Under the pieces are notes generated by a model. It saw only the letters and a list, made by a program, of their open reading frames with translations. It was not told where the DNA came from and made no database searches. Source: an uncultured Faecalibacterium sp. (GTDB lineage Bacteria; Bacillota; Clostridia; Oscillospirales; Acutalibacteraceae). Taken from it: a stretch of 64,000 nt of DNA. The stretch is taken from the NCBI GenBank assembly GCA_964480405.1, contig CAYZOU010000005.1, positions 39,117 through 103,116 of the forward strand. The letters are read 5' to 3'. Positions 1 through 64,000 of this stretch are shown in pieces. A program made the position numbers and the translations under genes. Within the stretch, counting starts at the first letter, position 1. Every line of letters starts with the position of its first letter.

Positions 1-2265
1 GAGATCGTATAGGATAGAATACGCCGTCGTTATAGCGGTCGGGAACAGCCAGAAGCCTATCACCGTACCTAAAACCGAGCCGACGATACTCGCCGAAAAA
101 GCATATAACAGGTACTTGACGGTTATCTGCTTATTCTCAAAGCCGAGCGCCTTGAGAGTTCCTATCTGAGTTCTGTCCTCCTCGACCATTCTCGCCATCG
201 TGTTAAGGCTGACCATGGCGGCAACGAGGAAGAATATCCACGGGAATACTTTTGAAAGAGCGCTCATTCTGTTGGAGGTCTGACCGTATTCCTCATAGCC
301 CATAACGCTGTCATTTCTTGGATTTACATACCATTTTGCGCTGTCGAGACTTGAAAGCAACGCTTCGCCCTCATCAAGTGAGTTCTTAGCCGAGTCAAGC
401 TTCTTATATATCTCATTGACCTTTGCGTCGTATTCGGCATCAATTCCATCGGCTTTTTCCTTGGCTAATGAAACCTGCACTTCAAGATTGGTTATATCGT
501 TTTTCTTTTCAAGAAGCTTAGTCAGAGTTTCCTGTTCACCCGACTGAATCCGGCTTTTAGCTTCGTCAAGCTCTTTTTCCGCCTTGTCAAGAGCGACCTT
601 AGCTTCGTTCAGCTGAGCTTTAAGCTCATTGAGCTTTGCAACTAATGCCTTAGCCTCCTCAAGACTTTGCTCTCTTTGCTTCAATACGCTTTGAGCCGCC
701 GTGAGTGTCGCTCTCGAAGCCGCAAGCTTGACTTCCAAACTTTGAAGCTCAGGCTCCATATACGCCGCTATTTCCTCTGCCGTTCCGACGGCGGTGAAGC
801 TTTTGATGTTTGCGATAAGATCCTGTATTTCCTCGCTGTCAAAGCCTGTCGCTTTGAGATTGGCGATTATATCGTCAGCCGAATAGCTCTGATTTTTGTC
901 AAGCTGGCTTATTGCGTCACGTCCGGTCTTTACGGCGCTCTCAAGCGACTGCACTGTTGTCAGTGAAGTGTTGACCGTATTGTTTGCCACCGACCATGCG
1001 GTATAGGCGTTGTTATACTGTGTCTCCGCATCGGCATATTGCTCAAGCAAGGCGTTGACCTCGTCGTATTTTTTGCTCGCTTCCTCCCACTGCTTATACT
1101 GAGTGGTCTGTTCAAGCTTCGCCATGCTTATCTGAGTGTCGGCATCTGTTGCGGCGGCGTTGTATTCCTCTTTGAGCTTTCTGACAAGCTCATCGCCATA
1201 GACGGAGTAATACTTGACCTGTTCGACCTTTTCCTTTGCCGCTTGAACCTCAAGCTCGACCTCGCTTCTCATTTTTTCGTATTCTGTTCTGCCCTGCGTG
1301 ACCTTTGTGTTATATTCGTCATAAAGGCTTTGGACTCTCGGGGCGAGTCTCTCTTGAGCTATCGCCTCGATTTTCTCTCGGCAGGATTCGACATAATTAT
1401 CATATTCTTTTGTGTACGCAATGAAGCGACTGCTGTCCTTGAGCTTTACGCTCACGCTTGTGAAGTATTCGAGATTAAAGCACTCCTGCGGAATATAAAT
1501 GAACGTTCCGAGCTTGCCGCTTCCAACCGAGGTATAACCTCTCTCGTACGAAATATATAACGGACTTCTGATGATTCCGACTATTTTGTATTCGGTCGTG
1601 TTGAGCTTTGTCGCTATATCCGCTCCTTCGGTCTCGATAGTGACTGTCTTGCCTATCTCAAAGCCCGCCGGAGTTGAAAGCTGGCTCTCGTCAACAAGAC
1701 ATTCGTTTGTAGCCGTCGGCCACGTACCCTCTAAAAGAGTAAGTCTGTTGATATATGACGGGTTATCCTCGCCGCTGTTTTGAAAATTATAGGCGTCGGT
1801 GACGTTAAGCGATATTGTCTTGACGGTATACGCCGAGCCGTCGATATCGGAAAGTCTTTCGCCGTCGAGTTTAAGATAGCCGTCGACCGTCTTTACACCG
1901 ACTGCGGTCTGAACGTCATCAAGAGCCGCTATTGCCGCAACGTCGTCTTCGGTCAAGCCGACCGTTGACTGAACATTGATATCCATAAGGTTAGTTTGGC
2001 TATAGTATTCTCTCGCCGTTTGAAGCATATCCGGCGCTGTGGCATTCATACCGGCAAAAAAGCTTATGCCGAGGGCGACTATGGCGATTATCGAAATGAA
2101 TCTGTGCATTGTCTTTTCGATAGTTCTGCCCGTTTCCCTCATAAGCATGGGATTTATGTCACGTTTGAAATTAAAGCCCTCTCTATGCTTTTTCTCGCCC
2201 GACTTTTTCTCGGTATTCCTACCGAGCGGTTTCTTGTCTGTTTCGGGTTTCTTCTTCGTTTTCAT
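1..2265 (-). CDS. ABC transporter permease, FtsX/MacB type, with a long extracytoplasmic coiled-coil insert (C-terminus runs off the window)
   Basis: My own minus-strand translation from ATG 2263-2265 (RBS AGGAGGG upstream) stays open to position 1. It reads MKTKKKPETDKK...RFISIIAIVALGISFFAGMNATAPDM (TM1), then about 350 aa of heptad-like A/E/K/L-rich sequence. An FtsX-like block follows (FPWIFFLVAAMVSLNTMARMVEEDRTQIGTLKALGF). The gene lies directly downstream of the ABC ATPase gene. Confidence 0.8.
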   Translation of the reverse strand, partial: MKTKKKPETDKKPLGRNTEKKSGEKKHREGFNFKRDINPMLMRETGRTIEKTMHRFISIIAIVALGISFFAGMNATAPDMLQTAREYYSQTNLMDINVQSTVGLTEDDVAAIAALDDVQTAVGVKTVDGYLKLDGERLSDIDGSAYTVKTISLNVTDAYNFQNSGEDNPSYINRLTLLEGTWPTATNECLVDESQLSTPAGFEIGKTVTIETEGADIATKLNTTEYKIVGIIRSPLYISYERGYTSVGSGKLGTFIYIPQECFNLEYFTSVSVKLKDSSRFIAYTKEYDNYVESCREKIEAIAQERLAPRVQSLYDEYNTKVTQGRTEYEKMRSEVELEVQAAKEKVEQVKYYSVYGDELVRKLKEEYNAAATDADTQISMAKLEQTTQYKQWEEASKKYDEVNALLEQYADAETQYNNAYTAWSVANNTVNTSLTTVQSLESAVKTGRDAISQLDKNQSYSADDIIANLKATGFDSEEIQDLIANIKSFTAVGTAEEIAAYMEPELQSLEVKLAASRATLTAAQSVLKQREQSLEEAKALVAKLNELKAQLNEAKVALDKAEKELDEAKSRIQSGEQETLTKLLEKKNDITNLEVQVSLAKEKADGIDAEYDAKVNEIYKKLDSAKNSLDEGEALLSSLDSAKWYVNPRNDSVMGYEEYGQTSNRMSALSKVFPWIFFLVAAMVSLNTMARMVEEDRTQIGTLKALGFENKQITVKYLLYAFSASIVGSVLGTVIGFWLFPTAITTAYSILYDL

Positions 2266-2296
2266 TCCTCGCCCTCCTTTCGGTCGGTATAAGTCA

Positions 2297-2998
2297 TCAC
2301 CATTCTATCTTGTCAACCGAAAGAGGTGTGTCATTGACAGCTATCTGTGTCACTCTTCCGCTTCTCATAGTGATTATCTTATCCGCCATGGGAGCTAATG
2401 CCTGGTTATGCGTTATAAGCACAACCGTCATACCCGTCTCGTGGCAGGTATCCTGTAAAAGCTTCAATATTTGCTTTCCCGTGTTATAGTCAAGAGCGCC
2501 TGTTGGCTCATCGCAAAGAAGCAATTTCGGATTCTTCGCTAAGGCTCTTGCAATAGAGACTCTCTGCTGTTCGCCGCCCGAAAGCTGCGACGGGAAGTTA
2601 TCGCATCTGTCCGCAAGTCCGACCTTTCTGAGCATTCTCGCAGGGTCAACACTTCTCGGTGTCAGCTGAGTTGCAAGCTCGACATTTTCAAGCGCCGTAA
2701 GATTTTGAACAAGGTTATAAAACTGAAAAACAAAGCCGACGTCGCAACGCCTGTATTCGACAAGTCGCTTCTCATCGAACGAGGTTATAAGCTCACCGTC
2801 AACTCTGATTCTGCCGTCGTTGCACTCGTCCATACCTCCGAGCATATTAAGCACTGTCGTTTTGCCTGCGCCCGACGTACCGACGATAAGACAAAATTCG
2901 CCTTGATCAATATCAAAACTGACTCCGTCGGCGGCATTTATTGATATTTCGCCCATTTTGTACTTTTTATAAACGTCTCTAAATTCTATAAAAGCCAT
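2297..2998 (-). CDS. ABC transporter ATP-binding protein (MacB/LolD-like)
   Basis: Walker [10 protein letters not shown], signature [15 protein letters not shown] and Walker [13 protein letters not shown] are present. The permease gene follows. Confidence 0.92.
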
Positions 2999-3038
2999 AA
3001 TATTACCGTTCCTTATATATGTAATTTATGTTGTCCTT

Positions 3039-3063
3039 GCTATACTATTATATATAGTATAGC
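3039..3063. repeat. Perfect 9-bp inverted repeat (GCTATACTA-N7-TAGTATAGC) between tdk and the ABC operon
   Basis: Read directly from the sequence. The AT-rich palindrome overlaps -10-like hexamers. It could be an operator or a hairpin. Confidence 0.5.
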
Positions 3064-3110
3064 TGTAATAATGAATCAGCCGAAATACACGTTATATCCG
3101 TATCCACGCA

Positions 3111-3677
3111 CTACGCCTGCTTATCCGGTCCGAGGTTGCCCTCTCTCCAATGCTTCCTGCAAAGCGAGGTATACTTTTCATTAGCGCCAAGCACTACCTG
3201 TTCGCCCTGCTTGATTATGCCGTTTTCATCGAATCTTGCGTTCCATATAGCCTTTTTTCCGCACCAGCAGATCGTTTTAACTTCTTCGATGGTATCCGCC
3301 CACGCCAAAAGCCATTGACTGCCCGGAAACAAATCACCCTTGAAGTCAGCCCGAAGTCCGTAGCAGACTACGGGTACATTAAGATCGTCGACGATATGGA
3401 CAAGAGTTTCAACTTCCTCTTTCGTTAAAAACTGCGCCTCATCGACGATAAGGCAGTCGGACTTTTTCACCTGCTCCAAATCAAGCTCATGAAAAAGCAC
3501 ACATTCACTCTCAAGTCCGCAACGTGAATATATTCTGTGAGTTCCGTTTCTCGTGTCAACGGCGGGCTTTGCGATTATGACGTGCTGTCCTCTTTCTTCG
3601 TAGTTATACTTGACCATGAGCGCATTGGCGGTTTTGCTCGACCCCATTGCGCCGTATCTGAAATATAGCTTTGCCAT
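3111..3677 (-). CDS. tdk: Thymidine kinase
   Basis: P-loop GAMGSSKT is present, with a C-terminal zinc-ribbon pattern (CWCGKK...SLCRKHW). Length is typical and the RBS is GGGGGGAG. Confidence 0.93.
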   Translation of the reverse strand: MAKLYFRYGAMGSSKTANALMVKYNYEERGQHVIIAKPAVDTRNGTHRIYSRCGLESECVLFHELDLEQVKKSDCLIVDEAQFLTKEEVETLVHIVDDLNVPVVCYGLRADFKGDLFPGSQWLLAWADTIEEVKTICWCGKKAIWNARFDENGIIKQGEQVVLGANEKYTSLCRKHWREGNLGPDKQA

Positions 3678-3691
3678 GGCTCCCCCCTAAA

Positions 3692-4234
3692 TTAGTCGTC
3701 CTGATTAAAGGTCTCTTTATAAAGCACCTCTTTGGTGTCTGTGTCTCTGATAATGACCGTGCAATGCTGATCCTTGCGGTCATTTTGGGTATAGCTTTGA
3801 TAGACAAGACAGCTTTGACCGACAAGACTCACCATCAGCGGACTTGTCGAATCCTTTTCATAGTCCTCTCTGACTACGTCTATTTTCATTTCGCTGAAGT
3901 CTTTATTTCTCTCGATATCTTTTATGTACGGATAGTCTGTATCTGAATTCATAAGTCCGTATACGTTTTCAATAACAGCCACGCCGATCTTATACATCAA
4001 GATATCATAGTCGTTATCTTCTATTTCGACTGATATCAGTCCGTTCTTCTTGTCGTATTCGGCGCTTTTAAATCCGTTCTTTTCAGCGTAGCCGTCGAGA
4101 TCCTCAAGCTCCGCTTCGGACAGACTTGAAGCCGAGATATCAATTCTCACCTTTCCGTCTTTCTTGCCGCAACCGAGCATAAGACAACTGAGCATAACCG
4201 TAAGAGCCATAATTACCGCCAATGATTTTTTCAT
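3692..4234 (-). CDS. Lipoprotein, function unknown
   Basis: Signal peptide plus lipobox (MKKSLAVIMALTVMLSCLMLGC). I prefer the start at 4234, with GGAGGG 6 nt upstream. The longer ORF-track N-terminus is encoded by the adjacent tandem repeat. Confidence 0.7.
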   Translation of the reverse strand: MKKSLAVIMALTVMLSCLMLGCGKKDGKVRIDISASSLSEAELEDLDGYAEKNGFKSAEYDKKNGLISVEIEDNDYDILMYKIGVAVIENVYGLMNSDTDYPYIKDIERNKDFSEMKIDVVREDYEKDSTSPLMVSLVGQSCLVYQSYTQNDRKDQHCTVIIRDTDTKEVLYKETFNQDD

Positions 4235-4250
4235 ATTCATCCCTCCGAAA

Positions 4251-4815
4251 TGTTCTCCGAAACACACCAAATCTATGATTTAGGCTGAGTTTCGTGAGGT
4301 TATTATTACACAAATTCCGGCGTATGCCATAAAATAGCGGCGTTAAGCCGCTTTACCTTAGCGAATTTGTGTAACAATGTTCTCCGAAACACACCAAATC
4401 TATGATTTGGGCTGAGTTTCGTGAGGTTATTATTACACAAATTCCGGCGTATGCCATAAAATAGCGGCGTTAAGCCGCTTTACCTTAGCGAATTTGTGTA
4501 ACAATGTTCTCCGAAACACACCAAATCTATGATTTGGGCTGAGTTTCGTGAGGTTATTATTACACAAATTCCGGCGTATGCCATAAAATAGCGGCGTTAA
4601 GCCGCTTTACCTCAGCGAATTTGTGTAACAATGTTCTCCGAAAGTCCCCAAATCTTCGATTTGGTTGGACTTTCGTGAGGTTATTATTACGCAAATTCCG
4701 GCGTATGCCATAAAATAGCGGCGTTAAGCCGCTTTACCTCAGCGAATTTGTGTAACAATGTTCTCCGAAAGTCCCCAAATCTTCGATTTGGTTGGACTTT
4801 CGTGAGGTTATTATA
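4251..4815 (-). repeat. Tandem array, about 4.4 copies of a 127-bp structured unit (same family as 61591-61971, opposite strand)
   Basis: Unit starts (tgttctccgaaa) fall at 4251, 4378, 4505, 4632 and 4759, an exact 127-bp period. Each unit holds a long bulged hairpin plus a 12-bp outer stem (ttacacaaattc/gaatttgtgtaa) enclosing agcggc-gttaa-gccgct. Confidence 0.95.
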
Positions 4816-5033
4816 CCACACATATCAAGAAAAAGCCATAACTTCAGATAATACTTTTATGATAGTTTATCAGACAAATTCGTTTATGCTGTTAAGCAAC
4901 TGTTAAAGTTTAGCGATATATGAAGCCGTGCCCCAAAAGGAATACGGCGGTCGGTGGGTGTTCTGTATTATATGTGTCCGTATAGTTACTCACAGTGCTT
5001 TGTTTTGGCTTTGACTTGATTGTTGCAGCGAGC

Positions 5034-5063
5034 AAAAACTCCAAGCCTTTCGGCTTGGAGTTT
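5034..5063 (-). terminator. Intrinsic terminator after tRNA-Leu
   Basis: Hairpin ctccaagcc-tttc-ggcttggag is flanked by A/T tracts. Confidence 0.8.
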
Positions 5064-5148
5064 TGGTGCATCTGACAGGAATCGAACCTGCACGTCTTTC
5101 GACAATGGATCCTAAATCCATCGTGTCTACCAATTCCACCACAGATGC
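5064..5148 (-). tRNA. tRNA-Leu (anticodon TAG), encoded CCA
   Basis: The reverse complement folds by hand into a cloverleaf. Acceptor stem is GCATCTG/CAGATGC and the anticodon stem ATGGA/TCCAT carries loop TTTAGGA. There is a long variable arm TGTCGAAAGACGT, T-loop TTCGATT and a 3' ACCA. Confidence 0.93.
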
Positions 5149-5220
5149 GTATTGCTACGATATTATACTAAACTGCGGTCATATTGTCAACAAATATTTC
5201 ACTTTCGGTATGAATTTGAA

Positions 5221-5313
5221 CCCCGCCTGCGAGCGTGTACCCTGCGAAGCAGGGTGCCGATCGTGATCGGCAACTATAGCATACAGCCTCGGCTCGATGC
5301 CGAGGCTGTATGC
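5221..5313. repeat. GC-rich hairpin cluster (fragment of repeat family A plus a 15-bp-stem hairpin)
   Basis: Contains ccccgcctgcg..., ccctgcgaagcaggg, gccgatcgtgatcggc and gcatacagcctcggc-tcgat-gccgaggctgtatgc (5279-5313). Confidence 0.7.
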
Positions 5314-5330
5314 CGAAAGCTTTCAAACAG

Positions 5331-5364
5331 CGCAAAACGGCTGTTGCAATAACGCAACAGCCGT
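5331..5364 (-). terminator. Probable ftsZ terminator
   Basis: 11-bp stem acggctgttgc/gcaacagccgt, followed on the minus strand by TTTTG. Confidence 0.6.
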
Positions 5365-5406
5365 GAAACCCGTATTCATGTCAGCGGACTTTGCCGCATA
5401 CCTTTA

Positions 5407-6687
5407 TTATTTTCCGAAGATGTTATTCTTGCCCTTGAATATGGGAAGTATCTCTCCGTCGTCTCCGTCGTTGTCATCGAAAACCGATGCGCCCTTTGAC
5501 GGTGTGTGAACAGACTCGGTTGCAGACGGAACAGCAGTTTCCTGCTTTGCTTCGCCCGACTGTGACTGTAAGTTCTTGTCAAAGGCTTCTCTGAACGCAC
5601 GGAGAATGTCACTGTTGACTGCGCCCGTGGGAGTGGTCGGAGTGAACGGTGAAGGTGTTGTCGGTGTTGTTCCGATGAAGTTCTGTGAGGGATTGGGAAT
5701 CTGATTAGACGGCGTGCTCTGCAAAAGGTTCTCGTTTCTGAAGCCTGTTGCAATAACGGTTATGAGCATCTCGTCGCCCATATCCTCGTCGAATACCGAA
5801 CCGAAGATGATGTTTGCATCGGGATGAGTGTTCTGTGAAATGAGGTCGCCTGCCTCCTCGATTTTATCAAGAGGCATGTCCGAAGAACAGGTGACGTTGA
5901 TAATAACGCCGCTTGCGCCCTCGATCGTTGTTTCAAGAAGCGGACTTGTGATAGCTTTCTCTGTTGCTTCTGCCGCACAGTCATTACCCTTGCCACGACC
6001 GATACCCATATGAGCTCTGCCTGCGTCTTTCATAACGCTCTTGATATCCGCAAAGTCAAGGTTGATATAACCGGGAACTTTGATAGTGTCGGAAATACTC
6101 TTAACGCCCTGCCAAAGAACCTCGTTCGCCTTGCCGAAAGCATCACGAATACCGAGACTCTTGTCACCTAAAAGGCGAAGTCTCTCGTTCGGAATGACAA
6201 TAAGACTGTCAACATTCTTTTCAAGCTCTTTTATACCTTCCTCAGCCTGCACCATACGCTTTCTGCCCTCAAATCTGAACGGCTTTGTTACGATACCGAC
6301 TGTGAGTATGCCCATTTCTTTTGCTATTTCGGCAACTATCGGAGCTGCGCCCGTGCCTGTGCCGCCGCCCATACCTGCGGTGATGAATACCATATCCGTG
6401 TTTTTGAGCACTTCGGAAATAGCTTCTCTGCTTTCCTCGGCAGCCTTGCGACCGACTGTCGGATCGCCGCCTGCACCCATGCAGCCCGTTGTTTTCTCAC
6501 CTATCTGAATTTTATGTGTTGCCTTGGAATTTTCAAGAATCTGACGGTCGGTATTGATCGAAATAAACTCGACGCCGACTATACCGGCGTTAACCATGCT
6601 GTTAACGGCATTTCCGCCGCCACCGCCGACACCGATTACCTTTATCTGGTTATATGCGATATATTCATTATCAATAGCGAAACCCAT
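5407..6687 (-). CDS. ftsZ: Cell division protein FtsZ
   Basis: [11 protein letters not shown] and the tubulin signature [13 protein letters not shown] are present. The C-terminal linker is disordered and P/T-rich. Confidence 0.97.
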
Positions 6688-6871
6688 TAAACTTCCTCCT
6701 AAACATATGTAATTACAAAGCGCATAACTGATAAAACGACTGTTTTTTTGCGCACAACTTCATGATATATTGATGATTATAACATACATAAACTGAAATA
6801 TCAATAATATAAATTAAAAACTTTATTTGAATTTCATATACATTTTTGAGTATTTTGACGATTAAAACATA

Positions 6872-7999
6872 TCATTGTGTCGCTTTCTTAGTGTCGTTCT
6901 TTGAAGATGTTTTGTTATTTTTCTTGGAAGTGCTTTTTGTGGTACTTATAGTGCCTTCTTTGAAAAATGCTTTGGTGACACTTTTGAGATTTATCGTGCC
7001 CTCGGATTTGTTGTTTTCTTCTTCGAGCTTTGCGATTATCTCTTTAGCCATTTTGAGCTTTGACTCCATGTCGCTTTCAGAGCCGAAATCAAGCTTGATT
7101 TTTCCGTTATAGACCGCCGAAAGCAGGTTGATATCCGTGACATTTATTTCGGTCAGCTTCAGTCCGTTTTCGCTCGCTCTTGCGATTATGTCCTTTGCCG
7201 CCGCCAAGCTTTCGGGGGATTTCACCGTCAGTGTCGTTCCGGGCTTTGTGTTGAGCAGGTCTATGCCCTTGAGCAATATCGTGTCTCCCTTTTTCTCGCT
7301 TTTTTCCTCTAAGACCTTATCGTTGCCGTCAAGCAGGATATACTTTTTGCTTTTTTCTATTGAGTACACGGGAAGTGCTTCCGTTATTTCAAGCTCGACC
7401 CCCGAAGGAATATTTCTGACGACGTGAACACTTCCGACGTACGGCAAGGAAGCGGAAAGCGTTTGTGTAACATTTCCGGATGTGGTACGCCACAGGTTGT
7501 CGCCGAGATTCACACCCGATGCCTCGATTATTTGTTCTTGAGAATATCTTGTATCACCCGAAACGGTGATAGTCTCGATCTTGAAAAGCACGGTGAGCGA
7601 AAGCGCCGTGAGTATCGCAGCGGCGATAACGACAGTGAAGAAAAGCGTCTTTATGACATTTCTCTTGCGCTTCTTTCTTGCTTTTTCGGCGTATGCCTTG
7701 CGGCGCTCGTCATTTGAGCGAGTGTCGGCTTTCTTCTTATTCTTGGCGCTCTGCCTTCTTGCGCTTGTCTGTCCCCTTTTCTGTGAGGACGGCGCCGCTG
7801 TTTTTTTCGGTGGCGCTATGGGACGCTCTCTGTCGGCAGAAGTAAAGCTCCCCTGCTTTTTCGGTGCGTCATAAATATATTTTTCGCCCGTTATCCACTT
7901 GCGTCTTTCCTCGGCAAGCTGTTCGGCACGTCTTTTTTCATCGTTTATACTTTGATATCCGTTCCTTTGGTTTCCGTTATTTCTTTCCCAATCCTTCAT
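6872..7999 (-). CDS. ftsQ: Cell division protein FtsQ/DivIB-like with a long basic N-terminal extension
   Basis: Single TM (LFFTVVIAAAILTALSLTVLF) followed by a POTRA-like region (IETITVSGDTRYSQEQIIEASGV). It sits between murA and ftsZ. Confidence 0.8.
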   Translation of the reverse strand: MKDWERNNGNQRNGYQSINDEKRRAEQLAEERRKWITGEKYIYDAPKKQGSFTSADRERPIAPPKKTAAPSSQKRGQTSARRQSAKNKKKADTRSNDERRKAYAEKARKKRKRNVIKTLFFTVVIAAAILTALSLTVLFKIETITVSGDTRYSQEQIIEASGVNLGDNLWRTTSGNVTQTLSASLPYVGSVHVVRNIPSGVELEITEALPVYSIEKSKKYILLDGNDKVLEEKSEKKGDTILLKGIDLLNTKPGTTLTVKSPESLAAAKDIIARASENGLKLTEINVTDINLLSAVYNGKIKLDFGSESDMESKLKMAKEIIAKLEEENNKSEGTINLKSVTKAFFKEGTISTTKSTSKKNNKTSSKNDTKKATQ

Positions 8000-8002
8000 A
8001 TT

Positions 8003-9256
8003 TCAGCCTCGCTTGATATCAGCGCCTATGCTTTTGAGCGCCTTTTCTATTTTTTCATATCCTCTGTCGATATGATGGATCTCCGTTATCTCTGTCTGTC
8101 CCTCGGCTCTGAGCGCCGCAACTATCAATGCACCGCCGCCTCGAAGATCGGTCGCCTGTACCTTTGCGCCGTATAGCTTCTTCACTCCGTCAATGACAGC
8201 GACCTTATCCTCAATTCTGATCTTCGCTCCGAGCCTTAAAAGCTGGGGTACGTGTTTAAATCTCGATTCGAATATGTTCTCGACTATTACACTCGTTCCG
8301 CTTGCCTTTGTCGCCATTGCCATTACGGGCGCTTGCGCATCTGTCGGAAAGCCCGGATACGGCATGGTTCTGACGTTTCTTATCGGATTCAGTCCGTCCT
8401 TGACCCGTATTCTCAAAGAGTCCTTTCCGACATCAAGGCGACAGCCCGCCTGTTCAAAAACAGATATTACACTCTTGAGATGAAGCGGAATAATGTTTTC
8501 TATAAGCACGTCTCCTCCTGCCGAAGCGACACATGACATATATGTTGCGGCGGTTATTCTGTCGGGTATAACGCTGAATTCACAGCCGTGAAGTCTCTCG
8601 ACACCGCATATGCTCACAGTGCCGTCTAAGCCTGTTTTTATATCGGCTCCGCACTTATTGAGAAATTCGACAAGCACCGCTATTTCGGGCTCTCTCGCCG
8701 CATTGTAAATGTTAGTCACGCCGTCGGATACGGCGCAGGCGAGGATTATATTTTCCGTCGCACCGACCGAGGGGAACGGCAGATTTATATTCGCTCCCGA
8801 AAGCTTTCCGCTTCGCTTACAGCTGAGCTTTCCGTAGCTTTCGTCTATCTCCGCTCCAAGCTCTCTCAAGGCTGACAAATGCAGATCTATAGGTCTAAGT
8901 CCGATCTCGCACCCACCGGGCGTATACATATCGGCATGACCCAATCTCGAAAGCACCGAGCCTAAAAAGACGATCGACGACCGCATCTCACGCATCAAAT
9001 TTTCGGGTATGTCGCAACGGGTCAGATGAGAGGGATCTATGAGCACCGTGTCGCCGTTTCTCTCGACATCGCAGCCCAAATATCTGAGTATTTTCACAGC
9101 CGCCGTGACATCGGTCAGCTGTGGGCAGTTATGTATCACGCACTCATCGCCCGTCAAAACCGTTGCCGCAAGAAGCGGCAGACAGCTGTTCTTTGAGCCG
9201 TGCACCTTTATTTTTCCCTCAAGTCTGTGTTCGCCTCTGACAATTATGCTTTCCAC
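8003..9256 (-). CDS. murA: UDP-N-acetylglucosamine 1-carboxyvinyltransferase
   Basis: 417 aa. Motifs GSKNSCLPLLAA and catalytic-loop GGCEIGLRPIDLH are present, in dcw context. Confidence 0.93.
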   Translation of the reverse strand: MESIIVRGEHRLEGKIKVHGSKNSCLPLLAATVLTGDECVIHNCPQLTDVTAAVKILRYLGCDVERNGDTVLIDPSHLTRCDIPENLMREMRSSIVFLGSVLSRLGHADMYTPGGCEIGLRPIDLHLSALRELGAEIDESYGKLSCKRSGKLSGANINLPFPSVGATENIILACAVSDGVTNIYNAAREPEIAVLVEFLNKCGADIKTGLDGTVSICGVERLHGCEFSVIPDRITAATYMSCVASAGGDVLIENIIPLHLKSVISVFEQAGCRLDVGKDSLRIRVKDGLNPIRNVRTMPYPGFPTDAQAPVMAMATKASGTSVIVENIFESRFKHVPQLLRLGAKIRIEDKVAVIDGVKKLYGAKVQATDLRGGGALIVAALRAEGQTEITEIHHIDRGYEKIEKALKSIGADIKRG

Positions 9257-9327
9257 TCAAAACACGACCTTTCAACCTTAGATGTTGTATTCTATGCCGA
9301 AAAATCGCTTTAAGTGATTGTTTGCGT

Positions 9328-10452
9328 TTATTTGTTCTCAGCGAGTGAAACTATGATGTCGGCGATATTTTTCTTTGCGTCGATCATCGCCATTGCTCTT
9401 GCGTTTTCTCCTATTCTCTCTCTTTTCTCTCTGTTATTGACAAGCTCGTCGACTTCCTTTATCAGCTTTTCGCCCGTCAGATCCTTTTCCTCTATCATTA
9501 TTGCGGCGTCGTTATTGACAAGCGCCATTGCGTTATGATATTGATGATTCTCGGCGACATTCGGTGACGGCACTAATATTGATGCCTTTCCGAGAGCTTC
9601 GATCTCGCTGAGTGATGAAGCGCCCGCTCTGCATACGACTATATCAGCCGCACTCATGCATACGTCCATGTCGCTTATGTATTCTCTTATTTCAATGTTA
9701 TTATGCTTATCAAGGTCAACGCCGTTCTCTTTTATTTTATCGGGTACCCAAAGTCCGTAGCTGCCCATAGAATGTAAAAAGCGGTAGTTCTTTTCGTCGG
9801 CACGCTTTGAAATAAGCTCGACCGCCGCCTCGTTTATGGCTCTTGCACCGAGTGAGCCGCCCATTGAGAGTATAAGCACCTCATCGTCCTTGATACCCAT
9901 TTCGGCTCTCGAAAAGTCTCTGTCGGCTCTGAGCATTTCTCCCCTTACCGGCAGACCCGTGAGTATACATTCGTTTTTAGGCTCTAAATATTTTTTTACG
10001 CTGTCAACGGTTATCATCACTCGGTCAACGTGTTTCGCCAACGCCTTATTTGTCACACCGGGGAATGCGTTCTGCTCATGGATAGCTGTCGGGATTCCCA
10101 TTTTATATGCTGTTCTCAAAACAGGACCGGACACATATCCGCCGAAGCCGATAACGACGTCGGGGTTAAATTTCTTGATTATCTTTTTAGTCTGAAATGA
10201 TGACGTCAGAAGATAAAAAAGCGTTCTGATATTCTTGGCTATATTCTTTAAGCTCAGCTTTCTTTGAAAGCCGGATATTGATATAGTTGCAAAGTCAAAG
10301 CCTGCCTGAGGGACAAGCCTTGACTCCATTTTATCCTTTGTTCCGACAAAGAGGATCTCGCTGTCGGGATATCTTTCTCTGATCTCACCTGCAACGGCAA
10401 GCGCCGGATTTATATGTCCGCCCGTACCGCCGGCGGCAAATAGAAATCTCAT
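9328..10452 (-). CDS. murG: Undecaprenyldiphospho-muramoylpentapeptide beta-N-acetylglucosaminyltransferase
   Basis: N-terminal AAGGTGGHINPALAV, 374 aa, dcw context. Confidence 0.93.
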   Translation of the reverse strand: MRFLFAAGGTGGHINPALAVAGEIRERYPDSEILFVGTKDKMESRLVPQAGFDFATISISGFQRKLSLKNIAKNIRTLFYLLTSSFQTKKIIKKFNPDVVIGFGGYVSGPVLRTAYKMGIPTAIHEQNAFPGVTNKALAKHVDRVMITVDSVKKYLEPKNECILTGLPVRGEMLRADRDFSRAEMGIKDDEVLILSMGGSLGARAINEAAVELISKRADEKNYRFLHSMGSYGLWVPDKIKENGVDLDKHNNIEIREYISDMDVCMSAADIVVCRAGASSLSEIEALGKASILVPSPNVAENHQYHNAMALVNNDAAIMIEEKDLTGEKLIKEVDELVNNREKRERIGENARAMAMIDAKKNIADIIVSLAENK

Positions 10453-10466
10453 ATATTTAACCTCGC

Positions 10467-11864
10467 TTATGTTTTTTCGATGCTGCTGTTTCTTGAAACG
10501 GACATGATCAAGCCCATTTCTGTCAGCAATATGACAAGAGAGCTGCCTCCATAGCTGAAGAACGGAAGCGATATACCCGTGTTGGGAATCGCATCTGAAA
10601 CAACCGCAATATTGAGTATGACCTGTATTCCGACCTGAAGCGCTATACCCATGGCAAGCATTGAGCCGAAAACGTCCTTTGCCCTGACAGCTATCTTGAA
10701 AGCTCTGTGAACAAGAGCGGCGAAAAGGCAGATAATAGCCGTTGCGCCGACAAAGCCGAGCTCCTCACAAACGATAGCAAAGATGAAGTCGTTTTGCGGC
10801 TCGGAAACATACATATGCTTCTGTTTTGAGCCGCCGAGACCTAAGCCGAACGGGCCGCCCGACGCTATCGCTCGCAAGCTTTGGTTTGTCTGCCATCTCG
10901 CTTTCAGCGGCTCAAAGCTCTTGTCAAGCCACGCCACGATTCTCGTTCCGGCATAACCCGGAAGTATATCTGGATTCTTTATGACGACGATAAGCGCCAA
11001 GGCGACAACTGCGGCGAGGACAATGAAATATCCTTTTTTCACTCCGCCCAGCCACATCATGCCGACACCTATCAAGAATACGAGGATAGTACACGAAATG
11101 TGATTTTCAATTATGATCAAGACACAGATAAACGAAATAATCAGCGTATACCACAAAGTAAGCGCCATTGACATGGTGCTTGCGTTTCTGTAGAAAACAC
11201 GAAGCTTTGAGGTGAATTTATCGTCGATAGACTGAAGAAGCGGCGAATTCGGCACTTTCTTTGAGCCAATCAATCCGTATTGCCTTGAGATATTATAGGC
11301 TAAAAACAGAATCAATCCGAACTTAGCTATCTCAGACGGTTGGAAGTTTATCGGCCCTATCTTGAGCCAGCGCTTGAAGTCGTTATCCTTATGAAGATTG
11401 ACTAAAAACGTCACTATCAACAGCAACACCGAAGCCCCGTAGCCGACAATGGCGAGACCTCCGTTGAGCCTCCTATAATTGAAGAAGCTGACGGCGAACA
11501 TCATTACTATTCCTATCACGGCGTAAGCGACCTGCCTTTTGATATACCAAAGCTCGTCGCCGCCTTTTCTATAGTACGCATCGGTGTAGCTTGCCGAAAA
11601 CATCATAACAAGTCCGATACAAAGAAGAACAAAGACCAATATCATAAAAGGTGCGTCGGCCGTTCCCGAAAGAGTCCATCTTTTGATGAATGAGCCGAAA
11701 CGTGCGCCGCTTTCCTGAGCTTTTCTGACTGAGCTTTCCTTTTCACGGCGCAGCTGTTCCTCTTTCATAGCTCTTTCCCGTTCTCTCTGTCTCGCTCTTT
11801 CACTGCGAGGGTCGACATAGGGATTTCTCATATTATTCGGTTTTGCGTATTCTCTTTCAGCCAA
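10467..11864 (-). CDS. ftsW: SEDS-family peptidoglycan glycosyltransferase FtsW/SpoVE with a charged N-terminal extension
   Basis: Polytopic protein with SEDS motifs (QPSEIAKF, LPNTGISLPFFSYGGSS). Confidence 0.88.
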   Translation of the reverse strand: MAEREYAKPNNMRNPYVDPRSERARQRERERAMKEEQLRREKESSVRKAQESGARFGSFIKRWTLSGTADAPFMILVFVLLCIGLVMMFSASYTDAYYRKGGDELWYIKRQVAYAVIGIVMMFAVSFFNYRRLNGGLAIVGYGASVLLLIVTFLVNLHKDNDFKRWLKIGPINFQPSEIAKFGLILFLAYNISRQYGLIGSKKVPNSPLLQSIDDKFTSKLRVFYRNASTMSMALTLWYTLIISFICVLIIIENHISCTILVFLIGVGMMWLGGVKKGYFIVLAAVVALALIVVIKNPDILPGYAGTRIVAWLDKSFEPLKARWQTNQSLRAIASGGPFGLGLGGSKQKHMYVSEPQNDFIFAIVCEELGFVGATAIICLFAALVHRAFKIAVRAKDVFGSMLAMGIALQVGIQVILNIAVVSDAIPNTGISLPFFSYGGSSLVILLTEMGLIMSVSRNSSIEKT

Positions 11865-11897
11865 GCTTATCCCTCCGATCGGATGTTAAGTTTAAAC

Positions 11898-12932
11898 TTA
11901 AATCACCCTGTTGTCTCCGAAATAGATGATTATTATGCCCAAAATACAGGCTATAGCGTTGATCAAGGTAAAAATTCCGACTATCTTTTTTTCGTTCCAG
12001 CCGCTCATTTCAAAATGGTGGTGTATCGGTGCCATTTTGAACACCTTTTTGTGGCGAAGCTTGAAGCTTCCTATCTGAATCACGTCACTCATAGCTTCAA
12101 GAACATATATGAAGCCGAAAAGAACGAGTATTAACGGCATGTCTATGGCATAGGCTAAGGCTACGACCATACCGCCGAGGAACATTGAGCCGGTGTCGCC
12201 CATCATGACCTTCGCCGGATAGTGATTCCAAATCAGATATCCTGCACAGCCTCCGACCAAAGCGGCGGCAAGAATGCTGATACTTGTGGTCTTATAAAGT
12301 ATAGCCGAGACGGTGAATGCAAGCGCCGCAACGAGTGTTACACTGCCGCAAAGGCCGTCGATACCGTCGGTGAAATTGACGGCATTTGTTGCGCCGTAGA
12401 TAACGCAAATGCCGAATATCCAATAGAAGAAGTGAAGATCGACCGAGCCGACAAACGGAACATACATTGAAGTTCCGCTGACCTTATAATAGCATATGAG
12501 GTAAGCGACGGCGATTATCATTTGAGGTATCGTTTTTTGTATTTCGGTAAGACCGAGATTACGCTTCTTGACGACCTTGATATAGTCATCGACAAAGCCG
12601 ACGAGCGCAAAAAGCACGGCAAGCAATAAGCCGCCGAAAATTTTGACAAGCTCAACATTTTTCATTTCTCCGGCAGGCGAAAATGCACTTGCACCCATGC
12701 CCTTGCAGACAAGGTATGTGACAGCCGATGAGGCTATGACACCAATTATAAACATTATTCCGCCCATAGTCGGTGTGCCCTGTTTTTTTGCGTGCCACTT
12801 CGGGCCTATATCGACAAGTATTGTCTGACCGAATTTCAGCTTATGAAGAAGCGGTATGACAGCATAGCCTAAAAGCCATGTGACAAAGAACGCAATAAGA
12901 AGCGACATAACGCTTGCAACCGTAATACTCAT
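11898..12932 (-). CDS. mraY: Phospho-N-acetylmuramoyl-pentapeptide-transferase
   Basis: Motifs GTPTMGG, NAVNFTDGIDGL and HHHFE are present. Confidence 0.95.
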   Translation of the reverse strand: MSITVASVMSLLIAFFVTWLLGYAVIPLLHKLKFGQTILVDIGPKWHAKKQGTPTMGGIMFIIGVIASSAVTYLVCKGMGASAFSPAGEMKNVELVKIFGGLLLAVLFALVGFVDDYIKVVKKRNLGLTEIQKTIPQMIIAVAYLICYYKVSGTSMYVPFVGSVDLHFFYWIFGICVIYGATNAVNFTDGIDGLCGSVTLVAALAFTVSAILYKTTSISILAAALVGGCAGYLIWNHYPAKVMMGDTGSMFLGGMVVALAYAIDMPLILVLFGFIYVLEAMSDVIQIGSFKLRHKKVFKMAPIHHHFEMSGWNEKKIVGIFTLINAIACILGIIIIYFGDNRVI

Positions 12933-12953
12933 TTGATCAAATCCTCTCTCGTT

Positions 12954-14396
12954 TTAGTTTTCCTTTTGCTTTTCGAGATACTCAGCGACCTTTTCTCTCT
13001 CATCATAATGTATTTTTTCTTTGCCGATTATCTGATAGGTCTCATGACCTTTTCCGGCAAGAAGTATTATATCATTTTCTTCGGCTATACTCAAGGCAAG
13101 CTCTATAGCTTGAGTTCTGTCAATTTTTACATATGTTTTGTTTGTGCTGCCCGTCATGCCGTCTAAGATATCGTTTATTATGCTTTCGGGGTCTTCCGTT
13201 CTCGGATTATCCGTTGTGACAACAGCTATATCCGAAAGCTCTGCGACGGTTCTGCCCATTATCGGACGCTTGGTTTTATCTCTGTCGCCGCCACAGCCGA
13301 ACACCGTTATAACTCTGCCCTTTTTGACCTCGTTGAGAGTTCTGAGAACATTCTCAAGTCCGTCCGGAGTATGCGCATAGTCAACTACGACACTGTAGGG
13401 CGTATCGGTATCCAAAACTTCAAACCTGCCCTTGACGCTTTTAAGCTTCGCCACATTGGCGATAACAGTGTCAAAGTCAAATCCGAGTTCGAGCATACAA
13501 CCGATAACAGCCATTGAGTTATAGACGGAAAACATTCCCGGTGTCTCATAGTGTACTCTGCCTATCATTGAAATGCCGACTATCGCATAATCGACACCTT
13601 TCGGGCTGAGCTTCACTGTTTTCGCCGTGAGATCGGCGGCGTTCTGACTTGCCGAATATGTCGTGACCTTGCAGTCGGTGTCTTCGAGTAATGCTTTATA
13701 GGAAGCATCGTCTATGTTTATTATCGCTTTATCGCAGTTTAAGAAAAGCTTTCTCTTAGCCGCAATATAGTTTTCCATTGAGCCGTGATAGTCGAGATGA
13801 TCCTGCGTAAGATTTGTGAAAACGGCAACGTCAAAATGACAGCCGTCGGTGCGGCATTGGTCAAGAGCCTGTGATGAGACCTCCATAACGCAATATTCCG
13901 TTCCGCACTCGACCATTTCGCTGAACATTCTGTTAAGCTCGAACGCATCGGGGGTAGTCAAAACGCTGTCGGTTTTCTTTGAGCCGATAATATTTGATAC
14001 CGTTCCGATAAGTCCCGCCTTTTTGCCTAATGAAATCAGCAGGTTATATATAAGCGTTGAAACAGTTGTTTTTCCGTTCGTTCCCGTAACGCCTATGAGG
14101 GTCATTCGCTCAGACGGCTGTGAGAAAAACAGACTGCACATCTTCGCATATTCGCTTCGTGTGTTACCGACGATAACTTGATTTCGGCAGCCGACATCTC
14201 TTTGAGCGATTATCGCCGCCGCACCCATTTCCTCCGCCTTTTTGGCTGCCGTATGTCCGTCAAAGTTTTTGCCCTCGATACAGACAAAAGCGCAGCCTTG
14301 CTTACATTTTCTCGAATCATCGGTTATATATGAAATTTCAACGTCCTGCCAGTCGCTTTTTGCGGCTGTGTTTCTTAAAAGATAAGATAATTTCAT
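12954..14396 (-). CDS. murE: UDP-N-acetylmuramoyl-L-alanyl-D-glutamate--2,6-diaminopimelate ligase
   Basis: Mur ligase P-loop GVTGTNGKTT and a DNPR motif (TTDNPRTEDP) typical of DAP-adding MurE. Confidence 0.9.
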   Translation of the reverse strand: MKLSYLLRNTAAKSDWQDVEISYITDDSRKCKQGCAFVCIEGKNFDGHTAAKKAEEMGAAAIIAQRDVGCRNQVIVGNTRSEYAKMCSLFFSQPSERMTLIGVTGTNGKTTVSTLIYNLLISLGKKAGLIGTVSNIIGSKKTDSVLTTPDAFELNRMFSEMVECGTEYCVMEVSSQALDQCRTDGCHFDVAVFTNLTQDHLDYHGSMENYIAAKRKLFLNCDKAIINIDDASYKALLEDTDCKVTTYSASQNAADLTAKTVKLSPKGVDYAIVGISMIGRVHYETPGMFSVYNSMAVIGCMLELGFDFDTVIANVAKLKSVKGRFEVLDTDTPYSVVVDYAHTPDGLENVLRTLNEVKKGRVITVFGCGGDRDKTKRPIMGRTVAELSDIAVVTTDNPRTEDPESIINDILDGMTGSTNKTYVKIDRTQAIELALSIAEENDIILLAGKGHETYQIIGKEKIHYDEREKVAEYLEKQKEN

Positions 14397-14472
14397 TCTA
14401 TGACCTCCGCTTTATTTTGCTTTTTCTTATCTCGGTTTGCTTTTTTATGTACACCCGAGTGTGTACCGAATA

Positions 14473-16725
14473 TCAATCGGCATCGGCTACGCCGCTGGTT
14501 TCTTGGAAGTATACGGTTATGCTTGAGCCCGCTTCGACCTTCGTTCCCTTTTCGATGCTTTGCTTGATGGAAATGGTGCTTCCCGTCTTCAGCGACGGGC
14601 CGGAGAAGGTTATGTTTACTCCCGTTGCAACAGCTAACTGATTGACCTGAGATATGGTTTTATTTGTAAAGTCGGGCACTTCGACCATTGAGGTTTTTGC
14701 GCCTTTCTCCGTATAGACCACGATAACACCGCCCGACGGTATGGTCTGCTTTGCGGCAGGTGTTTGGCTTATGACTTCATCGCCCGAGCCGACGACCTTG
14801 ACGGAATATCCCTGCTTTGCCGCCGTCTGCTTCGCCGAAAGAACAGAGCTTCCGACCAAATTGGGAGCGACAGATGTAAACGTAGCAAGCTCACTTTCCG
14901 TATACTTAGGCTCAACATTGAGATATTCGAGCGTATTTTGCATGACCTCCTTAGCGGCAGGAGCGGCAACTACGCTACCCGAGTGAACGGCTGTTCCGGG
15001 ATTGTCGACGATTATAAGAACGGCTACCTGCGGATCATCGGCAGGAGCGAAGCAAACGAACGAAGCCGAATAGAGATTCTTTTCGCTGTCTTGGCTTTCC
15101 TTGATCTTCTGTGAAGTAGCGGTCTTACCTGCGACACGGTAACCGGCTATATATGCGTTCTTACCCGTACCGGCGGAAACGACCTTTTCCATCATTTCGC
15201 AGACCTTTTTGCTTGTGCTTTCGCTGATGACCTGTCGCTTGACCTCCGGCTCTTTCGTCGAAAGAACGTTTCCGTCGGAATCGACCGTACCCGAAACGAT
15301 ATAGGGCTTCATGAGCTTTCCGCCGTTGGCTACGGCGCTGATGGCGGTTATCATCTGAATCGGCGTGACCTTGATCGTCTGACCGAATGAGGTACTCGCA
15401 AGGTTAACGTTTGTGAAGCTGTTTTTTGCGTGGTAGGTAACGCCTGCTACCGGCTCCGCTTCACCCGGAAGATCTATTCCGGTTTTTTCCGTAAAGCCGA
15501 AAGCCTCGAAATATTTGAAATAAGCGTCTGTTCCGAGCTTCTGACCTATCGTTATAAAGAACGGGTTACAGGAATTCATAAGACCCTGCGTGATTGTCTG
15601 ATGACCGTGACCTGTTCGCCTTGCGCAGTGGATATTCCAGCCGCCTATGCTGTATACGCCGCTGCAATTATAGGTCGTGTTCTCATCGACAACGCCCTCC
15701 TCCAAAGCTGCCGCAAGGGTGAAAACCTTGAAAACAGAGCCCGGCTCATAGGTATATGAGACCGTCTTATTGTTCCACTGAGCGAACAATGCGTTCGTGT
15801 AAGCCTCCGAGTATTCGTCAGTACCCTTGAGCTTTTCGATCTCCTTTCGAGTTTCCTCGTCATATATGGTGTATGCGTTGTTTGAATCATAGTCGGGCTT
15901 GCTTGACATTGCCTTAACAGCGCCCGTGTTGACGTCCATGACTATACCGTATGCGCCCTCGGCTTCATAGTCAACAAGAGCTTCATCGAGAGCCTTTTCA
16001 AGATAGTATTGGATAGTGACGTCAAGCGTTGTCAAAAGTCCGTTACCCGTGCCGGGATCAATAACCGTTTCATAGTCCGAGCTCATGCTCTGGCTTCTTG
16101 CGTCCTTTGCGGTTATTATTCTGCCGGGTGTACCCATAAGCGTTTCATCATAGACATATTCGAGTCCGCCCTTGCCCTCACCGTCGGCATTGATAAAGCC
16201 TATGACCGATGAAGCGAAATTGTTGGACTGATAAAATCTCATTGAGCTTGGGGTAAAGTATACAGTTCCGCCGTAGCTGTTTTCGGAAAGGTATGTCTCG
16301 ACCTTGTCTTTCTGAGTCGCCGTGACCTGCTTTTTGATTATTTCGTAGCGGCTCTCGGTATTATTTAGTTTTTTGTATACCGTGTCGTATTCTATTGAGA
16401 AAGTCTCGCTCAAAAACTTTGACAGATTTTCTCTTGTCTCATCTTTTGTGATATTGCTCGGTGTCGCACAGCAAAGCCACGCCGATGCGCTTTGAGCTAA
16501 GACGTTCATGTTGCAGTCATATATGTTGCCTCTCGGTGCGGTGACAATGGTGTCGCTCATCTGTTGATCTTCAGCCTCGGCTCTGTATTCCTCACCCTTG
16601 ACAAAGACGACATTGACAAGACTGACTATATTAAGCAACAGCACCGAAACGCACAAAAACGCAAGCAGAGCCGTCGCATTTTTCTTTATTTTCTTATCGG
16701 GGTTTTTAATTATCACCGTTAACAC
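14473..16725 (-). CDS. Class B penicillin-binding protein (FtsI/SpoVD/PBP2B-like) with C-terminal PASTA repeats
   Basis: Transpeptidase motifs are present (SVFK-type serine motif in EPGSVFKVFT, SCN, KTATS). Two PASTA-like repeats lie at the C-terminus. The gene sits between ftsL and murE. Confidence 0.9.
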   Translation of the reverse strand: MLTVIIKNPDKKIKKNATALLAFLCVSVLLLNIVSLVNVVFVKGEEYRAEAEDQQMSDTIVTAPRGNIYDCNMNVLAQSASAWLCCATPSNITKDETRENLSKFLSETFSIEYDTVYKKLNNTESRYEIIKKQVTATQKDKVETYLSENSYGGTVYFTPSSMRFYQSNNFASSVIGFINADGEGKGGLEYVYDETLMGTPGRIITAKDARSQSMSSDYETVIDPGTGNGLLTTLDVTIQYYLEKALDEALVDYEAEGAYGIVMDVNTGAVKAMSSKPDYDSNNAYTIYDEETRKEIEKLKGTDEYSEAYTNALFAQWNNKTVSYTYEPGSVFKVFTLAAALEEGVVDENTTYNCSGVYSIGGWNIHCARRTGHGHQTITQGLMNSCNPFFITIGQKLGTDAYFKYFEAFGFTEKTGIDLPGEAEPVAGVTYHAKNSFTNVNLASTSFGQTIKVTPIQMITAISAVANGGKLMKPYIVSGTVDSDGNVLSTKEPEVKRQVISESTSKKVCEMMEKVVSAGTGKNAYIAGYRVAGKTATSQKIKESQDSEKNLYSASFVCFAPADDPQVAVLIIVDNPGTAVHSGSVVAAPAAKEVMQNTLEYLNVEPKYTESELATFTSVAPNLVGSSVLSAKQTAAKQGYSVKVVGSGDEVISQTPAAKQTIPSGGVIVVYTEKGAKTSMVEVPDFTNKTISQVNQLAVATGVNITFSGPSLKTGSTISIKQSIEKGTKVEAGSSITVYFQETSGVADAD

Positions 16726-16780
16726 CTCTCAGTTTCCGATTTATCTCTAAATTATTTTTTCCTTTTATAGCAGCACAAGG

Positions 16781-16820
16781 CGAAAAGACACATAATTCTA
16801 TGTGAGCTTTTTCGCCTTAT
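16781..16820 (-). other. Long hairpin between ftsL and the PBP gene (possible internal attenuator or processing site)
   Basis: aaggcgaaaa...ttttcgcctt with an inner cacata/tatgtg pairing. Confidence 0.4.
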
Positions 16821-16832
16821 CCGTCATTTTTT

Positions 16833-17294
16833 TCAGTTAGTTTCCTCACCGGAGGACACTATAACTTTATTTTCCTTTGCTATTTTAACATACTCTATAT
16901 CGCCTGCGCCGAGCTTGACTAAGCCCAACTTTTCAACGGCGATCTTTTCGATCTGTTCGAGTGAAACCATACCGTTAAGCTCCATTGATAACCTTGAGTT
17001 ATCGCTTTGGACCATTTCGTATTTCTCGGACAGGTCACTGTATTTTCTGTCTGCGGCATCGCAACTGCAATAGCCGTAAATATTCATAAAACAAAGCGCT
17101 GACAAAACAACTCCCGCAATTACCGTTCTTGTCAACCTGACGGCGACTGTTTTCTTTTCGGTTTTAATTTCCTCTTTTGTTTTCTCCCTCGGTGTCAGCT
17201 TTTTAAGTTCAACTGTTTTTTGCTGTTCGCTTCTTCGTCTTTCAGCCGGAGAAAAAGCGTCAAAGTCAAACTCCTGACCGGCAGGTAAAGCCAT
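16833..17294 (-). CDS. ftsL: Cell division protein FtsL-like (septum formation initiator)
   Basis: Single TM followed by a coiled coil (SDLSEKYEMVQSDNSRLSMEL). Located between rsmH and the PBP gene. Confidence 0.75.
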   Translation of the reverse strand: MALPAGQEFDFDAFSPAERRRSEQQKTVELKKLTPREKTKEEIKTEKKTVAVRLTRTVIAGVVLSALCFMNIYGYCSCDAADRKYSDLSEKYEMVQSDNSRLSMELNGMVSLEQIEKIAVEKLGLVKLGAGDIEYVKIAKENKVIVSSGEETN

Positions 17295-17330
17295 GATATT
17301 TCCTCCCTTTTATTGTATTTACCGTTTTTC

Positions 17331-18263
17331 TCAATTATGTAGTTTTTCTATAGCTCTGAGCGTTGCGCTCCTTGATCTCGGATTGTTTTTAAGCTCCTCG
17401 TCGCTTGCCGTTATAAACTTAAACGGCAACTCACCTCTCGGTGTTCTTCCGCAGACGCACACCGGAAATTCTTTTGGGCAAATACAGCCTTCACAGAATT
17501 TCGCAAATCTTCTCTTGACCATTCTGTCTTCAAGGGAATGGAAGGTGATGATGCTGAGTCTGCCGCCGATTTTCAGCGCATCGAACATATCGTCTAACGT
17601 GGCGTCAAGTTTATCAAGCTCGCCGTTGACCTCTATTCTGAGCGCCTGAAATGTTCGTCTCGCCGGATGTCCTCCGCTTCTTCTCGCCGAAGCGGGAATG
17701 GAATATTTCACTATTTCGGCAAGTTTCAAGGTCGAATCTATCGGATTTATCGCTCGCTCCTTGACAATGTTTCTCGCTATGGAACGGGCGAATTTTTCTT
17801 CGCCGTATGTCTGAATTATTCTCGCAAGTTCTCTTTCACCGAGCTTATTGACAAGGTCGGCGGCCGTCGGTCCCGATTGGCTCATTCTCATATCGAGCGG
17901 CGCATCATTGTGGACCGAGAAGCCTCTTTCCGCTGTGTCGAGCTGGTGGGAGCTTACGCCGAGGTCGGCGAGTACCCCATCGACATATTCTATATCAAGC
18001 TTCGATAATATTTCTTTAAGCTGTGAGAAGTTCTTTTGAACCACAGTCACTCTCTTATCGCCGCTGAAACGCTCCTTTAACACGGCGATCGCATCGGGGT
18101 CTTGGTCAATGGCGATAAGCCGACCGTTTTCACCCAGCCTTGCCAAAACGGCTCTTGAGTGACCTCCGCCGCCGGCAGTGCAATCGACGTATATGCCGTC
18201 CTTTTTCACATTGAGCGAGTCAACGGTCTCGTTCAAAAGAACGCTTATATGTTCAAAGTTCAT
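17331..18263 (-). CDS. rsmH: 16S rRNA (cytosine1402-N4)-methyltransferase
   Basis: HISVLLNE and DCTAGGGGHS motifs, with mraZ upstream. Confidence 0.95.
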   Translation of the reverse strand: MNFEHISVLLNETVDSLNVKKDGIYVDCTAGGGGHSRAVLARLGENGRLIAIDQDPDAIAVLKERFSGDKRVTVVQKNFSQLKEILSKLDIEYVDGVLADLGVSSHQLDTAERGFSVHNDAPLDMRMSQSGPTAADLVNKLGERELARIIQTYGEEKFARSIARNIVKERAINPIDSTLKLAEIVKYSIPASARRSGGHPARRTFQALRIEVNGELDKLDATLDDMFDALKIGGRLSIITFHSLEDRMVKRRFAKFCEGCICPKEFPVCVCGRTPRGELPFKFITASDEELKNNPRSRSATLRAIEKLHN

Positions 18264-18270
18264 TTTTTAT

Positions 18271-18759
18271 TTAATCCCCGTTTTTGAGAGCGTTAGCCTC
18301 TCTCATTCTCTTTTCGACGTTCGCTTCTCTCATGAGCGCATCAACGTCTTTGACTCTTCTGACGTTTTCTTTCGATTTTTCTCTGTATGCCTTGAAGCTG
18401 TCTTCGTTCCAAATTTCAACGTGGCGTCCCATACCTATTACTAAAGCCGAGTCTGTCAAGCCGACACTTTCTCTCTGTTCGACGGGTATGGAAATTCTTC
18501 CCTGATTGTCTATCGTCACATCATAGGTCTCAGCGAAAAGGTCGGTCAATATATCATCTTCACCGAGCATATCGCCTATTCTGCTCTCAAGCTCGGCAAA
18601 CTTTCTTTCAAACTCCGCTACTGAATAGCACTGTATGCAGTTTTTATTTTCGGAAACGGTGAGAATAAACTCGCTTCCGAGTGAATCTCTGAATTTAGCA
18701 GGGACAAACATTCTGTTTTTCTGATCAAGCTTGTTGATATATTTGCCTGTGAGCAACAT
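18271..18759 (-). CDS. mraZ: Transcriptional regulator MraZ
   Basis: Two SpoVT/AbrB-like halves (DQKNRMFVPAKFR, DNQGRISIP). First gene of the dcw cluster. Confidence 0.92.
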   Translation of the reverse strand: MLLTGKYINKLDQKNRMFVPAKFRDSLGSEFILTVSENKNCIQCYSVAEFERKFAELESRIGDMLGEDDILTDLFAETYDVTIDNQGRISIPVEQRESVGLTDSALVIGMGRHVEIWNEDSFKAYREKSKENVRRVKDVDALMREANVEKRMREANALKNGD

Positions 18760-18858
18760 GACCCTGCCTCCTCTCTAATTCACCTTTTTCCACCTTTTTA
18801 GTTTACTGTTACACCATTATAGCTTGTACAGCCACCAATGTCAATAGTAATACTTCAC

Positions 18859-18908
18859 AAAAAATAAAAAAATTGCGGAGACGACTCTTTGGAATCATCT
18901 CCGCAAAA
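18859..18908 (-). terminator. Intrinsic terminator after nrdR
   Basis: Stem tgcggaga/tctccgca followed on the minus strand by a long T-tract. Confidence 0.8.
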
Positions 18909-18925
18909 TTGCGTTTTATATTCTG

Positions 18926-19384
18926 TTATTTCTTTTCGCCTAAAAGCTTTGCAAGCTCGTCCATAAAGGTGTTAATATCCTTGAACTGCCTGTAAACAGA
19001 GGCGAAACGGACATAGGCGACTTCGTCAATATCCTTGAGCTTTTCCATCGTCAGCTCACCTATGTGTACCGATGTGACCTCTCTGTCGAGTGAATTTTGA
19101 AGCTCCGCCTCAATGTCGCTGACCGCCTTTTCAATCGTGTCAAGCGCAACCGGTCTCTTTTCGCAAGCTCTGAGCATACCGTTGAAAAGCTTTTCTCTGT
19201 TGAACTGTTCTCTCGACTTATCCTTTTTCACAACGATTATCGGCACATTTTCAATGACCTCATAGGTCGTGAATCTCTTGCCGCAGCTCATACATTCACG
19301 GCGGCGTCTGATTCTTTCGCTTTCGTCGGTCGGTCTTGAATCAATGACCTTGCTTTCGGTGTAACCGCAAAACGGACACTTCAT
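18926..19384 (-). CDS. nrdR: Transcriptional repressor NrdR
   Basis: Zinc ribbon MKCPFCG...[12 protein letters not shown] plus an ATP-cone domain. Confidence 0.95.
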
Positions 19385-19406
19385 TTTTTATCACTCCTGT
19401 CTTTTA

Positions 19407-20669
19407 TTATTTTATTCCTTCCTCATCGAAAAGGAATGTGGTTTCAAGGGCGAGCTTAACACCTGTTTCTATCGCCGCAAGGCTGAGGTTATCCTCGGTG
19501 TCAAGTCTTGTGTGATAGTAACGGGCGGGAGAGGGATCCATTGCCGTTACGCTTGTCGCTCTTATGCCTGCCTGGCTCATTGCCGCAGCGTCTGTTGAGC
19601 CGAGTTCGATAGCGCCGATGGGAAGCTCGAGATCCATGAGCTTTGCAGCTCTTTGAACAAGCTCGGCTGTCTGTCTGTCGTTTTTGACAACGCCCGTCAT
19701 ATCCTTATCGTATGCCTTGATAAATTCAAGCTCTCTTATCGTGTCGAAGCCGACAAATATCGTCTGAGTGCCGTCGTTTTTGTATTCCTCGGCGTGTGCC
19801 TTTGCGAAAGCCTTTGAGCCTCTCAAGCCGGCTTCTTCACCGCCTGCGCAAAGCACTACGACCTCTGTATTTTCAAATCTGATATTGTTATCCGAAAGGA
19901 ACTTTGCGACTGACATTGCGATAAATGTTCCTGTCAAGTCATCGTTTGCACCTGTAACGGGTCTGCCGTAATTGCAGAATCCGATAGCTGCGATAAGCAC
20001 GGGTACGGCAACATATGTAATGACTGCGATGACCTTGAAAGCGACATTGACGTCAGCTGACCAAAGGCTTGCGCCCATAGCTTCGCCGTAAACAGCCATA
20101 TAAGCTATTGAAGCGCCGAGACCGATAACTATATCCAAAATAGCCGTAAGAATGATAACGAATACCGCCGGTCTTCCGCCGTGGTACGTGTAAGTCCATT
20201 CATAAGCCGAGTCTGTGTGACCGGAAATTATGATTCTCTTTTTTGTTTCGCCGCTTGCTTTTCTGACGCCGATAACATTACCCGATGTCTTTTTCGGGAA
20301 GAAAACGTCTAAAACGGGCTTATAGAAAATAAATTCGGCGAGAATCAAAAACAGTGTTACAACACAGCAGGCAAGAGATATAGCCGCCATGCCGAGTGAA
20401 AGGAACACCGTTGAGAGAATGAGCAGGATAGCTCCGATGGGTACCCATGACATGAATGCTTTGTCACTGCACTTGTATTCCTCTCTGACTGCCGAATCGC
20501 AATACTTGTTAAGATCGGCAAGCATATATTCCTGCGCTTCCTTTTCGCTTTCGCTTCCGACCGGTCTCGGACCTGTTTTTTTGCAGAGTATTTTTATGCT
20601 TTTGTATACATAGTTTGCATACTCACGCACCTTCTGCGGATATCTTTCGATACTTTCTTGAGCTTTCAT
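19407..20669 (-). CDS. M28-family membrane-embedded metallopeptidase
   Basis: M28 metal-ligand motifs (SGHTDS, GGEEAGLRGS, YHTRLD) with several internal TM helices. Confidence 0.75.
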   Translation of the reverse strand: MKAQESIERYPQKVREYANYVYKSIKILCKKTGPRPVGSESEKEAQEYMLADLNKYCDSAVREEYKCSDKAFMSWVPIGAILLILSTVFLSLGMAAISLACCVVTLFLILAEFIFYKPVLDVFFPKKTSGNVIGVRKASGETKKRIIISGHTDSAYEWTYTYHGGRPAVFVIILTAILDIVIGLGASIAYMAVYGEAMGASLWSADVNVAFKVIAVITYVAVPVLIAAIGFCNYGRPVTGANDDLTGTFIAMSVAKFLSDNNIRFENTEVVVLCAGGEEAGLRGSKAFAKAHAEEYKNDGTQTIFVGFDTIRELEFIKAYDKDMTGVVKNDRQTAELVQRAAKLMDLELPIGAIELGSTDAAAMSQAGIRATSVTAMDPSPARYYHTRLDTEDNLSLAAIETGVKLALETTFLFDEEGIK

Positions 20670-20801
20670 TTTTTATGAAACTCTCCTTTCCGTTCTTTGA
20701 GTACGGGCAACGCTCTGCTTTCGGTAAGCTCCGCTTTCGGCAACCCGTATATCTCTGATTTTTAATATTATACATTGAAATCGTCAAAATTTCAATAGAA
20801 A

Positions 20802-21863
20802 TCAAAATGTTTTACACACGCAATAAAAATTACTTTCCCACGCCGGTATGTACGGGTGGTGGCGGTAATATATCTCATAATCGGGACAGATATCTTTTAT
20901 CGTTTTCACAAGCTCAAATGCGTCCTCGTTGCGATGATATGCGCAGACATAAAGCTTCGGTCTGTATTTTTCGATAAGCTTTTTCGCTCCGAGCAAAGCT
21001 CTTTTTTCAGCTCCCTCAACGTCCATCTTGATAAACGTGACCTCATCGAGAACATCATCGAGCGCAACCGCCCTCACCTTTTCTCCGCTGTCGCTTTGGT
21101 GTGAGCTTCTGCCTGCCTTTTTGTCAAAGACAAGCTCACAGCTCTCGTTCCACGCCGCCGCATTGAAACATTCCGTATTATCAAGCTCACGAGTTTTATT
21201 AAGAAGCTTTTTGAAATTTTTCGTATCCGGCTCAAACGCATATATTTTCGCATACTTACCGTTTGTGTGAGTGAGAATTTCTCTGACCGTGTCGCCGTCG
21301 TATGCGCCGAGGTCTGCTATTATCTCACTTTCGCCTATACTTAGTAAGGTCTCATATACCTCCGACTTTTCGCTTTCACAGTCAAACAGGTATTCGATTT
21401 TTCCGCTGACTTTAAAATTTAAAACGTCAACGAACGTCTTTTTTGATTTTTCATCTGCGAGCAGAGTGTACGCTTCGTCAAAATCTCTCTCGTACTTTTT
21501 GATATAATCAACGGTGAAAAGTCCTTTTCCCGCTATCGGCACGGTCGGAGCTAACAATTCGTGTTCACGGCTCATCTTCCGAACACGTTCAAGCGTACCG
21601 CTATCGTGAATGGCAAAGGTCATCAAGATTATAAAGTCGCTGTATTTCTCACATACCTGAGAATATTTCAGCACGGTTTTTCCGTGAAACGAGTGACCTC
21701 TGACAAATTCATCGGAGGCGAAAACGTCGCTGAACTCGACTCCGATCTTCTCAAGCTCGCCGATTATCATGTCCGCTCCGTTGCCCATTCCGTAAAGGAC
21801 TATCGGCAGCTCGGTTTCAGCCAAATGCTTCCAGATGCTTTCTTCTTTTATCTTTTCAAGCAT
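20802..21863 (-). CDS. FkbM-family SAM-dependent methyltransferase
   Basis: C-terminal half carries DLGAYDGDT...IYAFEP...IKMDVEGAE, typical of FkbM. I prefer the start at 21863 (MLEKIKEE), with AGGAGG 8 nt upstream inside the end of the preceding gene. Confidence 0.75.
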   Translation of the reverse strand: MLEKIKEESIWKHLAETELPIVLYGMGNGADMIIGELEKIGVEFSDVFASDEFVRGHSFHGKTVLKYSQVCEKYSDFIILMTFAIHDSGTLERVRKMSREHELLAPTVPIAGKGLFTVDYIKKYERDFDEAYTLLADEKSKKTFVDVLNFKVSGKIEYLFDCESEKSEVYETLLSIGESEIIADLGAYDGDTVREILTHTNGKYAKIYAFEPDTKNFKKLLNKTRELDNTECFNAAAWNESCELVFDKKAGRSSHQSDSGEKVRAVALDDVLDEVTFIKMDVEGAEKRALLGAKKLIEKYRPKLYVCAYHRNEDAFELVKTIKDICPDYEIYYRHHPYIPAWESNFYCVCKTF

Positions 21864-21864
21864 A

Positions 21865-22683
21865 TCAAGCCCTCCTGAACCTTGAAGCGACCCCGACAAC
21901 GATGAAAAGCGCAAGATCGACAGCCACCACCGTTGCTCCGGCAGGAGTGTTGAGATAAAACGAAATAAACAAGCCCAATATAAATGTAATGACCGAGATC
22001 ACCGCCGAGGCTATGACGGTCGACTTGAAGCTTTTCGACACTCTCATGGCGATAAGCGACGGGAAAATTATAAAGCTTGACATCAAAAGCGCACCCATCA
22101 TCTGCATACCGACAACAACAGTCACGGCGGTCAAGACCGCTATAAGATCTGTATAAAAATCGGTCTTCTGTCCGATAGCCTTTGAAAAGCTTTCATCAAA
22201 GGTCATGGCAAAAATGCGATTATACAAGAGCAGATACATTATCAAAATAACAGCCGTCAATACGACACTCACGGCAACATATGACGATTTCATCGCAAGT
22301 ATCGAGCCGAACATATAATTGTTGAGATCGACATTCGAGCCCGATAGACTTGCGGCTATAACGCCTACGGCAAGTGAGCCTGTTGATATGACAGCGGTTG
22401 CGGAATCGCCGTTCAGCTTCCCCGACTCGTTTATCCTCAAAAGACAAACTGCGGCTATCATGACTATCGGTACGGCTATTCTAAGCGGCGCTATGCCTGC
22501 CGCCGCCGCAACGGCTATTGCACCGAATCCGACATGAGAAAGTCCGTCGCCTATCATGGAGAAGCGTCTCAACACAAGGCACACACCCAAAAGAGCGGCG
22601 CAAAGCGAAATGAGAACACCGCCTATAAGCGCATTCCTCATAAAAGTATAGCTGAAAGCATCAAAAAGCTGATTAAAGTTCAT
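21865..22683 (-). CDS. ABC-3 family metal (Zn/Mn) transporter permease, ZnuB-like
   Basis: Polytopic 272 aa with ABC-3 features (MIGDGLSHVGFGAIAVA). No cognate ATPase or binding-protein gene is adjacent. Confidence 0.8.
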   Translation of the reverse strand: MNFNQLFDAFSYTFMRNALIGGVLISLCAALLGVCLVLRRFSMIGDGLSHVGFGAIAVAAAAGIAPLRIAVPIVMIAAVCLLRINESGKLNGDSATAVISTGSLAVGVIAASLSGSNVDLNNYMFGSILAMKSSYVAVSVVLTAVILIMYLLLYNRIFAMTFDESFSKAIGQKTDFYTDLIAVLTAVTVVVGMQMMGALLMSSFIIFPSLIAMRVSKSFKSTVIASAVISVITFILGLFISFYLNTPAGATVVAVDLALFIVVGVASRFRRA

Positions 22684-22841
22684 TTCAAGATCTCCTTACA
22701 CACCGCTGTAAATCATAAATTTCGCATTGGTGTATTCATACCTGTTAAATATATATTGTATAATTTCACCGGCGAATTGTCAAGCAATAGAAAAAAGTCG
22801 ACAAATTTCTGCTTTTTTTCTTAAAATTTTACAATTTTAAC

Positions 22842-22880
22842 AAACAAATGTTTGCTTTTTATGAAATGGTATGTTATACT
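22842..22880 (+). promoter_or_regulatory. lexA promoter with an overlapping LexA-box-like palindrome
   Basis: Palindrome cAAACAAATGTTTg (22842-22853) overlaps -35 TTGCTT (22852-22857). A 17-nt spacer leads to the extended -10 TGTTATACT (22872-22880). Confidence 0.6.
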
Positions 22881-22956
22881 GTCATTACAAATTATAGAAT
22901 TTGCAACTGTAACACTATTACTATATATCAAGAATAATCAAACAGGAGGAAGCTCA

Positions 22957-23550
22957 ATGAATGATTTAAGTGAAAACCAAGTTAGGATACTTGAATTTTT
23001 AAAAGAAAGACTTTCCGTGACAAATGTTCCGCCCTCAGTCAGAGAAATATGCTCAGCTGTCGGCTTAAAATCGACATCTTCGGTTCAGAACAATCTCGAT
23101 GCTCTTGAAGAAAAGGGCTATATTCAGCGTGACCCCATGCTCAAGCGTTCTATCAGAATAATGGGTCAAGCCGAGAATGTTCACCATGTTCCTCTTTTGG
23201 GTACGGTTACCGCCGGTGCGCCTATTCTCGCCGTTGAACAAATCGAGTGCTATCTCCCCTATTCCGGTTACGTTTCAAGCGACAAGCCTCTTTTCGCTCT
23301 GAGAGTCAGAGGTGAAAGTATGCTCAACGCCGGAATATTTGACGGAGACATAATCTTCGCCGAGCAGACACCCGTCGCAAGAAACGGTGATACGGTAGTC
23401 GCTCTCATAGGAGAAGAAGCCACCGTCAAGACATTTTATAAGGAAAACGGTCATTTTCGTTTACAGCCGGAAAATGATACATATGAGCCGATAATCGTTG
23501 ACGAGGTTGCGATATTGGGTAAGGTCGTTGCGGTTTTGAGATATCTTTGA
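22957..23550 (+). CDS. lexA: LexA repressor
   Basis: Winged HTH (VREICSAVGLKSTSSVQNNLDALEEKGYI), AG cleavage site (VTAGAP) and S24 peptidase Ser/Lys motifs (GESMLNAGI; ATVKTF). Start chosen at ATG 22957 with a GGAGGA RBS. Confidence 0.95.
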   Translation: MNDLSENQVRILEFLKERLSVTNVPPSVREICSAVGLKSTSSVQNNLDALEEKGYIQRDPMLKRSIRIMGQAENVHHVPLLGTVTAGAPILAVEQIECYLPYSGYVSSDKPLFALRVRGESMLNAGIFDGDIIFAEQTPVARNGDTVVALIGEEATVKTFYKENGHFRLQPENDTYEPIIVDEVAILGKVVAVLRYL

Positions 23551-23558
23551 TAGTGTAA

Positions 23559-23660
23559 CCCCGCCTGCGAAGCAGGCGGACGGCGTGAGCTTGTGTACTC
23601 CCGAGCGCGCGACGAAGGCGCTGTGCGAGCGGAGTGCCAAGGTCACGCCGCAGGAACTGA
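23559..23660 (+). repeat. GC-rich structured intergenic repeat, family A (copy with full nested stems)
   Basis: ccccgcctgc-gaa-gcaggcgg hairpin, then nested stems cggcgtga/tcacgccg, actcc/ggagt and agcgc/gcgct. Related copies are listed below. Confidence 0.85.
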
Positions 23661-23721
23661 CTTTTATCACAACAATGTCAAATTGTGATAAATATATCAA
23701 AAACTTTTAACTTTTTATTCA

Positions 23722-23749
23722 TTGCAAACGCAAAGTGTTTTAGTATCAT
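23722..23749 (+). promoter_or_regulatory. Candidate sigma-A promoter for the leader/sRNA upstream of the M23 peptidase gene
   Basis: TTGCAA, 16-nt spacer, TATCAT. Confidence 0.35.
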
Positions 23750-23882
23750 ACGCTTGTACAGGAAAGGAACCGCAACCTTTACTTGTACACTCCTCCTCAG
23801 GCAATACGGATTTTTTTGTTAGTTTTTTTGCGGTCTTTCCCGGACCGGCTGTATTGCCTAATCCCCTCATATTTTTGGAAAA

Positions 23883-23916
23883 GATCTTCGGTTGGTTACA
23901 TCCGAAGATTTTTTCT
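23883..23916 (+). terminator. Intrinsic terminator 85 nt upstream of the M23 peptidase start (attenuator or sRNA end)
   Basis: Stem atcttcgg/ccgaagat followed by TTTTTT. Confidence 0.7.
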
Positions 23917-24000
23917 GTCTTGAAATAGATTTTGACTGCGTATAAAATCCACCGCATACGGCAAAAATAGTCATATAAAATTATGATTGGTGGAAATAAA

Positions 24001-24747
24001 ATGAATAACAAAGGAACTTACTCAAAGGGCGGAAAAAGCTTTTATGCGGTTTTGGCGATCGCTTTAGTGGCAATAGTCGCTTCGACGGTCGTTATCGCTT
24101 ACACGTCAAACAGGATAAGCTCAGCTAAGAAGCAGACGACCGCACCAAGCTCAGACAGCATAAGCTTGCCGCAAGTCTCGGAAAACGCAAACACGCCGAA
24201 AGACGATGTTCCCGACACCCGTGATAACACGACAGAGCCGAAAAGCACGAGTGAGAAAGTGACCGAAAGCAAAGCGGAAACGACAGAAAAATCGGCGACC
24301 GCAGCAAAGGAAGAAACGACGAAAAAGTCTGTCAGCTGTTGTCTGCCTGTCGGAACTCAAATTCTCAAGGACTACTCAAACGGAGCTATGGTCAAGTCAA
24401 AGACAATGAATGACTGGCGACTTCACAACGGCGTTGACTTTTCGGGAGAAGCCGGCGATGAGGTACACTCGGTGTGTGACGGCAAGGTAGTCGAAATAGC
24501 CACAGACAGTATGTGGGGCAAGACAGTGACTATAGATCACGGCAACGGCATGAAAGCAAAATATTGCGGCTTTGACGAAATAAGCGTAAAGGAAAACGAA
24601 CAGGTCAAAAAAGAGCAGGTCATCGGCACATTAGGTAATATACCCATTGAGAGCGCCGACAATACTCATTTGCATCTTGAAATAACCGTTGACGGAAAGA
24701 TCACCGATCCCTTAGCGGCTTTGGGCAGAGACAAAGCAAGCGAATAA
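24001..24747 (+). CDS. M23/LytM-family peptidoglycan metalloendopeptidase, N-terminally anchored
   Basis: TM helix FYAVLAIALVAIVASTVVIAY, then a low-complexity linker. Catalytic motifs are HNGVDF and HLHLE. Confidence 0.88.
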   Translation: MNNKGTYSKGGKSFYAVLAIALVAIVASTVVIAYTSNRISSAKKQTTAPSSDSISLPQVSENANTPKDDVPDTRDNTTEPKSTSEKVTESKAETTEKSATAAKEETTKKSVSCCLPVGTQILKDYSNGAMVKSKTMNDWRLHNGVDFSGEAGDEVHSVCDGKVVEIATDSMWGKTVTIDHGNGMKAKYCGFDEISVKENEQVKKEQVIGTLGNIPIESADNTHLHLEITVDGKITDPLAALGRDKASE

Positions 24748-24757
24748 GATATATAAT

Positions 24758-24800
24758 AAAGACCGATACGTCGTAATTGAAGCGTATCGGTCTTTAATTG
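24758..24800 (+). terminator. Terminator after the M23 peptidase gene
   Basis: 13-bp stem aaagaccgatacg/cgtatcggtcttt followed by a T-rich tail. Confidence 0.7.
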
Positions 24801-24811
24801 TCTAAGCCGAA

Positions 24812-24890
24812 CACGGCGGCTGCGGTGTACTCCCGAGCGTGTGCCGAAGGCGCTATGCGAGCGGAGTGCCAAGCAGACGCCGCAGGAACT
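24812..24890 (+). repeat. Family A repeat copy (lacks the leading hairpin)
   Basis: cacggcggctgcggtgtactcccgagcg...gcgagcggagtgccaagcagacgccgcaggaact aligns with 23580-23660. Confidence 0.8.
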
Positions 24891-24911
24891 CGGATATTGA
24901 GCTTTGCTAAG

Positions 24912-24960
24912 ATAAGCATTGAAATTAAATCCGAAGTCGCCTAAAACGGCGTATCTTCAC
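24912..24960 (-). repeat. Family B repeat copy
   Basis: This is the reverse complement of the ...gcgacttcggatttgacttcaatgcttaag module seen at 44716, 45062 and 61339. Confidence 0.75.
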
Positions 24961-24983
24961 CAATAAAGCGCCGGAGAGGTCAG

Positions 24984-25125
24984 CTCTCATCAGCCTTCAA
25001 GATTCTGTCTGACCGCAAGCGGAATCAGCGGGGCGCCCGTACGGCACCCCTTCGCACCTCGCCTGCGGCGAGCGCTGTGGGGTACACGCCCGAGCGCCGT
25101 TACGCTCGCTTCGCTCGCTACCGCA
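24984..25125 (+). repeat. Family A-prime repeat copy
   Basis: catcagcctt...aatcagcggggcg...tcgcctgcggcgagcgct...gccgttacgctcgcttcgctcgctac aligns with 44906-45050. It also aligns, reverse-complemented, with 61136-61290. Confidence 0.85.
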
Positions 25126-25231
25126 ACCCGAAGCGACAGACCTTGCTTGCGGTTTCCTCTTTGCCGCAGGAATACTGACGTATTTCAAGACAAAAATGTT
25201 CGAGGGTGCGTGATGTGTTTACTATACTTAA

Positions 25232-25268
25232 GCGATAAAAAAAGCCGAATACACAAGGTATCCGACTT
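25232..25268 (-). terminator. Terminator after the 25282-25785 gene
   Basis: 9-bp stem including G-U pairs, followed on the minus strand by TTTTTTT. Confidence 0.55.
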
Positions 25269-25281
25269 TTGTCATCTTAAA

Positions 25282-25785
25282 TTAAAGTCCGATAAGTCCC
25301 AACAAGCCGTAGCTAAAAACGGACATTATAAGACCGGCTATGAGAACACCTGCGGCTATGAGCGGAAGTGACTTCTTCATTCTGATATCAAGAAGATCCG
25401 CTATCAATGCACCTGTCCAGCCGCCTGTTCCGGGCAATGGTATGGCGACGAATATCAAAAGACCCCATTCACGGTATTTCTTGACCTTTTCGCCTTTTCT
25501 TATCGAGCGGATCTCAAGCTTCGTTATAGCGCCTTCGATATGCTTGTTTTTCTTCAAAGCGTTGAATATCACCCGTATAAATTTCAATATGAACGGTATT
25601 GGAAGCATATTGCCGAAGTAACATATTATGAAGGCTTTCCAAAATGTTATATTCATCAGCTTCGCCGCTATAAGTCCGCCTCTGAGCTCCAACACGGGTA
25701 GCATAGAGATTATGAAAACTATTATTTCCTCAGGCAGCTTGCCGCCGAGATTATCAACAAAAAACTGAGCTAACTGTTCGGACAT
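25282..25785 (-). CDS. Small polytopic membrane protein (COG2426-like putative small multidrug export protein)
   Basis: Motifs LPVLELRGGLIAA and IPLPGTGGWTGALIA. Start chosen at MSEQ with GAGGTG 6 nt upstream. Confidence 0.65.
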   Translation of the reverse strand: MSEQLAQFFVDNLGGKLPEEIIVFIISMLPVLELRGGLIAAKLMNITFWKAFIICYFGNMLPIPFILKFIRVIFNALKKNKHIEGAITKLEIRSIRKGEKVKKYREWGLLIFVAIPLPGTGGWTGALIADLLDIRMKKSLPLIAAGVLIAGLIMSVFSYGLLGLIGL

Positions 25786-25796
25786 AAATATCACCT

Positions 25797-26528
25797 CTAT
25801 ATATTGTTCTTGTCAATATATTCCTTGGCTTTTATTAAAATATTCCTGTCATTTTCAAACTTCAGCATCTTAAACGCCGAGCTGAAATCGACCCAAATAT
25901 ACTCGTCGATCTCCTCCTCCTGTTTAACGACCTCAGTATTTTTGGCTCTGGCGAGAAATATCACAACGGCTTTTTCGACTCGGCCTTGAATCGTGTATTC
26001 GCTCTTACAGCTGAAGCCGTCGATGATGTCGATATCAAGTCCCGTTTCTTCCTTGGTCTCTCTGACCGCCGTTTCCTTTTCGCTTTCGCCTGCCTCTATA
26101 TGTCCCTTTGGAAATCCCCAATGCGCACTGCGCTTATTTTTGATCAGCAATATCTTTTTGTTTCCGCCCGTTTCATCAAGTACGACCGCACCGCATGAGC
26201 GTTCAAACAAGCACTCGATGTCATAAGTTCCGCTTTTTTCCGAAAACGCTATCGCTTGCTTTATATCGTTAATTATAAATCTTGTGCTTTTCGGAGCGAC
26301 TACCCATACTACTCCCCGACCGCCATATCTTCTTATAACGGCTATTACCCGTCCGTCGAAGTTTCTGACGGGATGGTCTACTCCCATTATATATGCGCCT
26401 CTGACACCCGTTCTCAATCTGTTGCGCCCGTCTATGACGCCGTAGTTCAGCTTATACTCATAGCCGAAGCGTCTGTTTAAGGAATACATAGGCGCAGTAA
26501 CCTTTACCCTTACAAATTTTCCAAGCAT
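25797..26528 (-). CDS. NUDIX hydrolase with an N-terminal domain of unknown function
   Basis: Nudix box GFPKGHIEAGESEKETAVRETKEETGL sits in the C-terminal half. Confidence 0.85.
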   Translation of the reverse strand: MLGKFVRVKVTAPMYSLNRRFGYEYKLNYGVIDGRNRLRTGVRGAYIMGVDHPVRNFDGRVIAVIRRYGGRGVVWVVAPKSTRFIINDIKQAIAFSEKSGTYDIECLFERSCGAVVLDETGGNKKILLIKNKRSAHWGFPKGHIEAGESEKETAVRETKEETGLDIDIIDGFSCKSEYTIQGRVEKAVVIFLARAKNTEVVKQEEEIDEYIWVDFSSAFKMLKFENDRNILIKAKEYIDKNNI

Positions 26529-26719
26529 AATATATTCACCTTTTCCAAATACACGGCATCACGCAGTTTCGTTTATATATCCGAAACCGCAAACAGGTGC
26601 ATACTACCCCGCTGTCACACAGTCAGGCTTTACTTGCGTTATCACGCAACCGTCAAGCAGTATCCGAAACGTACCGCTCAAGAAAACTCGGCACCCGCCG
26701 CAAAACAAATTATGCTGTT

Positions 26720-26748
26720 ATTATACAAACAAAGTCTTACAAATACAA
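26720..26748 (-). promoter_or_regulatory. Candidate promoter giving a leader of about 180 nt for the NUDIX gene
   Basis: On the minus strand: TTGTAT, 17-nt spacer, TATAAT. Confidence 0.45.
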
Positions 26749-26837
26749 GTTAAATTTAAAAAAATATTTTATTTATTAGGATATCGTGACAAATTAAGGC
26801 CGCAAATATTAAATTTCGCTTAAAATTCGATACCAGG

Positions 26838-26866
26838 TTGTCTATTTAAGCTTTTTGTATTATAAT
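26838..26866 (+). promoter_or_regulatory. Candidate promoter of the HD-domain operon
   Basis: TTGTCT, 17-nt spacer, TATAAT, with a TG at the extended -10 position. Confidence 0.5.
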
Positions 26867-26899
26867 ATGGATAATACTGTAACATTAAGGGGTGAAGCC

Positions 26900-27430
26900 G
26901 TGTCAAAGCTTTTTAAGCACTACATTATATCATATAAACTTAATTCCGATTCAAAGTCTGAATATATGTCGCTGGTCGAGGATCTGTATTGCTCAAAGCA
27001 GGTGCAAAGTCTCGTTCAATATGAACAGCACCTTGATATAAACCGACTCCAACACGTGACGAGCGTTTCATATCTCAGCTATAAAATAGCCAAAAAGCTC
27101 GGTTGGGATTATAAGACCGTAGCGAGAGGCACTCTGCTGCATGATCTTTTCTATTATGATTGGCGTGACGCAAGCGGCGATTGGCACAGACCCCACGGTT
27201 ACAAGCATCCGCTATACGCATACCACAACGCAATCGAGCTTAACGAAAACATCAGCGACAAGGAAAAGGACATGATAAAACATCATATGTTCCCTTTCAC
27301 TGTTGTTCCGCCTAAATATAAAGAAAGCTATATCATCCTGTTCACCGATAAATATTGCGCCGGTCGTGAGCTTTATTATTCGCTGAGCAAAAGTTATAAA
27401 TCCAAATTCGACAGACTTATTAAGGAATAA
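26900..27430 (+). CDS. HD-domain phosphohydrolase
   Basis: HD motif LLHDLFYYDW plus downstream His residues (HGYKHP, HHMFP). I prefer the GTG start at 26900 (AGGGGTG RBS) because the ORF-track ATGs overlap the -10 element. Confidence 0.7.
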   Translation: MSKLFKHYIISYKLNSDSKSEYMSLVEDLYCSKQVQSLVQYEQHLDINRLQHVTSVSYLSYKIAKKLGWDYKTVARGTLLHDLFYYDWRDASGDWHRPHGYKHPLYAYHNAIELNENISDKEKDMIKHHMFPFTVVPPKYKESYIILFTDKYCAGRELYYSLSKSYKSKFDRLIKE

Positions 27431-27434
27431 AATT

Positions 27435-28355
27435 ATGCAGACAATTTTCAGATATATACTCTATTTCTTCTTTTACAGCGCAGTCGGCTGGCTTTTTGAA
27501 AGCACGTATTGCTCAATAGGTGAGCGAAAGCTGATAAACAGAGGATTTTTGACAGGGCCTATGTGTCCTATTTACGGTACGGGCGCTTTGGTCATGGCGG
27601 TTCTGCTTTATAACCCGTTCAGAGATAAGCCTCTTTTGGTGTTCTTCCTCGGCATGATATTTTGCGACATTGTCGAATATATCACAAGCTTTCTCATGGA
27701 AAAGCTTTTCAACGCCAGGTGGTGGGATTACAAAGACGAGCTCTTCAACATAAAGGGCAGGATTTGCTTCAAGCATACGCTTTATTGGGGCATTGCCGCT
27801 ACGTTTTTCGTAAAAACGGTGCATCCCATCGTCATCAAGCTTTTTGATAAGATTCCGTATAATTATATTGTACCCGTAACGTGCGTTGTGCTTGCTGTGT
27901 TTGTTGTTGACGTAATATTCGCCGTCATAAAGGCTGTCGGACTTATCAAGCTCAAGAATAAGCTTGACGAGCTTAAAGAGCTTATTACGACGAACGCAAG
28001 CGAAGCGAAGCAACAACTCGGCGATGCGTATCTTACCGTCAAGGCAGCAGTCGAAAGCAAATACGACACTCTCTTGTACACAATAAGCGGCAAGGCCGAC
28101 GAGCTCAACCGAATAATCGACAGCGGAAACGACAAATTCAACAATAAACGTGAAGAAATCATAATTGATGCCAAGCTCATACTTGCGGACTTTGAGAGAA
28201 AATTCAAGCCCTATAAGAGAACGAGCAAGGCACATATAGAAAGAAGAGAATTTCTTAACAAATACGGCAGAAAGTTTAACAAAGCCGATATAAAAGCTAT
28301 TTCGGATGAGATAAAACGCATATCCGAAGAAGTTAAAAAGAAAATATCCAAATAA
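27435..28355 (+). CDS. Polytopic membrane protein (putative ABC-transporter type IV / CmpB-like fold) with a C-terminal coiled-coil tail of about 140 aa
   Basis: N-terminus FFFYSAVGWLFESTYCSI...RGFLTGPMCPIYGTGA, from my recollection of the family. The tail is K/E-rich and heptad-like. Confidence 0.6.
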   Translation: MQTIFRYILYFFFYSAVGWLFESTYCSIGERKLINRGFLTGPMCPIYGTGALVMAVLLYNPFRDKPLLVFFLGMIFCDIVEYITSFLMEKLFNARWWDYKDELFNIKGRICFKHTLYWGIAATFFVKTVHPIVIKLFDKIPYNYIVPVTCVVLAVFVVDVIFAVIKAVGLIKLKNKLDELKELITTNASEAKQQLGDAYLTVKAAVESKYDTLLYTISGKADELNRIIDSGNDKFNNKREEIIIDAKLILADFERKFKPYKRTSKAHIERREFLNKYGRKFNKADIKAISDEIKRISEEVKKKISK

Positions 28356-28382
28356 CATATAAAGTTTACCGGAGGAAGTAAA

Positions 28383-29006
28383 ATGAAAAATCAAACAGTA
28401 AGAAAATTGGACATCAGAGTCCAGAAAACCTTTGCAAGACTTTCCGACACATTTTTTGAGCTTATGAAAGAAATGCCGTTTGACAGCATAACCGTTCTCG
28501 GAATATGCGACAGAGCAGGCGTTCACAGAGCGACATTCTATAAGCATTTCATAGACAAGCAGGACTTTGTTAATTTCTGCTTTGAGAAGAAGCTTGAGGC
28601 ATTGAGGATCGAGACGGACACGCTTCTCATCACGAACGACGAAACCGCAAGAATCGAATACATGGAGCTTTGCAAGAGGGTCGTTAATTTCGTATATGAA
28701 AATAGAGGAATAATCGCCGACCTGAACATCAACACGAATTCCTCGGCGTTCACCTCCGCTTTGACAAGCTGTATAGCCGATGCTCTCGAAAAGAAGCTCA
28801 ACAAAAATAAAGCCGCCGGCGCTCACCTCATCTCGCCTGTCCCGATGCTCGCCCATTACTACGCAGGCGCAATAGTCGAAATCCTCAAATGGTGGGCAAC
28901 CGAGGGCGACCAATACACAAAAGAGGACATCATAAAATTTGTCATGCTCAGAATGAGCGAGGCTCAGTTCTCATACAAACACAGCAACTTAGTCTTTAAT
29001 CAATAA
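28383..29006 (+). CDS. TetR/AcrR-family transcriptional regulator
   Basis: N-terminal HTH (ITVLGICDRAGVHRATFYKHF). Confidence 0.85.
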   Translation: MKNQTVRKLDIRVQKTFARLSDTFFELMKEMPFDSITVLGICDRAGVHRATFYKHFIDKQDFVNFCFEKKLEALRIETDTLLITNDETARIEYMELCKRVVNFVYENRGIIADLNINTNSSAFTSALTSCIADALEKKLNKNKAAGAHLISPVPMLAHYYAGAIVEILKWWATEGDQYTKEDIIKFVMLRMSEAQFSYKHSNLVFNQ

Positions 29007-29081
29007 TTTTTTGTACGAACAGCTCTTTGCTGTTTCAAGCTTCGTTCTCGGATAACAAATAAAATAAAAGCCGCTCTCTGC

Positions 29082-29111
29082 TTGACAAAGCATAAAGGGC
29101 GGCTGTATAAT
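29082..29111 (+). promoter_or_regulatory. Promoter of the THF riboswitch-folT unit
   Basis: TTGACA, 18-nt spacer, TATAAT. Confidence 0.65.
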
Positions 29112-29119
29112 AAAGCAAA

Positions 29120-29232
29120 AAAACAGAGTAGGTTTGAGTGCGTTAAGTTCCGTCTGAACGGGGAGTTGTCAGATGGCCGAAAACGGTTCAGCATAGTTGA
29201 GCCCTTGCGATACTCTTTCCGCATCCCGCTGT
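29120..29232 (+). promoter_or_regulatory. THF (tetrahydrofolate) riboswitch aptamer
   Basis: Conserved THF-motif blocks are recognisable: cAGAGUAGg...GUGCGUUAAGU...GAACGGGGAGUUG...CGAUACUCU...CCGCAUCCCGCUG. It lies upstream of a FolT-type ECF S-component gene. Confidence 0.85.
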
Positions 29233-29259
29233 AAACAAGAAAGATCGGACAAAATATCC

Positions 29260-29296
29260 GACCTCCTTTTGCAGTGGGCATAAGGAGGTCTTTTTT
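29260..29296 (+). terminator. Riboswitch expression platform, a terminator whose 3' arm contains the folT Shine-Dalgarno
   Basis: gacctcctt/aaggaggtc stem followed by TTTTTT, ending directly at the ATG (29297). Confidence 0.8.
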
Positions 29297-29830
29297 ATGC
29301 CCGAAAATAACAAAAAAAGAAGTCAGCGACCGTTATATGAGCTGATAAGTCTTGCGATGCTGACTGCGCTTTATGTCGTCATGAACAGGTTTCTGTCCGT
29401 TTCGGCTTGGAACATCAATTTCGGCTTTTCATTCGTTGCGACCGTGACAGCCGCCGCACTTTTCGGTATTCACGGCGGAATGGCAGTCGGAGGCTTAGGT
29501 GACTTCATAGGCGCTGTGCTTTTCCCGAAGGGTGCATATTTCCCCGGCTTCACGCTTTCCGCAATGCTCATCGGTGCGGTTTACGGTGCGTGTTTGAAAA
29601 AAAGCACCGAATTTCGCAGTGTTGCTCTCGGCGCTGTTTTGTCACAGCTTATCAGCAGTCTGATACTCAACTCCGTGTGGGTATCGGTGCTTTACGGCAG
29701 TCCGTTCAAGACTGTTATCATATCCCGTCTGCCGCAGTTTTTGGCTGTGACGGCTTTACAGCTTGTGATTTCGCCTTTGATAGTCAAGGTGACGGGGATA
29801 ATTAAAAAGGAATTGAAGATTTCGGCGTAA
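29297..29830 (+). CDS. folT: Folate-family ECF transporter S component
   Basis: 177 aa, about six TM helices. The sequence is FolT-like (LTALYVVMNRFLSV...) and a THF riboswitch lies upstream. Confidence 0.85.
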   Translation: MPENNKKRSQRPLYELISLAMLTALYVVMNRFLSVSAWNINFGFSFVATVTAAALFGIHGGMAVGGLGDFIGAVLFPKGAYFPGFTLSAMLIGAVYGACLKKSTEFRSVALGAVLSQLISSLILNSVWVSVLYGSPFKTVIISRLPQFLAVTALQLVISPLIVKVTGIIKKELKISA

Positions 29831-29944
29831 ACCCGCCCGCGAAGCGGGCGGGGCGGGTGCGAAGCACCCCACGAGCACGAAGTGCGAGTGGGGTGACTGA
29901 GCAGCCGCCGTTGCGGGCGCGGTAGCGAAGCGAGTGCCCGCAGG
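29831..29944 (+). repeat. Family A-related GC-rich repeat (series of hairpins with GAA/GAAG loops)
   Basis: cccgcccgc-gaa-gcgggcggg, ggtgc-gaa-gcacc, ccccac...gtgggg and gcgggc...gcccgc. The first hairpin differs from other copies by compensated changes. Confidence 0.8.
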
Positions 29945-29975
29945 AAAAATCGGGGGCTCGATGCCCCCGATTTTT
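29945..29975. terminator. Bidirectional terminator between folT and the serpin gene
   Basis: aaaaatcgggggc-tcgat-gcccccgattttt. Confidence 0.85.
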
Positions 29976-29991
29976 CCGTTAAACGCAGAAA

Positions 29992-31449
29992 TTAAGGCTG
30001 ATTGACAACACCGATAAAGAGCGGCGTATCACCTAAGCCCGTTATCACGAACAGAAACGGTCTGTTAAGATCAAAGTCGACCTCATCTTGCGGCATACCT
30101 GCTCCTGCGTAATCAAGGCTCATATATGCCGATGCGGTTATCCCCTGCTCGTCAATTGCAACTCTCGCTGCGTGTTCGGCTGATGTTATCGCTAAAGCTT
30201 CGTCCGTCAAAGGCGAAAAGTCCGACTTATTAAAATCAAATATATCTTCAACACCGACCTTTTTAAGATTCTCCGTCAGGTCAACATTTGACATTATATC
30301 AAACTTCGGAACGGATAAATTTATCAGCGGATACGCTGTATTCTTATATTCGCCGTCTCCTATCATTTTTAAAGCGTCACCTTTTTGCAATAACTCCTCT
30401 GTTGTCACTCCCTCATCGGGAAGAATTAACCACATATTGCCGCTCTCCGATAACGACAATGTGACAGCGGCAAATCCGTCTCCCCAATAATAGCTTCCGA
30501 GCATTGACCTATGCATAAAATCGCAGTTTATGTCGCCGCTTTTAGCGTGGAAAGCTTCCTCATATGTGTTTTCCGATGAAAATTCATCTTGCCATCTGAC
30601 TTGATAATTTATCGTCGATGTCAGATTCATTACGGTCTGAGGCGAAAATTTAAGATTATCTGCGCTCTCCTTTAAAAGACCGCCTGTCTGAGCGTTGACC
30701 CATTCCTGTCTTGCCTTGTTGAAATTTTCATCTGTCATGTTCCCCGAAAATGATGAAGCGTAATAGTTTTCGGCAACCGTTTTGAGCGTATCCTCTTTAA
30801 AATCGCTGTAGCTGTCACTGAGCCATAACGAATTCGCAAGTACACATAAACCTGTTTTGTCGTCTTTATACTGTGCGTTCCATATCTCGTTGGCTGTCGT
30901 TCTCACATTTTCGATTTTGTCCGAACCCAAAAGCTTCAATATCTGCTCTCGGCTTTCACCGTCCGTTGTCTCGGCAAGTATGCTGAGTGCAAAATAAACA
31001 TTCAGCGGAGAGTATACTTTGTTTTCGCCGTTCGAGTCCAATATCTCCTTTGCGGTGCTTTGACAAAAGTCGATCATTTTGTCGGAATACTTTCTCGCTG
31101 TCTGTATATTTTCACGTCTAACATCAAACCATGCATCATACTGCTCATCGTCAGTGCTGAATATATCGGGGTATTCTGCCGCTTCGGGATAAACTGCTTT
31201 TGCAAGCAAATATTTTGAGCCTATGGATAACACTCCGCTGTTTGAGCCGTCCGATGCGTTATTCATCGGCAAATATCTCGGAACAAAGACTATACCCGTT
31301 ACGATTAAGCTGATACACGCTGCCGCCGCAACGAGCTTCACCCAAAGTCTTGACTTCTTTGCGGCTTTTCCTTTCCTGAGCTTTTCGGCGTCGGAAATAA
31401 GCTTGTCGTCAATATGGCTCATCGAGTCCATGAAATCATCGCTTTTCAT
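29992..31449 (-). CDS. Membrane-anchored serpin-domain protein, putative anti-sigma factor
   Basis: Short N-terminal segment, then one TM (LWVKLVAAAACISLIVTGIVFV). The C-terminal part has serpin hallmarks: SPLNVYFALSILAETTDGESREQIL, a hinge-like EQGITASAY, and NRPFLFVITG...PLFIGVVNQP. The start overlaps the sigma gene stop (ATGA). Confidence 0.8.
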   Translation of the reverse strand: MKSDDFMDSMSHIDDKLISDAEKLRKGKAAKKSRLWVKLVAAAACISLIVTGIVFVPRYLPMNNASDGSNSGVLSIGSKYLLAKAVYPEAAEYPDIFSTDDEQYDAWFDVRRENIQTARKYSDKMIDFCQSTAKEILDSNGENKVYSPLNVYFALSILAETTDGESREQILKLLGSDKIENVRTTANEIWNAQYKDDKTGLCVLANSLWLSDSYSDFKEDTLKTVAENYYASSFSGNMTDENFNKARQEWVNAQTGGLLKESADNLKFSPQTVMNLTSTINYQVRWQDEFSSENTYEEAFHAKSGDINCDFMHRSMLGSYYWGDGFAAVTLSLSESGNMWLILPDEGVTTEELLQKGDALKMIGDGEYKNTAYPLINLSVPKFDIMSNVDLTENLKKVGVEDIFDFNKSDFSPLTDEALAITSAEHAARVAIDEQGITASAYMSLDYAGAGMPQDEVDFDLNRPFLFVITGLGDTPLFIGVVNQP

Positions 31450-32006
31450 ATAATAACATCTTCCCTTCTCAAAAAATCTTTCAGTCCGAGCCTCGTTCTG
31501 TGTAACGAGCTTTTTATTTTTGCTTCGCTGTAGCCTGTCATTTCCGATATGCTTTTTATGCTGTCACAGAAATAATATCGACAGACAAAAATGTTTCTCT
31601 TATCTTCCGAAATGCCTTTGAGATATTCGCTGATCATTTCGCCCAAAAGCTTGACGTCGACCCGAGCTTCGACCGTCTCATCGGCGACCGCATCGTCTTC
31701 AATCTCGCTGAGCGCTTGCCCGTACTCACAGAAATATCGCTTTCGACTGTGTTTTTTCCTATAGATATCAATGGAATTTTGTCTGACTATTTTTGCCATG
31801 TATGCGGAAAGTGACTGCGGATTCGACGGCGGTATCGAATTCCACGCCTTGAGATAGGAGTCGCTCACGCTCTCAGCCGCATCTTCAAAGTCCGATAAAA
31901 TATTGTAGGCTATCTTGTGAAGATATGCCGAATATTTCTCCTGAGTATAAGCTATCGCTTTTTCGTCTCTTTCAAAATACAACTTGACTATTTTGTCATC
32001 CTCCAT
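31446..32006 (-). CDS. ECF-type sigma-70 family RNA polymerase sigma factor
   Basis: Region 2 (AAESVSDSYLKAW...IVRQNSIDIYRKK) and region 4 (ISEMTGYSEAKIKSSLHRTRLGLKDFL) are recognisable. Start chosen at MEDDK (32006) with GAGGTG 5 nt upstream. Confidence 0.85.
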   Translation of the reverse strand: MEDDKIVKLYFERDEKAIAYTQEKYSAYLHKIAYNILSDFEDAAESVSDSYLKAWNSIPPSNPQSLSAYMAKIVRQNSIDIYRKKHSRKRYFCEYGQALSEIEDDAVADETVEARVDVKLLGEMISEYLKGISEDKRNIFVCRYYFCDSIKSISEMTGYSEAKIKSSLHRTRLGLKDFLRREDVII

Positions 32007-32040
32007 AATATCACCTCGTTTAAGAGCTCTCATCATATAA

Positions 32041-32067
32041 GACGTAAAAATCAGACTCGGGTTTCGC
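32041..32067 (-). promoter_or_regulatory. Candidate ECF-type promoter upstream of the sigma gene
   Basis: On the minus strand: GAAAC, 16 nt, CGTC. Pattern match only. Confidence 0.3.
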
Positions 32068-32113
32068 TTGATTTTAAAAAATTCCGAGCATTTATCCAAG
32101 CTTGGAATTTTCG

Positions 32114-33025
32114 TTAAAATATACCGACAGAACAGGGACACGCACTGCATTGCGTTCCGACGGTCAGTGCCGCCATATGTGTTCCTATCTCAACAGCTCG
32201 TGAGAGGGCATAGCCTCGTGAAAGCGCCATCACCGTTCCCGAAAGGAACGCATCTCCCGCACCGGTCGAGTCAACAAGCTCAACATTTTCAGCATGACAT
32301 GAGCCGCATACATCATTAAGCTTATCATAATACGCCGAGCCGTTTTCGCCCATGGTGACAACAAGCGACGGATAACCCTCCTCGAGACAAGCTCTTTTAA
32401 GTCTGAGCGACATTTCATCGGCGGAAAGTGAGGTCAGATCTTCGTCGATAAGTTTACTTATCTCGACCTCATTGCATATAAAGCAATCCGTTCTCTTAAC
32501 AAGATCACGGCGCTTTAAAATGACGCTCATATTTCCGACTATTGTATATTTCTTTCTATTATACTTTTCGGCGAGGCTCAGCAGTCTTTCCGATATTTCC
32601 TCGTTTGTGTCCATTTCAAATATGATATTGTCGCTGTTTTTGACTATCTCCTCGCCCTTTTCATCTATCAGCTCCCACAAAGCCGAGATATCGGGCATCT
32701 TTGATATTTCACCGGCGACGTCACCTTGCTCGTCAAGTATGACCATCCACATACCGATACCGTTATCCTCGACCGTCTTGACATAGTCAAGCTTCACGCC
32801 GAGAGCTTTTAAATGGCTCAGTGCATCTGCGCCGAACGGCGTTTTATCGTTTATCGTCACGAACGAAACGTCCTCGCCTGCGTTGGCGAAATTTTCAACT
32901 ATGTTCCTCGTTACTCCGCCCGAGCAGAATTTTATGTCACCTAAATTTCTGCCCTTTTTATTGTATTTTCCGAAAGGGAATCCCTTTATGTCCGCAAATA
33001 TTACGCCTATGACAGTCGTATTCAT
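32114..33025 (-). CDS. PfkB-family carbohydrate/nucleoside kinase
   Basis: N-terminal GG motif (FCSGGVTRN) and C-terminal DSTGAGDAF signature. Confidence 0.8.
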   Translation of the reverse strand: MNTTVIGVIFADIKGFPFGKYNKKGRNLGDIKFCSGGVTRNIVENFANAGEDVSFVTINDKTPFGADALSHLKALGVKLDYVKTVEDNGIGMWMVILDEQGDVAGEISKMPDISALWELIDEKGEEIVKNSDNIIFEMDTNEEISERLLSLAEKYNRKKYTIVGNMSVILKRRDLVKRTDCFICNEVEISKLIDEDLTSLSADEMSLRLKRACLEEGYPSLVVTMGENGSAYYDKLNDVCGSCHAENVELVDSTGAGDAFLSGTVMALSRGYALSRAVEIGTHMAALTVGTQCSACPCSVGIF

Positions 33026-33041
33026 TTAATATCCCCCGTTT

Positions 33042-33920
33042 TTATTCCTTTACAAATTCACATCCGCACCTCATCGGCTTGCATACATATGTCTGCTTTA
33101 CGGTTTTTCTAAGCTCATCGCAGGCTTTCTGTGCCTCGTCCTCGCTTTCGAATATTCCGAAAACCGATGGGCCGCTTCCGCTCATGCAGGTGGCTTTTGC
33201 GCCGAAGCGTCTCATTGTGCCTTTTATGTATGCTCTGTCGCACACCTCGATAACCTGCTCAAAAACGTTGTCACAGCGTGAGCAAATTCCGTCAAGATCT
33301 CTGCTCACCACAGCTTCAAGCATACCGTAATTATCGGGGTGTCTTATGTGTGAAGCTTCGTTGTCGTACGCTTTGTATGCACCCTTAGTGGGAACTGCCT
33401 GCTCGGGTTTGCAGATAACCGTGTAACAATCGGGCATTTCGGGCAGCTCCGATAAGATATCGCCATAGCGTTGAGCGAGTCTCGTTGAGCCGAAAAGACA
33501 AAACGGTACGTCCGCACCGACCTTCAAGCCGACCTCAACAAGCTCGGAATAGCTCAATTTTGACCCGTACATATCATTCAAGGCAAAGATAACAGCAGCG
33601 CCGTCAGCGCTTCCGCCGGCAAGACCTGCGGCATGAGGTATACGCTTTATAAGCTTGATCCTAAGCCCATCACATTTCAGCTTTGTGTGGTCAAAGAAGC
33701 TTTCCGCCGCCTTATAAGCTATGTTGCTCTCATCGCACGGCACACCCTCGGTGTCACATTCAATGACGATTTTTCCGCTGTCGGTCGTTTCGACCTCAAC
33801 AGTGTCATGCAGGCTCACCGACTGCATTATCATAAAAAGATTATGGTATCCGTTGTCGGATTTGGAAATTATATCAAGTATCAAATTGATTTTTGCGTAT
33901 GCGTTTACTTTTCTCAACAT
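33042..33920 (-). CDS. ispE: 4-diphosphocytidyl-2-C-methyl-D-erythritol kinase
   Basis: N-terminus AYAKINLILDI and GHMP motif IPHAAGLAGGSADGAA. Confidence 0.92.
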   Translation of the reverse strand: MLRKVNAYAKINLILDIISKSDNGYHNLFMIMQSVSLHDTVEVETTDSGKIVIECDTEGVPCDESNIAYKAAESFFDHTKLKCDGLRIKLIKRIPHAAGLAGGSADGAAVIFALNDMYGSKLSYSELVEVGLKVGADVPFCLFGSTRLAQRYGDILSELPEMPDCYTVICKPEQAVPTKGAYKAYDNEASHIRHPDNYGMLEAVVSRDLDGICSRCDNVFEQVIEVCDRAYIKGTMRRFGAKATCMSGSGPSVFGIFESEDEAQKACDELRKTVKQTYVCKPMRCGCEFVKE

Positions 33921-33935
33921 TTTATGCTCCTGTAA

Positions 33936-33975
33936 AATAGAAACTTATGTGATATTATCATACCACATAAGTTTC
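33936..33975 (-). terminator. Hairpin between the deacetylase gene and ispE
   Basis: 13-bp stem agaaacttatgtg/cacataagtttct. The U-tract on the minus strand is weak. Confidence 0.45.
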
Positions 33976-33990
33976 TTTTTTTCCACCGTT

Positions 33991-34995
33991 TTAGCTAAAA
34001 TTATATTCGTCGAGTGATTTAAACTCGTATCCGTCGGCTCGTGCCTTGTCGATTATCGCTCCCAAAGCGTCGGCGTTGTCTTGAGATACGCTATGCAAAA
34101 GTATCACCGCACCCGGGTGAAGCCTTTCCGATACCGTCTTTACGGCATAATCCTTGCCCTTTGAATTGTTGATATCCCAATCGGCATAGGCGACCGACCA
34201 GAAGATACTTTTATATCCCATTGAATCTATCTCATCAAGCGCACTGTCGCTATACTCGCCTGCCGGAAATCTGAAAAACTTAGCGGCGTATCCGAAGTTT
34301 TCTCTCAGATAGTTTTCACATTCCTCGATCTCTCTGACCATTTTCGTTCTGCTTATTTCGGCGAATGACGGGTGGTTTGTCGAGTGATTGCCGACGATGT
34401 GACCCTCTTTGATCATTCTCGCTATAAGCTCCGGCTGATCCTTGATGTGATGAAGCGTGCAGAAAAATGCCGCCGGAACATTCTTTTCTTTCAACACGTC
34501 AAGTATCTCAGAGGTAAGGTTATTATATTCATATCCGCAATCAAACGTCAGATACAAGACCTTATCCTCGCTCTTTTTATCAAGCGTCAGTGCGCTGTAT
34601 TTATCGAAATTTTTCTGAAATTCCACTACTGTCGAATGAGGTTTGCCGCCTGATGCGGGCCCGTGAGAATGGGAGATCTTTTTCGTCGAAAGTCCTGCCG
34701 TATTATCGGGATCTTTCACCTCATACGTCACGCTTTCAAGCTTTTTAAGTCCCGTCGGCGTGGTTGCGCTCGGGTCGCTCTCCCCTTTTATCACAAGCTG
34801 TTCTTTTTGGCTGTCACCGCCTTGCGACTGAATTTTTGTCGGGGCGACTATATCGTCGCTTACAGGCTCGGGCTGAACGCTTTCCGACGGACTGTCGCCG
34901 CTGTCTGATGTCATATCGTTTCCGTTATTTCCGCAAGCGCACAGTATCAGCACTGCGCCTAACATCAAACACAAGATTTTATACACTTTGTTCAT
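33991..34995 (-). CDS. Polysaccharide deacetylase (PdaA-like) lipoprotein
   Basis: Lipobox LILCAC. NodB motifs include LTFDCGY and a His-rich block (GHIVGNHSTNHP). Start chosen at MNKVYK (34995), because the longer ORF-track N-terminus reads through a family A repeat. Confidence 0.85.
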   Translation of the reverse strand: MNKVYKILCLMLGAVLILCACGNNGNDMTSDSGDSPSESVQPEPVSDDIVAPTKIQSQGGDSQKEQLVIKGESDPSATTPTGLKKLESVTYEVKDPDNTAGLSTKKISHSHGPASGGKPHSTVVEFQKNFDKYSALTLDKKSEDKVLYLTFDCGYEYNNLTSEILDVLKEKNVPAAFFCTLHHIKDQPELIARMIKEGHIVGNHSTNHPSFAEISRTKMVREIEECENYLRENFGYAAKFFRFPAGEYSDSALDEIDSMGYKSIFWSVAYADWDINNSKGKDYAVKTVSERLHPGAVILLHSVSQDNADALGAIIDKARADGYEFKSLDEYNFS

Positions 34996-35023
34996 TTTAA
35001 TTGTAGCCTCCTTTATGTAGAAG

Positions 35024-35120
35024 CCCCGCCTGCGAAGCAGGCGGACGGCGGCTGCATGTGTACCTGCGAGCGCAAGCGAAGCGCCGTGCGAGTAGGTGCC
35101 GGGCAGGCGCCGCAGGAGCT
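35024..35120 (+). repeat. Family A repeat copy
   Basis: ccccgcctgcgaagcaggcggacggcggctgc...tacctgcgagcg...gagtaggtgcc...gcaggcgccgcaggagc. The middle stem (acct/aggt) covaries with actcc/ggagt in other copies. Confidence 0.85.
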
Positions 35121-35132
35121 TGCAAGCAGAAC

Positions 35133-35315
35133 TCACTTAAACATATACTGGATATCGTCCATAAGCGATTCCATTGTCTTTAATGATTTCTTAGCCTTCT
35201 TTTTAAGCATTCTCTTTGTGCTTCCGCTCATCATCGTGCTTGAAGCGAGAGCACCTGCACCGCCGACTGCAAGACCTATGCCCATACCTGTCATTATACC
35301 GGAAATCTTTTTCAT
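35133..35315 (-). CDS. Small glycine-zipper membrane protein, function unknown
   Basis: MKKISGIMTGMGIGLAVGGAGALASS followed by a basic tail. Weakly supported. Confidence 0.45.
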   Translation of the reverse strand: MKKISGIMTGMGIGLAVGGAGALASSTMMSGSTKRMLKKKAKKSLKTMESLMDDIQYMFK

Positions 35316-35473
35316 GTTGCCACTTCCATTCAAAATTTAGTTCAGCGAGCTGACGGATATATTTTTACCGAAAAGTTAAAATATATTACACGGTATCGGC
35401 AATATTGAAAAAATTTTGCAGCTATGATACAATAGCAAGGCTCAACAAATATTTTAAGGAAAGAAATGATGAT

Positions 35474-35968
35474 ATGTCGAAATTGAATATAGTTTTAGTC
35501 GAGCCCGAAATTCCGCAGAATACGGGAAACATCGCACGTACCTGCGCCGCAACGGGAGCGGCTCTCCACATCATAAAGCCCATGGGCTTCAGCGTTGACG
35601 ACAGATATTTAAAGCGAGCGGGGCTCGACTACTGGCATCTGCTTGATATTACTTATTACGAGTCGCTCGAACACTTTTTCTCTCAGGTACACGGAGAATT
35701 CTTCTATTTCACAACGAAAGCCCTTAACCGACACTCCGATATAAGCTATCCCGAAAACAGCTATCTCTTTTTCGGCAAAGAGACTAAGGGCTTGCCCGAA
35801 AGGCTTTTAAAAAATAATCCCGATCGCTCAGTTAGAATACCGATGATTGATGAATCGAGAAGTCTCAATCTTTCAAACTCTGTGGCTATCGGTGTTTATG
35901 AGGTTTTGAGACAGTGGGATTATCCCGATTTGCTTTGTAAAGGTGAACTGCATAACTTAAAATGGTGA
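35474..35968 (+). CDS. trmL: tRNA (cytidine/uridine(34)-2'-O)-methyltransferase TrmL (SpoU/TrmH family)
   Basis: NIVLVEPEIPQNTGNIARTCAATGAALHII and C-terminal SLNLSNSVAIGVYE. Confidence 0.88.
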   Translation: MSKLNIVLVEPEIPQNTGNIARTCAATGAALHIIKPMGFSVDDRYLKRAGLDYWHLLDITYYESLEHFFSQVHGEFFYFTTKALNRHSDISYPENSYLFFGKETKGLPERLLKNNPDRSVRIPMIDESRSLNLSNSVAIGVYEVLRQWDYPDLLCKGELHNLKW

Positions 35969-35978
35969 ACATTTGTTC
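35967..35978. promoter_or_regulatory. Perfect LexA (Cheo-type) box GAACATTTGTTC
   Basis: Exact GAAC-N4-GTTC palindrome, 10 nt upstream of the -35 of the following promoter. It overlaps the trmL stop codon. Confidence 0.65.
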
Positions 35979-35988
35979 GAAAAAACTA

Positions 35989-36017
35989 TTGACAACTTAA
36001 AATTTCGCTCCTATAAT
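35989..36017 (+). promoter_or_regulatory. Consensus sigma-A promoter of the phage-like operon
   Basis: TTGACA, exactly 17 nt, TATAAT. Confidence 0.8.
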
Positions 36018-36023
36018 ATAAAT

Positions 36024-36150
36024 GTGGGCTGCACGGAGCCTGCATTTAGGGTGCATATCAACCGATCGCACGGGGTCGGTGCGTACCCGAAAAGACGGAA
36101 GTCAACTAAAAAACAGCTTTCACAAGGATTTGTGGAGGCTGTTAATTATT
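36024..36150 (+). promoter_or_regulatory. Structured 5' leader with two GCACGG-loop hairpins and a terminator-like hairpin
   Basis: Hairpin gggcu-GCACGG-agccu. A gggugc/gcguaccc stem encloses accgauc-GCACGG-ggucggu. Then aacagc..cacaa-ggat-ttgtg..gctgtt is followed by AAUUAUUUUA. Confidence 0.45.
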
Positions 36151-36168
36151 TTAGGAAAAGGAGAAAAC

Positions 36169-37323
36169 ATGGATTACAAGTTAAATATTTCATCACTCGA
36201 AACGCAAGTCGTCGAAGTCAAGCAGTTCGAGCATAACGTGACAAAGGTCTCGGCAACATTCAATGCCGAGGATATTCACGAGGATCTCATCGACCTCACG
36301 CCCTGCATTTTGCTGTCCTTCGGCGAGAAAATCACCAAGGATAACGGCTTGAGCTACATCATCGCCGACAACACAGCCGGCATAAGCTGGCGGATCTCAC
36401 AGGAGTGTACTCAAAAGGCGGGTACATATTTCGCCCAGTTCGCATTCATCGACAAGGACGAAACCATTAAGGCGTACACGGACAAATTCATTTTCAGGGT
36501 CTTGCCGTCGGTGGACATTCAAAAAGCGGTATTTGAATATAAGCCGAGATTCCTCGAAGCATTTTGGAACAAGATCGTCGACAAAATCAGCGAAATGCTG
36601 CCCAAAAAGGTCAGCGAGCTCGAAAACGATGCGGAGTATATCAGCACAACAAACACTCTGTCGGAATATGCTAAAACGACGGAGGTCAACAAGGCGCTCG
36701 AAAGCTACAGCACAACTGCGGAAATTGACGAAAAGCTCACCGACTATGCCACCCACGGCGACACTACCTCGGAAATATATGAATTTTACAGAACGAGGAA
36801 CGCTCTATACACTGCAACTTGCAATGTTCCGCACAAGGTCCAAGAGACGACAATGCTCGGTATGACATTCATTCCCGATTCGACATCGACCTACTTTCAG
36901 AGCATACTCATTGACAAGTTTTCCGATTTGACAAATTTCAAGGTCTCCGACTTTATAATAAACATTTACACAATGGAAATCAAATCAACGGTTTCCGCTA
37001 CTGTGAAGGTTGAAGTCAATGTCGGAAGCTCCGGGTCGGGCATTCTCGTCTTCACCAATGCCGATGTGCTTGTGAACGATGAGCCTTCAAATGCTTTCAT
37101 ATCTTATGAAAATGTGCTGGGCGTTCCCCGTGTCAGATACAGCAGGCTGAAGACAAACGTGGGCATCATTCCCATTTCTTCAAAGAGCAGATATCTCGGC
37201 ATAACCACTCCGCCGTATATAAAGAATATCAAGATCACGTTCGTGCCGACAGATCCGACAGCACCGACGACCAACTTTCTGTCCAGCTTTCAGATCAAGG
37301 TGTCGGGCAAAAAAATAAACTAA
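36169..37323 (+). CDS. Phage tail-fibre / baseplate (BppU-like) receptor-binding-type protein
   Basis: The N-terminal domain pattern resembles BppU_N-type domains, from my recollection. It is followed by the ELENDAEYIS motif and Y-x-x-T-x-E-[VI]-[ND] repeats typical of Firmicutes phage fibres. Holin and lysin genes follow. Start at 36169 with an AAAGGAG RBS. Confidence 0.5.
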   Translation: MDYKLNISSLETQVVEVKQFEHNVTKVSATFNAEDIHEDLIDLTPCILLSFGEKITKDNGLSYIIADNTAGISWRISQECTQKAGTYFAQFAFIDKDETIKAYTDKFIFRVLPSVDIQKAVFEYKPRFLEAFWNKIVDKISEMLPKKVSELENDAEYISTTNTLSEYAKTTEVNKALESYSTTAEIDEKLTDYATHGDTTSEIYEFYRTRNALYTATCNVPHKVQETTMLGMTFIPDSTSTYFQSILIDKFSDLTNFKVSDFIINIYTMEIKSTVSATVKVEVNVGSSGSGILVFTNADVLVNDEPSNAFISYENVLGVPRVRYSRLKTNVGIIPISSKSRYLGITTPPYIKNIKITFVPTDPTAPTTNFLSSFQIKVSGKKIN

Positions 37324-37339
37324 ATCAGGAGGGATAACA

Positions 37340-37549
37340 ATGACAGATTTTATTAAGGCAAGACCGTGGCTCTACCGTGGATTGCGAACATTTTTTCAGG
37401 CTTTTTTAAGTACACTTGCAGGTCAGCTGCTTCTCGTAGATCAAAGCGGAATTGATGAAAAGCTGATATTTTCGGTTCTCGTTTCGTCAATGGCGGCGGG
37501 GCTTGCGGCGCTCATGAACACCGATTCGGCGTCAAAAGCCGATGACTAA
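37340..37549 (+). CDS. Holin-like protein, two TM helices
   Basis: 69 aa with TM1 RTFFQAFLSTLAGQLLLV and TM2 LIFSVLVSSMAAGLAALM, then a charged C-terminus. Located immediately upstream of the endolysin. Confidence 0.55.
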   Translation: MTDFIKARPWLYRGLRTFFQAFLSTLAGQLLLVDQSGIDEKLIFSVLVSSMAAGLAALMNTDSASKADD

Positions 37550-37576
37550 TAATATATTATGAGGAAGGGAGATAAT

Positions 37577-38260
37577 ATGTCAGTAAAAAAATATTCTTTG
37601 AAAAAAGACGGAGATAAGAGCTTATCAAAGCATTTTAAAGTCAGAGAGTTCAGAAGCAAGGACGGCGCTGACAAAATATATATCGAAACAAATCTTATCG
37701 AAGCTCTCGAATCAGTACACAGTCATTTTGACTGCTCGAAAATAATAATCATATCGGGCTACCGCACACCGAGTCACGACAAAGCGGTCGGCGGAAGCGG
37801 CGGCGGAAGTCACACTAAGGGCAAAGCCGCCGACTTTGTGGCATACGACAAAAACGGCAAAAAGATCTCATCAAAGGAGGTCTCGCTGTATCTTGAAGAT
37901 ATAGGCGTATTGGGCATAGGCTACCGCTCCGGCGGCATCGAGACCAGCACTCATTTTGACGTCGGATACCGAAAGAGAAAGTGGTACGGCGACGAAAAAA
38001 AGAGCACCGCCACCTCTATCGGCTCAAGCTTCTACAACTATTTCGGTATAAAGTATAAGCAAAACATGGCGATAGCGTCGGTCAATATAAGAAAAGAGCC
38101 GTCACTTTCCGGAACGAAGGTCGGCTTATTGAAGATCGGAGAAAAAATCTCTGTCTCAAACTGTGACAAGATAAGCTCCGACGGCTATGTTTGGAGCAAG
38201 GTTAAGCTCGGAAATGCTCACTACTGGATAGCCGACCGATATTTGAAGGAGGTCAAGTGA
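37577..38260 (+). CDS. Endolysin: M15-family zinc peptidase (YcbK/VanY-like) with a C-terminal SH3-like cell-wall-binding domain
   Basis: HTKGKAADF and STHFDV metal-ligand motifs. The C-terminal MAIASVNIRKEPSLSGTKVGLLKIGEKISV...WSKV is SH3b-like. RBS is GGAAGGGAG. Confidence 0.8.
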   Translation: MSVKKYSLKKDGDKSLSKHFKVREFRSKDGADKIYIETNLIEALESVHSHFDCSKIIIISGYRTPSHDKAVGGSGGGSHTKGKAADFVAYDKNGKKISSKEVSLYLEDIGVLGIGYRSGGIETSTHFDVGYRKRKWYGDEKKSTATSIGSSFYNYFGIKYKQNMAIASVNIRKEPSLSGTKVGLLKIGEKISVSNCDKISSDGYVWSKVKLGNAHYWIADRYLKEVK

Positions 38261-38481
38261 TGAGCGAAACCGTCATTGTTGCGGTGATATCGCTTGTCGG
38301 AACGCTGTTCGGCTCCGTTATCGGAATCCTCGCCTCAAACAAGCTGACTGCGTACCGCATAGAACAGCTTGAAAAGAAGGTCGACAAACACAACAGCGTT
38401 GTTGAGCGGACATTTCAGCTTGAAGAAAAGGTCAAGGTTGCGAATCATCGGATCGAAGATTTAGAGAAAAAGGTCGGTTGA
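38260..38481 (+). CDS. Small N-terminally anchored coiled-coil protein (lysis-cassette accessory, XhlA-like composition but inverted topology)
   Basis: TM helix VIVAVISLVGTLFGSVIGILA, then a heptad coiled coil (IEQLEKKVDKH...RIEDLEKKV). The start overlaps the lysin stop (TGATG) and GAAGGAGG lies 6 nt upstream. Confidence 0.6.
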   Translation: MSETVIVAVISLVGTLFGSVIGILASNKLTAYRIEQLEKKVDKHNSVVERTFQLEEKVKVANHRIEDLEKKVG

Positions 38482-38486
38482 TAAAA

Positions 38487-38552
38487 CCCGCCTGCGAAGC
38501 AGGCGGACGGTGAATTATACGCCACCGCACTCGACGAAGTCGGGTGCGGTGG
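38487..38552 (+). repeat. Family A repeat (leading hairpin plus a second hairpin), probably acting as the operon terminator
   Basis: cccgcctgc-gaa-gcaggcgg, then ccaccgcac...gtgcggtgg. Confidence 0.7.
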
Positions 38553-38607
38553 CTATCTTTCGCCGTGAAGCTTGCCAAAAGATTCCGCCGAAACAGCCAA
38601 ATCGCAC

Positions 38608-38637
38608 TTGACCCGACGGAAAATATGTAGTAATATA
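38608..38637 (+). promoter_or_regulatory. Candidate promoter for the 38802 operon
   Basis: TTGACC, 17 nt, TAATAT (cttgacccgacggaaaatatgtagtaatat). Confidence 0.45.
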
Positions 38638-38801
38638 TAAATGATTAGAATTGCGGATTTCTTTTTTTCGTACGGTTAAGCGGTCGATAGCTCAAGCCGA
38701 CTGCTCAAAGCTCAACTTGAGCGTACCGAAAAATATTAAAATAAGCCGCTTAAAACATTTTGAAAGGCAGAGGGTCGGCTTCATGACCCGAAAACATAGA
38801 T

Positions 38802-39491
38802 ATGAACGGTATATATAAAGGTGAAATTCTCAACGTAACAAGCTTTGACAAGGGCTTCGTGTTCGCTGTCAAAAAAGAAAACGATAAGGGCGTTTTGATG
38901 GTCAAATTTTACGGCTACGATGCGGTGAACGACAAGTTCACTTCAATCAAGAAGAACGTCTATTTGAAGATAAAATTCGGATTTGAATATGAAGACATGG
39001 TCGAAACCCTCGGCGACTACGTTTCTTGCGACACCTCAACGCTTTCCGACGGCAGACTCATGGCTATCTATCCCGGCGGCGAGTATTACATTTTCAATCC
39101 CGACGGCACTGTCTACCTCTCGTCACAGCTGACATATAAAGGCTCGGCGGCTTGCGGTATAGTCCCCGACGGCGATTGCATTTGGTGCGTTGTCCCCGAT
39201 GAAAACGCCATCATAAAATATAACCCGACCGATGCCAGAATCCCCATGCGTATAGGCGGCGGTGCGGCTACAACTTTCAGCAGACCGTGCTCCATTTCGA
39301 AGGACGGCGACATTCTCTATGTCTGCAATCACGGCAGCAGAAAGATCAGAGCCTACAACACGGCAACAAACAAGGTCAAGGATTTCATGAGCTTTGATGA
39401 AAGAGTTTTCAAATATATTATCAGCGGCAAGCGTAAATTTGTTTGGCTTAAAAGCGGACTTTACGAGGCTGACGAGAACAGGAGTGATTAA
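38802..39491 (+). CDS. Hypothetical protein with beta-propeller/NHL-like repeats, no signal peptide
   Basis: Repeated D-G-x-[IL]-[YW]-V segments (DGDCIWCVVPDEN, DGDILYVCNHGSRKIRAY). No convincing RBS at the listed ATG, so the start is uncertain. Confidence 0.5.
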   Translation: MNGIYKGEILNVTSFDKGFVFAVKKENDKGVLMVKFYGYDAVNDKFTSIKKNVYLKIKFGFEYEDMVETLGDYVSCDTSTLSDGRLMAIYPGGEYYIFNPDGTVYLSSQLTYKGSAACGIVPDGDCIWCVVPDENAIIKYNPTDARIPMRIGGGAATTFSRPCSISKDGDILYVCNHGSRKIRAYNTATNKVKDFMSFDERVFKYIISGKRKFVWLKSGLYEADENRSD

Positions 39492-39493
39492 GC

Positions 39494-39784
39494 ATGAAAG
39501 ATTTTTTAAAGCTTGATGTTATTGTTCAAAGGATATCAAAAAAGCTAAAAGGCAAGCATAAGATTACAAAATTAATTAAGAGTATCAGCTTTGCGTGGTT
39601 TATTTTCACGATCGTTGCGACCGTTTGGTCACTCATACCCAAAGAAGAAAAGATGCCCGAGGTTGACGGTGCTGAGCTTCTTGCGGCGCAGCTTGAAAAA
39701 GAAAGTGCCAAGCTTGAAGAATCGGAGTCAACCGATACAGATGCAATTATAACTGATTGCGCTGAGCCCGTTGCGGTTATTTAA
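39494..39784 (+). CDS. Small membrane protein, function unknown
   Basis: One TM (FAWFIFTIVATVWSLI) and an acidic tail. Its ATG lies 2 nt after the upstream stop. Confidence 0.5.
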   Translation: MKDFLKLDVIVQRISKKLKGKHKITKLIKSISFAWFIFTIVATVWSLIPKEEKMPEVDGAELLAAQLEKESAKLEESESTDTDAIITDCAEPVAVI

Positions 39785-39801
39785 GCCATATCAAAATCGA
39801 C

Positions 39802-39834
39802 AAAAATCCCCGAAGTATAATCTTCGGGGATTTT
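39802..39834. terminator. Bidirectional terminator between convergent genes
   Basis: aaaaatccccgaag-tataat-cttcggggattttt. Confidence 0.85.
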
Positions 39835-40851
39835 TTATTTGCAATTATAATCAATAGGTAGGGTTGCGATTGCATTGAGATCGAGATCTGCAAAATTTCC
39901 GCTCAAAGCCTCATAATATCCCTGAGAGCCGACCATTGCGGCATTGTCACCGCAATATTTAAGCTCCGGCACAAACAACCGGCGTGAATACCTGTCGCAA
40001 GATTCCTGCATTCTCCGTCTGAGAACCGAATTTGCGGAAACGCCTCCTGCGAGAACTATCTTGTCATATCCGAAGTCACTGCAAGCTTTTTCGACATTTG
40101 AAACTAAGCAGTCAACAACAGCCGACATAAACGATGCACCGAGATTTTCGATATCGACCGCCTCCCCTTTCTGAGAAGCGTTATGGATAATATTTATAAC
40201 AGAGGTCTTTAGCCCCGAAAAGCTGAAGTCATACGGATTCCCGTCAACTCTCGGATGAGGGAATTTATAGCTTGTGCTGTCGCCGTTTTTGGCGACCTTA
40301 TCGAGATTCAGTCCGCCCGGATACGGCAAGCCCATTGCCCGTGCGGCTTTATCAAGCGCCTCACCTGCGGCATCATCTCGAGTTCTTCCGATAATCTTAA
40401 AGTCGGTATAGTCCTTGACCTCGATCATATGTGTATGTCCACCGCTGACGACCAAACAGAAAAACGGCGGTTTGAGCTCTTGATGTGTTATATAATTCGA
40501 CGCTATATGTGAGCGAAGATGATGCACCGGTATAAGCGGCTTTCCTGTCGCAAAGGATAGCCCTTTTGCGTAATTCACTCCGACAAGAAGCGCACCGATA
40601 AGTCCGGGGGCGTATGTCACGGCTATTGCATCTATATCGTCTATTGAACATTCCGCATCTGCAAGTGCCTTTTCGACCACGCCGCATATAGCTTCTGCGT
40701 GTCTGCGTGAGGCTATCTCCGGAACGACGCCGCCGTATAATTTATGCTCCTCTATTTGTGTTGCGACCGCATTTGACAGCACCATTCTTCCGTCTTCTAC
40801 AACGGATGCCGCTGTTTCATCGCATGAGGATTCTATGCCTAAAATTTTCAT
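39835..40851 (-). CDS. tsaD: tRNA N6-adenosine threonylcarbamoyltransferase
   Basis: ILGIESSCDETAASVV, HHLRSH and VSGGHT motifs. Confidence 0.95.
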   Translation of the reverse strand: MKILGIESSCDETAASVVEDGRMVLSNAVATQIEEHKLYGGVVPEIASRRHAEAICGVVEKALADAECSIDDIDAIAVTYAPGLIGALLVGVNYAKGLSFATGKPLIPVHHLRSHIASNYITHQELKPPFFCLVVSGGHTHMIEVKDYTDFKIIGRTRDDAAGEALDKAARAMGLPYPGGLNLDKVAKNGDSTSYKFPHPRVDGNPYDFSFSGLKTSVINIIHNASQKGEAVDIENLGASFMSAVVDCLVSNVEKACSDFGYDKIVLAGGVSANSVLRRRMQESCDRYSRRLFVPELKYCGDNAAMVGSQGYYEALSGNFADLDLNAIATLPIDYNCK

Positions 40852-41294
40852 TTTTCAAGCTCCTTGGTCATTATAATTCCGTCTTCAGTGGGACTTTGAT
40901 AAAACCTTTTGCGTATCCCGACCCGAACATAGCCGCTTTTCTCATAAAGCTTTATTGCGGCTTCGTTACTTTCTCTTACTTCAAGTGAAATGAACTCCCC
41001 GTTTTCCGACTCGGCTGTTTCTTCCAATTTTTCAAGAAGCTTTGTCGCCGCACCGTTTTTGCGGTACTTAGATGTGACGGCTATATTATCAATATAATTT
41101 TCACCTGCAACGCTATGCATTCCGCCGTAGCCGATGATTTGATCATCTGCGACTGCGACGAAGAAATGAGCGTTCGGATTATCAAGCTCCTCACTAAGCG
41201 CTTTTTCGCTCCACGGTGTCGAGAAGCATTCACGCTCAATTTCGGCGATTGCGGCTATATGGTTTGAGTTCATTTTTTCTATCGTAAAATTCAT
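40848..41294 (-). CDS. rimI: Ribosomal-protein-alanine N-acetyltransferase (GNAT)
   Basis: GNAT motif A region (IAVTSKYRKNGAATKLL). Overlaps the tsaD start. Confidence 0.85.
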   Translation of the reverse strand: MNFTIEKMNSNHIAAIAEIERECFSTPWSEKALSEELDNPNAHFFVAVADDQIIGYGGMHSVAGENYIDNIAVTSKYRKNGAATKLLEKLEETAESENGEFISLEVRESNEAAIKLYEKSGYVRVGIRKRFYQSPTEDGIIMTKELEK

Positions 41295-41334
41295 GCAACG
41301 GCTCTTTTCTGAAGTTTGTCATTATATGATAACA

Positions 41335-41412
41335 CAAACGGTGGATTTGTCAAGGGGGGCCGGGTGGGCGGGTGGGCGGGCGCTAAGCGATGAGCGTGCG
41401 CCCCCGCTGATG
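41335..41412. repeat. GC-rich repeat-related segment
   Basis: ggccgggtgggcgggtgggcgggcgc...gcgcccccgctgat shares the cagcgggg(c)gc block with family A-prime. Confidence 0.5.
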
Positions 41413-41451
41413 AAATTACGGTAATGACGGGGCTGAAAGGCTGATCGGGCC

Positions 41452-41685
41452 TTATGCGACGAAGTTGCACTCTTTGCGATTTATCTCAGGTCGTTTTACA
41501 TTTACCTGATTTGCCGAGCGTTCGACAACGTGTATATTCTTTTCTCTCTTAGCTTGCGCTCTGCTGTCTCTTATGACCTCGATGATCTTATCTTCAAGGT
41601 CGATGAGTCTGTCCTCATTTTTTAATGCCCATATTATGAGCGGTGTGAAAACCGAAACGAAAGCTATAAATAAACCTAATGACAT
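41452..41685 (-). CDS. 77-aa N-terminally anchored membrane protein under LexA-box control (candidate SOS cell-division inhibitor)
   Basis: TM helix LGLFIAFVSVFTPLIIWAL followed by a charged 55-aa tail. RBS is AGGAGG. Three LexA boxes lie in its promoter region. Confidence 0.65.
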   Translation of the reverse strand: MSLGLFIAFVSVFTPLIIWALKNEDRLIDLEDKIIEVIRDSRAQAKREKNIHVVERSANQVNVKRPEINRKECNFVA

Positions 41686-41706
41686 AGTAATTACCTCCTA
41701 AAATTA

Positions 41707-41801
41707 GAACATTTGTTCCTTACAAGTGCTATTATATCAGATTTTTTACGTTTGTCAATACAAATGTTCGATAAATTTCGAGTTTTTTCGAAAATTTGTT
41801 C
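41707..41801 (-). promoter_or_regulatory. SOS-type promoter: TTGACA-16 nt-TATAAT flanked and overlapped by three LexA boxes
   Basis: On the minus strand, -35 TTGACA is at 41753-41758 and -10 TATAAT at 41731-41736. The boxes are GAACAAATGTTC (41707-41718, perfect), GAACATTTGTAT (41758-41769) and GAACAAATTTTC (41790-41801). Confidence 0.75.
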
Positions 41802-41913
41802 GATAGCTTGCAATGCCCTTGTCTTAATATTGCTATGCTCGCTTTCGAAAATTTATGTCCTATTTCATTTGACAGGTCAATTATAGCTTAATATCTGTCC
41901 GAAAAATCGGTCT

Positions 41914-41946
41914 CATTAAAAAAAGCACGGCTTTCACCGTGCTTTT
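41914..41946 (-). terminator. Terminator after the metallophosphoesterase gene
   Basis: aaaagcacgg-ctttca-ccgtgctttt with flanking A/T tracts. Confidence 0.8.
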
Positions 41947-41960
41947 CGCTATGTATTCAA

Positions 41961-43433
41961 TTAAAATACGTCATCAACTATATAGCTTTTGAGAATCTCC
42001 GGCAATGCCTTTAATACTCTCGGAAGCCACTTTAAAAGAACATAATTGATAAGGCTTGCCATCGTTCCGATAGCATCCGATGCATACTCTAACACATTGG
42101 TTTCGTTTTCGCCGTCAAAGCTCGGTGTAGCAGCGCCTGTTTCCTTGGTGAGCGTGAAGCTGTCGATAAGTGTAACATCGTCGCTGTCATCGGAGATCAC
42201 ATAAGAATTGAATGTGAGGTTTCCGTCATTGATATTGAGCGTGTTGAAGCATGAGCCGATGTAAGAATCGGACTGTGAATCGAAATTATTTCCGTCGAAA
42301 TAGTGACCGTCTTTCTGTGAGATCATCGTGTTGATGAATTCTTTCTTTGTGAAATTATCAACCGCAAACTTTCTTACTTCATATCTCTTTGAGCCGGCTG
42401 TTCCGCAAAGAACATAGACCGTTCCGTCGTCGCTGACTGCGTTATCCGTAAGCGGCTTTGTTCTGAGATACTGGTGGTCGTGACCCGACAAAACAAGGTC
42501 AACATCGCAGCTGTCGCATACGGCAGTGAGCGCCTCCTGCAAATACATCGCATCCGGCCACTTTCCGTCCTTGCCAAGCGTGTATGGCGTTTTGTGCATA
42601 AGCACGATTTTCCAATCAGCCGAGCTTGAATTCATATCGTTTTCGAGCCATTTAAGCTGTGCGTCGGAGACTGAAAGCAAGTCGTTGGTGTTGAGCACGG
42701 CAAAGTGCGCATTACCGTAGTCATACGAATAATTGACACCGTTAATATTCTGTACGCTTTCGGTCGTGTCGAGGCAGAACATTTTGTTGAACCAATGGTA
42801 TTTTCCGAGACCGTCATGATTTCCCGCTACGGGAACGAGGGTCGAACCGAGATTCAGACCGTCGAATGCTTCGGCGTAATAGTTCCATTCTTCGTTGTCG
42901 CTGTCGTTGGTGAAGTCGCCAAGGTTGACGGCGAAATCGAGGTCGTCACCTGCCATGCGGTACGCAGTTGAGACAGCTCTTGCTCCGACTGAAAAGCTTG
43001 CGAGCGAGCTTGCCTGAACGTCGGCGAAAACAACAGCATTAACCTTACTGTCGCCGTTGTCGGTCGTGAATGAGCCGACATTGCTCCATGCGTTGCCGTC
43101 ACCGACCCTGTATGAATAGCTTGTTCCCGATTCAAGTCCCGAAACAAGAACCTTATGCATATAATAGTCTTCCCATTTTTCGGTCGTCACGCCGCTTAAT
43201 GTGAGACTGTCGGTGATATCGACATTGTCTTTGTAAACAGCTATTTTTGTCTCGCAATCACTTACCGTGTACCAACAAAAGCCACGTTGAGTTTTGCTGT
43301 CACCGTTAACAGTGCATGAAATTCTGAAAAATCCCGCATCATCAACATATGCCGCAAGCGGTGTCACCGAAAAAGTGAGCAGCATCGCAATGACGAGAAC
43401 TATTGACAGAACTTTTTTCGTCATATTCTTCAT
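41961..43433 (-). CDS. Secreted calcineurin-like metallophosphoesterase (purple-acid-phosphatase-like N-domain)
   Basis: Signal peptide present. Motifs are GDFTND, AGNHD, HKTPY and GHDHQY. Confidence 0.85.
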   Translation of the reverse strand: MKNMTKKVLSIVLVIAMLLTFSVTPLAAYVDDAGFFRISCTVNGDSKTQRGFCWYTVSDCETKIAVYKDNVDITDSLTLSGVTTEKWEDYYMHKVLVSGLESGTSYSYRVGDGNAWSNVGSFTTDNGDSKVNAVVFADVQASSLASFSVGARAVSTAYRMAGDDLDFAVNLGDFTNDSDNEEWNYYAEAFDGLNLGSTLVPVAGNHDGLGKYHWFNKMFCLDTTESVQNINGVNYSYDYGNAHFAVLNTNDLLSVSDAQLKWLENDMNSSSADWKIVLMHKTPYTLGKDGKWPDAMYLQEALTAVCDSCDVDLVLSGHDHQYLRTKPLTDNAVSDDGTVYVLCGTAGSKRYEVRKFAVDNFTKKEFINTMISQKDGHYFDGNNFDSQSDSYIGSCFNTLNINDGNLTFNSYVISDDSDDVTLIDSFTLTKETGAATPSFDGENETNVLEYASDAIGTMASLINYVLLKWLPRVLKALPEILKSYIVDDVF

Positions 43434-43493
43434 AAAAAATTACCTCCGTATTTTATGTCCTATAAATTTTATCACATCAAATGTTAAAAATCA

Positions 43494-43532
43494 ATCAAAA
43501 AAATGAAATCGGTCAAAAATAGACCGATTTCA
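43494..43532 (-). terminator. Terminator after the DUF4352-like gene
   Basis: 11-bp stem tgaaatcggtc/gaccgatttca, with a long T-tract on the minus strand. Confidence 0.8.
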
Positions 43533-43565
43533 GTGTATGACATTCACTTATTTTTCGATAGTTTA

Positions 43566-44141
43566 TTATTCAGCAACAAAAATGTACTTCTCCGATGACC
43601 AAAAATCGCTTTCATATTCAAACTCAATCTTTTTTGCGTCTTTGGGAACTTCAAAATATACAACAGCGGCAAATTTTCTGCCTGATGATACGGATTCAAG
43701 TGTGGGAGGGTTTGAGTCCTCTACACCAAAATAAAAGCCCTCACATTTTTCGCCATCTGCATAGCAATATATGCTGTCAAGAGATTGATCTATATCGGAA
43801 ATATTTTCAAATGTAAAAGCAGCTCTTACAACTTTGAAGCCCTTTGTTACGCTTGTATATTTGCTGTATTTGGTGTAATTTGTATCGCAACTTTTGAACG
43901 TGATTTTGAGATCGTCGTCCGCCACGCTTGAGCCGATTTTTATTTCCTTTGTAGCATCCTTTGTTTCATCGGTTTGAGATGATGAATTGCTCGAGTCCGG
44001 CGTTTCAACTGTCGGTTCCGAATCACCCGACGATCCTATGGCGATTATCAGCAGCACTACTGCAATACCTATAATTATCCACAATTTTTTGCTCTTTTTC
44101 TTCTTTGGCTTTTCTTCTACTAAGACTTCATCATTATTCAT
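43566..44141 (-). CDS. Membrane-anchored protein, DUF4352-like Ig-fold domain
   Basis: TM helix LWIIIGIAVVLLIIAIG, then a Ser/Asp linker. The C-terminal domain pattern (KITF...FTFENIS...YADGEKCE...VYFEVPKDAK) is the basis for the call, from my recollection of the family. Confidence 0.55.
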   Translation of the reverse strand: MNNDEVLVEEKPKKKKSKKLWIIIGIAVVLLIIAIGSSGDSEPTVETPDSSNSSSQTDETKDATKEIKIGSSVADDDLKITFKSCDTNYTKYSKYTSVTKGFKVVRAAFTFENISDIDQSLDSIYCYADGEKCEGFYFGVEDSNPPTLESVSSGRKFAAVVYFEVPKDAKKIEFEYESDFWSSEKYIFVAE

Positions 44142-44156
44142 AATGCATCCTCCTTT

Positions 44157-44225
44157 GACATTTAGTGAATGTCATATTATCTGCATTATAGCATATAATT
44201 TTTATAATGACAAGCACTAAATGTC
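44157..44225. promoter_or_regulatory. Divergent promoter region with inverted 11-bp operator-like repeats
   Basis: GACATTTAGTG (44157-44167) and its exact reverse complement CACTAAATGTC (44215-44225). TATAAT-like hexamers lie between them. Confidence 0.5.
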
Positions 44226-44241
44226 AATTTGGGAGTTTTTT

Positions 44242-44490
44242 ATGTTTATAAACAAATCAGCTGACGGATTAAATAATGTTTGCGGAAAGAATATCGCAGG
44301 TATCAGAAAGAATATGAAAATATCTCAACGTCAATTAGCGGATATGCTTCAGCTAAATAATCTCGACGTAGACAAAAACGCTATCCAGCGAATTGAATGT
44401 GGAAAGCGTTTTGTCACAGATATTGAGCTTATAATTATCGCAAAGGTGCTTAATGTCGGATATGAGGTTTTGTTGATGCAGGGGGAGTGA
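44242..44490 (+). CDS. XRE-family helix-turn-helix transcriptional regulator
   Basis: HTH pattern IRKNMKISQRQLADMLQLNNLDVDKNAIQRIECGKR. Start chosen at MFINK. Confidence 0.8.
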   Translation: MFINKSADGLNNVCGKNIAGIRKNMKISQRQLADMLQLNNLDVDKNAIQRIECGKRFVTDIELIIIAKVLNVGYEVLLMQGE

Positions 44491-44600
44491 AGTCGCCCGG
44501 GTGGAGTGCCGGGGCGAAGGGGCGGCAGCGGTGCCGGCGTTCACCCCCCGAGCGCAGCGAGTGGGGTGGCGATGGCGCCGCCGTTGCTGCGACTTAAAAT
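44491..44600. repeat. GC-rich family A-related repeat segment
   Basis: gcccgggtggagtgccgggg..., ccccccgagcgcagcgagtgggg..., gccgccgttgc. It shares blocks with 29860-29930. Confidence 0.6.
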
Positions 44601-44715
44601 CAGCTGAAGCTTTGTTAGCTGCTAAGCGCTGAGCATTGAAGTAATATTCGAAATTGATTTGTTTCGAATAAATGCCGCAACAAATTCTGCAACTTAAAAC
44701 GACCGAAGTTTCGAG

Positions 44716-44784
44716 GGATTTAATCCGCAAAGTGCCGAAAATACGCCATTTTGGGCGACTTCGGATTTGACTTCAATGCTTAAG
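44716..44784 (+). repeat. Family B repeat copy
   Basis: ggatttaatccgcaaagtgccgaaaatacgccattttgggcgacttcggatttgacttcaatgcttaag. Confidence 0.85.
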
Positions 44785-44872
44785 CTGACGGGAATCGAAC
44801 TCAATACGGTTTTTCAAGGTATATTTTCGCCAATGCTGTGTCGGAAATCCTCGACAGGCGTCAGCATTATTT

Positions 44873-45131
44873 TGAAAAGTCAGCTCAACGTACTTTTGTA
44901 ATCGAGCTTTCATCAGCCTTCGGAGTTTCTCGTAAAATCCAAGCGAAATCAGCGGGGCGTCTGTTTGGCACTCACTCCGCCCTTCGCCTGCGGCGAGCGC
45001 TACGGAGTACACAAACAGCCGCCGTTACGCTCGCTTCGCTCGCTACTGCACCCTTGCGAGTGGATTTAATCCGCAAAGTGCCGAAAATACGCCGTTTTAG
45101 GCGACTTCGGATTTGACTTCAATGCTTAAGC
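44873..45131 (+). repeat. Composite repeat, family A-prime followed by family B
   Basis: 44873-45056 is the reverse complement of 61136-61320. 45062-45130 is nearly identical to 44716-44784 and 61339-61407. Confidence 0.85.
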
Positions 45132-45169
45132 GACGAGAATCAAACTCAATACGCAACTTTGCAAACACG

Positions 45170-45210
45170 AAAAAAACAGCAGTCACCGCAAAGTGACTGC
45201 TGAAATTTTT
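45170..45210 (-). terminator. Terminator after pnp (bidirectional shape)
   Basis: cagcagtcac-cgcaaa-gtgactgctg flanked by A and T tracts. Confidence 0.85.
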
Positions 45211-45215
45211 TATTA

Positions 45216-47396
45216 TCAATCACGGTTTCTTCTGCCGTGGCCGCCGTTTCTGTTGTTTCTCGGTCTTCTCGGAGCTTCGCCGTCATCTTCGGGAACTAAG
45301 CCCTCGATCTCGATGAGAGCGTCTCTTCTTGAAAGATTGATTCTGCCCTGATCGTCGATCTCTGTTACCTTAACGATAACCTCATCACCGACGTTTACGC
45401 AATCCTCGACCTTTTCAACTCTCTTAACATCAAGCTTGCTGATATGGCAAAGACCTTCCTTGCCCGGAGCTATCTCAACAAATGCGCCGAATGACATAAG
45501 TCTTGTTACAACGCCTCTGAATATTGAGCCGACTTCGGGATCGTTTGCGATAGTCTGAATCATTGTGAGCGCTCTGTTAGCGTCATCAAGATCAAGTGAG
45601 GAAATGAAGATTGAACCATCTTCCTCAACGTCTACCTTACAGTTGCACTCAGCGCAGATCTTCTGAATGACCTTGCCCTGCTTGCCGATAACGTCGCCGA
45701 TCTTATCCGGAGAAATCTTTGTTGAAAGCATCTTCGGTGCATACTTTGAAAGCTCTGCTCTCGGCTCTGCGATACACGGAAGCATAACTTCATCGAGAAT
45801 CTTGCAGCGAGCGTCATATGTCTTTTGGAAAGCTTCCTTTATAATTTCGGGTGTAAGTCCGTGGATCTTAAGGTCCATCTGAATAGCCGTGATACCCTTC
45901 TTTGTGCCTGCAACCTTGAAGTCCATTTCGCCGAAGAAGTCCTCAAGACCCTGGATATCAACCATTGTCATGAAGCGGTCGCCCTCGGTGATAAGTCCGC
46001 AGGAAATACCTGCAACGGGAGCTTTAATGGGTACACCTGCCGCCATGAGCGAGAGAGTTGAGCCGCAGACGGAAGCCTGTGATGTTGAGCCGTTTGATGA
46101 GAGAACCTCCGATACAAGTCTTATCGTATACGGGAACTCCTCAACTGACGGGATAACGGGAAGAAGTGCTCTCTCGGCGAGTGCGCCGTGACCTATTTCA
46201 CGTCTGCCGGGGCCTCTGGGCGGCTTTGTCTCGCCAACTGAATATGACGGGAAATTATAGTGGTGGATATATCTCTTGCTCTCCTCCTCGTCAAGACCGT
46301 CGAGCAACTGAGCGTCAGCCATAGTGCCGAGGGTGGTAACGGTGAGAACCTGTGTCTGACCTCTTGTGAACATACCCGATCCGTGAGCACGGCTGAGAAG
46401 ATCGACCTGAGCGTTGAGCGGTCTCATATCGTTGATTCCTCTGCCGTCAACACGCTTGCCCTCATCGAGCAACCAGCGGCGTACGATAAACTTCTGAAGC
46501 TTATAGAGACAGTCATCTATCTTCTCTGCTTCTTCGGGATATTCTTCGTCAAACTTAGCGTGAACTGCATCGTATATGGGCTTGAGTCTCTCGTCTCTGA
46601 CTCTCTTGTCGTCTGTGTCGAGAGCTGCCTTAACATCGTCAATAGCGAAATCCTTAACGGCATTGAACAGCTCCTCGGAGGGATCGTTTGACTCAAACGG
46701 CACTTTCTCCTTGCCGATCTCTTTCTGTATGCCCTTGATGAATTCAACTATTTCCTTGTTCGTCTCGTGAGCGAACATAATAGCTTCAAACATATCGTCA
46801 TTGCTGACTTCGTTTGCGCCTGCTTCTATCATAGCGACAAGGCTGTCTGTTGATGCGACTGTAACAGCCATTTCGCTCTTTTGTCTTTCCTCGAACGTCG
46901 GGTTGATGACATACTTTCCGTCAACAAGACCGACCGATACGCTGCTGACAGGGCCGTCCCAGGGGATCTCCGAAATTGAGATAGCGACCGAAACACCGAT
47001 CATTGCCGTAACCTCGGGTAAGCAATCGGGATCGACCGACATAACGGTTGCGACAACACCGACGTCGTTTCTCATATCCTTCGGGAAAAGAGGACGAATG
47101 GGTCTGTCGATAACTCTTGAAGCAAGAGTAGCCTTTTCGCTTGCCTTGCCCTCACGTCTCTGGAATGAGCCGGGGATCTTACCTACCGAGTAAAGCTTTT
47201 CTTCGTAGTCGACCGAGAGCGGAAAGAAATCTACGCCCTCTCTGGGCTTTGCCGACATTGTAGCCGTGCAGAGAACTTCCGTCTCACCGTATCTTACCAG
47301 ACATGAGCCGCCTGCCAACTGAGCCATTTTGCCCGTTTCTACTACGAGCGGACGGCCTGCAAGCGTTGTTTCGAATTTTCTGAATTCTTCAAACAT
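45216..47396 (-). CDS. pnp: Polyribonucleotide nucleotidyltransferase (PNPase)
   Basis: 726 aa with two RNase PH domains plus KH and S1 domains (GVVTRLMSFGAFVEI). rpsO lies upstream. Confidence 0.97.
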   Translation of the reverse strand: MFEEFRKFETTLAGRPLVVETGKMAQLAGGSCLVRYGETEVLCTATMSAKPREGVDFFPLSVDYEEKLYSVGKIPGSFQRREGKASEKATLASRVIDRPIRPLFPKDMRNDVGVVATVMSVDPDCLPEVTAMIGVSVAISISEIPWDGPVSSVSVGLVDGKYVINPTFEERQKSEMAVTVASTDSLVAMIEAGANEVSNDDMFEAIMFAHETNKEIVEFIKGIQKEIGKEKVPFESNDPSEELFNAVKDFAIDDVKAALDTDDKRVRDERLKPIYDAVHAKFDEEYPEEAEKIDDCLYKLQKFIVRRWLLDEGKRVDGRGINDMRPLNAQVDLLSRAHGSGMFTRGQTQVLTVTTLGTMADAQLLDGLDEEESKRYIHHYNFPSYSVGETKPPRGPGRREIGHGALAERALLPVIPSVEEFPYTIRLVSEVLSSNGSTSQASVCGSTLSLMAAGVPIKAPVAGISCGLITEGDRFMTMVDIQGLEDFFGEMDFKVAGTKKGITAIQMDLKIHGLTPEIIKEAFQKTYDARCKILDEVMLPCIAEPRAELSKYAPKMLSTKISPDKIGDVIGKQGKVIQKICAECNCKVDVEEDGSIFISSLDLDDANRALTMIQTIANDPEVGSIFRGVVTRLMSFGAFVEIAPGKEGLCHISKLDVKRVEKVEDCVNVGDEVIVKVTEIDDQGRINLSRRDALIEIEGLVPEDDGEAPRRPRNNRNGGHGRRNRD

Positions 47397-47603
47397 TTAA
47401 TTTACCTCTCTTAAAAATATTTTTTACAGCGAGGTAGGTTTAGCAATAAATTCAACGCCGTGTCGGCGCTCAATTTAGTGCTAACCCTTTAGACGACCTC
47501 ACTGTTTTTGATGATTTTGGGGTACGCACACACCTGTGCGTACAAAAAACAGCAAACGCAAAGGCAGACGAGATAGACAGCTACCTCATCTGCCAAAGAA
47601 AAA

Positions 47604-47867
47604 TTACTTACGTAAGCCGAGTCTTGCAACGATTGAACGGTATCTTTCGATATCGACTTTCTGAAGGTATGCAAGAAGGTTTCTTCTGTGACCGACCATC
47701 TTGAGAAGACCACGACGTGAATGGTGATCCTTCTGGTTCTTCTTCAAGTGCTCGGTAAGGTCGTTGATTCTCTTTGTGAGAACTGCGATCTGAACCTCCG
47801 GTGAACCTGTGTCACCCTCGTGAGTAGCATACTCGAGCATTATAGCTTGCTTTTCTTCTTTTGTCAT
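47604..47867 (-). CDS. rpsO: 30S ribosomal protein S15
   Basis: 87 aa containing [14 protein letters not shown]...[16 protein letters not shown]. Confidence 0.97.
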
Positions 47868-48073
47868 TTGACTTCACCTCTTTTAAAATTTTACATTTAA
47901 GCCGTACCCTCAGGTATGGGACAGGTGAACACCCCGTCGGGGTTTACTCCCGTATCCGAGAATAGGCACAATGCTTGGATATTATATCATACGGCAAACA
48001 AAAAGTAAATAGAAAATCAAAAAATAAAAATTAAATTTTCACTGCGCAGTCGCCTGCCGTATACCTTGAAAAA

Positions 48074-50389
48074 TTAAATATATTTCAGCTCAAGCTTTTC
48101 GCCGTTTACCGTGATGCTGATTCCGCAGACGTTTTCGTCCGAGTGAGCGATTATGATGTTCGCTATCTCGTCCTCGACCTCACGTCTTATAACGTTGCGA
48201 AGCTCTCTTGCGCCTCTTGCGCCGCCCGTCGCTTTTTTGCCGAGGTATGCACAGACTTCGTCATTCCACGTAAGTCTGATGCCCTTATCCGCAAGCGGCT
48301 CGACAAGCTCGTTCAAAAGCAGATCCGCTATCTTAACGTAGTTATCTTCGCTGAGCTCATTGAATACGACTACCTCGTCAACTCTGCCGATAAATTCGGG
48401 TCTGAGGAAATCGGAAAGAGCCTTCATGACCTTTTCCTTTGTCGCCTCGCTCTTATCCTTACCGAAGCCGAGTGCGTTCGCTTTTTTCTCGCTGCCGGCG
48501 TTCGACGTCATGATTATGACAGTGTTTTCAAAGTTGACCGTTCTGCCTTGAGCGTCTGTTATTCTTCCCTCGTCGAGTATCTGAAGCAGGATATTCATAA
48601 CGTCGGGGTGAGCCTTTTCTATCTCATCAAACAGCAATATGGAATACGGCTTTCTTCTTACCTTTTCGGTCAGCTGTCCGGCTTCGTCATATCCGACATA
48701 TCCCGGAGGTGAGCCGATTATTCTCGAAACGCTGTGCTTCTCCATAAACTCGCTCATGTCAAGACGGATAAGCGTTTCCGGTGTATCGAACAGAAGCTTG
48801 GAAAGCTGTTTGACAAGCTCTGTTTTTCCGACACCCGTAGGGCCGACAAATATAAACGATGCAGGGTGTCTCTTTGTGCTTATTTGCACACGGCTTCTTC
48901 TTATCGCCTTTGAGACCGCTTCAACGGCTTCGTCCTGACCTATTATCTTAGCTTTAAGCTGATTTTCAAGATTTGATAAGCGCTTTATGTCGCTTTCTAT
49001 GACCTTGTGCGCCGGAATACCTGTCCAAAGCTCTATGACCTTGGCTATATCTTCTTCCGTTACGGCGTTATCCTCGGCTTTAATTTTAAGCTCCTCAAGC
49101 TCATTTTCACACTTGACGATCTCCGACTTGATATTCGCAACGGCTTCATAATCAATAGGCTCGTTTTCCTTGGGCATTGAGAGGTCCTCCTCATCAAGCT
49201 TCAAGTCCTCTAATCTTCTCTCACCTATTTCGTAATCGCTTATCGCTTTGTTTCTCAGGTTTGCGCAGGTGCATGATTCGTCAAGCAGGTCGATAGCTTT
49301 ATCGGGCAAGAATCTGTCGGTGATATATCTTTCCGAAAGAACGACCGTCTTTCTGACAAGCTCATCGCTTATTCTTACTCTGTGATAATTTTCATAATAG
49401 CTCTTGATTCCCATTAAAACGGTGACGGTCTCGTCGATTGACGGCTCATCGACCTTAACAGGCTGGAAACGTCTTTCAAGTGCCGTATCCTTTTCGATAT
49501 GCTTTCTGTATTCTGTGAACGTGGTTGCGCCGATGACCTGTATCTCGCCTCTTGAAAGTGCAGGCTTCAAGATATTGGCGGCATTCATCGAGCCTTCCGC
49601 ATCACCCGTTCCGACAAGATTATGAACTTCATCAATAAAGAGAATGATGTTTCCGTCGTCCTTGACCTCTTGAATGAGGCTCTTGATTCTCGATTCAAAC
49701 TGACCTCTGAACTGAGTACCGGCGACAAGAGCTGTCAAATCGAGCAGGTGGATCTCCTTATTCGCAAGCTTTGCGGGTACTTGACCCGAAGCTATCTTCA
49801 GTGCGATACCCTCGGCTATTGCGGTTTTGCCGACACCCGGCTCGCCGATAAGACAGGGGTTGTTCTTTGAGCGGCGACAGAGTATCTGCATCGCTCTGTA
49901 TATCTCCTTGTCTCTGCCGATAATATTATCAAGCTGACCCTCTCTTGCCTTTTTCGTAAGATCCGTGCAATAAGTGTTGAGACATTTACGCTTTTTCGGA
50001 TCTTTCTTTTTGTTCCTGCGACGTCTCTCTGCCCTGCTCTCGCTTTTTTCTTCCTCGGGGCTTTCCGGTACGGTCAGCTCTTCATTTTCGCCGTGACCGT
50101 TCATATCGCCCATAAGTCCCTGCAAAAACGGAAGTGTGGGAACTCCGCCCTCTTCAAAGCTTCCGTCCTCGCTTGATGCCGGAAACATGTTTCCGAACTG
50201 CTCGGTTATTGCGTCAACGTCCTCATCGGTTATGCCCATTGACTGCATCATCTGCTTTATCGGGCCGATATTAAGCTCGAGTGCACATTTGAGGCAATAG
50301 CCCTCCGAGGTCGTCTTACCGTTTTCAACCTTTTGTATGAACATTACCGCAGGTCTCTCGTGGCATTTGCAGCACATCATCTGTTTCAT
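48074..50389 (-). CDS. ClpA/ClpC-family double AAA+ ATPase with a Cys4 zinc-ribbon-like N-terminus instead of a Clp_N repeat domain
   Basis: Two Walker A motifs ([16 protein letters not shown]) and a ClpP-loop-like LGFG. The N-terminus reads [11 protein letters not shown]...[10 protein letters not shown]. Confidence 0.85.
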
Positions 50390-50422
50390 TTATCTGTCTC
50401 CTTATACACTGAACGTGTAAGA

Positions 50423-51052
50423 TTATTTTTGCTTATTGGCGTTTCTTTCCTTGAACTGCTTGTATGTTCCGGGCATATAGCTTGCGAAAGCTACAAGTGT
50501 CGCTATAACGGCGACAATAACAAGTGTGAATGTCAGCCATACGGGCATTATCCAAAGCGATGTTAAAGCTCCGACCGACGGTCCGAAAGCAATAACGAGG
50601 ATCATAACACCGTAGAATACGCAGGTTGCGACCTTGCCGTATATTTCGGCTGCGCCCGGTCTTATACCCATAGCTATCATAACAGCTCCGCCGATGACCA
50701 TGACGGCATCTTTAAGCAGGAAGATAAGGAATACCCAGCTGAAGGCTCTTATTAAAGAATCGTCAGCCTGTCTGAACTTGATGAACAGGATTATAGCTAT
50801 AGTGATTATTGTCATCTTATCGGCAACAGGGTCAAGGATCTTACCTAAGTTGCTGACCTGATTGAAGCGTCTTGCGATCTTTCCGTCGAAAAGATCCGTA
50901 AGACCGGATATTGCGATTATGACAGCGGCTATCAAAACCTGATCCTTAACAAGACAGTAGCCGAAGATAGGAATGAGTATGATTCTTATAAGTGATAATA
51001 AATTCGGGATAGTTTTCCAATTTGAAAACAGATCCTTTAATATTTCTTTCAT
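50423..51052 (-). CDS. pgsA: CDP-diacylglycerol--glycerol-3-phosphate 3-phosphatidyltransferase
   Basis: CDP-alcohol phosphatidyltransferase motif DLFDGKIARRFNQVSNLGKILDPVADK. Confidence 0.85.
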   Translation of the reverse strand: MKEILKDLFSNWKTIPNLLSLIRIILIPIFGYCLVKDQVLIAAVIIAISGLTDLFDGKIARRFNQVSNLGKILDPVADKMTIITIAIILFIKFRQADDSLIRAFSWVFLIFLLKDAVMVIGGAVMIAMGIRPGAAEIYGKVATCVFYGVMILVIAFGPSVGALTSLWIMPVWLTFTLVIVAVIATLVAFASYMPGTYKQFKERNANKQK

Positions 51053-51065
51053 TTAGTATGTCCTC

Positions 51066-51767
51066 CTAAGACTGAATATTAAGTAAATTTAAAATATTGT
51101 CGAATGCTCCGACTATTCTTGAGGATTCGACGAGTGAAGTCAAACTGTCATTGCCGATGACACCGGCTACAAGCTCAAGAGCAAAGCAGGCAACGGCGAT
51201 AACTATAACGCCCTTCACAGCACCGAAAAGCAGACCGAAAATTTCATTGGCTTGCTTGACCGCCGGAAGCTCTGTCAGCTTATCAAGAAGCAAGGTAGCT
51301 ATCTTGAGAATAAGCACAGCCAAAACAAACACTGCCACAAAGACGAGCAGCTTGATTATCGCCGTGAGCACCGGTGAAACGATGTTATTCATTAAAACTT
51401 CGGCTATATCGGCTCCGCTTTCCTCTAACTTTTGAGAAAGTGCAGAAGCCATACTCTTTTTGTCAACTCCGAGCATACCCAAAAAGCCGTTGAGCGATTC
51501 GGGGATACTGTCAAGCGCAGATTGCACCTGAGACGAAGCGGAATTACCCGCCGAGGCAAGCTCTCTGTTTAATGAGCTGTATGCCCTTTGCTCAAAATAC
51601 TGAGCGAAGATCTGAGGTGCGAGCTGAACCGAAACTACTCTGGCTAAAATGAATGCTATCAAATTTGAAGCAAGATCCATGAGACTCTTAACAAAGCCTC
51701 TCTTCCAGCCGACGATAAGGCATACCGCCAACAGCGCCGCCAGAATTATATCAATAATATATTCCAT
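51066..51767 (-). CDS. cvpA: CvpA-family membrane protein
   Basis: N-terminus IIDIILAALLAVCLIVGWKRGFVKSL with several TM helices. Confidence 0.7.
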   Translation of the reverse strand: MEYIIDIILAALLAVCLIVGWKRGFVKSLMDLASNLIAFILARVVSVQLAPQIFAQYFEQRAYSSLNRELASAGNSASSQVQSALDSIPESLNGFLGMLGVDKKSMASALSQKLEESGADIAEVLMNNIVSPVLTAIIKLLVFVAVFVLAVLILKIATLLLDKLTELPAVKQANEIFGLLFGAVKGVIVIAVACFALELVAGVIGNDSLTSLVESSRIVGAFDNILNLLNIQS

Positions 51768-51833
51768 TACTGTTCTCCTTTTCTTTGTATTTCTTTAAAA
51801 CAATTCCTCTATTTCATAGAACACCCCCGTGAT

Positions 51834-51900
51834 TTAAGCATTGAAGTTAAACCCGAAGTCACCTAAAACGATGTGTTTCGGATTTGACTTCAATGCTTAA
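51834..51900. repeat. Long hairpin built from two inverted family-B arms
   Basis: ttaagcattgaagttaaacccgaa ... ttcggatttgacttcaatgcttaa. The stem is 24 bp with two positions that become G-U pairs. Confidence 0.8.
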
Positions 51901-51960
51901 GGATTTTATATTCTATCACACAAGTGTGAAGATATAACGACATAAAATTTAAACTTTATA

Positions 51961-53115
51961 TTATTTAATTACATATTTATACACGCTGTTTTCCGAAAAT
52001 GTGAAAGCATTGTTTCCGGATATCATCAGCTTTGAGCTTGAAGCATCGACCTCTATATCGTCGCCTCTTTCGCCCGATGAAATGCTGTAGACAAGTATCT
52101 TGCCCGAAATAAGAACGTAGACATTCTTGCTGTCTGTCTTAAAATCAAGTATATCGCTTTCTATTGATTTTTCAAATACTTTTTCGCAGTTTTTATTTAT
52201 GACCATCAAATTTTTGTCATTAAGCGAGCCGAACTCTTTTTTGAGTATCGCAACCGAGGATTTCGAGCCGAACGAAAAGCCCGCAAGCTCATCATATTCA
52301 TAGCTTACAACTTGGCTTTGAGTTTCTTTCATGTCGGCTATCATATAGCTGATATCGGTTATAACGCTGATCTTTTTATTGTCGATAAATTTTATCCTGT
52401 ATACCGTTTCGTTGGGATATTCGAGTTTGCTTTCGATCTCAAGAGAATCGACATTAAAATAGTATATCCTTGAATACGGGTCTCCGTTTGACACGTTTAT
52501 TGATGACACCGCAACCGATTTTCCGTTTTTGGATAAAGCGACGTCTGTCAGATAATCGTCCGTACACTCCCAGCTGAACATTGCCGTGTTCTTTGAGGAA
52601 TAGACTGTGACGACCAAGGTCGACTGTGCGCTTCTTGTGATTATTGCGTAATTCCCGTTTGAAGCTATATCGGCGTTGATTATCTCCTCCTCTAAGTCGC
52701 CTTGATATATTATCTCCGACTTATCGGCTACCGTATATTTTCCCGTTGAGCGCTCGAAAGCTATGTATTTCTTGTCCGAGGACTTGAAGACGGGGCTTGA
52801 ATATCCGATGTTTTCCGTATATCGCTTTTCGCCGTTCGCTTTAAATGAGATGAGCGATTTTCCCGTGACGGCGATATTTCCCGACGAAAGCTTTATTCCG
52901 TCTGTCAGCTCGCTGTCGACCGTGAAAAGCAAGTCGCCTTCTGCGCTGTCTGTTCGCTCGACCTCGTTCTTGACCTGCGGCACGACATAAAGTGCGGTAA
53001 GCGCAACGAGTGCGACCGCTATCACGATTATGAGCGTACGCAATATTTTTTTCGGTTTCTTTTTATTTCCGACCTTGACGACTTTTTTCGTTTTTTCGTT
53101 ATTCTGTCTGCTCAT
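51961..53115 (-). CDS. Membrane-anchored beta-propeller-like protein (DUF5711-like), function unknown
   Basis: Basic N-terminus, then TM helix LIIVIAVALVALTALYVV. Repetitive beta-strand-rich sequence follows. The family name is from recollection. Confidence 0.55.
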   Translation of the reverse strand: MSRQNNEKTKKVVKVGNKKKPKKILRTLIIVIAVALVALTALYVVPQVKNEVERTDSAEGDLLFTVDSELTDGIKLSSGNIAVTGKSLISFKANGEKRYTENIGYSSPVFKSSDKKYIAFERSTGKYTVADKSEIIYQGDLEEEIINADIASNGNYAIITRSAQSTLVVTVYSSKNTAMFSWECTDDYLTDVALSKNGKSVAVSSINVSNGDPYSRIYYFNVDSLEIESKLEYPNETVYRIKFIDNKKISVITDISYMIADMKETQSQVVSYEYDELAGFSFGSKSSVAILKKEFGSLNDKNLMVINKNCEKVFEKSIESDILDFKTDSKNVYVLISGKILVYSISSGERGDDIEVDASSSKLMISGNNAFTFSENSVYKYVIK

Positions 53116-53860
53116 TTTTATTTTCTCCGTAAAAAACTTTATTTAGATACAGTCCGCAAGCAGGTGCTGTGACGCCGGCTTTGCTTCTGTCCTTACTTTC
53201 GATTATTTTCGGTACGCTCCCACATTCGAGCTTGCCTCGGCTGATATCCAAAAGCGTTCCGACTGCGATTCTGACCATATTATAAAGAAAGCCGTCACCG
53301 CATACCTTGAATATAACTTTGTCGCCGTCTCTCGTGACCGTGAAGTCATAGACGGTTCTGACGGTGTCTTTGACACTTGAGCCTGCCGCACAAAATGAGG
53401 CGAAATCGTGTGTTCCGATGAAGTCCTTCGCCTGTTCGTCGAGCATTTTTTCATCAAGCTTATACTTATAGTGATAAGCTCTGCCGACGAGGAACGGGTC
53501 TCGCACCTTGGCGTTATTTATAATGTATATGTATTCCTTGCCCTTGCAGTCGAATCTTGCGTGAAATCCGTCGCCGACAACTTCGCAATCGGTAACGGCT
53601 ATCTGTTCGGGCAAGACAGCATTCAAGGCGTATATCATTTTTTTACACGGCATATTTGTCTCAAGCTTACAGCTGAAGCAAAACTCGTTTGCGTGTACTC
53701 CGGAGTCGGTGCGGCTGCAACCGTGGACAGTTACCCTTTGAGAGAAAATTCTGTCTATCGCCTCGGAGATACATTGCTGAACGGTTATGCCGTTGGGCTG
53801 GAGCTGCCAGCCGTGAAAAGCGAAACCGTCATATTTAATTTTAAAAAGATAGTTTCGCAT
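53099..53860 (-). CDS. truA: tRNA pseudouridine(38-40) synthase
   Basis: Motifs YDGFAFHGWQ and GCSRTDSGVHA. Located downstream of ecfT, as is typical in Firmicutes. Confidence 0.95.
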   Translation of the reverse strand: MRNYLFKIKYDGFAFHGWQLQPNGITVQQCISEAIDRIFSQRVTVHGCSRTDSGVHANEFCFSCKLETNMPCKKMIYALNAVLPEQIAVTDCEVVGDGFHARFDCKGKEYIYIINNAKVRDPFLVGRAYHYKYKLDEKMLDEQAKDFIGTHDFASFCAAGSSVKDTVRTVYDFTVTRDGDKVIFKVCGDGFLYNMVRIAVGTLLDISRGKLECGSVPKIIESKDRSKAGVTAPACGLYLNKVFYGENKNEQTE

Positions 53861-53868
53861 ACTTCACC

Positions 53869-54684
53869 TCACACAAGTGCGCCGAATTTGATGTTGAGGA
53901 AAACGACAGCCGCAATCGAGAGCGAAATTGTCGCAAATGAGACAGCATCACGGACTCCAAGCTTCATTTTCTTCATTCGTGTTCTACCCTCACCGCCTTG
54001 ATAGCAACGGCACTCCATAGCAAACGCAAGCTCGTATGCACGTCTGAATGCCGAAACCAAAAGCGGAACTAAAATCGGTATCAAGGCTTTGGATCTTTCA
54101 ATGAGTCCGCCGCTTTCAAGATCGGCTCCCCTCGCCTTTTGAGCGTTCATTATCCTGTCTATCTCGTCAATGAGTGTCGGAATAAATCTAAGAGCCAGCG
54201 TCATCATCATCGCAAGTGTATGCACTTGGATATGAAAGACATTGAGCGGCGACAGCAGACGTTCTATTCCGTCTGTGAGCATAGTCGGTGTTGTGGTATA
54301 TGTCAAAAGTGAGCTCGCCATTATCAAAGCCACTATTCTGATAGCCATAAATATCGCTGTGTATATGCCCTTTGTCGTGATAGTTATAAATGACCATGAG
54401 ACTAAAGTTGTACCACCTGAGACATAAAATATGTTTAACACGGTTGTAAATATGATTATCGGAAGTATCGGCTTGATGCTTTTCAAAAACATTTTGAGCG
54501 GCACTTTCGAAGCGAATATTATAGCAAGCAAAAGCACCGTCATAAGCAGAAGCGACCATGCGTTTTTACACAGGAATATCAGCACCAAAAGCATCACGGT
54601 TAATATGATCTTTGCTCTCGGGTCAAGCGAATGAACAAACGATTTTTGCGGAAAATACTGACCGATCGTTATATCCTTTATCAT
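53869..54684 (-). CDS. ecfT: ECF transporter transmembrane (T) component
   Basis: Polytopic protein with the ARG...R coupling-helix region (MNAQKARGADLESGGLIER). Follows ecfA1 and ecfA2. Confidence 0.9.
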   Translation of the reverse strand: MIKDITIGQYFPQKSFVHSLDPRAKIILTVMLLVLIFLCKNAWSLLLMTVLLLAIIFASKVPLKMFLKSIKPILPIIIFTTVLNIFYVSGGTTLVSWSFITITTKGIYTAIFMAIRIVALIMASSLLTYTTTPTMLTDGIERLLSPLNVFHIQVHTLAMMMTLALRFIPTLIDEIDRIMNAQKARGADLESGGLIERSKALIPILVPLLVSAFRRAYELAFAMECRCYQGGEGRTRMKKMKLGVRDAVSFATISLSIAAVVFLNIKFGALV

Positions 54685-55550
54685 TTTCCGCTTCCCCCCT
54701 TCAGAAATCTTACAAGTTCTTTCCTGCCTTCTTCAACGGTATAAATATCCGTTCTGACATCGTAGCCTTTAGCCTTGAGCTTGAGGAAAACCGACGTTAT
54801 CTCGGGGATATTCAGACCCATTTCAACAAGCTCATCCGCTCTTGAATAAACCTCGTCAACAGTTCCGAACATGGCTTCCTCGCCCTTGTTCATAACAAGC
54901 ACCTTTGTCGCTATCTTTGCGACGTCCTCCATGCTGTGAGATACTATCATTACTGTGCTGCCCGTATTCTTTCTGTAATCCGATATCAGCGACAGCACTG
55001 TGTCTCTGCCTCTCGGATCAAGACCTGCACACGGCTCATCTAAGACTAAGATCTTAGGCTCCATAGCCATTACACCGGCTATGGCGACACGTCTCTTTTC
55101 GCCGCCCGAAAGATCAAACGGCGACTTATCGAGATAGCTGTCATTAAGTCCGACAAAGCTTACCGCTTCTCTGACACGTCTTTTTATCTCGTCATCACTC
55201 AGCCCCATATTCTTCGGCCCGAACGAAATATCCTTTTCGACTGTTTCTTCAAAAAGCTGATACTCCGGATACTGAAAACAAAGACCGACAGAAAATCTCG
55301 CATTTCTTGTGGAGGTCTTGTCCTGCCAGATGTTCACATCTTCGACAAACACACTGCCTCCCGTCGGCTTGAGTAAAGCGTTGAAATGCTGAATGAGGGT
55401 GCTTTTGCCTGAGCCTGTATGGCCTATCAGACCTATAAGCTCGCCCTTTTCTATATCTATGTTTATGTTTCTTATCGCAGTATGCTCAAACGGAGTTTTG
55501 ATTCCGTATATATAGCTCAGCTCCTGCGTTTTAAGAACGGTAGTTCCCAT
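54681..55550 (-). CDS. ecfA2: ECF transporter ATPase component 2
   Basis: Walker A GHTGSGKST and signature LSGGEKRRVAIAG. Start chosen at MGTTV with GGAGGTG upstream. Confidence 0.9.
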   Translation of the reverse strand: MGTTVLKTQELSYIYGIKTPFEHTAIRNINIDIEKGELIGLIGHTGSGKSTLIQHFNALLKPTGGSVFVEDVNIWQDKTSTRNARFSVGLCFQYPEYQLFEETVEKDISFGPKNMGLSDDEIKRRVREAVSFVGLNDSYLDKSPFDLSGGEKRRVAIAGVMAMEPKILVLDEPCAGLDPRGRDTVLSLISDYRKNTGSTVMIVSHSMEDVAKIATKVLVMNKGEEAMFGTVDEVYSRADELVEMGLNIPEITSVFLKLKAKGYDVRTDIYTVEEGRKELVRFLKGGSGK

Positions 55551-55554
55551 TTTT

Positions 55555-56394
55555 TCACCTCCGCAGATTTTCAAAGGCAGACACAAATTCGTCTGCGGTC
55601 AAGACGTCACCCAAATTTATGCCGTCTTTTTTAAGAAGATATGAAAGCTCTGTCGCCTGCGGAACATCAAGTCCTATCTTCTTTATCTCGTCTATATATC
55701 CGAAGACAGCTCGGGGTGTACCGTCAAAACGTATTTTTCCCTCATCTATAACTATGACTCTGTCCGCTTGAACGGCTTCGTCCATATAGTGAGTTATGAA
55801 AAGAACGGTTATTCCCATGTCTCGATTGAGACGTTTTACGGTATCCATTACCTCTTTTCTGCCTCTCGGATCAAGCATTGCCGTCGGCTCATCGAGGACT
55901 ATGCAGTCTGTTTGCATGGCGATAACTCCGGCTATTGCCACTCTCTGCTTTTGACCGCCCGAAAGCTTATGAGGCTCATGAAAACGGTAGTCATACATTC
56001 CGACAGCTTTAAGGGAATCGTCAACACGTCTGCGGATTTCATCGGGCTCGACACCTAAATTTTCCGGCCCGAAGGCAACATCGTCTTCGACTATCGTGGC
56101 AACTATCTGATTATCGGGATTTTGAAAAACCATTCCGACCGTTCGTCTGACATCGTTTCTTCTGTCCTCGTCGGCAGTATCTATACCGTCAACAAGTACC
56201 TTGCCCTCATTCGGAACGAGTATGGCATTTGTCAGCTTTGCGAGTGTGCTTTTGCCCGAGCCGTTATGTCCGAGCACGGCAACAAAACTGCCTTTCTCGA
56301 TAGACAGCGTTATATTTCGTATAACCTCTTTGGCGGCGCTGTTTTCCTCGTCGTACTTAAAGGTAACATTGTCAAATTCAATAATACTGCTCAT
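55555..56394 (-). CDS. ecfA1: ECF transporter ATPase component 1
   Basis: Walker [10 protein letters not shown] and signature [13 protein letters not shown]. Start chosen at MSSII. Confidence 0.9.
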
Positions 56395-56416
56395 TTTTTC
56401 TTCCCTTTTTCTGAAT

Positions 56417-57280
56417 TTACTTAGTCCAAATCGCCGATGCACCGCACGGCAGGATCATTCCCGTTTCCGTGACGGGCAGTCCGATCTCACTTGATGAGAC
56501 ACTGCCGCCGAGCTTAGCCTTGACTGTCGCACCGAGAATGTATTGCATGACGGAAGCGGAAAGCCCCGTTGTATATGAATTTATCAGCATCATCAGCGAA
56601 TCTTCATAAAGAAGCTTACTGCAAAGCTCCACAAAGTCGTATACCTCGTCTTCAAGCTTCCAGACTTCACCGCCCGGCCCTCTGCCGTATGACGGCGGGT
56701 CCATGATGATAATGTCGTATTTGTTGCCTCGCCTTATTTCTCTTTGAACGAATTTTATGCAATCGTCGACTATCCAGCGCACTTTTCCGTCGGCGACCTG
56801 AGACGAAGCGGCGTTTTCCTTCGCCCAAGCGACCATGCCCTTAGATGCGTCAACGTGTACCACACTTGCGCCCTCCTTGAGACAGGCTATGGTTGCGCCG
56901 CCTGTATAGGCGAACAGATTGAGGACTTTCAGCTCTCTGCCGGATTCACGAATAAGCTTTCTCGTGAAGTCCCAGTTGACCGCCTGTTCGGGAAAAATTC
57001 CAGTATGCTTAAAGCCCATATTTTTGACGTTGAAGGTCAGATCCTTATATTTTATCTGCCAGCGGTCGGGAACAGATCTCGCTATTTCCCATTTTCCGCC
57101 GCCGCTTTTTGACCTTTTATAGTACGCATCGGCTTTTCGCCAAAGGAGATTTTTCTTCTCGGTTTTCCAAATTACCTGCGGATCGGGTCTGACAAGGGTC
57201 ACATTGCCCCATCTTTCAAGCTTATCGCCGTCTGAGCAATCAATAAGCTCATAATCCTTCCAGTCGCTTGTGTATCTCAT
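56417..57280 (-). CDS. Class I SAM-dependent (rRNA) methyltransferase, RlmI/RlmK C-terminal-domain-like
   Basis: SAM-binding [13 protein letters not shown] and catalytic region [11 protein letters not shown]. Confidence 0.75.
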
Positions 57281-57292
57281 TTTAAACCTCTT

Positions 57293-58642
57293 TTATATCA
57301 GTCTTTCTTTAACAACCTCTGCAATTTCATTTGCAAGCTTTTCTATCTGTTTTTGATCCTCGCCCTCGAGCATAATTCTGACGAGCGGCTCTGTTCCCGA
57401 AACTCTGACTAAGACTCTGCCCCTATCGCCGAGCTCATTTTCAGCCGACTTTATTGCGAGCTTTATTTCGTCGTCATAGCTGTATCGAGCCTTGCCCATG
57501 TCGGAGACCTTGACGTTCACCAAGACCTGCGGATATGTTTTCATACATTTCGCAAGCTCGGACAGCGGCTTTCCGGTTTTCTTCATCACTCTGAGAAGTT
57601 GAAGCGCCGTCAGCTGACCGTCACCTGTTGCGGCGTAGTCTGAAAATATAACGTGTCCCGACTGTTCGCCGCCTATCGAATACCCTTTTTGAAGCATCGT
57701 TTCAAGCACATATCTGTCGCCGACCCGTGTCGCTTCATAGGAAATTCCGTTTTCATCGCAGAATTTATAAAAGCCCATGTTAGTCATTATCGTCACAACG
57801 GCGGTGTCTTTTTCGAGCTTTCCCTCCTGTTTCATGTACGATGAACATATTGCTATTATTTTGTCTCCGTCAACGGTGTCGCCGTTTTCATCGACGGCTA
57901 ACATTCTGTCAGCGTCTCCGTCAAAAGCGAAGCCAGCCATCAGATTATTTTCTTTGACATAGCGGCTTAAATTTTCAAGATGAGTTGAGCCGCAGTTTGC
58001 GTTTATATTGACACCGTCGGGCTTATCGGAAAGCATATCGCATTTTGCGCCAAGCTGAGTGAAAAGCGTTTTTGCGCTCACACTCGCCGAGCCGTTTGCG
58101 CAGTCGAGAGCTATATGCATACCGTCAAAGCTGACATCGACCGTGTTTTTGAGATGCTCTGTATAGTCTCTTACGGCGTTTTCGCTTTTGCTTACTCTGC
58201 CGACTGCACCGCCGACTTTAAGAGACGGCTTTTCGACTTCATCGGAAATAATGGCTTCGATCCGAGCTTCTGTAATATCCGGCAGCTTGTAGCCGTCAGA
58301 CTTGAATATCTTTATTCCGTTATATTCACACGGATTATGTGAAGCCGAGATCATGACAGCCGCATCGCAGGCATACTTCTTGACAAGATATGCCACAGCC
58401 GGAGTCGGAACAACGCCCAAGACAATCACATCGGCGCCGACTGAACAGAGGCCTGCCGCTATTGCGTTTTCGAGCATATTTGACGATATCCTTGTGTCCT
58501 GACCGATTAACACTTTCGGCTTCCTGTGTTTTTCATCCGTCAGCACTACGGCTGTTGCCCTGCCTATTTTCATCGCCAGTTCACAGCTGAGCTCGGTGTT
58601 AGCTATGCCTCTTATTCCGTCTGTTCCGAAAAGTCTTCCCAT
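57293..58642 (-). CDS. glmM: Phosphoglucosamine mutase
   Basis: N-terminus FGTDGIRG, active-site SASHNP and GDADR motifs. Confidence 0.96.
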   Translation of the reverse strand: MGRLFGTDGIRGIANTELSCELAMKIGRATAVVLTDEKHRKPKVLIGQDTRISSNMLENAIAAGLCSVGADVIVLGVVPTPAVAYLVKKYACDAAVMISASHNPCEYNGIKIFKSDGYKLPDITEARIEAIISDEVEKPSLKVGGAVGRVSKSENAVRDYTEHLKNTVDVSFDGMHIALDCANGSASVSAKTLFTQLGAKCDMLSDKPDGVNINANCGSTHLENLSRYVKENNLMAGFAFDGDADRMLAVDENGDTVDGDKIIAICSSYMKQEGKLEKDTAVVTIMTNMGFYKFCDENGISYEATRVGDRYVLETMLQKGYSIGGEQSGHVIFSDYAATGDGQLTALQLLRVMKKTGKPLSELAKCMKTYPQVLVNVKVSDMGKARYSYDDEIKLAIKSAENELGDRGRVLVRVSGTEPLVRIMLEGEDQKQIEKLANEIAEVVKERLI

Positions 58643-58662
58643 TCTTCTCTCTCCGATTCTGT

Positions 58663-59676
58663 TTATTGCTTATATTCCATTCCCAAATGCTCATAAGCTT
58701 GTGGGGTGGCTATTCTGCCCCTCGGAGTTCTTCCGAGGAATCCTATCTGCATGAGATAGGGCTCATAAACGTCCTCGATTGTTACAGCTTCCTCGCCTAT
58801 TGCGGCTGATATTGTTTCAAGTCCGACAGGACCTCCGTTATAGCTTTTTATCATTGTTGTCAAAAGCCGTCGATCCGTTGCGTCAAGACCCAATTCGTCT
58901 ATTTCCATTCTTCTCAAGGCAAGCTCTGCCGCTTCCTTATCTATAATGCCGTTGCCCACGACTTGAGCGAAATCTCTCGCTCTTTTTAAAATTCTGTTGG
59001 CAATTCTCGGCGTACCTCGTGAACATTCGGCTATTTTTAATGCGCCTTTTTCATCAATGCCTATTCCGAGTATTGCCGCACTTCTTGTAACTATACGGCT
59101 GAGTTCTTCGGGAGTATAAAGTTCAAGTCTCATCACAACGCCGAATCTGTCACGAAGCGGCGCAGAGAGCTGACCTGCTCTTGTTGTTGCGCCGACGAGA
59201 GTGAATTTCGGAAGGTCAAGTCTTATCGACCTTGCCGACGGGCCTTTTCCGATAATTATATCGAGCGCATTATCCTCCATAGCCGGATAAAGCACTTCCT
59301 CAACGCTTCTGTGAAGTCGGTGTATCTCATCGACGAAAAGCACGTCTCCCTCATTCAAGTTTGTCAAAAGCGCCGCAAGGTCTCCCTGCTTTTCTATCGC
59401 TGGACCCGATGTTACTCTCAGGTTGACATTCATCTCGTTGGCTATTATTCCGGCGAGTGTGGTTTTGCCTAAGCCCGGAGGCCCGTAAAGCAGAACATGA
59501 TCGAGGCTTTCGCCTCTTGAAACCGCCGCTTGAATATATATTTTTAAGTTTTCCTTAACCTTTTCCTGACCGATATAATCTTCAAATACCCTCGGTCGCA
59601 GTGAGGTTTCTATGTCGGCATCCTCTCGGGTATACTCCGTTGCCATTATTCTTTCTTCACTGTTAAAGTCATTCAT
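58663..59676 (-). CDS. ruvB: Holliday junction branch migration ATPase RuvB
   Basis: Walker [10 protein letters not shown], plus DEIHRL and the RuvB C-terminal winged helix. Confidence 0.96.
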
Positions 59677-59694
59677 CTTATGTTCTCCGATATT

Positions 59695-60285
59695 TTATAT
59701 GATCTTCAAGGCTTGTGTTATAAGCTTTTCTACGCTTTGGTTTTGATCGAGCTTTGAAACTGCAGATGCCGCTTCCGACTGTGAATAGCCTAACATCACA
59801 AGAGCCTCGACCGCTTCGCCTGTGTTCGTTTCGAGTGATAACTGCTCTCTCGCAGCCTGCTCACCCGTACCTATTGAAGCGCCTGTTTTCATCTTGTCTT
59901 TTAATTCCAGCACCACTCTTTGAGCTATTTTCGGGCCGACACCTTGAGCTTTTGTTATCGCCTTTATGTCGCCGCCCGATATCGCAAGCGCAAGCCTGTC
60001 GGGGGATAGCTGTGAAAGTATCGCAAGCGCCGCCTTTGGACCGACTCCGGAAACCGAGATCAGCATTTTGAAGCAATCAAGCTCGCTTTCATCGTAAAAT
60101 CCGAACAGCTCAAGCGCATCCTCTCTGACCGACAGATGAGTGTAGAGTGTGACGTTGCCCTTTTTATCGGAAAGCTCGTTTAAGGTGGTGAGCGTTACGG
60201 CGCATCTGAAAGCCACACCGCCGCATGATATTGCCACCGAAGAAGAATCTCTGTATACAATTTCTCCCGTCAAGCTGTAAAACAT
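59695..60285 (-). CDS. ruvA: Holliday junction DNA helicase subunit RuvA
   Basis: MFYSLTGEI start and HhH motifs (VSGVGPKAALAIL, AQGVGPKIAQRVV). The ORF-track N-terminal extension overlaps ruvC. Confidence 0.93.
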   Translation of the reverse strand: MFYSLTGEIVYRDSSSVAISCGGVAFRCAVTLTTLNELSDKKGNVTLYTHLSVREDALELFGFYDESELDCFKMLISVSGVGPKAALAILSQLSPDRLALAISGGDIKAITKAQGVGPKIAQRVVLELKDKMKTGASIGTGEQAAREQLSLETNTGEAVEALVMLGYSQSEAASAVSKLDQNQSVEKLITQALKII

Positions 60286-60287
60286 TT

Positions 60288-60797
60288 TCAAATTCCTTTC
60301 CTTATTGACATATGTGAAGAATAAAGCGATCCGCTTGCGTGAGCGTGACATATCGCCATCGCCAGCGCATCAGCCGTATCATCGGGCTTCGGCACTTTTT
60401 CGAGACCCAATATTCGCTTCGTCATTTCCTGAACTTGCTTTTTTTCCGCTCTGCCGTAACCGACAACACTCTGTTTGACTTGCAGAGGCGTATATTCGAA
60501 CACGGGCAGTCTGTTTTTCTGAGCCGCAAGCATCAGCACTCCCCTCGCCTGACTGACATCAATAACCGTTTTGGCGTTGTTGTTATAGAAAAGCTTCTCG
60601 ATGCTCATGACCTCGGGGTGATTTCTCATCACGATCTCATTGAAGCCGTCATATATTATCTCAAGTCTCTCGTTGAACGGAGTTTTCGCTTCTGTCGTTA
60701 TCGCTCCGTAATCAAGCGTTTTGAAGTGATTGTTTCGGTATTCAACGACACCGTAGCCGATAATCGCATATCCGGGGTCTATACCTAATATTATCAT
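60288..60797 (-). CDS. ruvC: Crossover junction endodeoxyribonuclease RuvC
   Basis: N-terminus IILGIDPGYAIIGYG and C-terminal DTADALAMAICH. Confidence 0.95.
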   Translation of the reverse strand: MIILGIDPGYAIIGYGVVEYRNNHFKTLDYGAITTEAKTPFNERLEIIYDGFNEIVMRNHPEVMSIEKLFYNNNAKTVIDVSQARGVLMLAAQKNRLPVFEYTPLQVKQSVVGYGRAEKKQVQEMTKRILGLEKVPKPDDTADALAMAICHAHASGSLYSSHMSIRKGI

Positions 60798-61059
60798 CGC
60801 ATACTACCTCATTATAATTTATCACTTTAGTATATCATACTTTTTATTAAGTAACAAGTATTTAAATAAACAATTTCACGAAAAAAGCTTAATGAAATAA
60901 AACGATACGTTAATTATATGCGTTACCGTCAAAAGCTAAAACCTTGAAAAAGACACATTTTCGTTGCCGCTTGAGACTGAAGAATTGCAGAAAATTTATT
61001 ATGAGCGAAAAGTTGTATCAAACGATACATAAATTTAACTTGGCTTGTGACTCTTGTCA

Positions 61060-61407
61060 GCTTACCGAACACCGATTTGTTTCGGATAAATGCCGCAACT
61101 GCGGTGTAAAGACCGGAAGCAAGGCTGACACCTTGAGGTGCGGTAGCGAGCGAAGCGAGCGTAACGGCGGCTGTTCGTGTACTCCGTAGCGCTCGCCGCA
61201 GGCGAAGGGCGGAGTGAGTGCCGAACAGCCGCCCCGCTGATTTCGCTTGGGTTTTCCGAGAAACTCCGAAGGCTAAAGAAAGTCCGATTGCGAAAGTGCG
61301 TTGAGCTGACTTTTTAGAATGTGGCTGACCCTTGCGAGTGGATTTAAGCCGCAAAGTGCCGAAAATATGCCATTTTAGGCGACTTCGGATATGACTTCAA
61401 TGCTTAT
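61060..61407. repeat. Composite repeat: shared block, inverted family A-prime, then family B
   Basis: gatttgtttcggataaatgccgcaac matches 44672-44697. 61136-61320 is the reverse complement of 44873-45056. 61339-61407 is a family B copy. Confidence 0.85.
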
Positions 61408-61451
61408 GCGCCGAGTGTTTTCGAAATTGCAAGTCGCCTGCCTCCCGAAAA

Positions 61452-61536
61452 GCTCCTGCGCCGCCATCTCGGCACTCCACTCGCCTGCGGCTCGGGAGTG
61501 CACGAGCTGTCGCCGTCCGCCTGCTTCGCAGGCGGG
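61452..61536 (-). repeat. Family A repeat copy (reverse orientation)
   Basis: The reverse complement reads cccgcctgcgaagcaggcggacggcg...gtgcactcccgagc...gtggagtgccgag...gcgcaggagc. Confidence 0.85.
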
Positions 61537-61590
61537 TTTACGACAATCCGACGAAAATCTGTAAAACTATAGCATTTTTCTGATGTATAT

Positions 61591-61971
61591 GTTATAATAA
61601 CCTCACGAAACACAGCCCAAATCATAGATTTGGTGTGTTTCGGAGAACATTGTTACATAAATTCGCTGAGGTAATGCGGCTAAAGCCGCTATTTTATGGC
61701 ATTCGCCGGAATTTATGTTATAATAACCTCACGAAAGTCCAACCAAATCGAAGATTTGGGGACTTTCGGAGAACATTGTTACACAAACTCACAGAGGTAA
61801 AGTGGCGTAAACGCCACATTTAATGGCATACGCCGAGAGTTTGTGTTATAATAACCTCACGAAACACAGCCCAAATCATAGATTTGGTGTGTTTCGGAAA
61901 ACATTGTTACATAAATTCGCTGAGGTAAAGCGGCTAAAGCCGCTATTTTATGGCATTCGCCGGAATTTATG
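61591..61971 (+). repeat. Tandem array of 3 copies of the ~127-bp structured unit. Each carries an extended -10 (TGTTATAAT), a long hairpin and a terminator-like hairpin.
   Basis: Unit starts (gttataataacctcacgaaa) are at 61591, 61717 and 61845. Units 1 and 3 are nearly identical. Unit 2 differs at paired positions in all three stems. Confidence 0.95.
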
Positions 61972-62038
61972 TAAGAATACTCAAGCGGTGATCAGCTCAC
62001 CTAAACAAAAAATTGTATATCTTTTACGGAGGCAAATC

Positions 62039-63397
62039 ATGAATGTTATAATTGTCGGTTGCGGCAAAGTCGGATCTACACTTGCCGACCGACTCGTCAG
62101 TGAAGGACACGATGTCAGCGTTGTTGACGTTGACTCCGAGGCAGTTGATAAAGTAACGAGCAGACTTGATGTTCTCGGTGTTGTCGGCAGTGGCTCTATT
62201 CACCAAGTGCAAGTCGATGCAGGCGTTAAAAATGCCGACCTATTCATAGCCGTAACTCCGAGCGATGAATTAAATCTGCTCTGCTGTCTGATGGCTAAAA
62301 GATCGGCTTCATGTAGCACTATAGCACGAGTCAGAAATCCCGACTATCTCTCTGAACGGGCTTTCATCAAGGAACGTCTCGGACTTTCAAGCATCATCAA
62401 TCCGGAATTTGAAGCGGCAGCCGAGATAAGCAGGCTTTTCCGCATACCCTCGGCAATAGAGGTCGACACCTTCGCCGACGGTAAGGTCGAGCTTTTGAAA
62501 GCGGCTTTGACCGAGAACTCACCTATCGTCGGAAAATCAATAATGAACGCTTTAGGCAAGATCAGCGGTAAGGTTCTTATTTGCGCAGTCGAAAGAAACG
62601 GAGACGTTGTTATCCCGAGCGGATCGTTTATACTTAAAGCCGGAGACCAGATCTCATTCCTTACCTCAAGAAGTGAAAGAGAAACCGTGTTCAAAAAGAT
62701 CGGACTTGAAAGCGGCAAGATCAAAAGAGTTGTTATCGTCGGCGGCGGAAAGATATCTTATTATCTTGTCAGAATGCTCGCCGAGGAAGGCTTCAAGGTC
62801 AAGGTCATAGAAAGAGACAAAGAAAGATGTGAGGTACTCTCCGAGCTTCTGCCGTCATCGGTCACCATCATAAACGGCGACGGAACTGACCAACAGCTTT
62901 TGTATGAGGAGGACATTGACAGCGCCGACGGCTTCGCTTCGCTGACAGATGTTGACGAGGAAAACATCATGCTTTCAATGTTCATGACGAAAAATTCCAA
63001 GGCGAAGGTCGTCACAAAAATAAACAGACAGAATTTTTCCGAGCTTATTGAAAATCTTAATATAGGCTCGGTCATATATCCGAAATTCATAACAGCCGAA
63101 ACCATAGTCAGCTATGCGAGAGCGCTGAAGAACTCTCAGGGCAGTAATGTTCAGACACTTTATAACATCGTCGATGACAAGGTCGAAGCACTCGAATTCA
63201 GAGCTAAAAGCGAATCCGAGGTGACGGGTGTTCATCTGAGCGATCTCGAGCTTAAAGACAATCTTCTTATCTGTTGCATAAGCAGAAACGGCAAGACTGT
63301 TATTCCGAACGGTCTGACGACTATCGAAGTCGGAGACACGGTCGTAGTCGTTACAACACAGAAAGGTCTCAACGACCTTAGCGACATTTTGAAGTGA
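62039..63397 (+). CDS. trkA: Trk/Ktr potassium uptake system NAD-binding subunit TrkA
   Basis: Two RCK_N/RCK_C pairs (IIVGCGKVGSTLA; VVIVGGGKISYYL). Start at ATG 62039 with a GGAGG RBS. The ORF-track N-terminal extension reads through the tandem repeats. Confidence 0.92.
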   Translation: MNVIIVGCGKVGSTLADRLVSEGHDVSVVDVDSEAVDKVTSRLDVLGVVGSGSIHQVQVDAGVKNADLFIAVTPSDELNLLCCLMAKRSASCSTIARVRNPDYLSERAFIKERLGLSSIINPEFEAAAEISRLFRIPSAIEVDTFADGKVELLKAALTENSPIVGKSIMNALGKISGKVLICAVERNGDVVIPSGSFILKAGDQISFLTSRSERETVFKKIGLESGKIKRVVIVGGGKISYYLVRMLAEEGFKVKVIERDKERCEVLSELLPSSVTIINGDGTDQQLLYEEDIDSADGFASLTDVDEENIMLSMFMTKNSKAKVVTKINRQNFSELIENLNIGSVIYPKFITAETIVSYARALKNSQGSNVQTLYNIVDDKVEALEFRAKSESEVTGVHLSDLELKDNLLICCISRNGKTVIPNGLTTIEVGDTVVVVTTQKGLNDLSDILK

Positions 63398-63407
63398 GAG
63401 GCTGAAA

Positions 63408-64000
63408 ATGAATATTCCTATGATTTTTTATATCCTCGGTTGGGTTCTTTGCACCGAGGCGGGAGCGATGCTTTTCCCCTGTGTCATCTCACTTATTTAT
63501 TCCGAAAAGCAAGGTATTTATTATTTGATAACGCTTGCCGTATGTCTTGCGATCGGCATTGCGCTGATAGTCAAAAAGCCGAAGAAAACTCGGTTTTACG
63601 CAAAAGAGGGCTTTGCCGTGGTCGGTCTGAGCTGGATAATACTCAGTCTCATCGGAGCTGTTCCCATGTGGATAAGCGGAGACATACCGTCCTTCTTAAC
63701 TGCCTTATTTGAGACAGTTTCGGGCTTTACGACCACAGGCGCAACTAATTTGACAGACGTTGAAGCACTGTCAAGAACAAGTCTTTTCTGGCGAAGTGAA
63801 ACTCACTGGATAGGCGGCATGGGCGTTTTGGTGCTAATACTTACTCTGCTTCCGGTAGCCGGCGGTCAAAATATTCAGCTCATGCGAGCGGAAAGCCCCG
63901 GCCCGACAGTTGACAAATTCAAGCCGAGACTCAGATACACGGCTATGATACTCTATCTGATATATATAGCGATAACCTTACTTGAAATAATCTTCCTGCT
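63408..64000 (+). CDS. trkH: Trk/Ktr potassium uptake membrane subunit TrkH/KtrB (N-terminal part, runs off the window)
   Basis: My own translation from ATG 63408 reads MNIPMIFYILGWVLCTEAGAMLFP...FETVSGFTTTGAT...WIGGMGVL. It stays open to the window end. The ORF track does not list it. Confidence 0.85.
   Translation, partial: MNIPMIFYILGWVLCTEAGAMLFPCVISLIYSEKQGIYYLITLAVCLAIGIALIVKKPKKTRFYAKEGFAVVGLSWIILSLIGAVPMWISGDIPSFLTALFETVSGFTTTGATNLTDVEALSRTSLFWRSETHWIGGMGVLVLILTLLPVAGGQNIQLMRAESPGPTVDKFKPRLRYTAMILYLIYIAITLLEIIFL

Follow-up and report, generated by a model that had tools for sequence, protein, structure and literature searches.

The minus strand of the window, by which we mean the whole stretch of 64,000 nucleotides that was analysed, carries at 41452-41685 a short open reading frame (ORF) that appears to constitute a stand-alone unit with its own promoter, three predicted LexA boxes and a consensus ribosome binding site (RBS). 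The elements of this unit, and of the 77-aa membrane protein that it encodes, are positioned as follows.

41452..41685, minus strand: coding sequence (CDS) for 77 aa, from the program-made ORF list, stop codon included; ATG at 41683-41685
41623-41679, residues 3-21: transmembrane (TM) helix
41518-41622, residues 22-56: conserved juxtamembrane helix, which holds E24, I28 and E31
Residues 57-74: variable, disordered segment
41455-41463, residues 75-77: invariant C-terminal F-V-A
41694..41699, minus strand: Shine-Dalgarno sequence AGGAGG, 8 nt 5′ of the ATG
41707..41718: predicted LexA box 1, GAACAAATGTTC, a perfect GAAC-N4-GTTC palindrome
41731..41739, minus strand: extended -10, TGaTATAAT, with the hexamer TATAAT at 41731-41736 preceded by TGn
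41753..41758, minus strand: -35, TTGACA, with a 16-nt spacer to the -10
41758..41770: predicted LexA box 2, GAACATTTGTAT / CGAACATTTGTAT (12-mer at 41758-41769), an inverted repeat with box 1
41789..41802: predicted LexA box 3, GAACAAATTTTC (41790-41801), 14-mer CGAACAAATTTTCG, one mismatch
41810..41912, minus strand: conserved upstream module, from the alignment of relatives
41918..41946, minus strand: intrinsic terminator of the upstream metallophosphoesterase gene, an inverted repeat followed by a T run

The ORF, RBS, consensus promoter and all three boxes are located where the initial annotation had placed them, and the terminator at 41918-41946 delimits the stand-alone unit on its 5′ side; the gene upstream of the unit differs between relatives. 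The initial annotation had made conservation in relatives decisive for the status of the ORF, and the ORF is kept, with 15 homologues of the window protein, all 76-77 aa in length, and a median dN/dS for the CDS of 0.145 (~0.15), with dS saturated. The dN/dS values are lowest for the TM helix, residues 22-56 and the last three codons. Judged by these comparisons, the ORF is a real gene, translated under purifying selection. Within the subfamily, the AGGAGG and codons 1-7 are invariant, synonymous sites included. The 98-bp regulatory region is ~93% identical between relatives versus ~68% for the coding DNA. The leader and first codons have a predicted folding no better than that of shuffled sequences (z = -0.24), and no structure that would occlude the RBS.

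The promoter matches the consensus at all 12 hexamer positions and has in addition the extended -10, which is ~90-99% conserved in the 113 species loci. Box 1 is located 12 nt downstream of the -10, and so at ~+7 to +18 if transcription starts, as predicted, 7 nt after the -10. Box 2 has a perfect left half-site and GTAT as its right half, and is centred 51 bp (~5 helical turns) from box 1. It was initially described as overlapping the -35 and it does make contact, but box 2 abuts this element with one base in common rather than overlapping it broadly. The ATTT spacer of box 2, which was left unconstrained in the search, is ~99% conserved in the 113 loci. The presence of box 1 in all 113 species loci was built into the search pattern; it is present also in 11 of 11 loci retrieved by protein alone. 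Box 3, with its centre 32 bp (~3 turns) upstream of that of box 2, is confined to the window's subfamily (12/113 loci). Eight loci that encode proteins 62-69% identical to the window's have the three boxes, the two hexamers and the RBS without any change. Boxes 1 and 2 overlap the predicted start site and the core promoter, respectively. Perfect GAAC-N4-GTTC sites occur four times in the 64 kb, versus 1.2 expected, and the core AACAWWTGTT three times versus 0.45 expected, a number reached in none of 100 shuffled sequences. One of the three cores, at 22843-22852, is in the promoter of lexA itself.

The predicted repressor of the unit is encoded within the window, 18 kb from the small-protein gene.

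22841..22854: putative operator for LexA autoregulation, CAAACAAATGTTTG, which overlaps the lexA -35 (TTGCTT)
22957..23550, plus strand: lexA, with Pfam LexA_DNA_bind and Peptidase_S24 domains; NCBIfam TIGR00498

LexA scores 201 bits against the cutoff of 111 for the TIGR00498 equivalog, and the divergent neighbour of lexA is a gene for an ABC-3 permease. The operator at 22841-22854 served as an internal reference for the operator motif, and the LexA operator of the lineage was derived independently from 60 related lexA promoters. The result, [CT][AG]AAC-AAAT-GTT[TC]G, has the same core and AAAT spacer as box 1, and the core of box 1, AACAAATGTT, is identical to that of the operator at the window's lexA promoter. 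This lexA box is found at 45 of the 60 related lexA promoters, and at 57 when close variants are included. By its sequence and position, box 1 is a predicted Firmicutes-type LexA operator or Cheo box, a GAAC-N4-GTTC palindrome that matches the lineage's own LexA operator. Given the site counts relative to expectation, the invariance in eight loci and the independently derived lexA-promoter operator, a chance origin of the boxes is, on sequence evidence, excluded. The initial proposal that a small, N-terminally anchored membrane protein is encoded by a separate unit under LexA repression gains strong in silico support from the lexA operator, its recurrence at 57 of 60 lexA promoters, a promoter that hardly varies across 111 species and purifying selection on the ORF. 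A second LexA-boxed promoter is located at 35967-36017, followed by a 384-aa ORF and an M15/SH3 endolysin-like gene, and no LexA box was seen at ruvCAB (58663-60797).

The conserved upstream module contains an imperfect palindrome, GACCG-N6-CGGAC, at 41897-41912 (GTCCG-N6-CGGAC in relatives), and continues with TATAAT (41880-41885) and then with conserved TGTCAAATGAAA and GCATA..AATATTA sequences. Of 112 family loci, 82 have a GTCC-N8-GGAC palindrome, always at the same position. The module has no match in Rfam and none elsewhere in the window. With neither a U-run nor a second copy in the window, the palindrome was rejected as a terminator, and the upstream TATAAT, considered as a second promoter, has no usable -35. 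At 20 of 113 loci (~18%), a second promoter with tandem predicted NrdR boxes is present upstream of the LexA promoter. These pairs are at a fixed position and retain at least 11 of 12 conserved positions, a result obtained with shuffled sequences at a mean of 0.19 and a maximum of 2 loci. Each consists of two 16-bp boxes, in which C4, A6, A8, T9, T11 and G13 are kept, separated by a 15-16 bp linker, the same box and linker format as in the NrdR operator pairs of ribonucleotide reductase (RNR) operons (PMC13584703, PMC4409342). Unlike those known operators, the pairs at the 20 loci do not precede an RNR gene; topA in P. aeruginosa is the one validated NrdR target outside RNR that we found in the literature. 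Tandem predicted NrdR boxes are also present at loci L123-L125. There is no NrdR site at the window's own locus, even at 9 of 12 conserved positions. The lone NrdR-like match in the window, at 25795, is a single box elsewhere, flanked by a NUDIX gene and a gene for a small exporter, and was rejected as a site for the small-protein gene.

A narrow-profile search of 1.8 billion representatives returned only 17 close relatives, and the wider family was found only by scanning for the promoter pattern. The two-operator promoter is present in 111 species genomes from Acutalibacteraceae, Oscillospiraceae and allies, to which all named carrier sources belong, and is followed by a gene for the same protein family in 109 of 109 cases with a complete ORF. 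Conversely, family genes retrieved by protein alone are preceded by this promoter in 11 of 11 loci. The family comprises more than 260 protein clusters in at least 111 species, its members are 72-111 aa with one N-terminal helix, and every one is currently annotated as hypothetical, without a domain. The window protein has no match in Pfam, PHROGs, PADLOC or NCBIfam, and diverse family members have none in Pfam, PADLOC or NCBIfam. By these sequence comparisons, the window protein is a member of a large, previously unannotated family. A search for LexA-boxed small ORFs in related genomes had been proposed in the initial annotation, and its outcome, a family in 111 species genomes, replaces the original view of an analogue restricted to this clostridial lineage.

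All members share the TM helix, an E-x3-I-x2-E juxtamembrane face, at least 12 Lys/Arg in the tail and a C-terminal Ala. The Ala is present in 107 of 107 unique complete proteins from the genome scan, and is preceded across the family by V, I, A, S or T. The median number of Lys/Arg is 16 after the helix, with at least 12 in every member, versus 0 before it. In most subfamilies there is an acidic residue within the hydrophobic helix, and the tails are rich in lysine, arginine and alanine, as in KKAIAKKRAAQQARRRRE. The tail is usually net basic; that of the window's subfamily is near-neutral (13 K/R, 11 D/E). The N-terminal TM helix and charged tail correspond to the initial description. AlphaFold (AF2) predicts one helix, residues 3-49, and a Foldseek search of the PDB with the confident helix-kink-helix model gave no matches. 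Based on the positive-inside rule, the presence of at least 12 Lys/Arg predicts that the tail is most likely cytoplasmic, with a less certain topology in the window's subfamily, where the tail is near-neutral, than in the other family members. The E-x3-I-x2-E face and invariant C-terminus are suggestive of binding to another protein rather than of pore formation in a generic way.

The family gene is single and chromosomal, has housekeeping neighbours and occurs order-wide. There are no relatives among viral contigs (IMG/VR), INPHARED phages or PLSDB plasmids, and a phage or plasmid origin was rejected on this basis. Antisense sigma-70-type promoters were predicted at 7 of 107 loci, versus 8.2 in shuffled sequences, with no positional conservation, and the family locus has no match in Rfam. 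A type I toxin arrangement was consequently rejected, there being no conserved antisense promoter of the sigma-70 type, structured leader or Rfam family. There is also no match to a PHROG or Pfam holin, and no linkage to a phage lysis cassette. The M15 endolysin-like gene is 3 kb from the small-protein gene in the window, but tblastn detected neither this gene nor the 384-aa ORF at the loci of relatives, and a holin partnering the M15/SH3 endolysin-like gene was therefore rejected as the ancestral role. Similarly, rimI-tsaD was rejected as a functional partner, as this synteny is seen at 7 loci, all from the window's subfamily, whereas elsewhere in the family the gene adjoins 2-hydroxyacid dehydrogenase, obg and other genes, and no conserved partner gene is present in the neighbourhood of the family loci. 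The window does encode, as initially reported, FtsW (10467-11864), an FtsI-type PBP, FtsQ and a weak FtsL-like ORF, together with FtsZ.

The family has the features of the class of small, lineage-restricted bitopic proteins encoded behind LexA operators. TisB/IstR-1 and DinQ/AgrB of E. coli pair a toxin of ~27-29 aa, whose long leader is structured, with an antitoxin sRNA encoded next to it. TisB and DinQ are hydrophobic peptides of the inner membrane and, like the family, small membrane proteins encoded by LexA-boxed genes. At 72-111 aa, the family members are longer and contain an extended, conserved hydrophilic helix, and their genes have an open leader and lack a conserved antisense promoter. 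DidA is SOS-independent and ChiZ carries a LysM domain, and we know of no NrdR co-regulation of SidA, DidA, ChiZ or DivS. These damage-induced division inhibitors, SidA and DidA from Caulobacter, ChiZ from Mycobacterium and DivS from Corynebacterium (PMC13396833, PMC4211646), follow a comparable principle, in which lineage-specific small proteins made in response to DNA damage stop a late stage of division, but have no sequence or domain relationship to the family.

Further parallels are with YneA and SosA, proposed as analogues in the initial annotation. YneA of Bacillus subtilis and Listeria is an SOS division inhibitor with a TM helix, which targets FtsW, and a LysM domain; it is produced from behind several LexA boxes, is transient and is toxic when over-made (PMC13396833). 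Both YneA and the family are small bitopic proteins encoded behind several LexA-type boxes, and FtsW, the target of the YneA TM helix, has a homologue in the window. An extracellular LysM domain, however, defines YneA, and Pfam LysM was not detected in the window protein or in nine diverse members, in a search that did identify, as a positive control, the lexA neighbour at L198 (2.9e-08). YneA-type divergence from lexA with shared boxes is not present in the window or at ~110 family loci, and there is no LexA homologue beside the family gene at any of these ~110 loci. In other Clostridia (L196-L199), YneA-type genes encode a TM helix plus LysM, have three LexA boxes and are divergent from lexA. 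Such a gene is present at four of five distant Clostridia loci versus none of 61 in this lineage, as scored at the positions beside lexA. SosA of Staphylococcus aureus is an SOS-induced division inhibitor with a conserved extreme C-terminus that controls its turnover; its C-terminal part is, by experiment, extracellular, and is removed by the extracellular protease CtpA (PMC6851548). SosA and the window protein are both 77 aa, under LexA-type control, with an N-terminal TM helix. As judged from the published description of SosA, SosA and the family also both have their best-conserved segment directly after the TM helix, a variable middle and a conserved extreme C-terminus, no recognisable domain and a distribution limited to one lineage each; the Pfam, NCBIfam and profile searches with family proteins return only the family itself. 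They differ in that the SosA gene is divergent from lexA, which the family gene never is, and in that the active part of SosA is extracellular whereas the family tail is predicted to be cytoplasmic, so that any protease involved would be cytoplasmic, for example ClpXP. The initial analogy is thus upheld for an N-terminally anchored small protein, but not for topology, which is predicted to be the opposite, or for adjacency to lexA.

The best reading available of these observations is that the window gene encodes an SOS-induced inhibitor of cell division as a self-contained, LexA-repressed unit, to which we assign a probability of about one half. In an undamaged cell, LexA dimers would sit on all three operators, which are in helical phase (box 1 covers the predicted start site, box 2 touches the -35 and box 3 is ~32 bp further upstream), and jointly shut down a sigma-A promoter that would otherwise be maximally active (12/12 plus TGn). 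DNA damage would activate RecA, leading to LexA self-cleavage and activation of the promoter, and the short, unstructured, AU-rich leader and perfect Shine-Dalgarno sequence would then ensure a burst of the 77-aa protein. With its N-terminal helix in the membrane and its tail most likely in the cytoplasm, the protein would bind, through the helical face E24, I28 and E31, a conserved cellular target, most likely a divisome component, and so hold back septation until repair was complete. The invariant C-terminal [FY]-V-A would serve as a degradation tag, so that the block is lifted rapidly after LexA re-repression. The regulatory half of this proposal, made initially from the single locus, is strongly supported in silico; the functional half we still infer. 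In its favour are the single, chromosomal, order-wide gene without phage, plasmid or antisense RNA features, the degron-like invariant C-terminus that parallels the turnover end of SosA, the predicted NrdR co-regulation in some relatives, which provides a link to replication stress, and the vacancy in this lineage of the YneA-type niche beside lexA. Counted against it are the predicted cytoplasmic tail, opposite to YneA and SosA, the absence of a LysM or other recognisable domain and of lexA as a neighbour in ~110 loci, and the combination of an acidic residue in the helix with a very basic tail, seen also in pore-forming toxins and holins.

Holins and many type I toxins are in general small proteins with a hydrophobic helix and a charged tail, and the gene might instead encode an SOS-induced membrane-damaging peptide, either a TisB/DinQ-like depolarising toxin that causes dormancy or a holin-like permeabiliser for lysis and release. 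We consider this unlikely. The single hydrophobic helix, often with an embedded Glu/Asp, and the highly charged, usually basic tail would be appropriate, very tight repression by multiple operators of a consensus promoter is as expected for a dangerous product, and the LexA-boxed promoter at 35967-36017 precedes the 384-aa ORF and the endolysin-like gene. That pair is, however, not found in the loci of relatives, where the small gene persists order-wide amid housekeeping genes, and searches of phages, plasmids, PHROGs and PADLOC gave no relatives. There is also no conserved antisense or divergent sRNA promoter and no RBS-occluding leader, and the family proteins, at 72-111 aa and with their long, conserved and hydrophilic helix, exceed typical type I toxins in size. 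The E-x3-I-x2-E face and invariant C-terminus point to recognition of another protein.

Alternatively, the gene might encode a LexA-controlled membrane adaptor with some other role after damage, as a tether for DNA or the nucleoid through the basic tail, a recruiter or regulator at the membrane of a repair, protease or replication factor, or a modulator of envelope synthesis that does not arrest division. LexA regulation is well supported by the sequence, whatever the target, basic Ala-rich tails such as that cited above resemble, in our judgement, nucleic-acid-binding tails, and the predicted dual LexA/NrdR control at 20 loci would fit a response to replication or dNTP status rather than to division specifically. 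Such a role is nevertheless doubtful. The window's subfamily has no net-basic tail yet keeps the TM helix, juxtamembrane face and C-terminus, which argues that a basic tail is not the seat of the conserved function; there is no conserved partner gene nearby, and the characterised LexA-regulated small bitopic proteins of Gram-positive bacteria (YneA, SosA, ChiZ) are division inhibitors. Finally, the boxes might be sites for another regulator, or mere promoter architecture, with the gene outside the SOS regulon. The degenerate right half of box 2, the mismatch in box 3 and the palindrome and upstream module, which indicate further regulators, would accommodate this, but it is highly improbable given that box 1 is perfect and has the spacer and 10-nt core of the lexA-promoter operator, that boxes 1 and 2 occupy classic repressor positions and that the window has a gene for a canonical LexA. 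A further reading, held very tentatively and at well below even odds, is that the family represents a new mechanistic type. It would then be a membrane-anchored replication-stress checkpoint effector that acts from the cytoplasmic face, and not from outside as YneA and SosA do, integrates two independent repressors, LexA for DNA damage and, in part of the family, NrdR for dNTP supply, binds an early or cytoplasmic divisome component via its acidic face or tethers the nucleoid via its basic tail, has its lifetime set by an invariant C-terminal degron and has displaced the YneA-type inhibitor in a major order of gut Clostridia.

Acutalibacteraceae and Oscillospiraceae are abundant, mostly uncultured gut anaerobes, for which we found no description in the literature of the effector of SOS division arrest. 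That SOS-linked arrest of division does occur in Clostridia follows from the filamentous phenotype of a C. difficile lexA mutant, in a study that named no inhibitor (PMC4689574). What was one boxed ORF is now a defined, testable family, and its three operators, the helical face of three residues, the invariant tag at the C-terminus and the cultured genera of the carrier family are handles for experiments. Should the protein instead turn out to be a membrane toxin, it would be an SOS toxin with an unusually wide distribution, vertical inheritance and no antitoxin. If the division-inhibitor function is correct, the family would add a division inhibitor that probably acts from the cytoplasmic side, and as division-arrest proteins are leads to vulnerable steps of the divisome, it may provide such a lead. 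The NrdR regulon would then also extend beyond nucleotide reduction and, in some species, tie dNTP supply directly to the cell cycle.

The 77-aa membrane protein gene, its promoter and the three LexA-type boxes described in the initial annotation are all present when the minus strand of 41300-42000 is read. They are listed with the flanking terminator and two regulator genes of the window.

41452-41685, minus strand: ORF of the small gene, 77 aa
41694-41699, minus strand: RBS, AGGAGG, from sequence reading
41731-41736, minus strand: -10, TATAAT preceded by TGn, from sequence reading and promoter scan
41753-41758, minus strand: -35, TTGACA, 16 nt upstream of the -10
41707-41718: box 1, GAACAAATGTTC, between the -10 and the RBS
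41758-41769: box 2, GAACATTTGTAT, one base in common with the -35
41790-41801: box 3, GAACAAATTTTC, upstream (CGAACAAATTTTCG when flanks are included)
41918-41946: terminator of the upstream metallophosphoesterase gene
22957-23550: lexA, with Pfam LexA_DNA_bind and Peptidase_S24 and NCBIfam equivalog TIGR00498 (201 bits)
18926-19384, minus strand: nrdR, directly upstream of mraZ

In the promoter scan the small-gene promoter is 12/12 with an extended -10. Box 2, described as overlapping the -35, does meet it, but by that single base only. The box centres are 51 bp (boxes 1 and 2, ~5 helical turns) and 32 bp (boxes 2 and 3, ~3 turns) apart, so that all three lie on the same DNA face. The rimI-tsaD pair downstream has its own, separate promoter and, given the upstream terminator, the small gene is a stand-alone unit, as originally proposed. 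No canonical terminator follows the small ORF in the window genome, although one is present at the related loci L001, L007, L008 and L011, and in the window genome read-through into rimI-tsaD is therefore possible. A C-rich tract (…GCGCCCGCCCACCCGCCCACCCGGCCCCCC) at 41355-41450, between the stop codon of the small ORF and the rimI-tsaD promoter -35, is common to the window and L009.

Perfect GAAC-N4-GTTC sequences occur four times in the window, with 1.2 expected. CAAACAAATGTTTG overlaps the promoter of lexA itself, and the core AACAWWTGTT, common to the lexA operator and box 1, is present exactly three times in the 64 kb (at lexA, at 35968 and in box 1), a count reached by none of 100 shuffles. 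The operator was defined independently from 80 metagenomic loci with a LexA 46-79% identical to that of the window, which provided 60 distinct upstream regions. The sequence [CT][AG]AAC-AAAT-GTT[TC]G is found in 57 of the 60, in 45 of those exactly as CAAACAAATGTTTG, and box 1 is thus a consensus-strength form of the operator by which LexA controls its own gene in this lineage. Repression of the maximal small-gene promoter by LexA is well supported by these comparisons and very probable; the lexA-promoter controls speak against the boxes being something other than LexA sites, which is very unlikely.

A second perfect LexA box, TGAACATTTGTTCG, with a core identical to that of box 1, is located at 35966-35979; a consensus promoter (TTGACA 35989-35994, 17 nt, TATAAT 36012-36017) follows after 10 nt, and the 12-mer TTCGAAAAAACT follows both this box and box 3. 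Downstream are a GC-rich leader of ~140 nt with no Rfam match, a 384-aa ORF (36169-37323) that matches nothing in Pfam, PHROGs, PADLOC or phages, and an M15 peptidase plus SH3 endolysin-like gene (37559-38260; phrog_894). The region 35966-38260 is possibly a second SOS-controlled unit, not detected in the relatives' loci by tblastn.

One genome per species of GTDB r232 was scanned with the pattern box 2 - TTGACA - 16 nt - TAnnnT - 12 nt - box 1, and 111 loci were identified, almost all labelled as Acutalibacteraceae, Oscillospiraceae, Ruminococcaceae, Candidatus Fimenecus/Fimivicinus or unclassified Clostridia. The exceptions are contigs labelled Eggerthellaceae (L016), Bacteroides faecis (L080) and Bacteroidaceae (L084), which are probably mis-binned, as both the encoded protein and its promoter look like those of the Clostridia family. 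The initial annotation had suggested looking for LexA-boxed syntenic small ORFs in related genomes, and the same kind of protein, 72-111 aa in length, is encoded downstream of the promoter in 109 of 109 complete ORFs; a further 8 ORFs, cut by the sequence end, have identical beginnings. Positions left free by the pattern are also highly conserved, including the box 2 spacer ATTT (~99%), TGcTATAAT and CTTGTAAA. As a check against circularity, loci were retrieved by protein only and their promoters then inspected. The same promoter is present at every locus obtained from the first 15 homologues and at those of the divergent proteins P0098, P0115 and P0128, retrieved only by the protein profile. 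The profile search returned 261 clusters, none with a Pfam domain, and every named one is a 'hypothetical protein'. Family members scanned had no match in Pfam, NCBIfam or PADLOC, nor the window protein in PHROGs. Judged by protein and promoter, the window protein is one member of a large, previously unannotated family.

The initial annotation made its case depend on conservation of the ORF in relatives, and it is conserved: the protein search gave 15 homologues, all of 76-77 aa and 62-94% identical, with a median pairwise dN/dS of 0.145 at saturated synonymous sites. Upstream DNA aligned from 8 loci is almost invariant over ~110 bp, from box 3 through the RBS, and a 98-bp regulatory block is ~93% identical where the CDS is ~68% identical. 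By these substitution patterns, the small gene is real and its regulatory DNA more constrained than the protein. The protein is most constrained in the TM, in residues 22-56 and at the final three codons, and codons 57-74 are under relaxed constraint. Codons 1-21 also have less synonymous change (pS 0.40 vs 0.86 in codons 22-56), the RBS region and first 20 nt of the CDS are invariant in the window's subfamily, and from the RBS through the first 7 codons (window 41664-41699) synonymous positions are invariant across it, a pattern that indicates constraint at the nucleotide level on translation initiation, in addition to that on the protein sequence. As the leader is no more stably folded than shuffled sequence (z = -0.24), the suppressed synonymous change fits selection for an open, AU-rich initiation region.

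The TM helix, K-N-E-D-R-L-I-x-L-E-D-K-I and a C-terminal [FY]-V-A are invariant across the 15 close homologues, with residues 57-73 variable. An alignment of 31 diverse members leaves M1, E31 and the terminal Ala as the only invariant residues, with E24 and I28 nearly so, and a second alignment of 55 members has the same E, I and E positions. Their i, i+4, i+7 spacing places E24, I28 and E31 on one face of a helix that begins directly after the membrane span. For a Fimenecus member with a deep alignment, AlphaFold predicts, with pLDDT >90 over residues 1-50, a TM helix spanning 3-24 that kinks at 25 into a second helix (26-58), followed by a disordered tail; the window protein is modelled, with lower confidence, as a single helix (3-49). 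The median number of Lys/Arg residues is 16 after the helix (minimum 12) and 0 before it and, by the positive-inside rule, this predicts an N-out, C-in topology for the family with the tail cytoplasmic. The window's subfamily has the least basic tail (13 K/R, 11 D/E), and this near-neutrality makes its topology less secure. All 107 unique proteins end in Ala, preceded by V (73), I (16), A (9), S (5) or T (4). Most simply, this invariant small-hydrophobic C-terminus would be a degron and, should the tail be cytoplasmic, known C-terminal degrons make ClpXP-type recognition a natural candidate.

In the contigs of close homologues the small gene is always upstream of rimI-tsaD, with varying upstream neighbours. 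This synteny is limited to the window's subfamily; neighbours elsewhere include genes for a 2-hydroxyacid dehydrogenase, obg, mini-RNase III and a radical-SAM protein, among others. No LexA homologue adjoins the small gene at any family locus, no relatives were found among viral contigs, phage genomes or plasmids, and antisense sigma-70-type promoters are not enriched (7 of 107 loci vs 8.2 in shuffled sequence). With housekeeping-type neighbours and neither mobile relatives nor an antisense-promoter excess, the unit behaves as a vertically inherited chromosomal gene, unlike a mobile toxin-antitoxin or lysis module.

Only the window's subfamily has box 3 (12 of 113 loci). At 28 of 113 loci there is a third full LexA-like site, variable in position, and at 62 of 117 a further GTTCG half-site lies 6-7 nt past box 1. 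At 20 of 113 loci there is a second consensus promoter ~70-100 nt upstream, in the same direction and with no intervening ORF, whose spacer and upstream flank contain two boxes that match the NrdR box at C4, A6, A8, T9, T11 and G13. NrdR is a nucleotide-sensing repressor of ribonucleotide reductase (RNR) operons. Tandem NrdR-type boxes with a 15-16-bp linker and at least 11 of 12 conserved positions, about -107 to -141 relative to box 2, occur at 20 of 113 loci (shuffle mean 0.19, maximum 2), namely L018, L019, L020, L026, L031, L035, L039, L046, L050, L063-L066, L071, L076, L081, L086, L102, L114 and L117, and the same arrangement is present in L123-L125. With these predicted boxes beside a LexA promoter, the gene seems to respond to DNA damage as well as to dNTP status in these species, and would be a non-RNR member of the NrdR regulon with dual LexA/NrdR input; topA in P. 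aeruginosa is the only validated non-RNR NrdR target that we found in the literature. The window's own small-gene locus has no NrdR site. The nrdR gene encoded in the window, being directly upstream of mraZ, places a dNTP-sensing repressor at the head of the division/cell-wall (dcw) cluster. In this stretch (window 5407-19384), mraZ is followed by rsmH, an FtsL-like ORF, an FtsI-type PBP gene, a Mur ligase gene and mraY, then ftsW, murG, murA, ftsQ and ftsZ; the FtsW, FtsI and FtsQ homologues originally reported in the window are there, and for FtsL a weak FtsL-like ORF.

At 82 of 112 loci a GTCC-N8-GGAC palindrome occupies a fixed place upstream of box 2 (about -37 to -22). The window's subfamily has it ~95 nt further upstream (41897-41912), and the window has no other copy. 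Covariation is seen in some cases at the fifth stem position (GTCCG/CGGAC, GTCCC/GGGAC, GTCCA/TGGAC). With no U-run the palindrome does not look like an obvious terminator, and it may be the binding site of a third regulator or an RNA/DNA hairpin.

Elsewhere in the window, two tandem copies of a 93-nt element (61588-61806, 126 nt apart, 83% identical), each beginning with TATGTTATAAT, precede a TrkA-type potassium-uptake gene (61823-63397). Both copies contain a hairpin with a conserved inner stem, CCAAATC-N3-GATTTGG, and outer stems that differ between the copies by compensatory changes (ACACA...TGTGT vs AGTCC...GGACT). Nothing in Rfam matches them at E up to 1, and they are a candidate tandem cis-regulatory RNA. 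The window also has a THF riboswitch (RF01831; 29122-29233, 66.5 bits) upstream of a 177-aa ORF, and encodes a 485-aa bacterial serpin (PF00079; 29992-31449).

The reading we favour for the small-gene product, with a probability of about 0.5, is a DNA-damage division inhibitor. To our knowledge, the LexA-regulated small bitopic proteins characterised in Gram-positives (YneA, SosA, ChiZ) are division inhibitors, a precedent that argues for this reading, as does the family's layout, which matches that of SosA at nearly every point: a length of 77 aa, a TM at the N-terminus, conservation highest directly behind it, a middle part that varies, and conservation again at the extreme C-terminus, which in SosA is a turnover signal (PMC6851548). 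It is further favoured by the gene being single, order-wide and non-mobile, by the NrdR co-regulation that ties the family to replication stress, and by the filamentous phenotype of a C. difficile lexA mutant, for which that paper named no inhibitor (PMC4689574). YneA-type genes (TM plus LysM, PF01476, three LexA boxes, divergent from lexA) are present at four of five loci with a LexA ~50-54% identical to that of the window. At these, L196-L199, lexA is paired divergently across three LexA boxes with a 126-165-aa TM plus LysM protein (for example L198, 836-1216, minus strand), and by this architecture they are bona fide YneA-type genes within class Clostridia. None of 61 loci of the window's lineage has a YneA-type gene beside lexA, whose divergent neighbour there is an ABC permease; the lineage thus seems to be without a classical inhibitor at its classical place, and this vacancy also favours a division inhibitor encoded by the small gene.

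The active parts of YneA and SosA are extracellular, whereas the topology predicted for the family is the opposite, so that a division inhibitor here would need another mode of action, by way of its TM helix or from the cytoplasmic side of the membrane. In most subfamilies the hydrophobic helix contains an acidic residue and the tail is strongly basic, a combination that would also suit a pore-forming toxin or holin. This is, however, improbable: there is no antitoxin RNA or structured leader (antisense promoters at shuffle level; z = -0.24), no phage linkage in the viral contigs and phage genomes searched and no conserved endolysin partner in the relatives' loci, and the proteins exceed typical type I toxins in size and have a specific conserved helical face. 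Another SOS role at the membrane, as a DNA or nucleoid tether or as an adaptor for a repair or proteolytic factor, has about the same low probability.

The defining features tested for a type I toxin system or holin were not found, and the family does not belong with YneA, as both the LysM domain and lexA adjacency are absent. It has the regulatory logic of SOS-induced small membrane division inhibitors, but differs from those known in its predicted inverted topology, in not lying beside lexA and, for some of its members, in a second, predicted NrdR-controlled promoter. The proteins make up a new family, until now unannotated, whose regulatory logic is that of a known inhibitor class.

Follow-up and report, generated by a model that had tools for sequence, protein, structure and literature searches.

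The region upstream of trkA, a gene for potassium uptake, in this uncultured Faecalibacterium sp. raises the question of what is represented by a unit repeated three times in tandem, each copy of which resembles a promoter followed by a hairpin RNA and a terminator. An earlier note on the window, i.e. the whole stretch of 64,000 nucleotides that was analysed, offered three candidate answers: tandem small-RNA (sRNA) genes of about 90 nt, a modular mobile element resembling the BOX elements, and a repeated promoter-leader. The last two are the same thing and both are favoured here by the occurrence of the family in 67 assemblies among the matches listed, its fusion to the -10 box, its co-orientation with unrelated downstream genes, its variable copy number and its absence from the trkA promoter of a relative; overall, the earlier interpretation is partly supported. 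We put at roughly 60% the probability that the trkA array consists of three tandem units of a dispersed, non-coding, promoter-embedded repeat of gut Oscillospirales.

Tandem Repeats Finder located the three-unit array 5′ of trkA at 61588-61979 (period 126, 3.1 copies, 80% matches), in agreement with the AACCTCACGAAA anchors on the + strand at 61599, 61725 and 61853. Each unit is composed of a 51-nt hairpin (H) and a structured linker (L) of 75-77 nt that ends in TRTGnTATAAT, and two conserved 19-20-mers occur 7-8 times each in the window against 0.00-0.01 expected from shuffles. Read from the sequence, all on the + strand, the array starts behind a putative ancestral trkA promoter, P0 (61569..61598), whose homologue in the relative L118 is an array-free trkA promoter (...CTATGGAATTTTTTTCAGACATATGTTATAAT) and which carries a -35-like ATAGCA (61569-61574), an 18-nt spacer and the extended -10 TATGTTATAAT (61588-61598; TATAAT at 61593-61598). 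Hairpin H1 (61599..61649; middle stem CACA/UGUG; covariance model 75.1 bits, E ~4e-18) is followed by linker L1 (61650..61724), whose closing stem is UUGUUACAUAAAUUC/GAAUUUAUGUUAUAA and which contains the GC hairpin GCGGC-TAAA-GCCGC with the T tract TATTTTAT (61676-61689), called terminator-like by the site scan, a mini hairpin GGC/GCC, a -35-like ATGGCA (61696-61701) and a second extended -10 TATGTTATAAT (61714-61724). H2 (61725..61775; middle stem GUCC/GGAC; 73.3 bits) precedes the variant linker L2 (61776..61852), with the compensated closing stem ACACAAACUC/GAGUUUGUGU, the GC hairpin GUGGCG-UAAA-CGCCAC with a weak tail AUUUAAU (61802-61817), ATGGCA (61823-61828) and the extended -10 TGTGTTATAAT (61842-61852). 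H3 (61853..61903; 68.4 bits) is like H1 except for a G to A change in the GGAG foot (GGAAAACA), and linker L3 (61904..61978) holds a GC hairpin at 61929-61944 followed by ATTTTAT, again terminator-like in the scan. Downstream lie a unique leader (61979..62038), ACTCAAGCGGTGA..., with a small hairpin GGTGA-TCAGC-TCACC and the ribosome binding site (RBS) GGAGG (62028-62032), homologous to the L118 leader ACTTGAACGTGA...GGAGGGAAACATG, and then trkA itself (62039..63397; 452 aa; TrkA_N/TrkA_C twice by Pfam), after which trkH comes next, as seen in the same-species contig L117. The final promoter copy before trkA is decayed (TATGTAAGAAT at 61968-61978, including TGTAAGAAT at 61970-61978), its hexamer being AAGAAT (61973-61978), a detail absent from the earlier note.

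Most of what had been described from this array was reproduced. The hairpin CUC-A-CGAAAC.../...GUUUCG-GAG folds as claimed, with dG of -22.7 kcal/mol for H1 (z -6.55) and -24.6 kcal/mol for H2 (z ~-6.5 for the two), and all three stems of unit 2 carry paired changes relative to units 1 and 3. An ATGGCA 17 nt upstream of the -10 was found exactly in front of H2 (promoter scan: ATGGCA-17-TATAAT with TG, 61696-61724), but unit 1 has ATAGCA at an 18-nt spacer and the spacer of the third copy is also 18 (ATGGCA-18-TATAAT, 61823-61852). Likewise, the terminator-shaped GC hairpin was flagged in units 1 and 3, while that of unit 2, with its weaker T tail, was not.

The sister array of the same H family (4249..4816, - strand; 4249-4814 with period 127 and 4.5 copies in Tandem Repeats Finder) is formed of five H and four linkers, the hairpins lying at five AACCTCACGAAA anchors (4759-4809, 4632-4682, 4505-4555, 4378-4428 and 4251-4301). 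The first is preceded by TGTGGTATAAT and the last abuts the RBS GGAGGG and ATG of a lipoprotein-like ORF (3692-4234, - strand), so that, as had been noted, each array stands 5′ of a gene and shares its orientation. H2 is identical to two of the sister-array hairpins, and linkers are near-identical within and between the two arrays. The covariance model detected no H copies in the window beyond these eight.

How far does the family extend? Scanning a collection of one genome per species with the pattern AACCTCACGAAA-N26-40-TTTCGGARAACA gave at least 116 loci in 67 assemblies among the matches listed, all from gut Oscillospirales (Clostridia), and the covariance model (R1) counted 160-166 H copies in the listed loci. 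Among 118 arrays, 79 consist of one copy, 24 of two, 10 of three, 4 of four and 1 of five; the arrays are direct repeats with uniform periods near 87, 100 or 126-127 nt. The family is an apparently undescribed interspersed repeat. As the earlier note had supposed, the unit falls outside any described RNA family: the whole window matched only a THF riboswitch and a tRNA in Rfam 15 at the gathering threshold, and a search of 61400-62100 at E <= 10 returned sub-threshold chance matches only, the best being Hrs13 at 20.5 bits (threshold 52), outside the units. Literature searches by sequence and by topic yielded unrelated primer matches and no description of the element. A phage or plasmid origin was rejected after IMG/VR, INPHARED and PLSDB all gave no H matches. 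A coding repeat was also discarded, the periods of 126, 127, ~100 and ~87 nt not being consistently multiples of 3 and the linkers being unconserved, and so was a CRISPR-like or ToxI-like array, the would-be spacers being near-identical within an array and the downstream genes unrelated.

The core of H is a 51-bp near-perfect hairpin with an outer foot CCTC-A-CGAAA / TTTCG-GAG, a middle part of four variable, compensated base pairs with a 2-nt bulge, and a conserved top CNAAATC-AAA-GATTTNG. Pairing is maintained in 95% of cells, with double changes at ten pairs and 209 compensated cells, a level of compensation reached by none of 500 shuffles. The paired changes had been taken as evidence of RNA structure; the changes themselves are confirmed, but nearly all pairs are Watson-Crick (G·U 25 and A·C 29 of 2090 pair cells), and since G·U is not in excess over A·C, paired changes do not prove an RNA function. 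H folds equally well on either strand, and a strand test by wobble pairs was uninformative. These data bear on a first alternative, namely a host-selected cis-acting 5′ leader RNA in which H would act before many genes as a stem-loop bound by a protein or the ribosome, perhaps a 5′-terminal stabiliser with an SD-like GGAG, an RNase III/RNase Y site or a put-like antiterminator, with repetition adding binding sites and spread being secondary. We consider this unlikely. It would explain the sequence conservation of foot and apical stem over 67 genomes among the matches listed, H as a whole being nearly base-for-base conserved across many species; still, a helix without wobble excess that folds equally on both strands is unusual for a selected RNA.

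The position of H is its most telling feature. Over 108 distinct first copies, H comes immediately after the hexamer T/A/T/A/A/T (93-100% per position), with T (75%), R (95%), T (84%), G (84%) and N in front of it, and a TTGACA match of at least 5/6 at a 16-18-nt spacer was found in 26/108 of them versus 0-4/108 at control offsets; just 2/58 internal copies have such a match. Both the -35 box and the first -10 come from the unique sequence flanking first copies, and the element sits between the -10 hexamer and the leader of sigma-A-type promoters. Similarity between copies within a genome begins at about -11 and ends exactly after the last TATAAT, which places the boundaries at TATAAT|AACCTC... 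on the left and ...TATAAT| on the right. A 7-11-bp direct repeat of the -10 region, always with the same sequence, TRTGnTATAAT, flanks the unit on both sides, and in 33 of 44 arrays (15.7 expected) the left promoter copy has the same base at the variable N as the right one. In most subfamilies the far end of the element carries a regenerated promoter sequence; the extended -10 consensus is present in the window units and most internal copies, and internal promoters are absent from some subfamilies, including the one with a ~87-nt period (CGGCGAAAT|AACC), where several H copies must consequently be co-transcribed. That necessity, along with the placement of H directly after a promoter and in the orientation of the gene, is what a leader RNA would also predict, and the geometry of TATAAT, 6-7 nt, stem and a GGAG at the 3′ foot would suit a stabiliser of the aprE/ermC type. 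The aprE and ermC leaders and STAB-SD are known 5′ stabilisers, and by analogy the predicted start would place the stem of H at +1/+2, as in these.

The segment following the hairpin is complementary to both flanking -10 copies, and together with the -10 region it forms an imperfect inverted repeat around H (ATGGTATAAT...ATTGTATCAT). Over the first 8 positions, its pairing with the next promoter region uses G·U far more often than A·C (80 versus 1), as expected of a leader RNA; however, the requirement that one arm remain a promoter confounds this bias of the closing stem. A lean towards the sense strand was limited to the closing stem and the window-type linker, which folds 1-8 kcal/mol better as sense strand and has two invariant G·U pairs, again in keeping with a leader RNA, whereas the full set of 56 linkers shows no sense/antisense energy bias (p = 0.58).

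Linkers are genome-specific, with small GC-rich hairpins, and in most subfamilies they end in the extended -10 TRTGnTATAAT. They are where the idea of tandem sRNA genes has to be weighed, each unit giving a trans-acting RNA of ~95 nt. Tandem sRNA gene clusters such as Listeria LhrC1-4 and Pseudomonas PrrF1/2 are well known, and the window repeats of ~100-130 nt resemble them in being direct and in bearing promoter-like and terminator-like signals in the right order; in the predicted 96-nt transcript of a window unit, 22 unpaired nt would separate a hairpin at the 5′ end from one at the 3′ end that carries a U tail. Covariation is seen in the GC hairpin, with GCGGC, GUGGC and GCGAC types, and L023, L032 and L050 all retain the ATTTTATGG tract. 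Nevertheless, we regard this option as highly improbable. The terminator-like hairpin with its T tract is confined to the window-type linker (the window, L023, L032 and L050), most of the 56 distinct linker types having no T tract, so that a conserved terminator of its own is not found in the family; in the window-type linker the tract reaches into the next -35 region and, in the consensus fold, is paired with GAGGUAA. Outside the hairpin no conserved single-stranded seed was detected, the segment from H to the next promoter, where a seed would lie, being genome-specific and the least conserved part. Internal promoters are missing from some subfamilies, copies stand before unrelated genes and follow their orientation, the last promoter copy of the arrays adjoins a normal short leader and RBS, and the last H of the sister array runs straight into an RBS.

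Orientation and neighbourhood argue for a module without gene specificity. In 69/86 cases the array points the same way as the gene downstream of it. An orientation set by replication was rejected: GC skew is negative throughout the window and gene strand is constant, while the two arrays are opposed, each following its own gene. The 77 downstream proteins fall into 99 Pfam families, none shared by more than two proteins, and housekeeping genes such as trkA, tsaE, smpB, nusB and ilvC are among those preceded by H arrays; a regulon or a K+-transport riboswitch was rejected on this ground. The lack of a common function, as well as a distance from H to the start codon of 16 to >300 nt, also speaks against a leader RNA. 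H copies are found inside the promoters of many unrelated genes, which makes a spreading promoter/leader module the best reading of the family, rather than a trkA-specific regulator or a set of sRNA genes. The family appears akin, by analogy, to a "mobile promoter" or to miniature inverted-repeat elements (MITEs).

Copy number differs between relatives. In L118, whose TrkA is 87% identical, the same trkA promoter carries no H (...CATATGTTATAAT|ACTTGAACGTGA...) where the window has three units; an alternative register of this junction exists because the 10-mer ATGTAAGAAT occurs in both. The array-free promoter could be either a precise deletion or an empty target. Unit number also differs between orthologous loci in L055/L066, L059/L078, L002/L104, L022/L112 and L058/L097. 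On the other hand, H was retained at one orthologous site in L003/L092 where adjacent coding sequence is down to 76% identity; such persistence despite drift, also expected of a leader RNA, means that a host function or concerted evolution fits at least as well as selfish spread. Same-species contigs break at both window arrays: the exact TrkA protein match is to a single contig that ends 96 nt upstream of trkA, and a search for a second empty site at the sister array through FtsZ homologues met a same-species contig ending inside the array, and relatives at 91-93% FtsZ identity in which gene order after the tRNA differs, giving no usable comparison.

By what route could such a module spread? 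Among 8-kb pieces of carrier genomes, no transposase or recombinase was linked to the family. We tentatively suggest, as a rather speculative possibility, a promoter-homing mobile element that would recognise the extended -10 TRTGnTATAAT, insert between -10 and +1 by means of a hairpin-dependent recombinase and rebuild the promoter at its distal end. The -10 box would perhaps be recognised as single-stranded DNA in the open complex, and the element would spread in a nearly neutral way among housekeeping-gene promoters and stack in tandem. If this is true, it would give the first defined mechanism, and a model system, for bacterial mobile promoters.

A specific version of this mobility step, very unlikely in our view, is a relic of a single-strand-DNA transposon (an IS200/IS605-type PATE or a REP/REPIN-like element), H being a hairpin bound by an HUH transposase and insertion taking place 3′ of a target TATAAT that is single-stranded in open promoter complexes. 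An element ending in the sequence of its own target would explain tandem insertion, and here the sharp left boundary lies just 3′ of TATAAT, with TATAAT again at the 3′ end, as in PATEs. Strictly same-strand, direct arrays of uniform period, a purely Watson-Crick hairpin with fixed bulges and no G·U excess, and a post-hairpin segment complementary to both -10 copies, which resembles the pairing of guide and cleavage site, would all be consistent with it. However, the right end has no second H-like hairpin, and the hairpins of the linkers vary from genome to genome. In the window, orientation follows the genes and not replication direction, and matches in IMG/VR, INPHARED and PLSDB are lacking. 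The possibility that H is itself an IS200 end was rejected, since the IS200 copies seen in L116 and L044 have different terminal hairpins of their own and carry the H module internally, in the tnpA 5′ UTR.

For trkA, the spreading promoter/leader module would have turned an ancestral promoter, still intact and array-free in the relative, into P0-[H-L]x3-leader-trkA, with units being gained or lost through recombination or slippage between the repeated promoter copies. The gene is predicted to be transcribed from stacked promoters, each start falling ~7 nt after TATAAT, so that the RNA would open almost directly with a very stable stem-loop. Transcripts begun at upstream units would have to cross structured, partly terminator-like linkers, and such read-through implies that the array could increase initiation and at the same time have an attenuating or stabilising effect on the message. 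Moreover, with AAGAAT in the last copy, trkA may depend on read-through of a terminator-like hairpin, which would be an odd design for a simple expression booster.

Among described elements, putative mobile promoters (PMPs; Matus-Garcia, Nijveen and van Passel 2012; summarised in PMC3575422) are among the closest. They are an operational class, documented statistically, with mechanism and mobilisation route unknown, and are recognised by stretches of 50 nt or more that are 80% or more identical and stand upstream of genes of the same genome that are not homologous. Both window arrays agree with this definition, H2 being identical to two sister-array hairpins while trkA and the lipoprotein gene are unrelated. 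The H family shares with PMPs a similar non-coding sequence before non-homologous genes of one genome, a common occurrence across genera or families and the lack of an Rfam match; it differs in having a defined anatomy (the -10 fusion, the 51-nt hairpin and the structured linker), tandem arrays and sharp boundaries.

MITEs bearing sigma-70 promoters (PMC10969869) include the Correia elements (CREE) of Neisseria, MITEAba12, BrickBuilt and QMITE1; BrickBuilt combines an internal tandem repeat with promoter activity (PMC4596501). Like these, H elements are short, non-coding, multi-copy and intergenic, lie mostly just upstream of genes and would form hairpins when transcribed. The general description of a MITE, short, non-coding and dispersed, suits the at least 116 loci in 67 assemblies among the matches listed, and presence/absence polymorphism is seen at trkA (three units versus none in L118), along with copy-number differences in five further orthologous pairs. 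Unlike CREE, H elements have neither 26-bp terminal inverted repeats nor a TA duplication, their sequence is unrelated, and they are fused to a pre-existing -10 box and regenerate it. Their imperfect inverted repeat around H and their direct repeat of constant sequence do not clearly correspond to the classical MITE signature of terminal inverted repeats that match an IS family plus a short target-site duplication of arbitrary sequence. In contrast to BrickBuilt, whole units and not an internal minisatellite are repeated. Host phylum and sequence differ from those of all these elements.

Pneumococcal BOX elements (boxA-boxB(n)-boxC; PMC3049150) provide the comparison made at the outset. They too are modular interspersed repeats of Firmicutes with one module tandemly reiterated, extensive secondary structure, co-transcription with neighbouring genes and rare insertion. 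However, H arrays consist of H and L only, bounded by unique flank at one end and by a promoter copy at the other, without distinct A or C end modules, and the sequences are unrelated; BOX elements have no built-in promoter, are not tied to -10 boxes and are limited to a species group, whereas the H family spans many genera.

The H family offers a clean and abundant case of a putative mobile promoter with exact boundaries, carried by dozens of uncultured and cultured gut Clostridia. If its promoters are active, it would rewire, and perhaps boost or buffer, transcription of many genes, and promoter stacks of variable copy number could give rise to expression differences between strains. In practical terms, H arrays break short-read assemblies at promoters, and in annotation they should not be called sRNA genes or riboswitches; the covariance model R1 can mask or label them.

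Finally, the REP/BIME/REPIN repeats resemble the H family as abundant extragenic hairpins with arms kept complementary through paired changes, found in clusters and associated with assembly breaks and rearrangements. REPs, however, are shorter, lie typically 3′ of genes, alternate in orientation within BIMEs and are mobilised by RAYTs, whereas H hairpins are found 5′ of genes as direct tandem copies, each following a promoter. A separate REP-like family of GC hairpins is also present in the window.

The array 5′ of trkA (array 2; 61588–61979, + strand) is resolved by Tandem Repeats Finder into 3.1 copies of a 126-nt period with 80% matches, and its sister array (array 1; 4249–4814, − strand) into 4.5 copies of a 127-nt period with 97% matches. 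Anchored on AACCTCACGAAA, array 2 holds three units (61599, 61725 and 61853) and array 1 holds five; two conserved 19–20-mers occur 7–8 times in the window against ≤0.01 expected from shuffles. Each unit is composed of a 51-nt hairpin, H (dG −22.7 and −24.6 kcal/mol, z about −6.5), followed by a 75–77-nt linker, L, in which a GC hairpin and a T tract precede a promoter copy, P (ATGGCA-17/18-TATAAT with an upstream TG in the promoter scan). The three units, hairpin and linker signals described in the earlier note were thereby found again, as were the paired differences of unit 2 from units 1 and 3 in all three stems, namely H, the GC hairpin and the 16-bp stem closing L. The terminator shape ascribed to every GC hairpin was flagged in units 1 and 3 only. 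Two details needed adjustment: the ATGGCA spacer, given as 17 nt, is 17 or 18 nt, unit 1 having ATAGCA and 18 nt, and the last promoter copy before trkA has decayed to TGTAAGAAT (61970–61978). Both arrays do lie 5′ of a gene and in its orientation, trkA (+) and a lipoprotein-like ORF (−). The start of trkA is at 62039, with TrkH following TrkA in the same-species contig L117, and the last hairpin of the oppositely directed array 1 abuts the RBS and ATG of its ORF.

No Rfam family matched the H unit at gathering threshold or at E ≤ 10, in line with the note's failure to recognise it. A scan of one genome per species with AACCTCACGAAA-N26-40-TTTCGGARAACA, a pattern that demands no promoter, detected H at at least 116 loci, with 67 different assemblies among the matches listed. 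Among these, nearly all carriers are MAGs from gut or rumen that bear the labels Oscillospiraceae, Acutalibacteraceae, Ruminococcaceae, ‘Eubacterium’ or Clostridia, and the FtsZ of the window shares 91% identity with its counterpart in an ‘Acutalibacteraceae bacterium’ MAG; two listed carriers are labelled Bacteroides or Bacteroidaceae, where we suspect mis-binning. The 151 matches listed contain 101 distinct hairpins (106 with the window copies). When these are aligned, the foot is invariant, four middle pairs vary and the apical stem-loop, CNAAAUC-AAA-GAUUUNG, is conserved; a 2-nt bulge is also present. On this structure 95% of cells pair; double substitutions are found in ten of the pairs, where 209 cells are compensated, and neither any of 500 shuffles nor any slid register came close to this. 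A covariance model, R1, retrieves 160–166 copies in the loci among the matches listed and, across the window, the eight known copies only. Among the 118 arrays listed, 79 have one H, 24 two, 10 three, four have four and one has five, with periods clustering near 87, 100 and 126 nt. Linkers are genome-specific, with one to three small GC-rich hairpins inside an AU-rich stem.

H is fused to promoters. Directly 5′ of it, 108 distinct first copies have TATAAT (93–100% per position), preceded by T (75%), A/G (95%), T (84%), G (84%) and any base, giving TRTGnTATAAT, the Gram-positive extended −10 motif. A TTGACA match of at least 5/6 at a 16–18-nt spacer lies in the unique flank of 26 of these 108 copies, against 0–4 of 108 at control offsets and 2 of 58 internal copies. 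Within one genome, copies are similar from about −11 to the exact end of the last linker's TATAAT, 3′ of which come an ordinary short leader, an RBS and a start codon. Moreover, the variable promoter base is identical in the left and right copies of 33 of 44 arrays (15.7 expected, p < 0.0005). The segment directly 3′ of H is complementary to the promoter copy, and its position 6 covaries with this base. The unit thus behaves as H-L-P behind a resident promoter (P0), with a 7–11-bp direct repeat of the −10 region on both sides. No internal promoter is present in one subfamily, whose period is near 87 nt (CGGCGAAAT/AACC, the slash marking a junction); the universal repeat is therefore H, not the promoter.

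An array-free counterpart of the trkA promoter was found in the metagenomic contig L118 (TrkA 87% identical), which reads ...AAAACTATGGAATTTTTTTCAGACATATGTTATAAT/ACTTGAACGTGA...GGAGGGAAACATG where the window reads ...AAAACTATAGCATTTTTCTGATGTATATGTTATAAT/(H-L)x3 ending TATGTAAGAAT/ACTCAAGCGGTGA...GGAGGCAAATCATG; a second register is possible at this junction, as the L118 leader contains ATGTAAGAAT too. The units may have been gained in the window or lost in L118, and none of the other 79 trkA loci (TrkA 49–54% identical) has H at trkA. Unit number differs between orthologous loci of other genomes: L055/L066 (2 vs 1), L059/L078 (2 vs 3), L002/L104 (2 vs 1), L022/L112 and L058/L097. In L003/L092 the element is nearly identical and the next coding sequence just 76% identical. 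The upstream flanks of L002 and L104 are 98% identical and the sequence after the H-L unit is entirely different, a rearrangement breakpoint falling exactly on the element. Same-species contigs end at both window arrays, in the one case 96 nt 5′ of trkA and in the other within the first H of array 1, and short-read contigs end inside or beside H arrays in L117, L204 and many pattern loci (e.g. L012, L016, L029, L053, L105); the family therefore fragments assemblies at promoters, as expected of a repeat.

In our reading the trkA array is a promoter-embedded interspersed repeat: an ordinary trkA promoter gained three H-L units between its −10 and +1, or the L118 promoter lost them, and units would expand and contract via the repeated promoter copies. 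Spread to new promoters has three candidate routes: single-strand transposition that depends on the hairpin and targets TATAAT, site-specific recombination whose core is the −10 region, and microhomology-mediated template switching. Transcription would start about 7 nt after each TATAAT, so that the H stem would open every transcript; RNAs begun at upstream starts would cross the structured linkers, and transcription of trkA would be the sum of all. With the last −10 decayed, read-through from unit 3 and further upstream is probably the main source of trkA transcription, in which case the GC hairpins would serve as partial attenuators, whereas in array 1 the last promoter-hairpin leads directly to the RBS.

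Whether H acts as RNA or DNA was judged from its pairs. Where a helix is under selection as RNA, G·U is normally tolerated far better than A·C. The 110 distinct hairpins aligned to the model contain 1977 Watson-Crick, 25 G·U, 29 A·C and 59 other pairs, and H folds equally on both strands, a symmetry that fits equally a DNA-level palindrome, arm homogenisation by template switching or a need for a perfect duplex. Sense and antisense folding energies of 56 linkers did not differ (p = 0.58). Two signals lean towards sense RNA: the first eight positions of the segment 3′ of H pair with the promoter copy with 80 G·U and 1 A·C, a count confounded because one arm must remain a promoter, and window-type linkers fold 1–8 kcal/mol better on the sense strand, with two invariant G·U pairs within their extended GC hairpin. 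Weighing the strand symmetry of H against these signals, we hold an RNA role possible but unproven. Another reading in the earlier note is that the units are tandem sRNA genes. The window-type linker recurs in three other loci (L023, L032, L050), where its GC hairpin covaries (GCGGC, GUGGC, GCGAC) and ATTTTATGG is conserved; yet sRNA genes would be expected to keep a terminator and a seed, and the H family keeps neither. In the consensus fold of this linker GAGGUAA is the pairing partner of the T tract, which also overlaps the next −35 region, and a T tract is lacking from most of the other linker types, so we regard a family of sRNA genes as weakly supported.

The longest ORF 300–800 nt downstream has the orientation of H in 69 of 86 arrays; the upstream gene is co-oriented in 58 and divergent in 37. 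GC skew is negative throughout the window, whose − strand holds most genes, yet the two arrays lie on opposite strands, array 1 on − and array 2 on +; each array therefore tracks its own gene, not replication. The 77 downstream proteins, among them TsaE, SmpB, KARI, GGDEF proteins, transporters and many lipoproteins, match 99 Pfam families. A regulon or a special link to potassium transport was rejected, as no family occurs in more than two of them.

The H family falls within the operational definition of a putative mobile promoter (PMC3575422). Its closest functional likeness is to promoter-bearing MITEs, e.g. Correia and BrickBuilt (PMC10969869, PMC4596501), although it is without TIR/TA ends, and its modularity recalls the BOX elements of pneumococci (PMC3049150), the earlier note's comparison, although boxA/boxC modules are absent. 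Unlike REP elements, it sits at the 5′ and not the 3′ ends of genes. No match to H was found in IMG/VR, phage or plasmid collections, nor any description of the family in the literature by sequence or topic. It offers a concrete and abundant test case for the mobile-promoter problem.

Other repeats accompany the family. An element of ~190 nt with terminal inverted repeats (GGAGGGAATRCG...CGTATTCCCTC) lies inside H, at the bulge, at one position in six loci of two genomes (L022, about 5700–5940, −; L018, L058, L067, L096, L100), and may be either a nested MITE targeting H or a composite unit being copied. Canonical IS200 elements are found in two compared contigs (L116 1–860, tnpA frameshifted; L044 about 3580–3809), with end hairpins of their own, CCCCCGG-TTCTA-CCGGGGG and CCACCAG-TTCAA-CTGGTGG; the promoter and H lie in the tnpA 5′ UTR, and the module has thus been recruited before a transposase gene as well. 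A second repeat family in the window, a REP-like GC hairpin (CCGCCTGC-TTC-GCAGGCGG), has five copies against 0.02 expected (23561–23579, 29833–29851, 35026–35044 and 38488–38506, −; 61517–61535, +) and also lies 3′ of ftsZ in two relatives (L198, L204); the small hairpins of H-family linkers have the same xxxGC-TTCG-GCxxx design. Directly 5′ of the trkA promoter, a GC-rich cluster of small hairpins (61391–61545) gives a weak, sub-threshold Hrs13 match and shares the 19-mer CACTCGCCTGCGGCTCGGG with L032 (3516–3534, opposite orientation), again beside an H array. Two-copy 18-bp tandem duplications lie near the arrays (61259–61296 and 3793–3828; Tandem Repeats Finder). A tRNA gene (5067–5148, −) separates ftsZ (5407–6687, −) from array 1, and relatives with 91–93% identical FtsZ have another gene order beyond it. 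Finally, the window carries a THF riboswitch at 29122–29233 (+, 66.5 bits).
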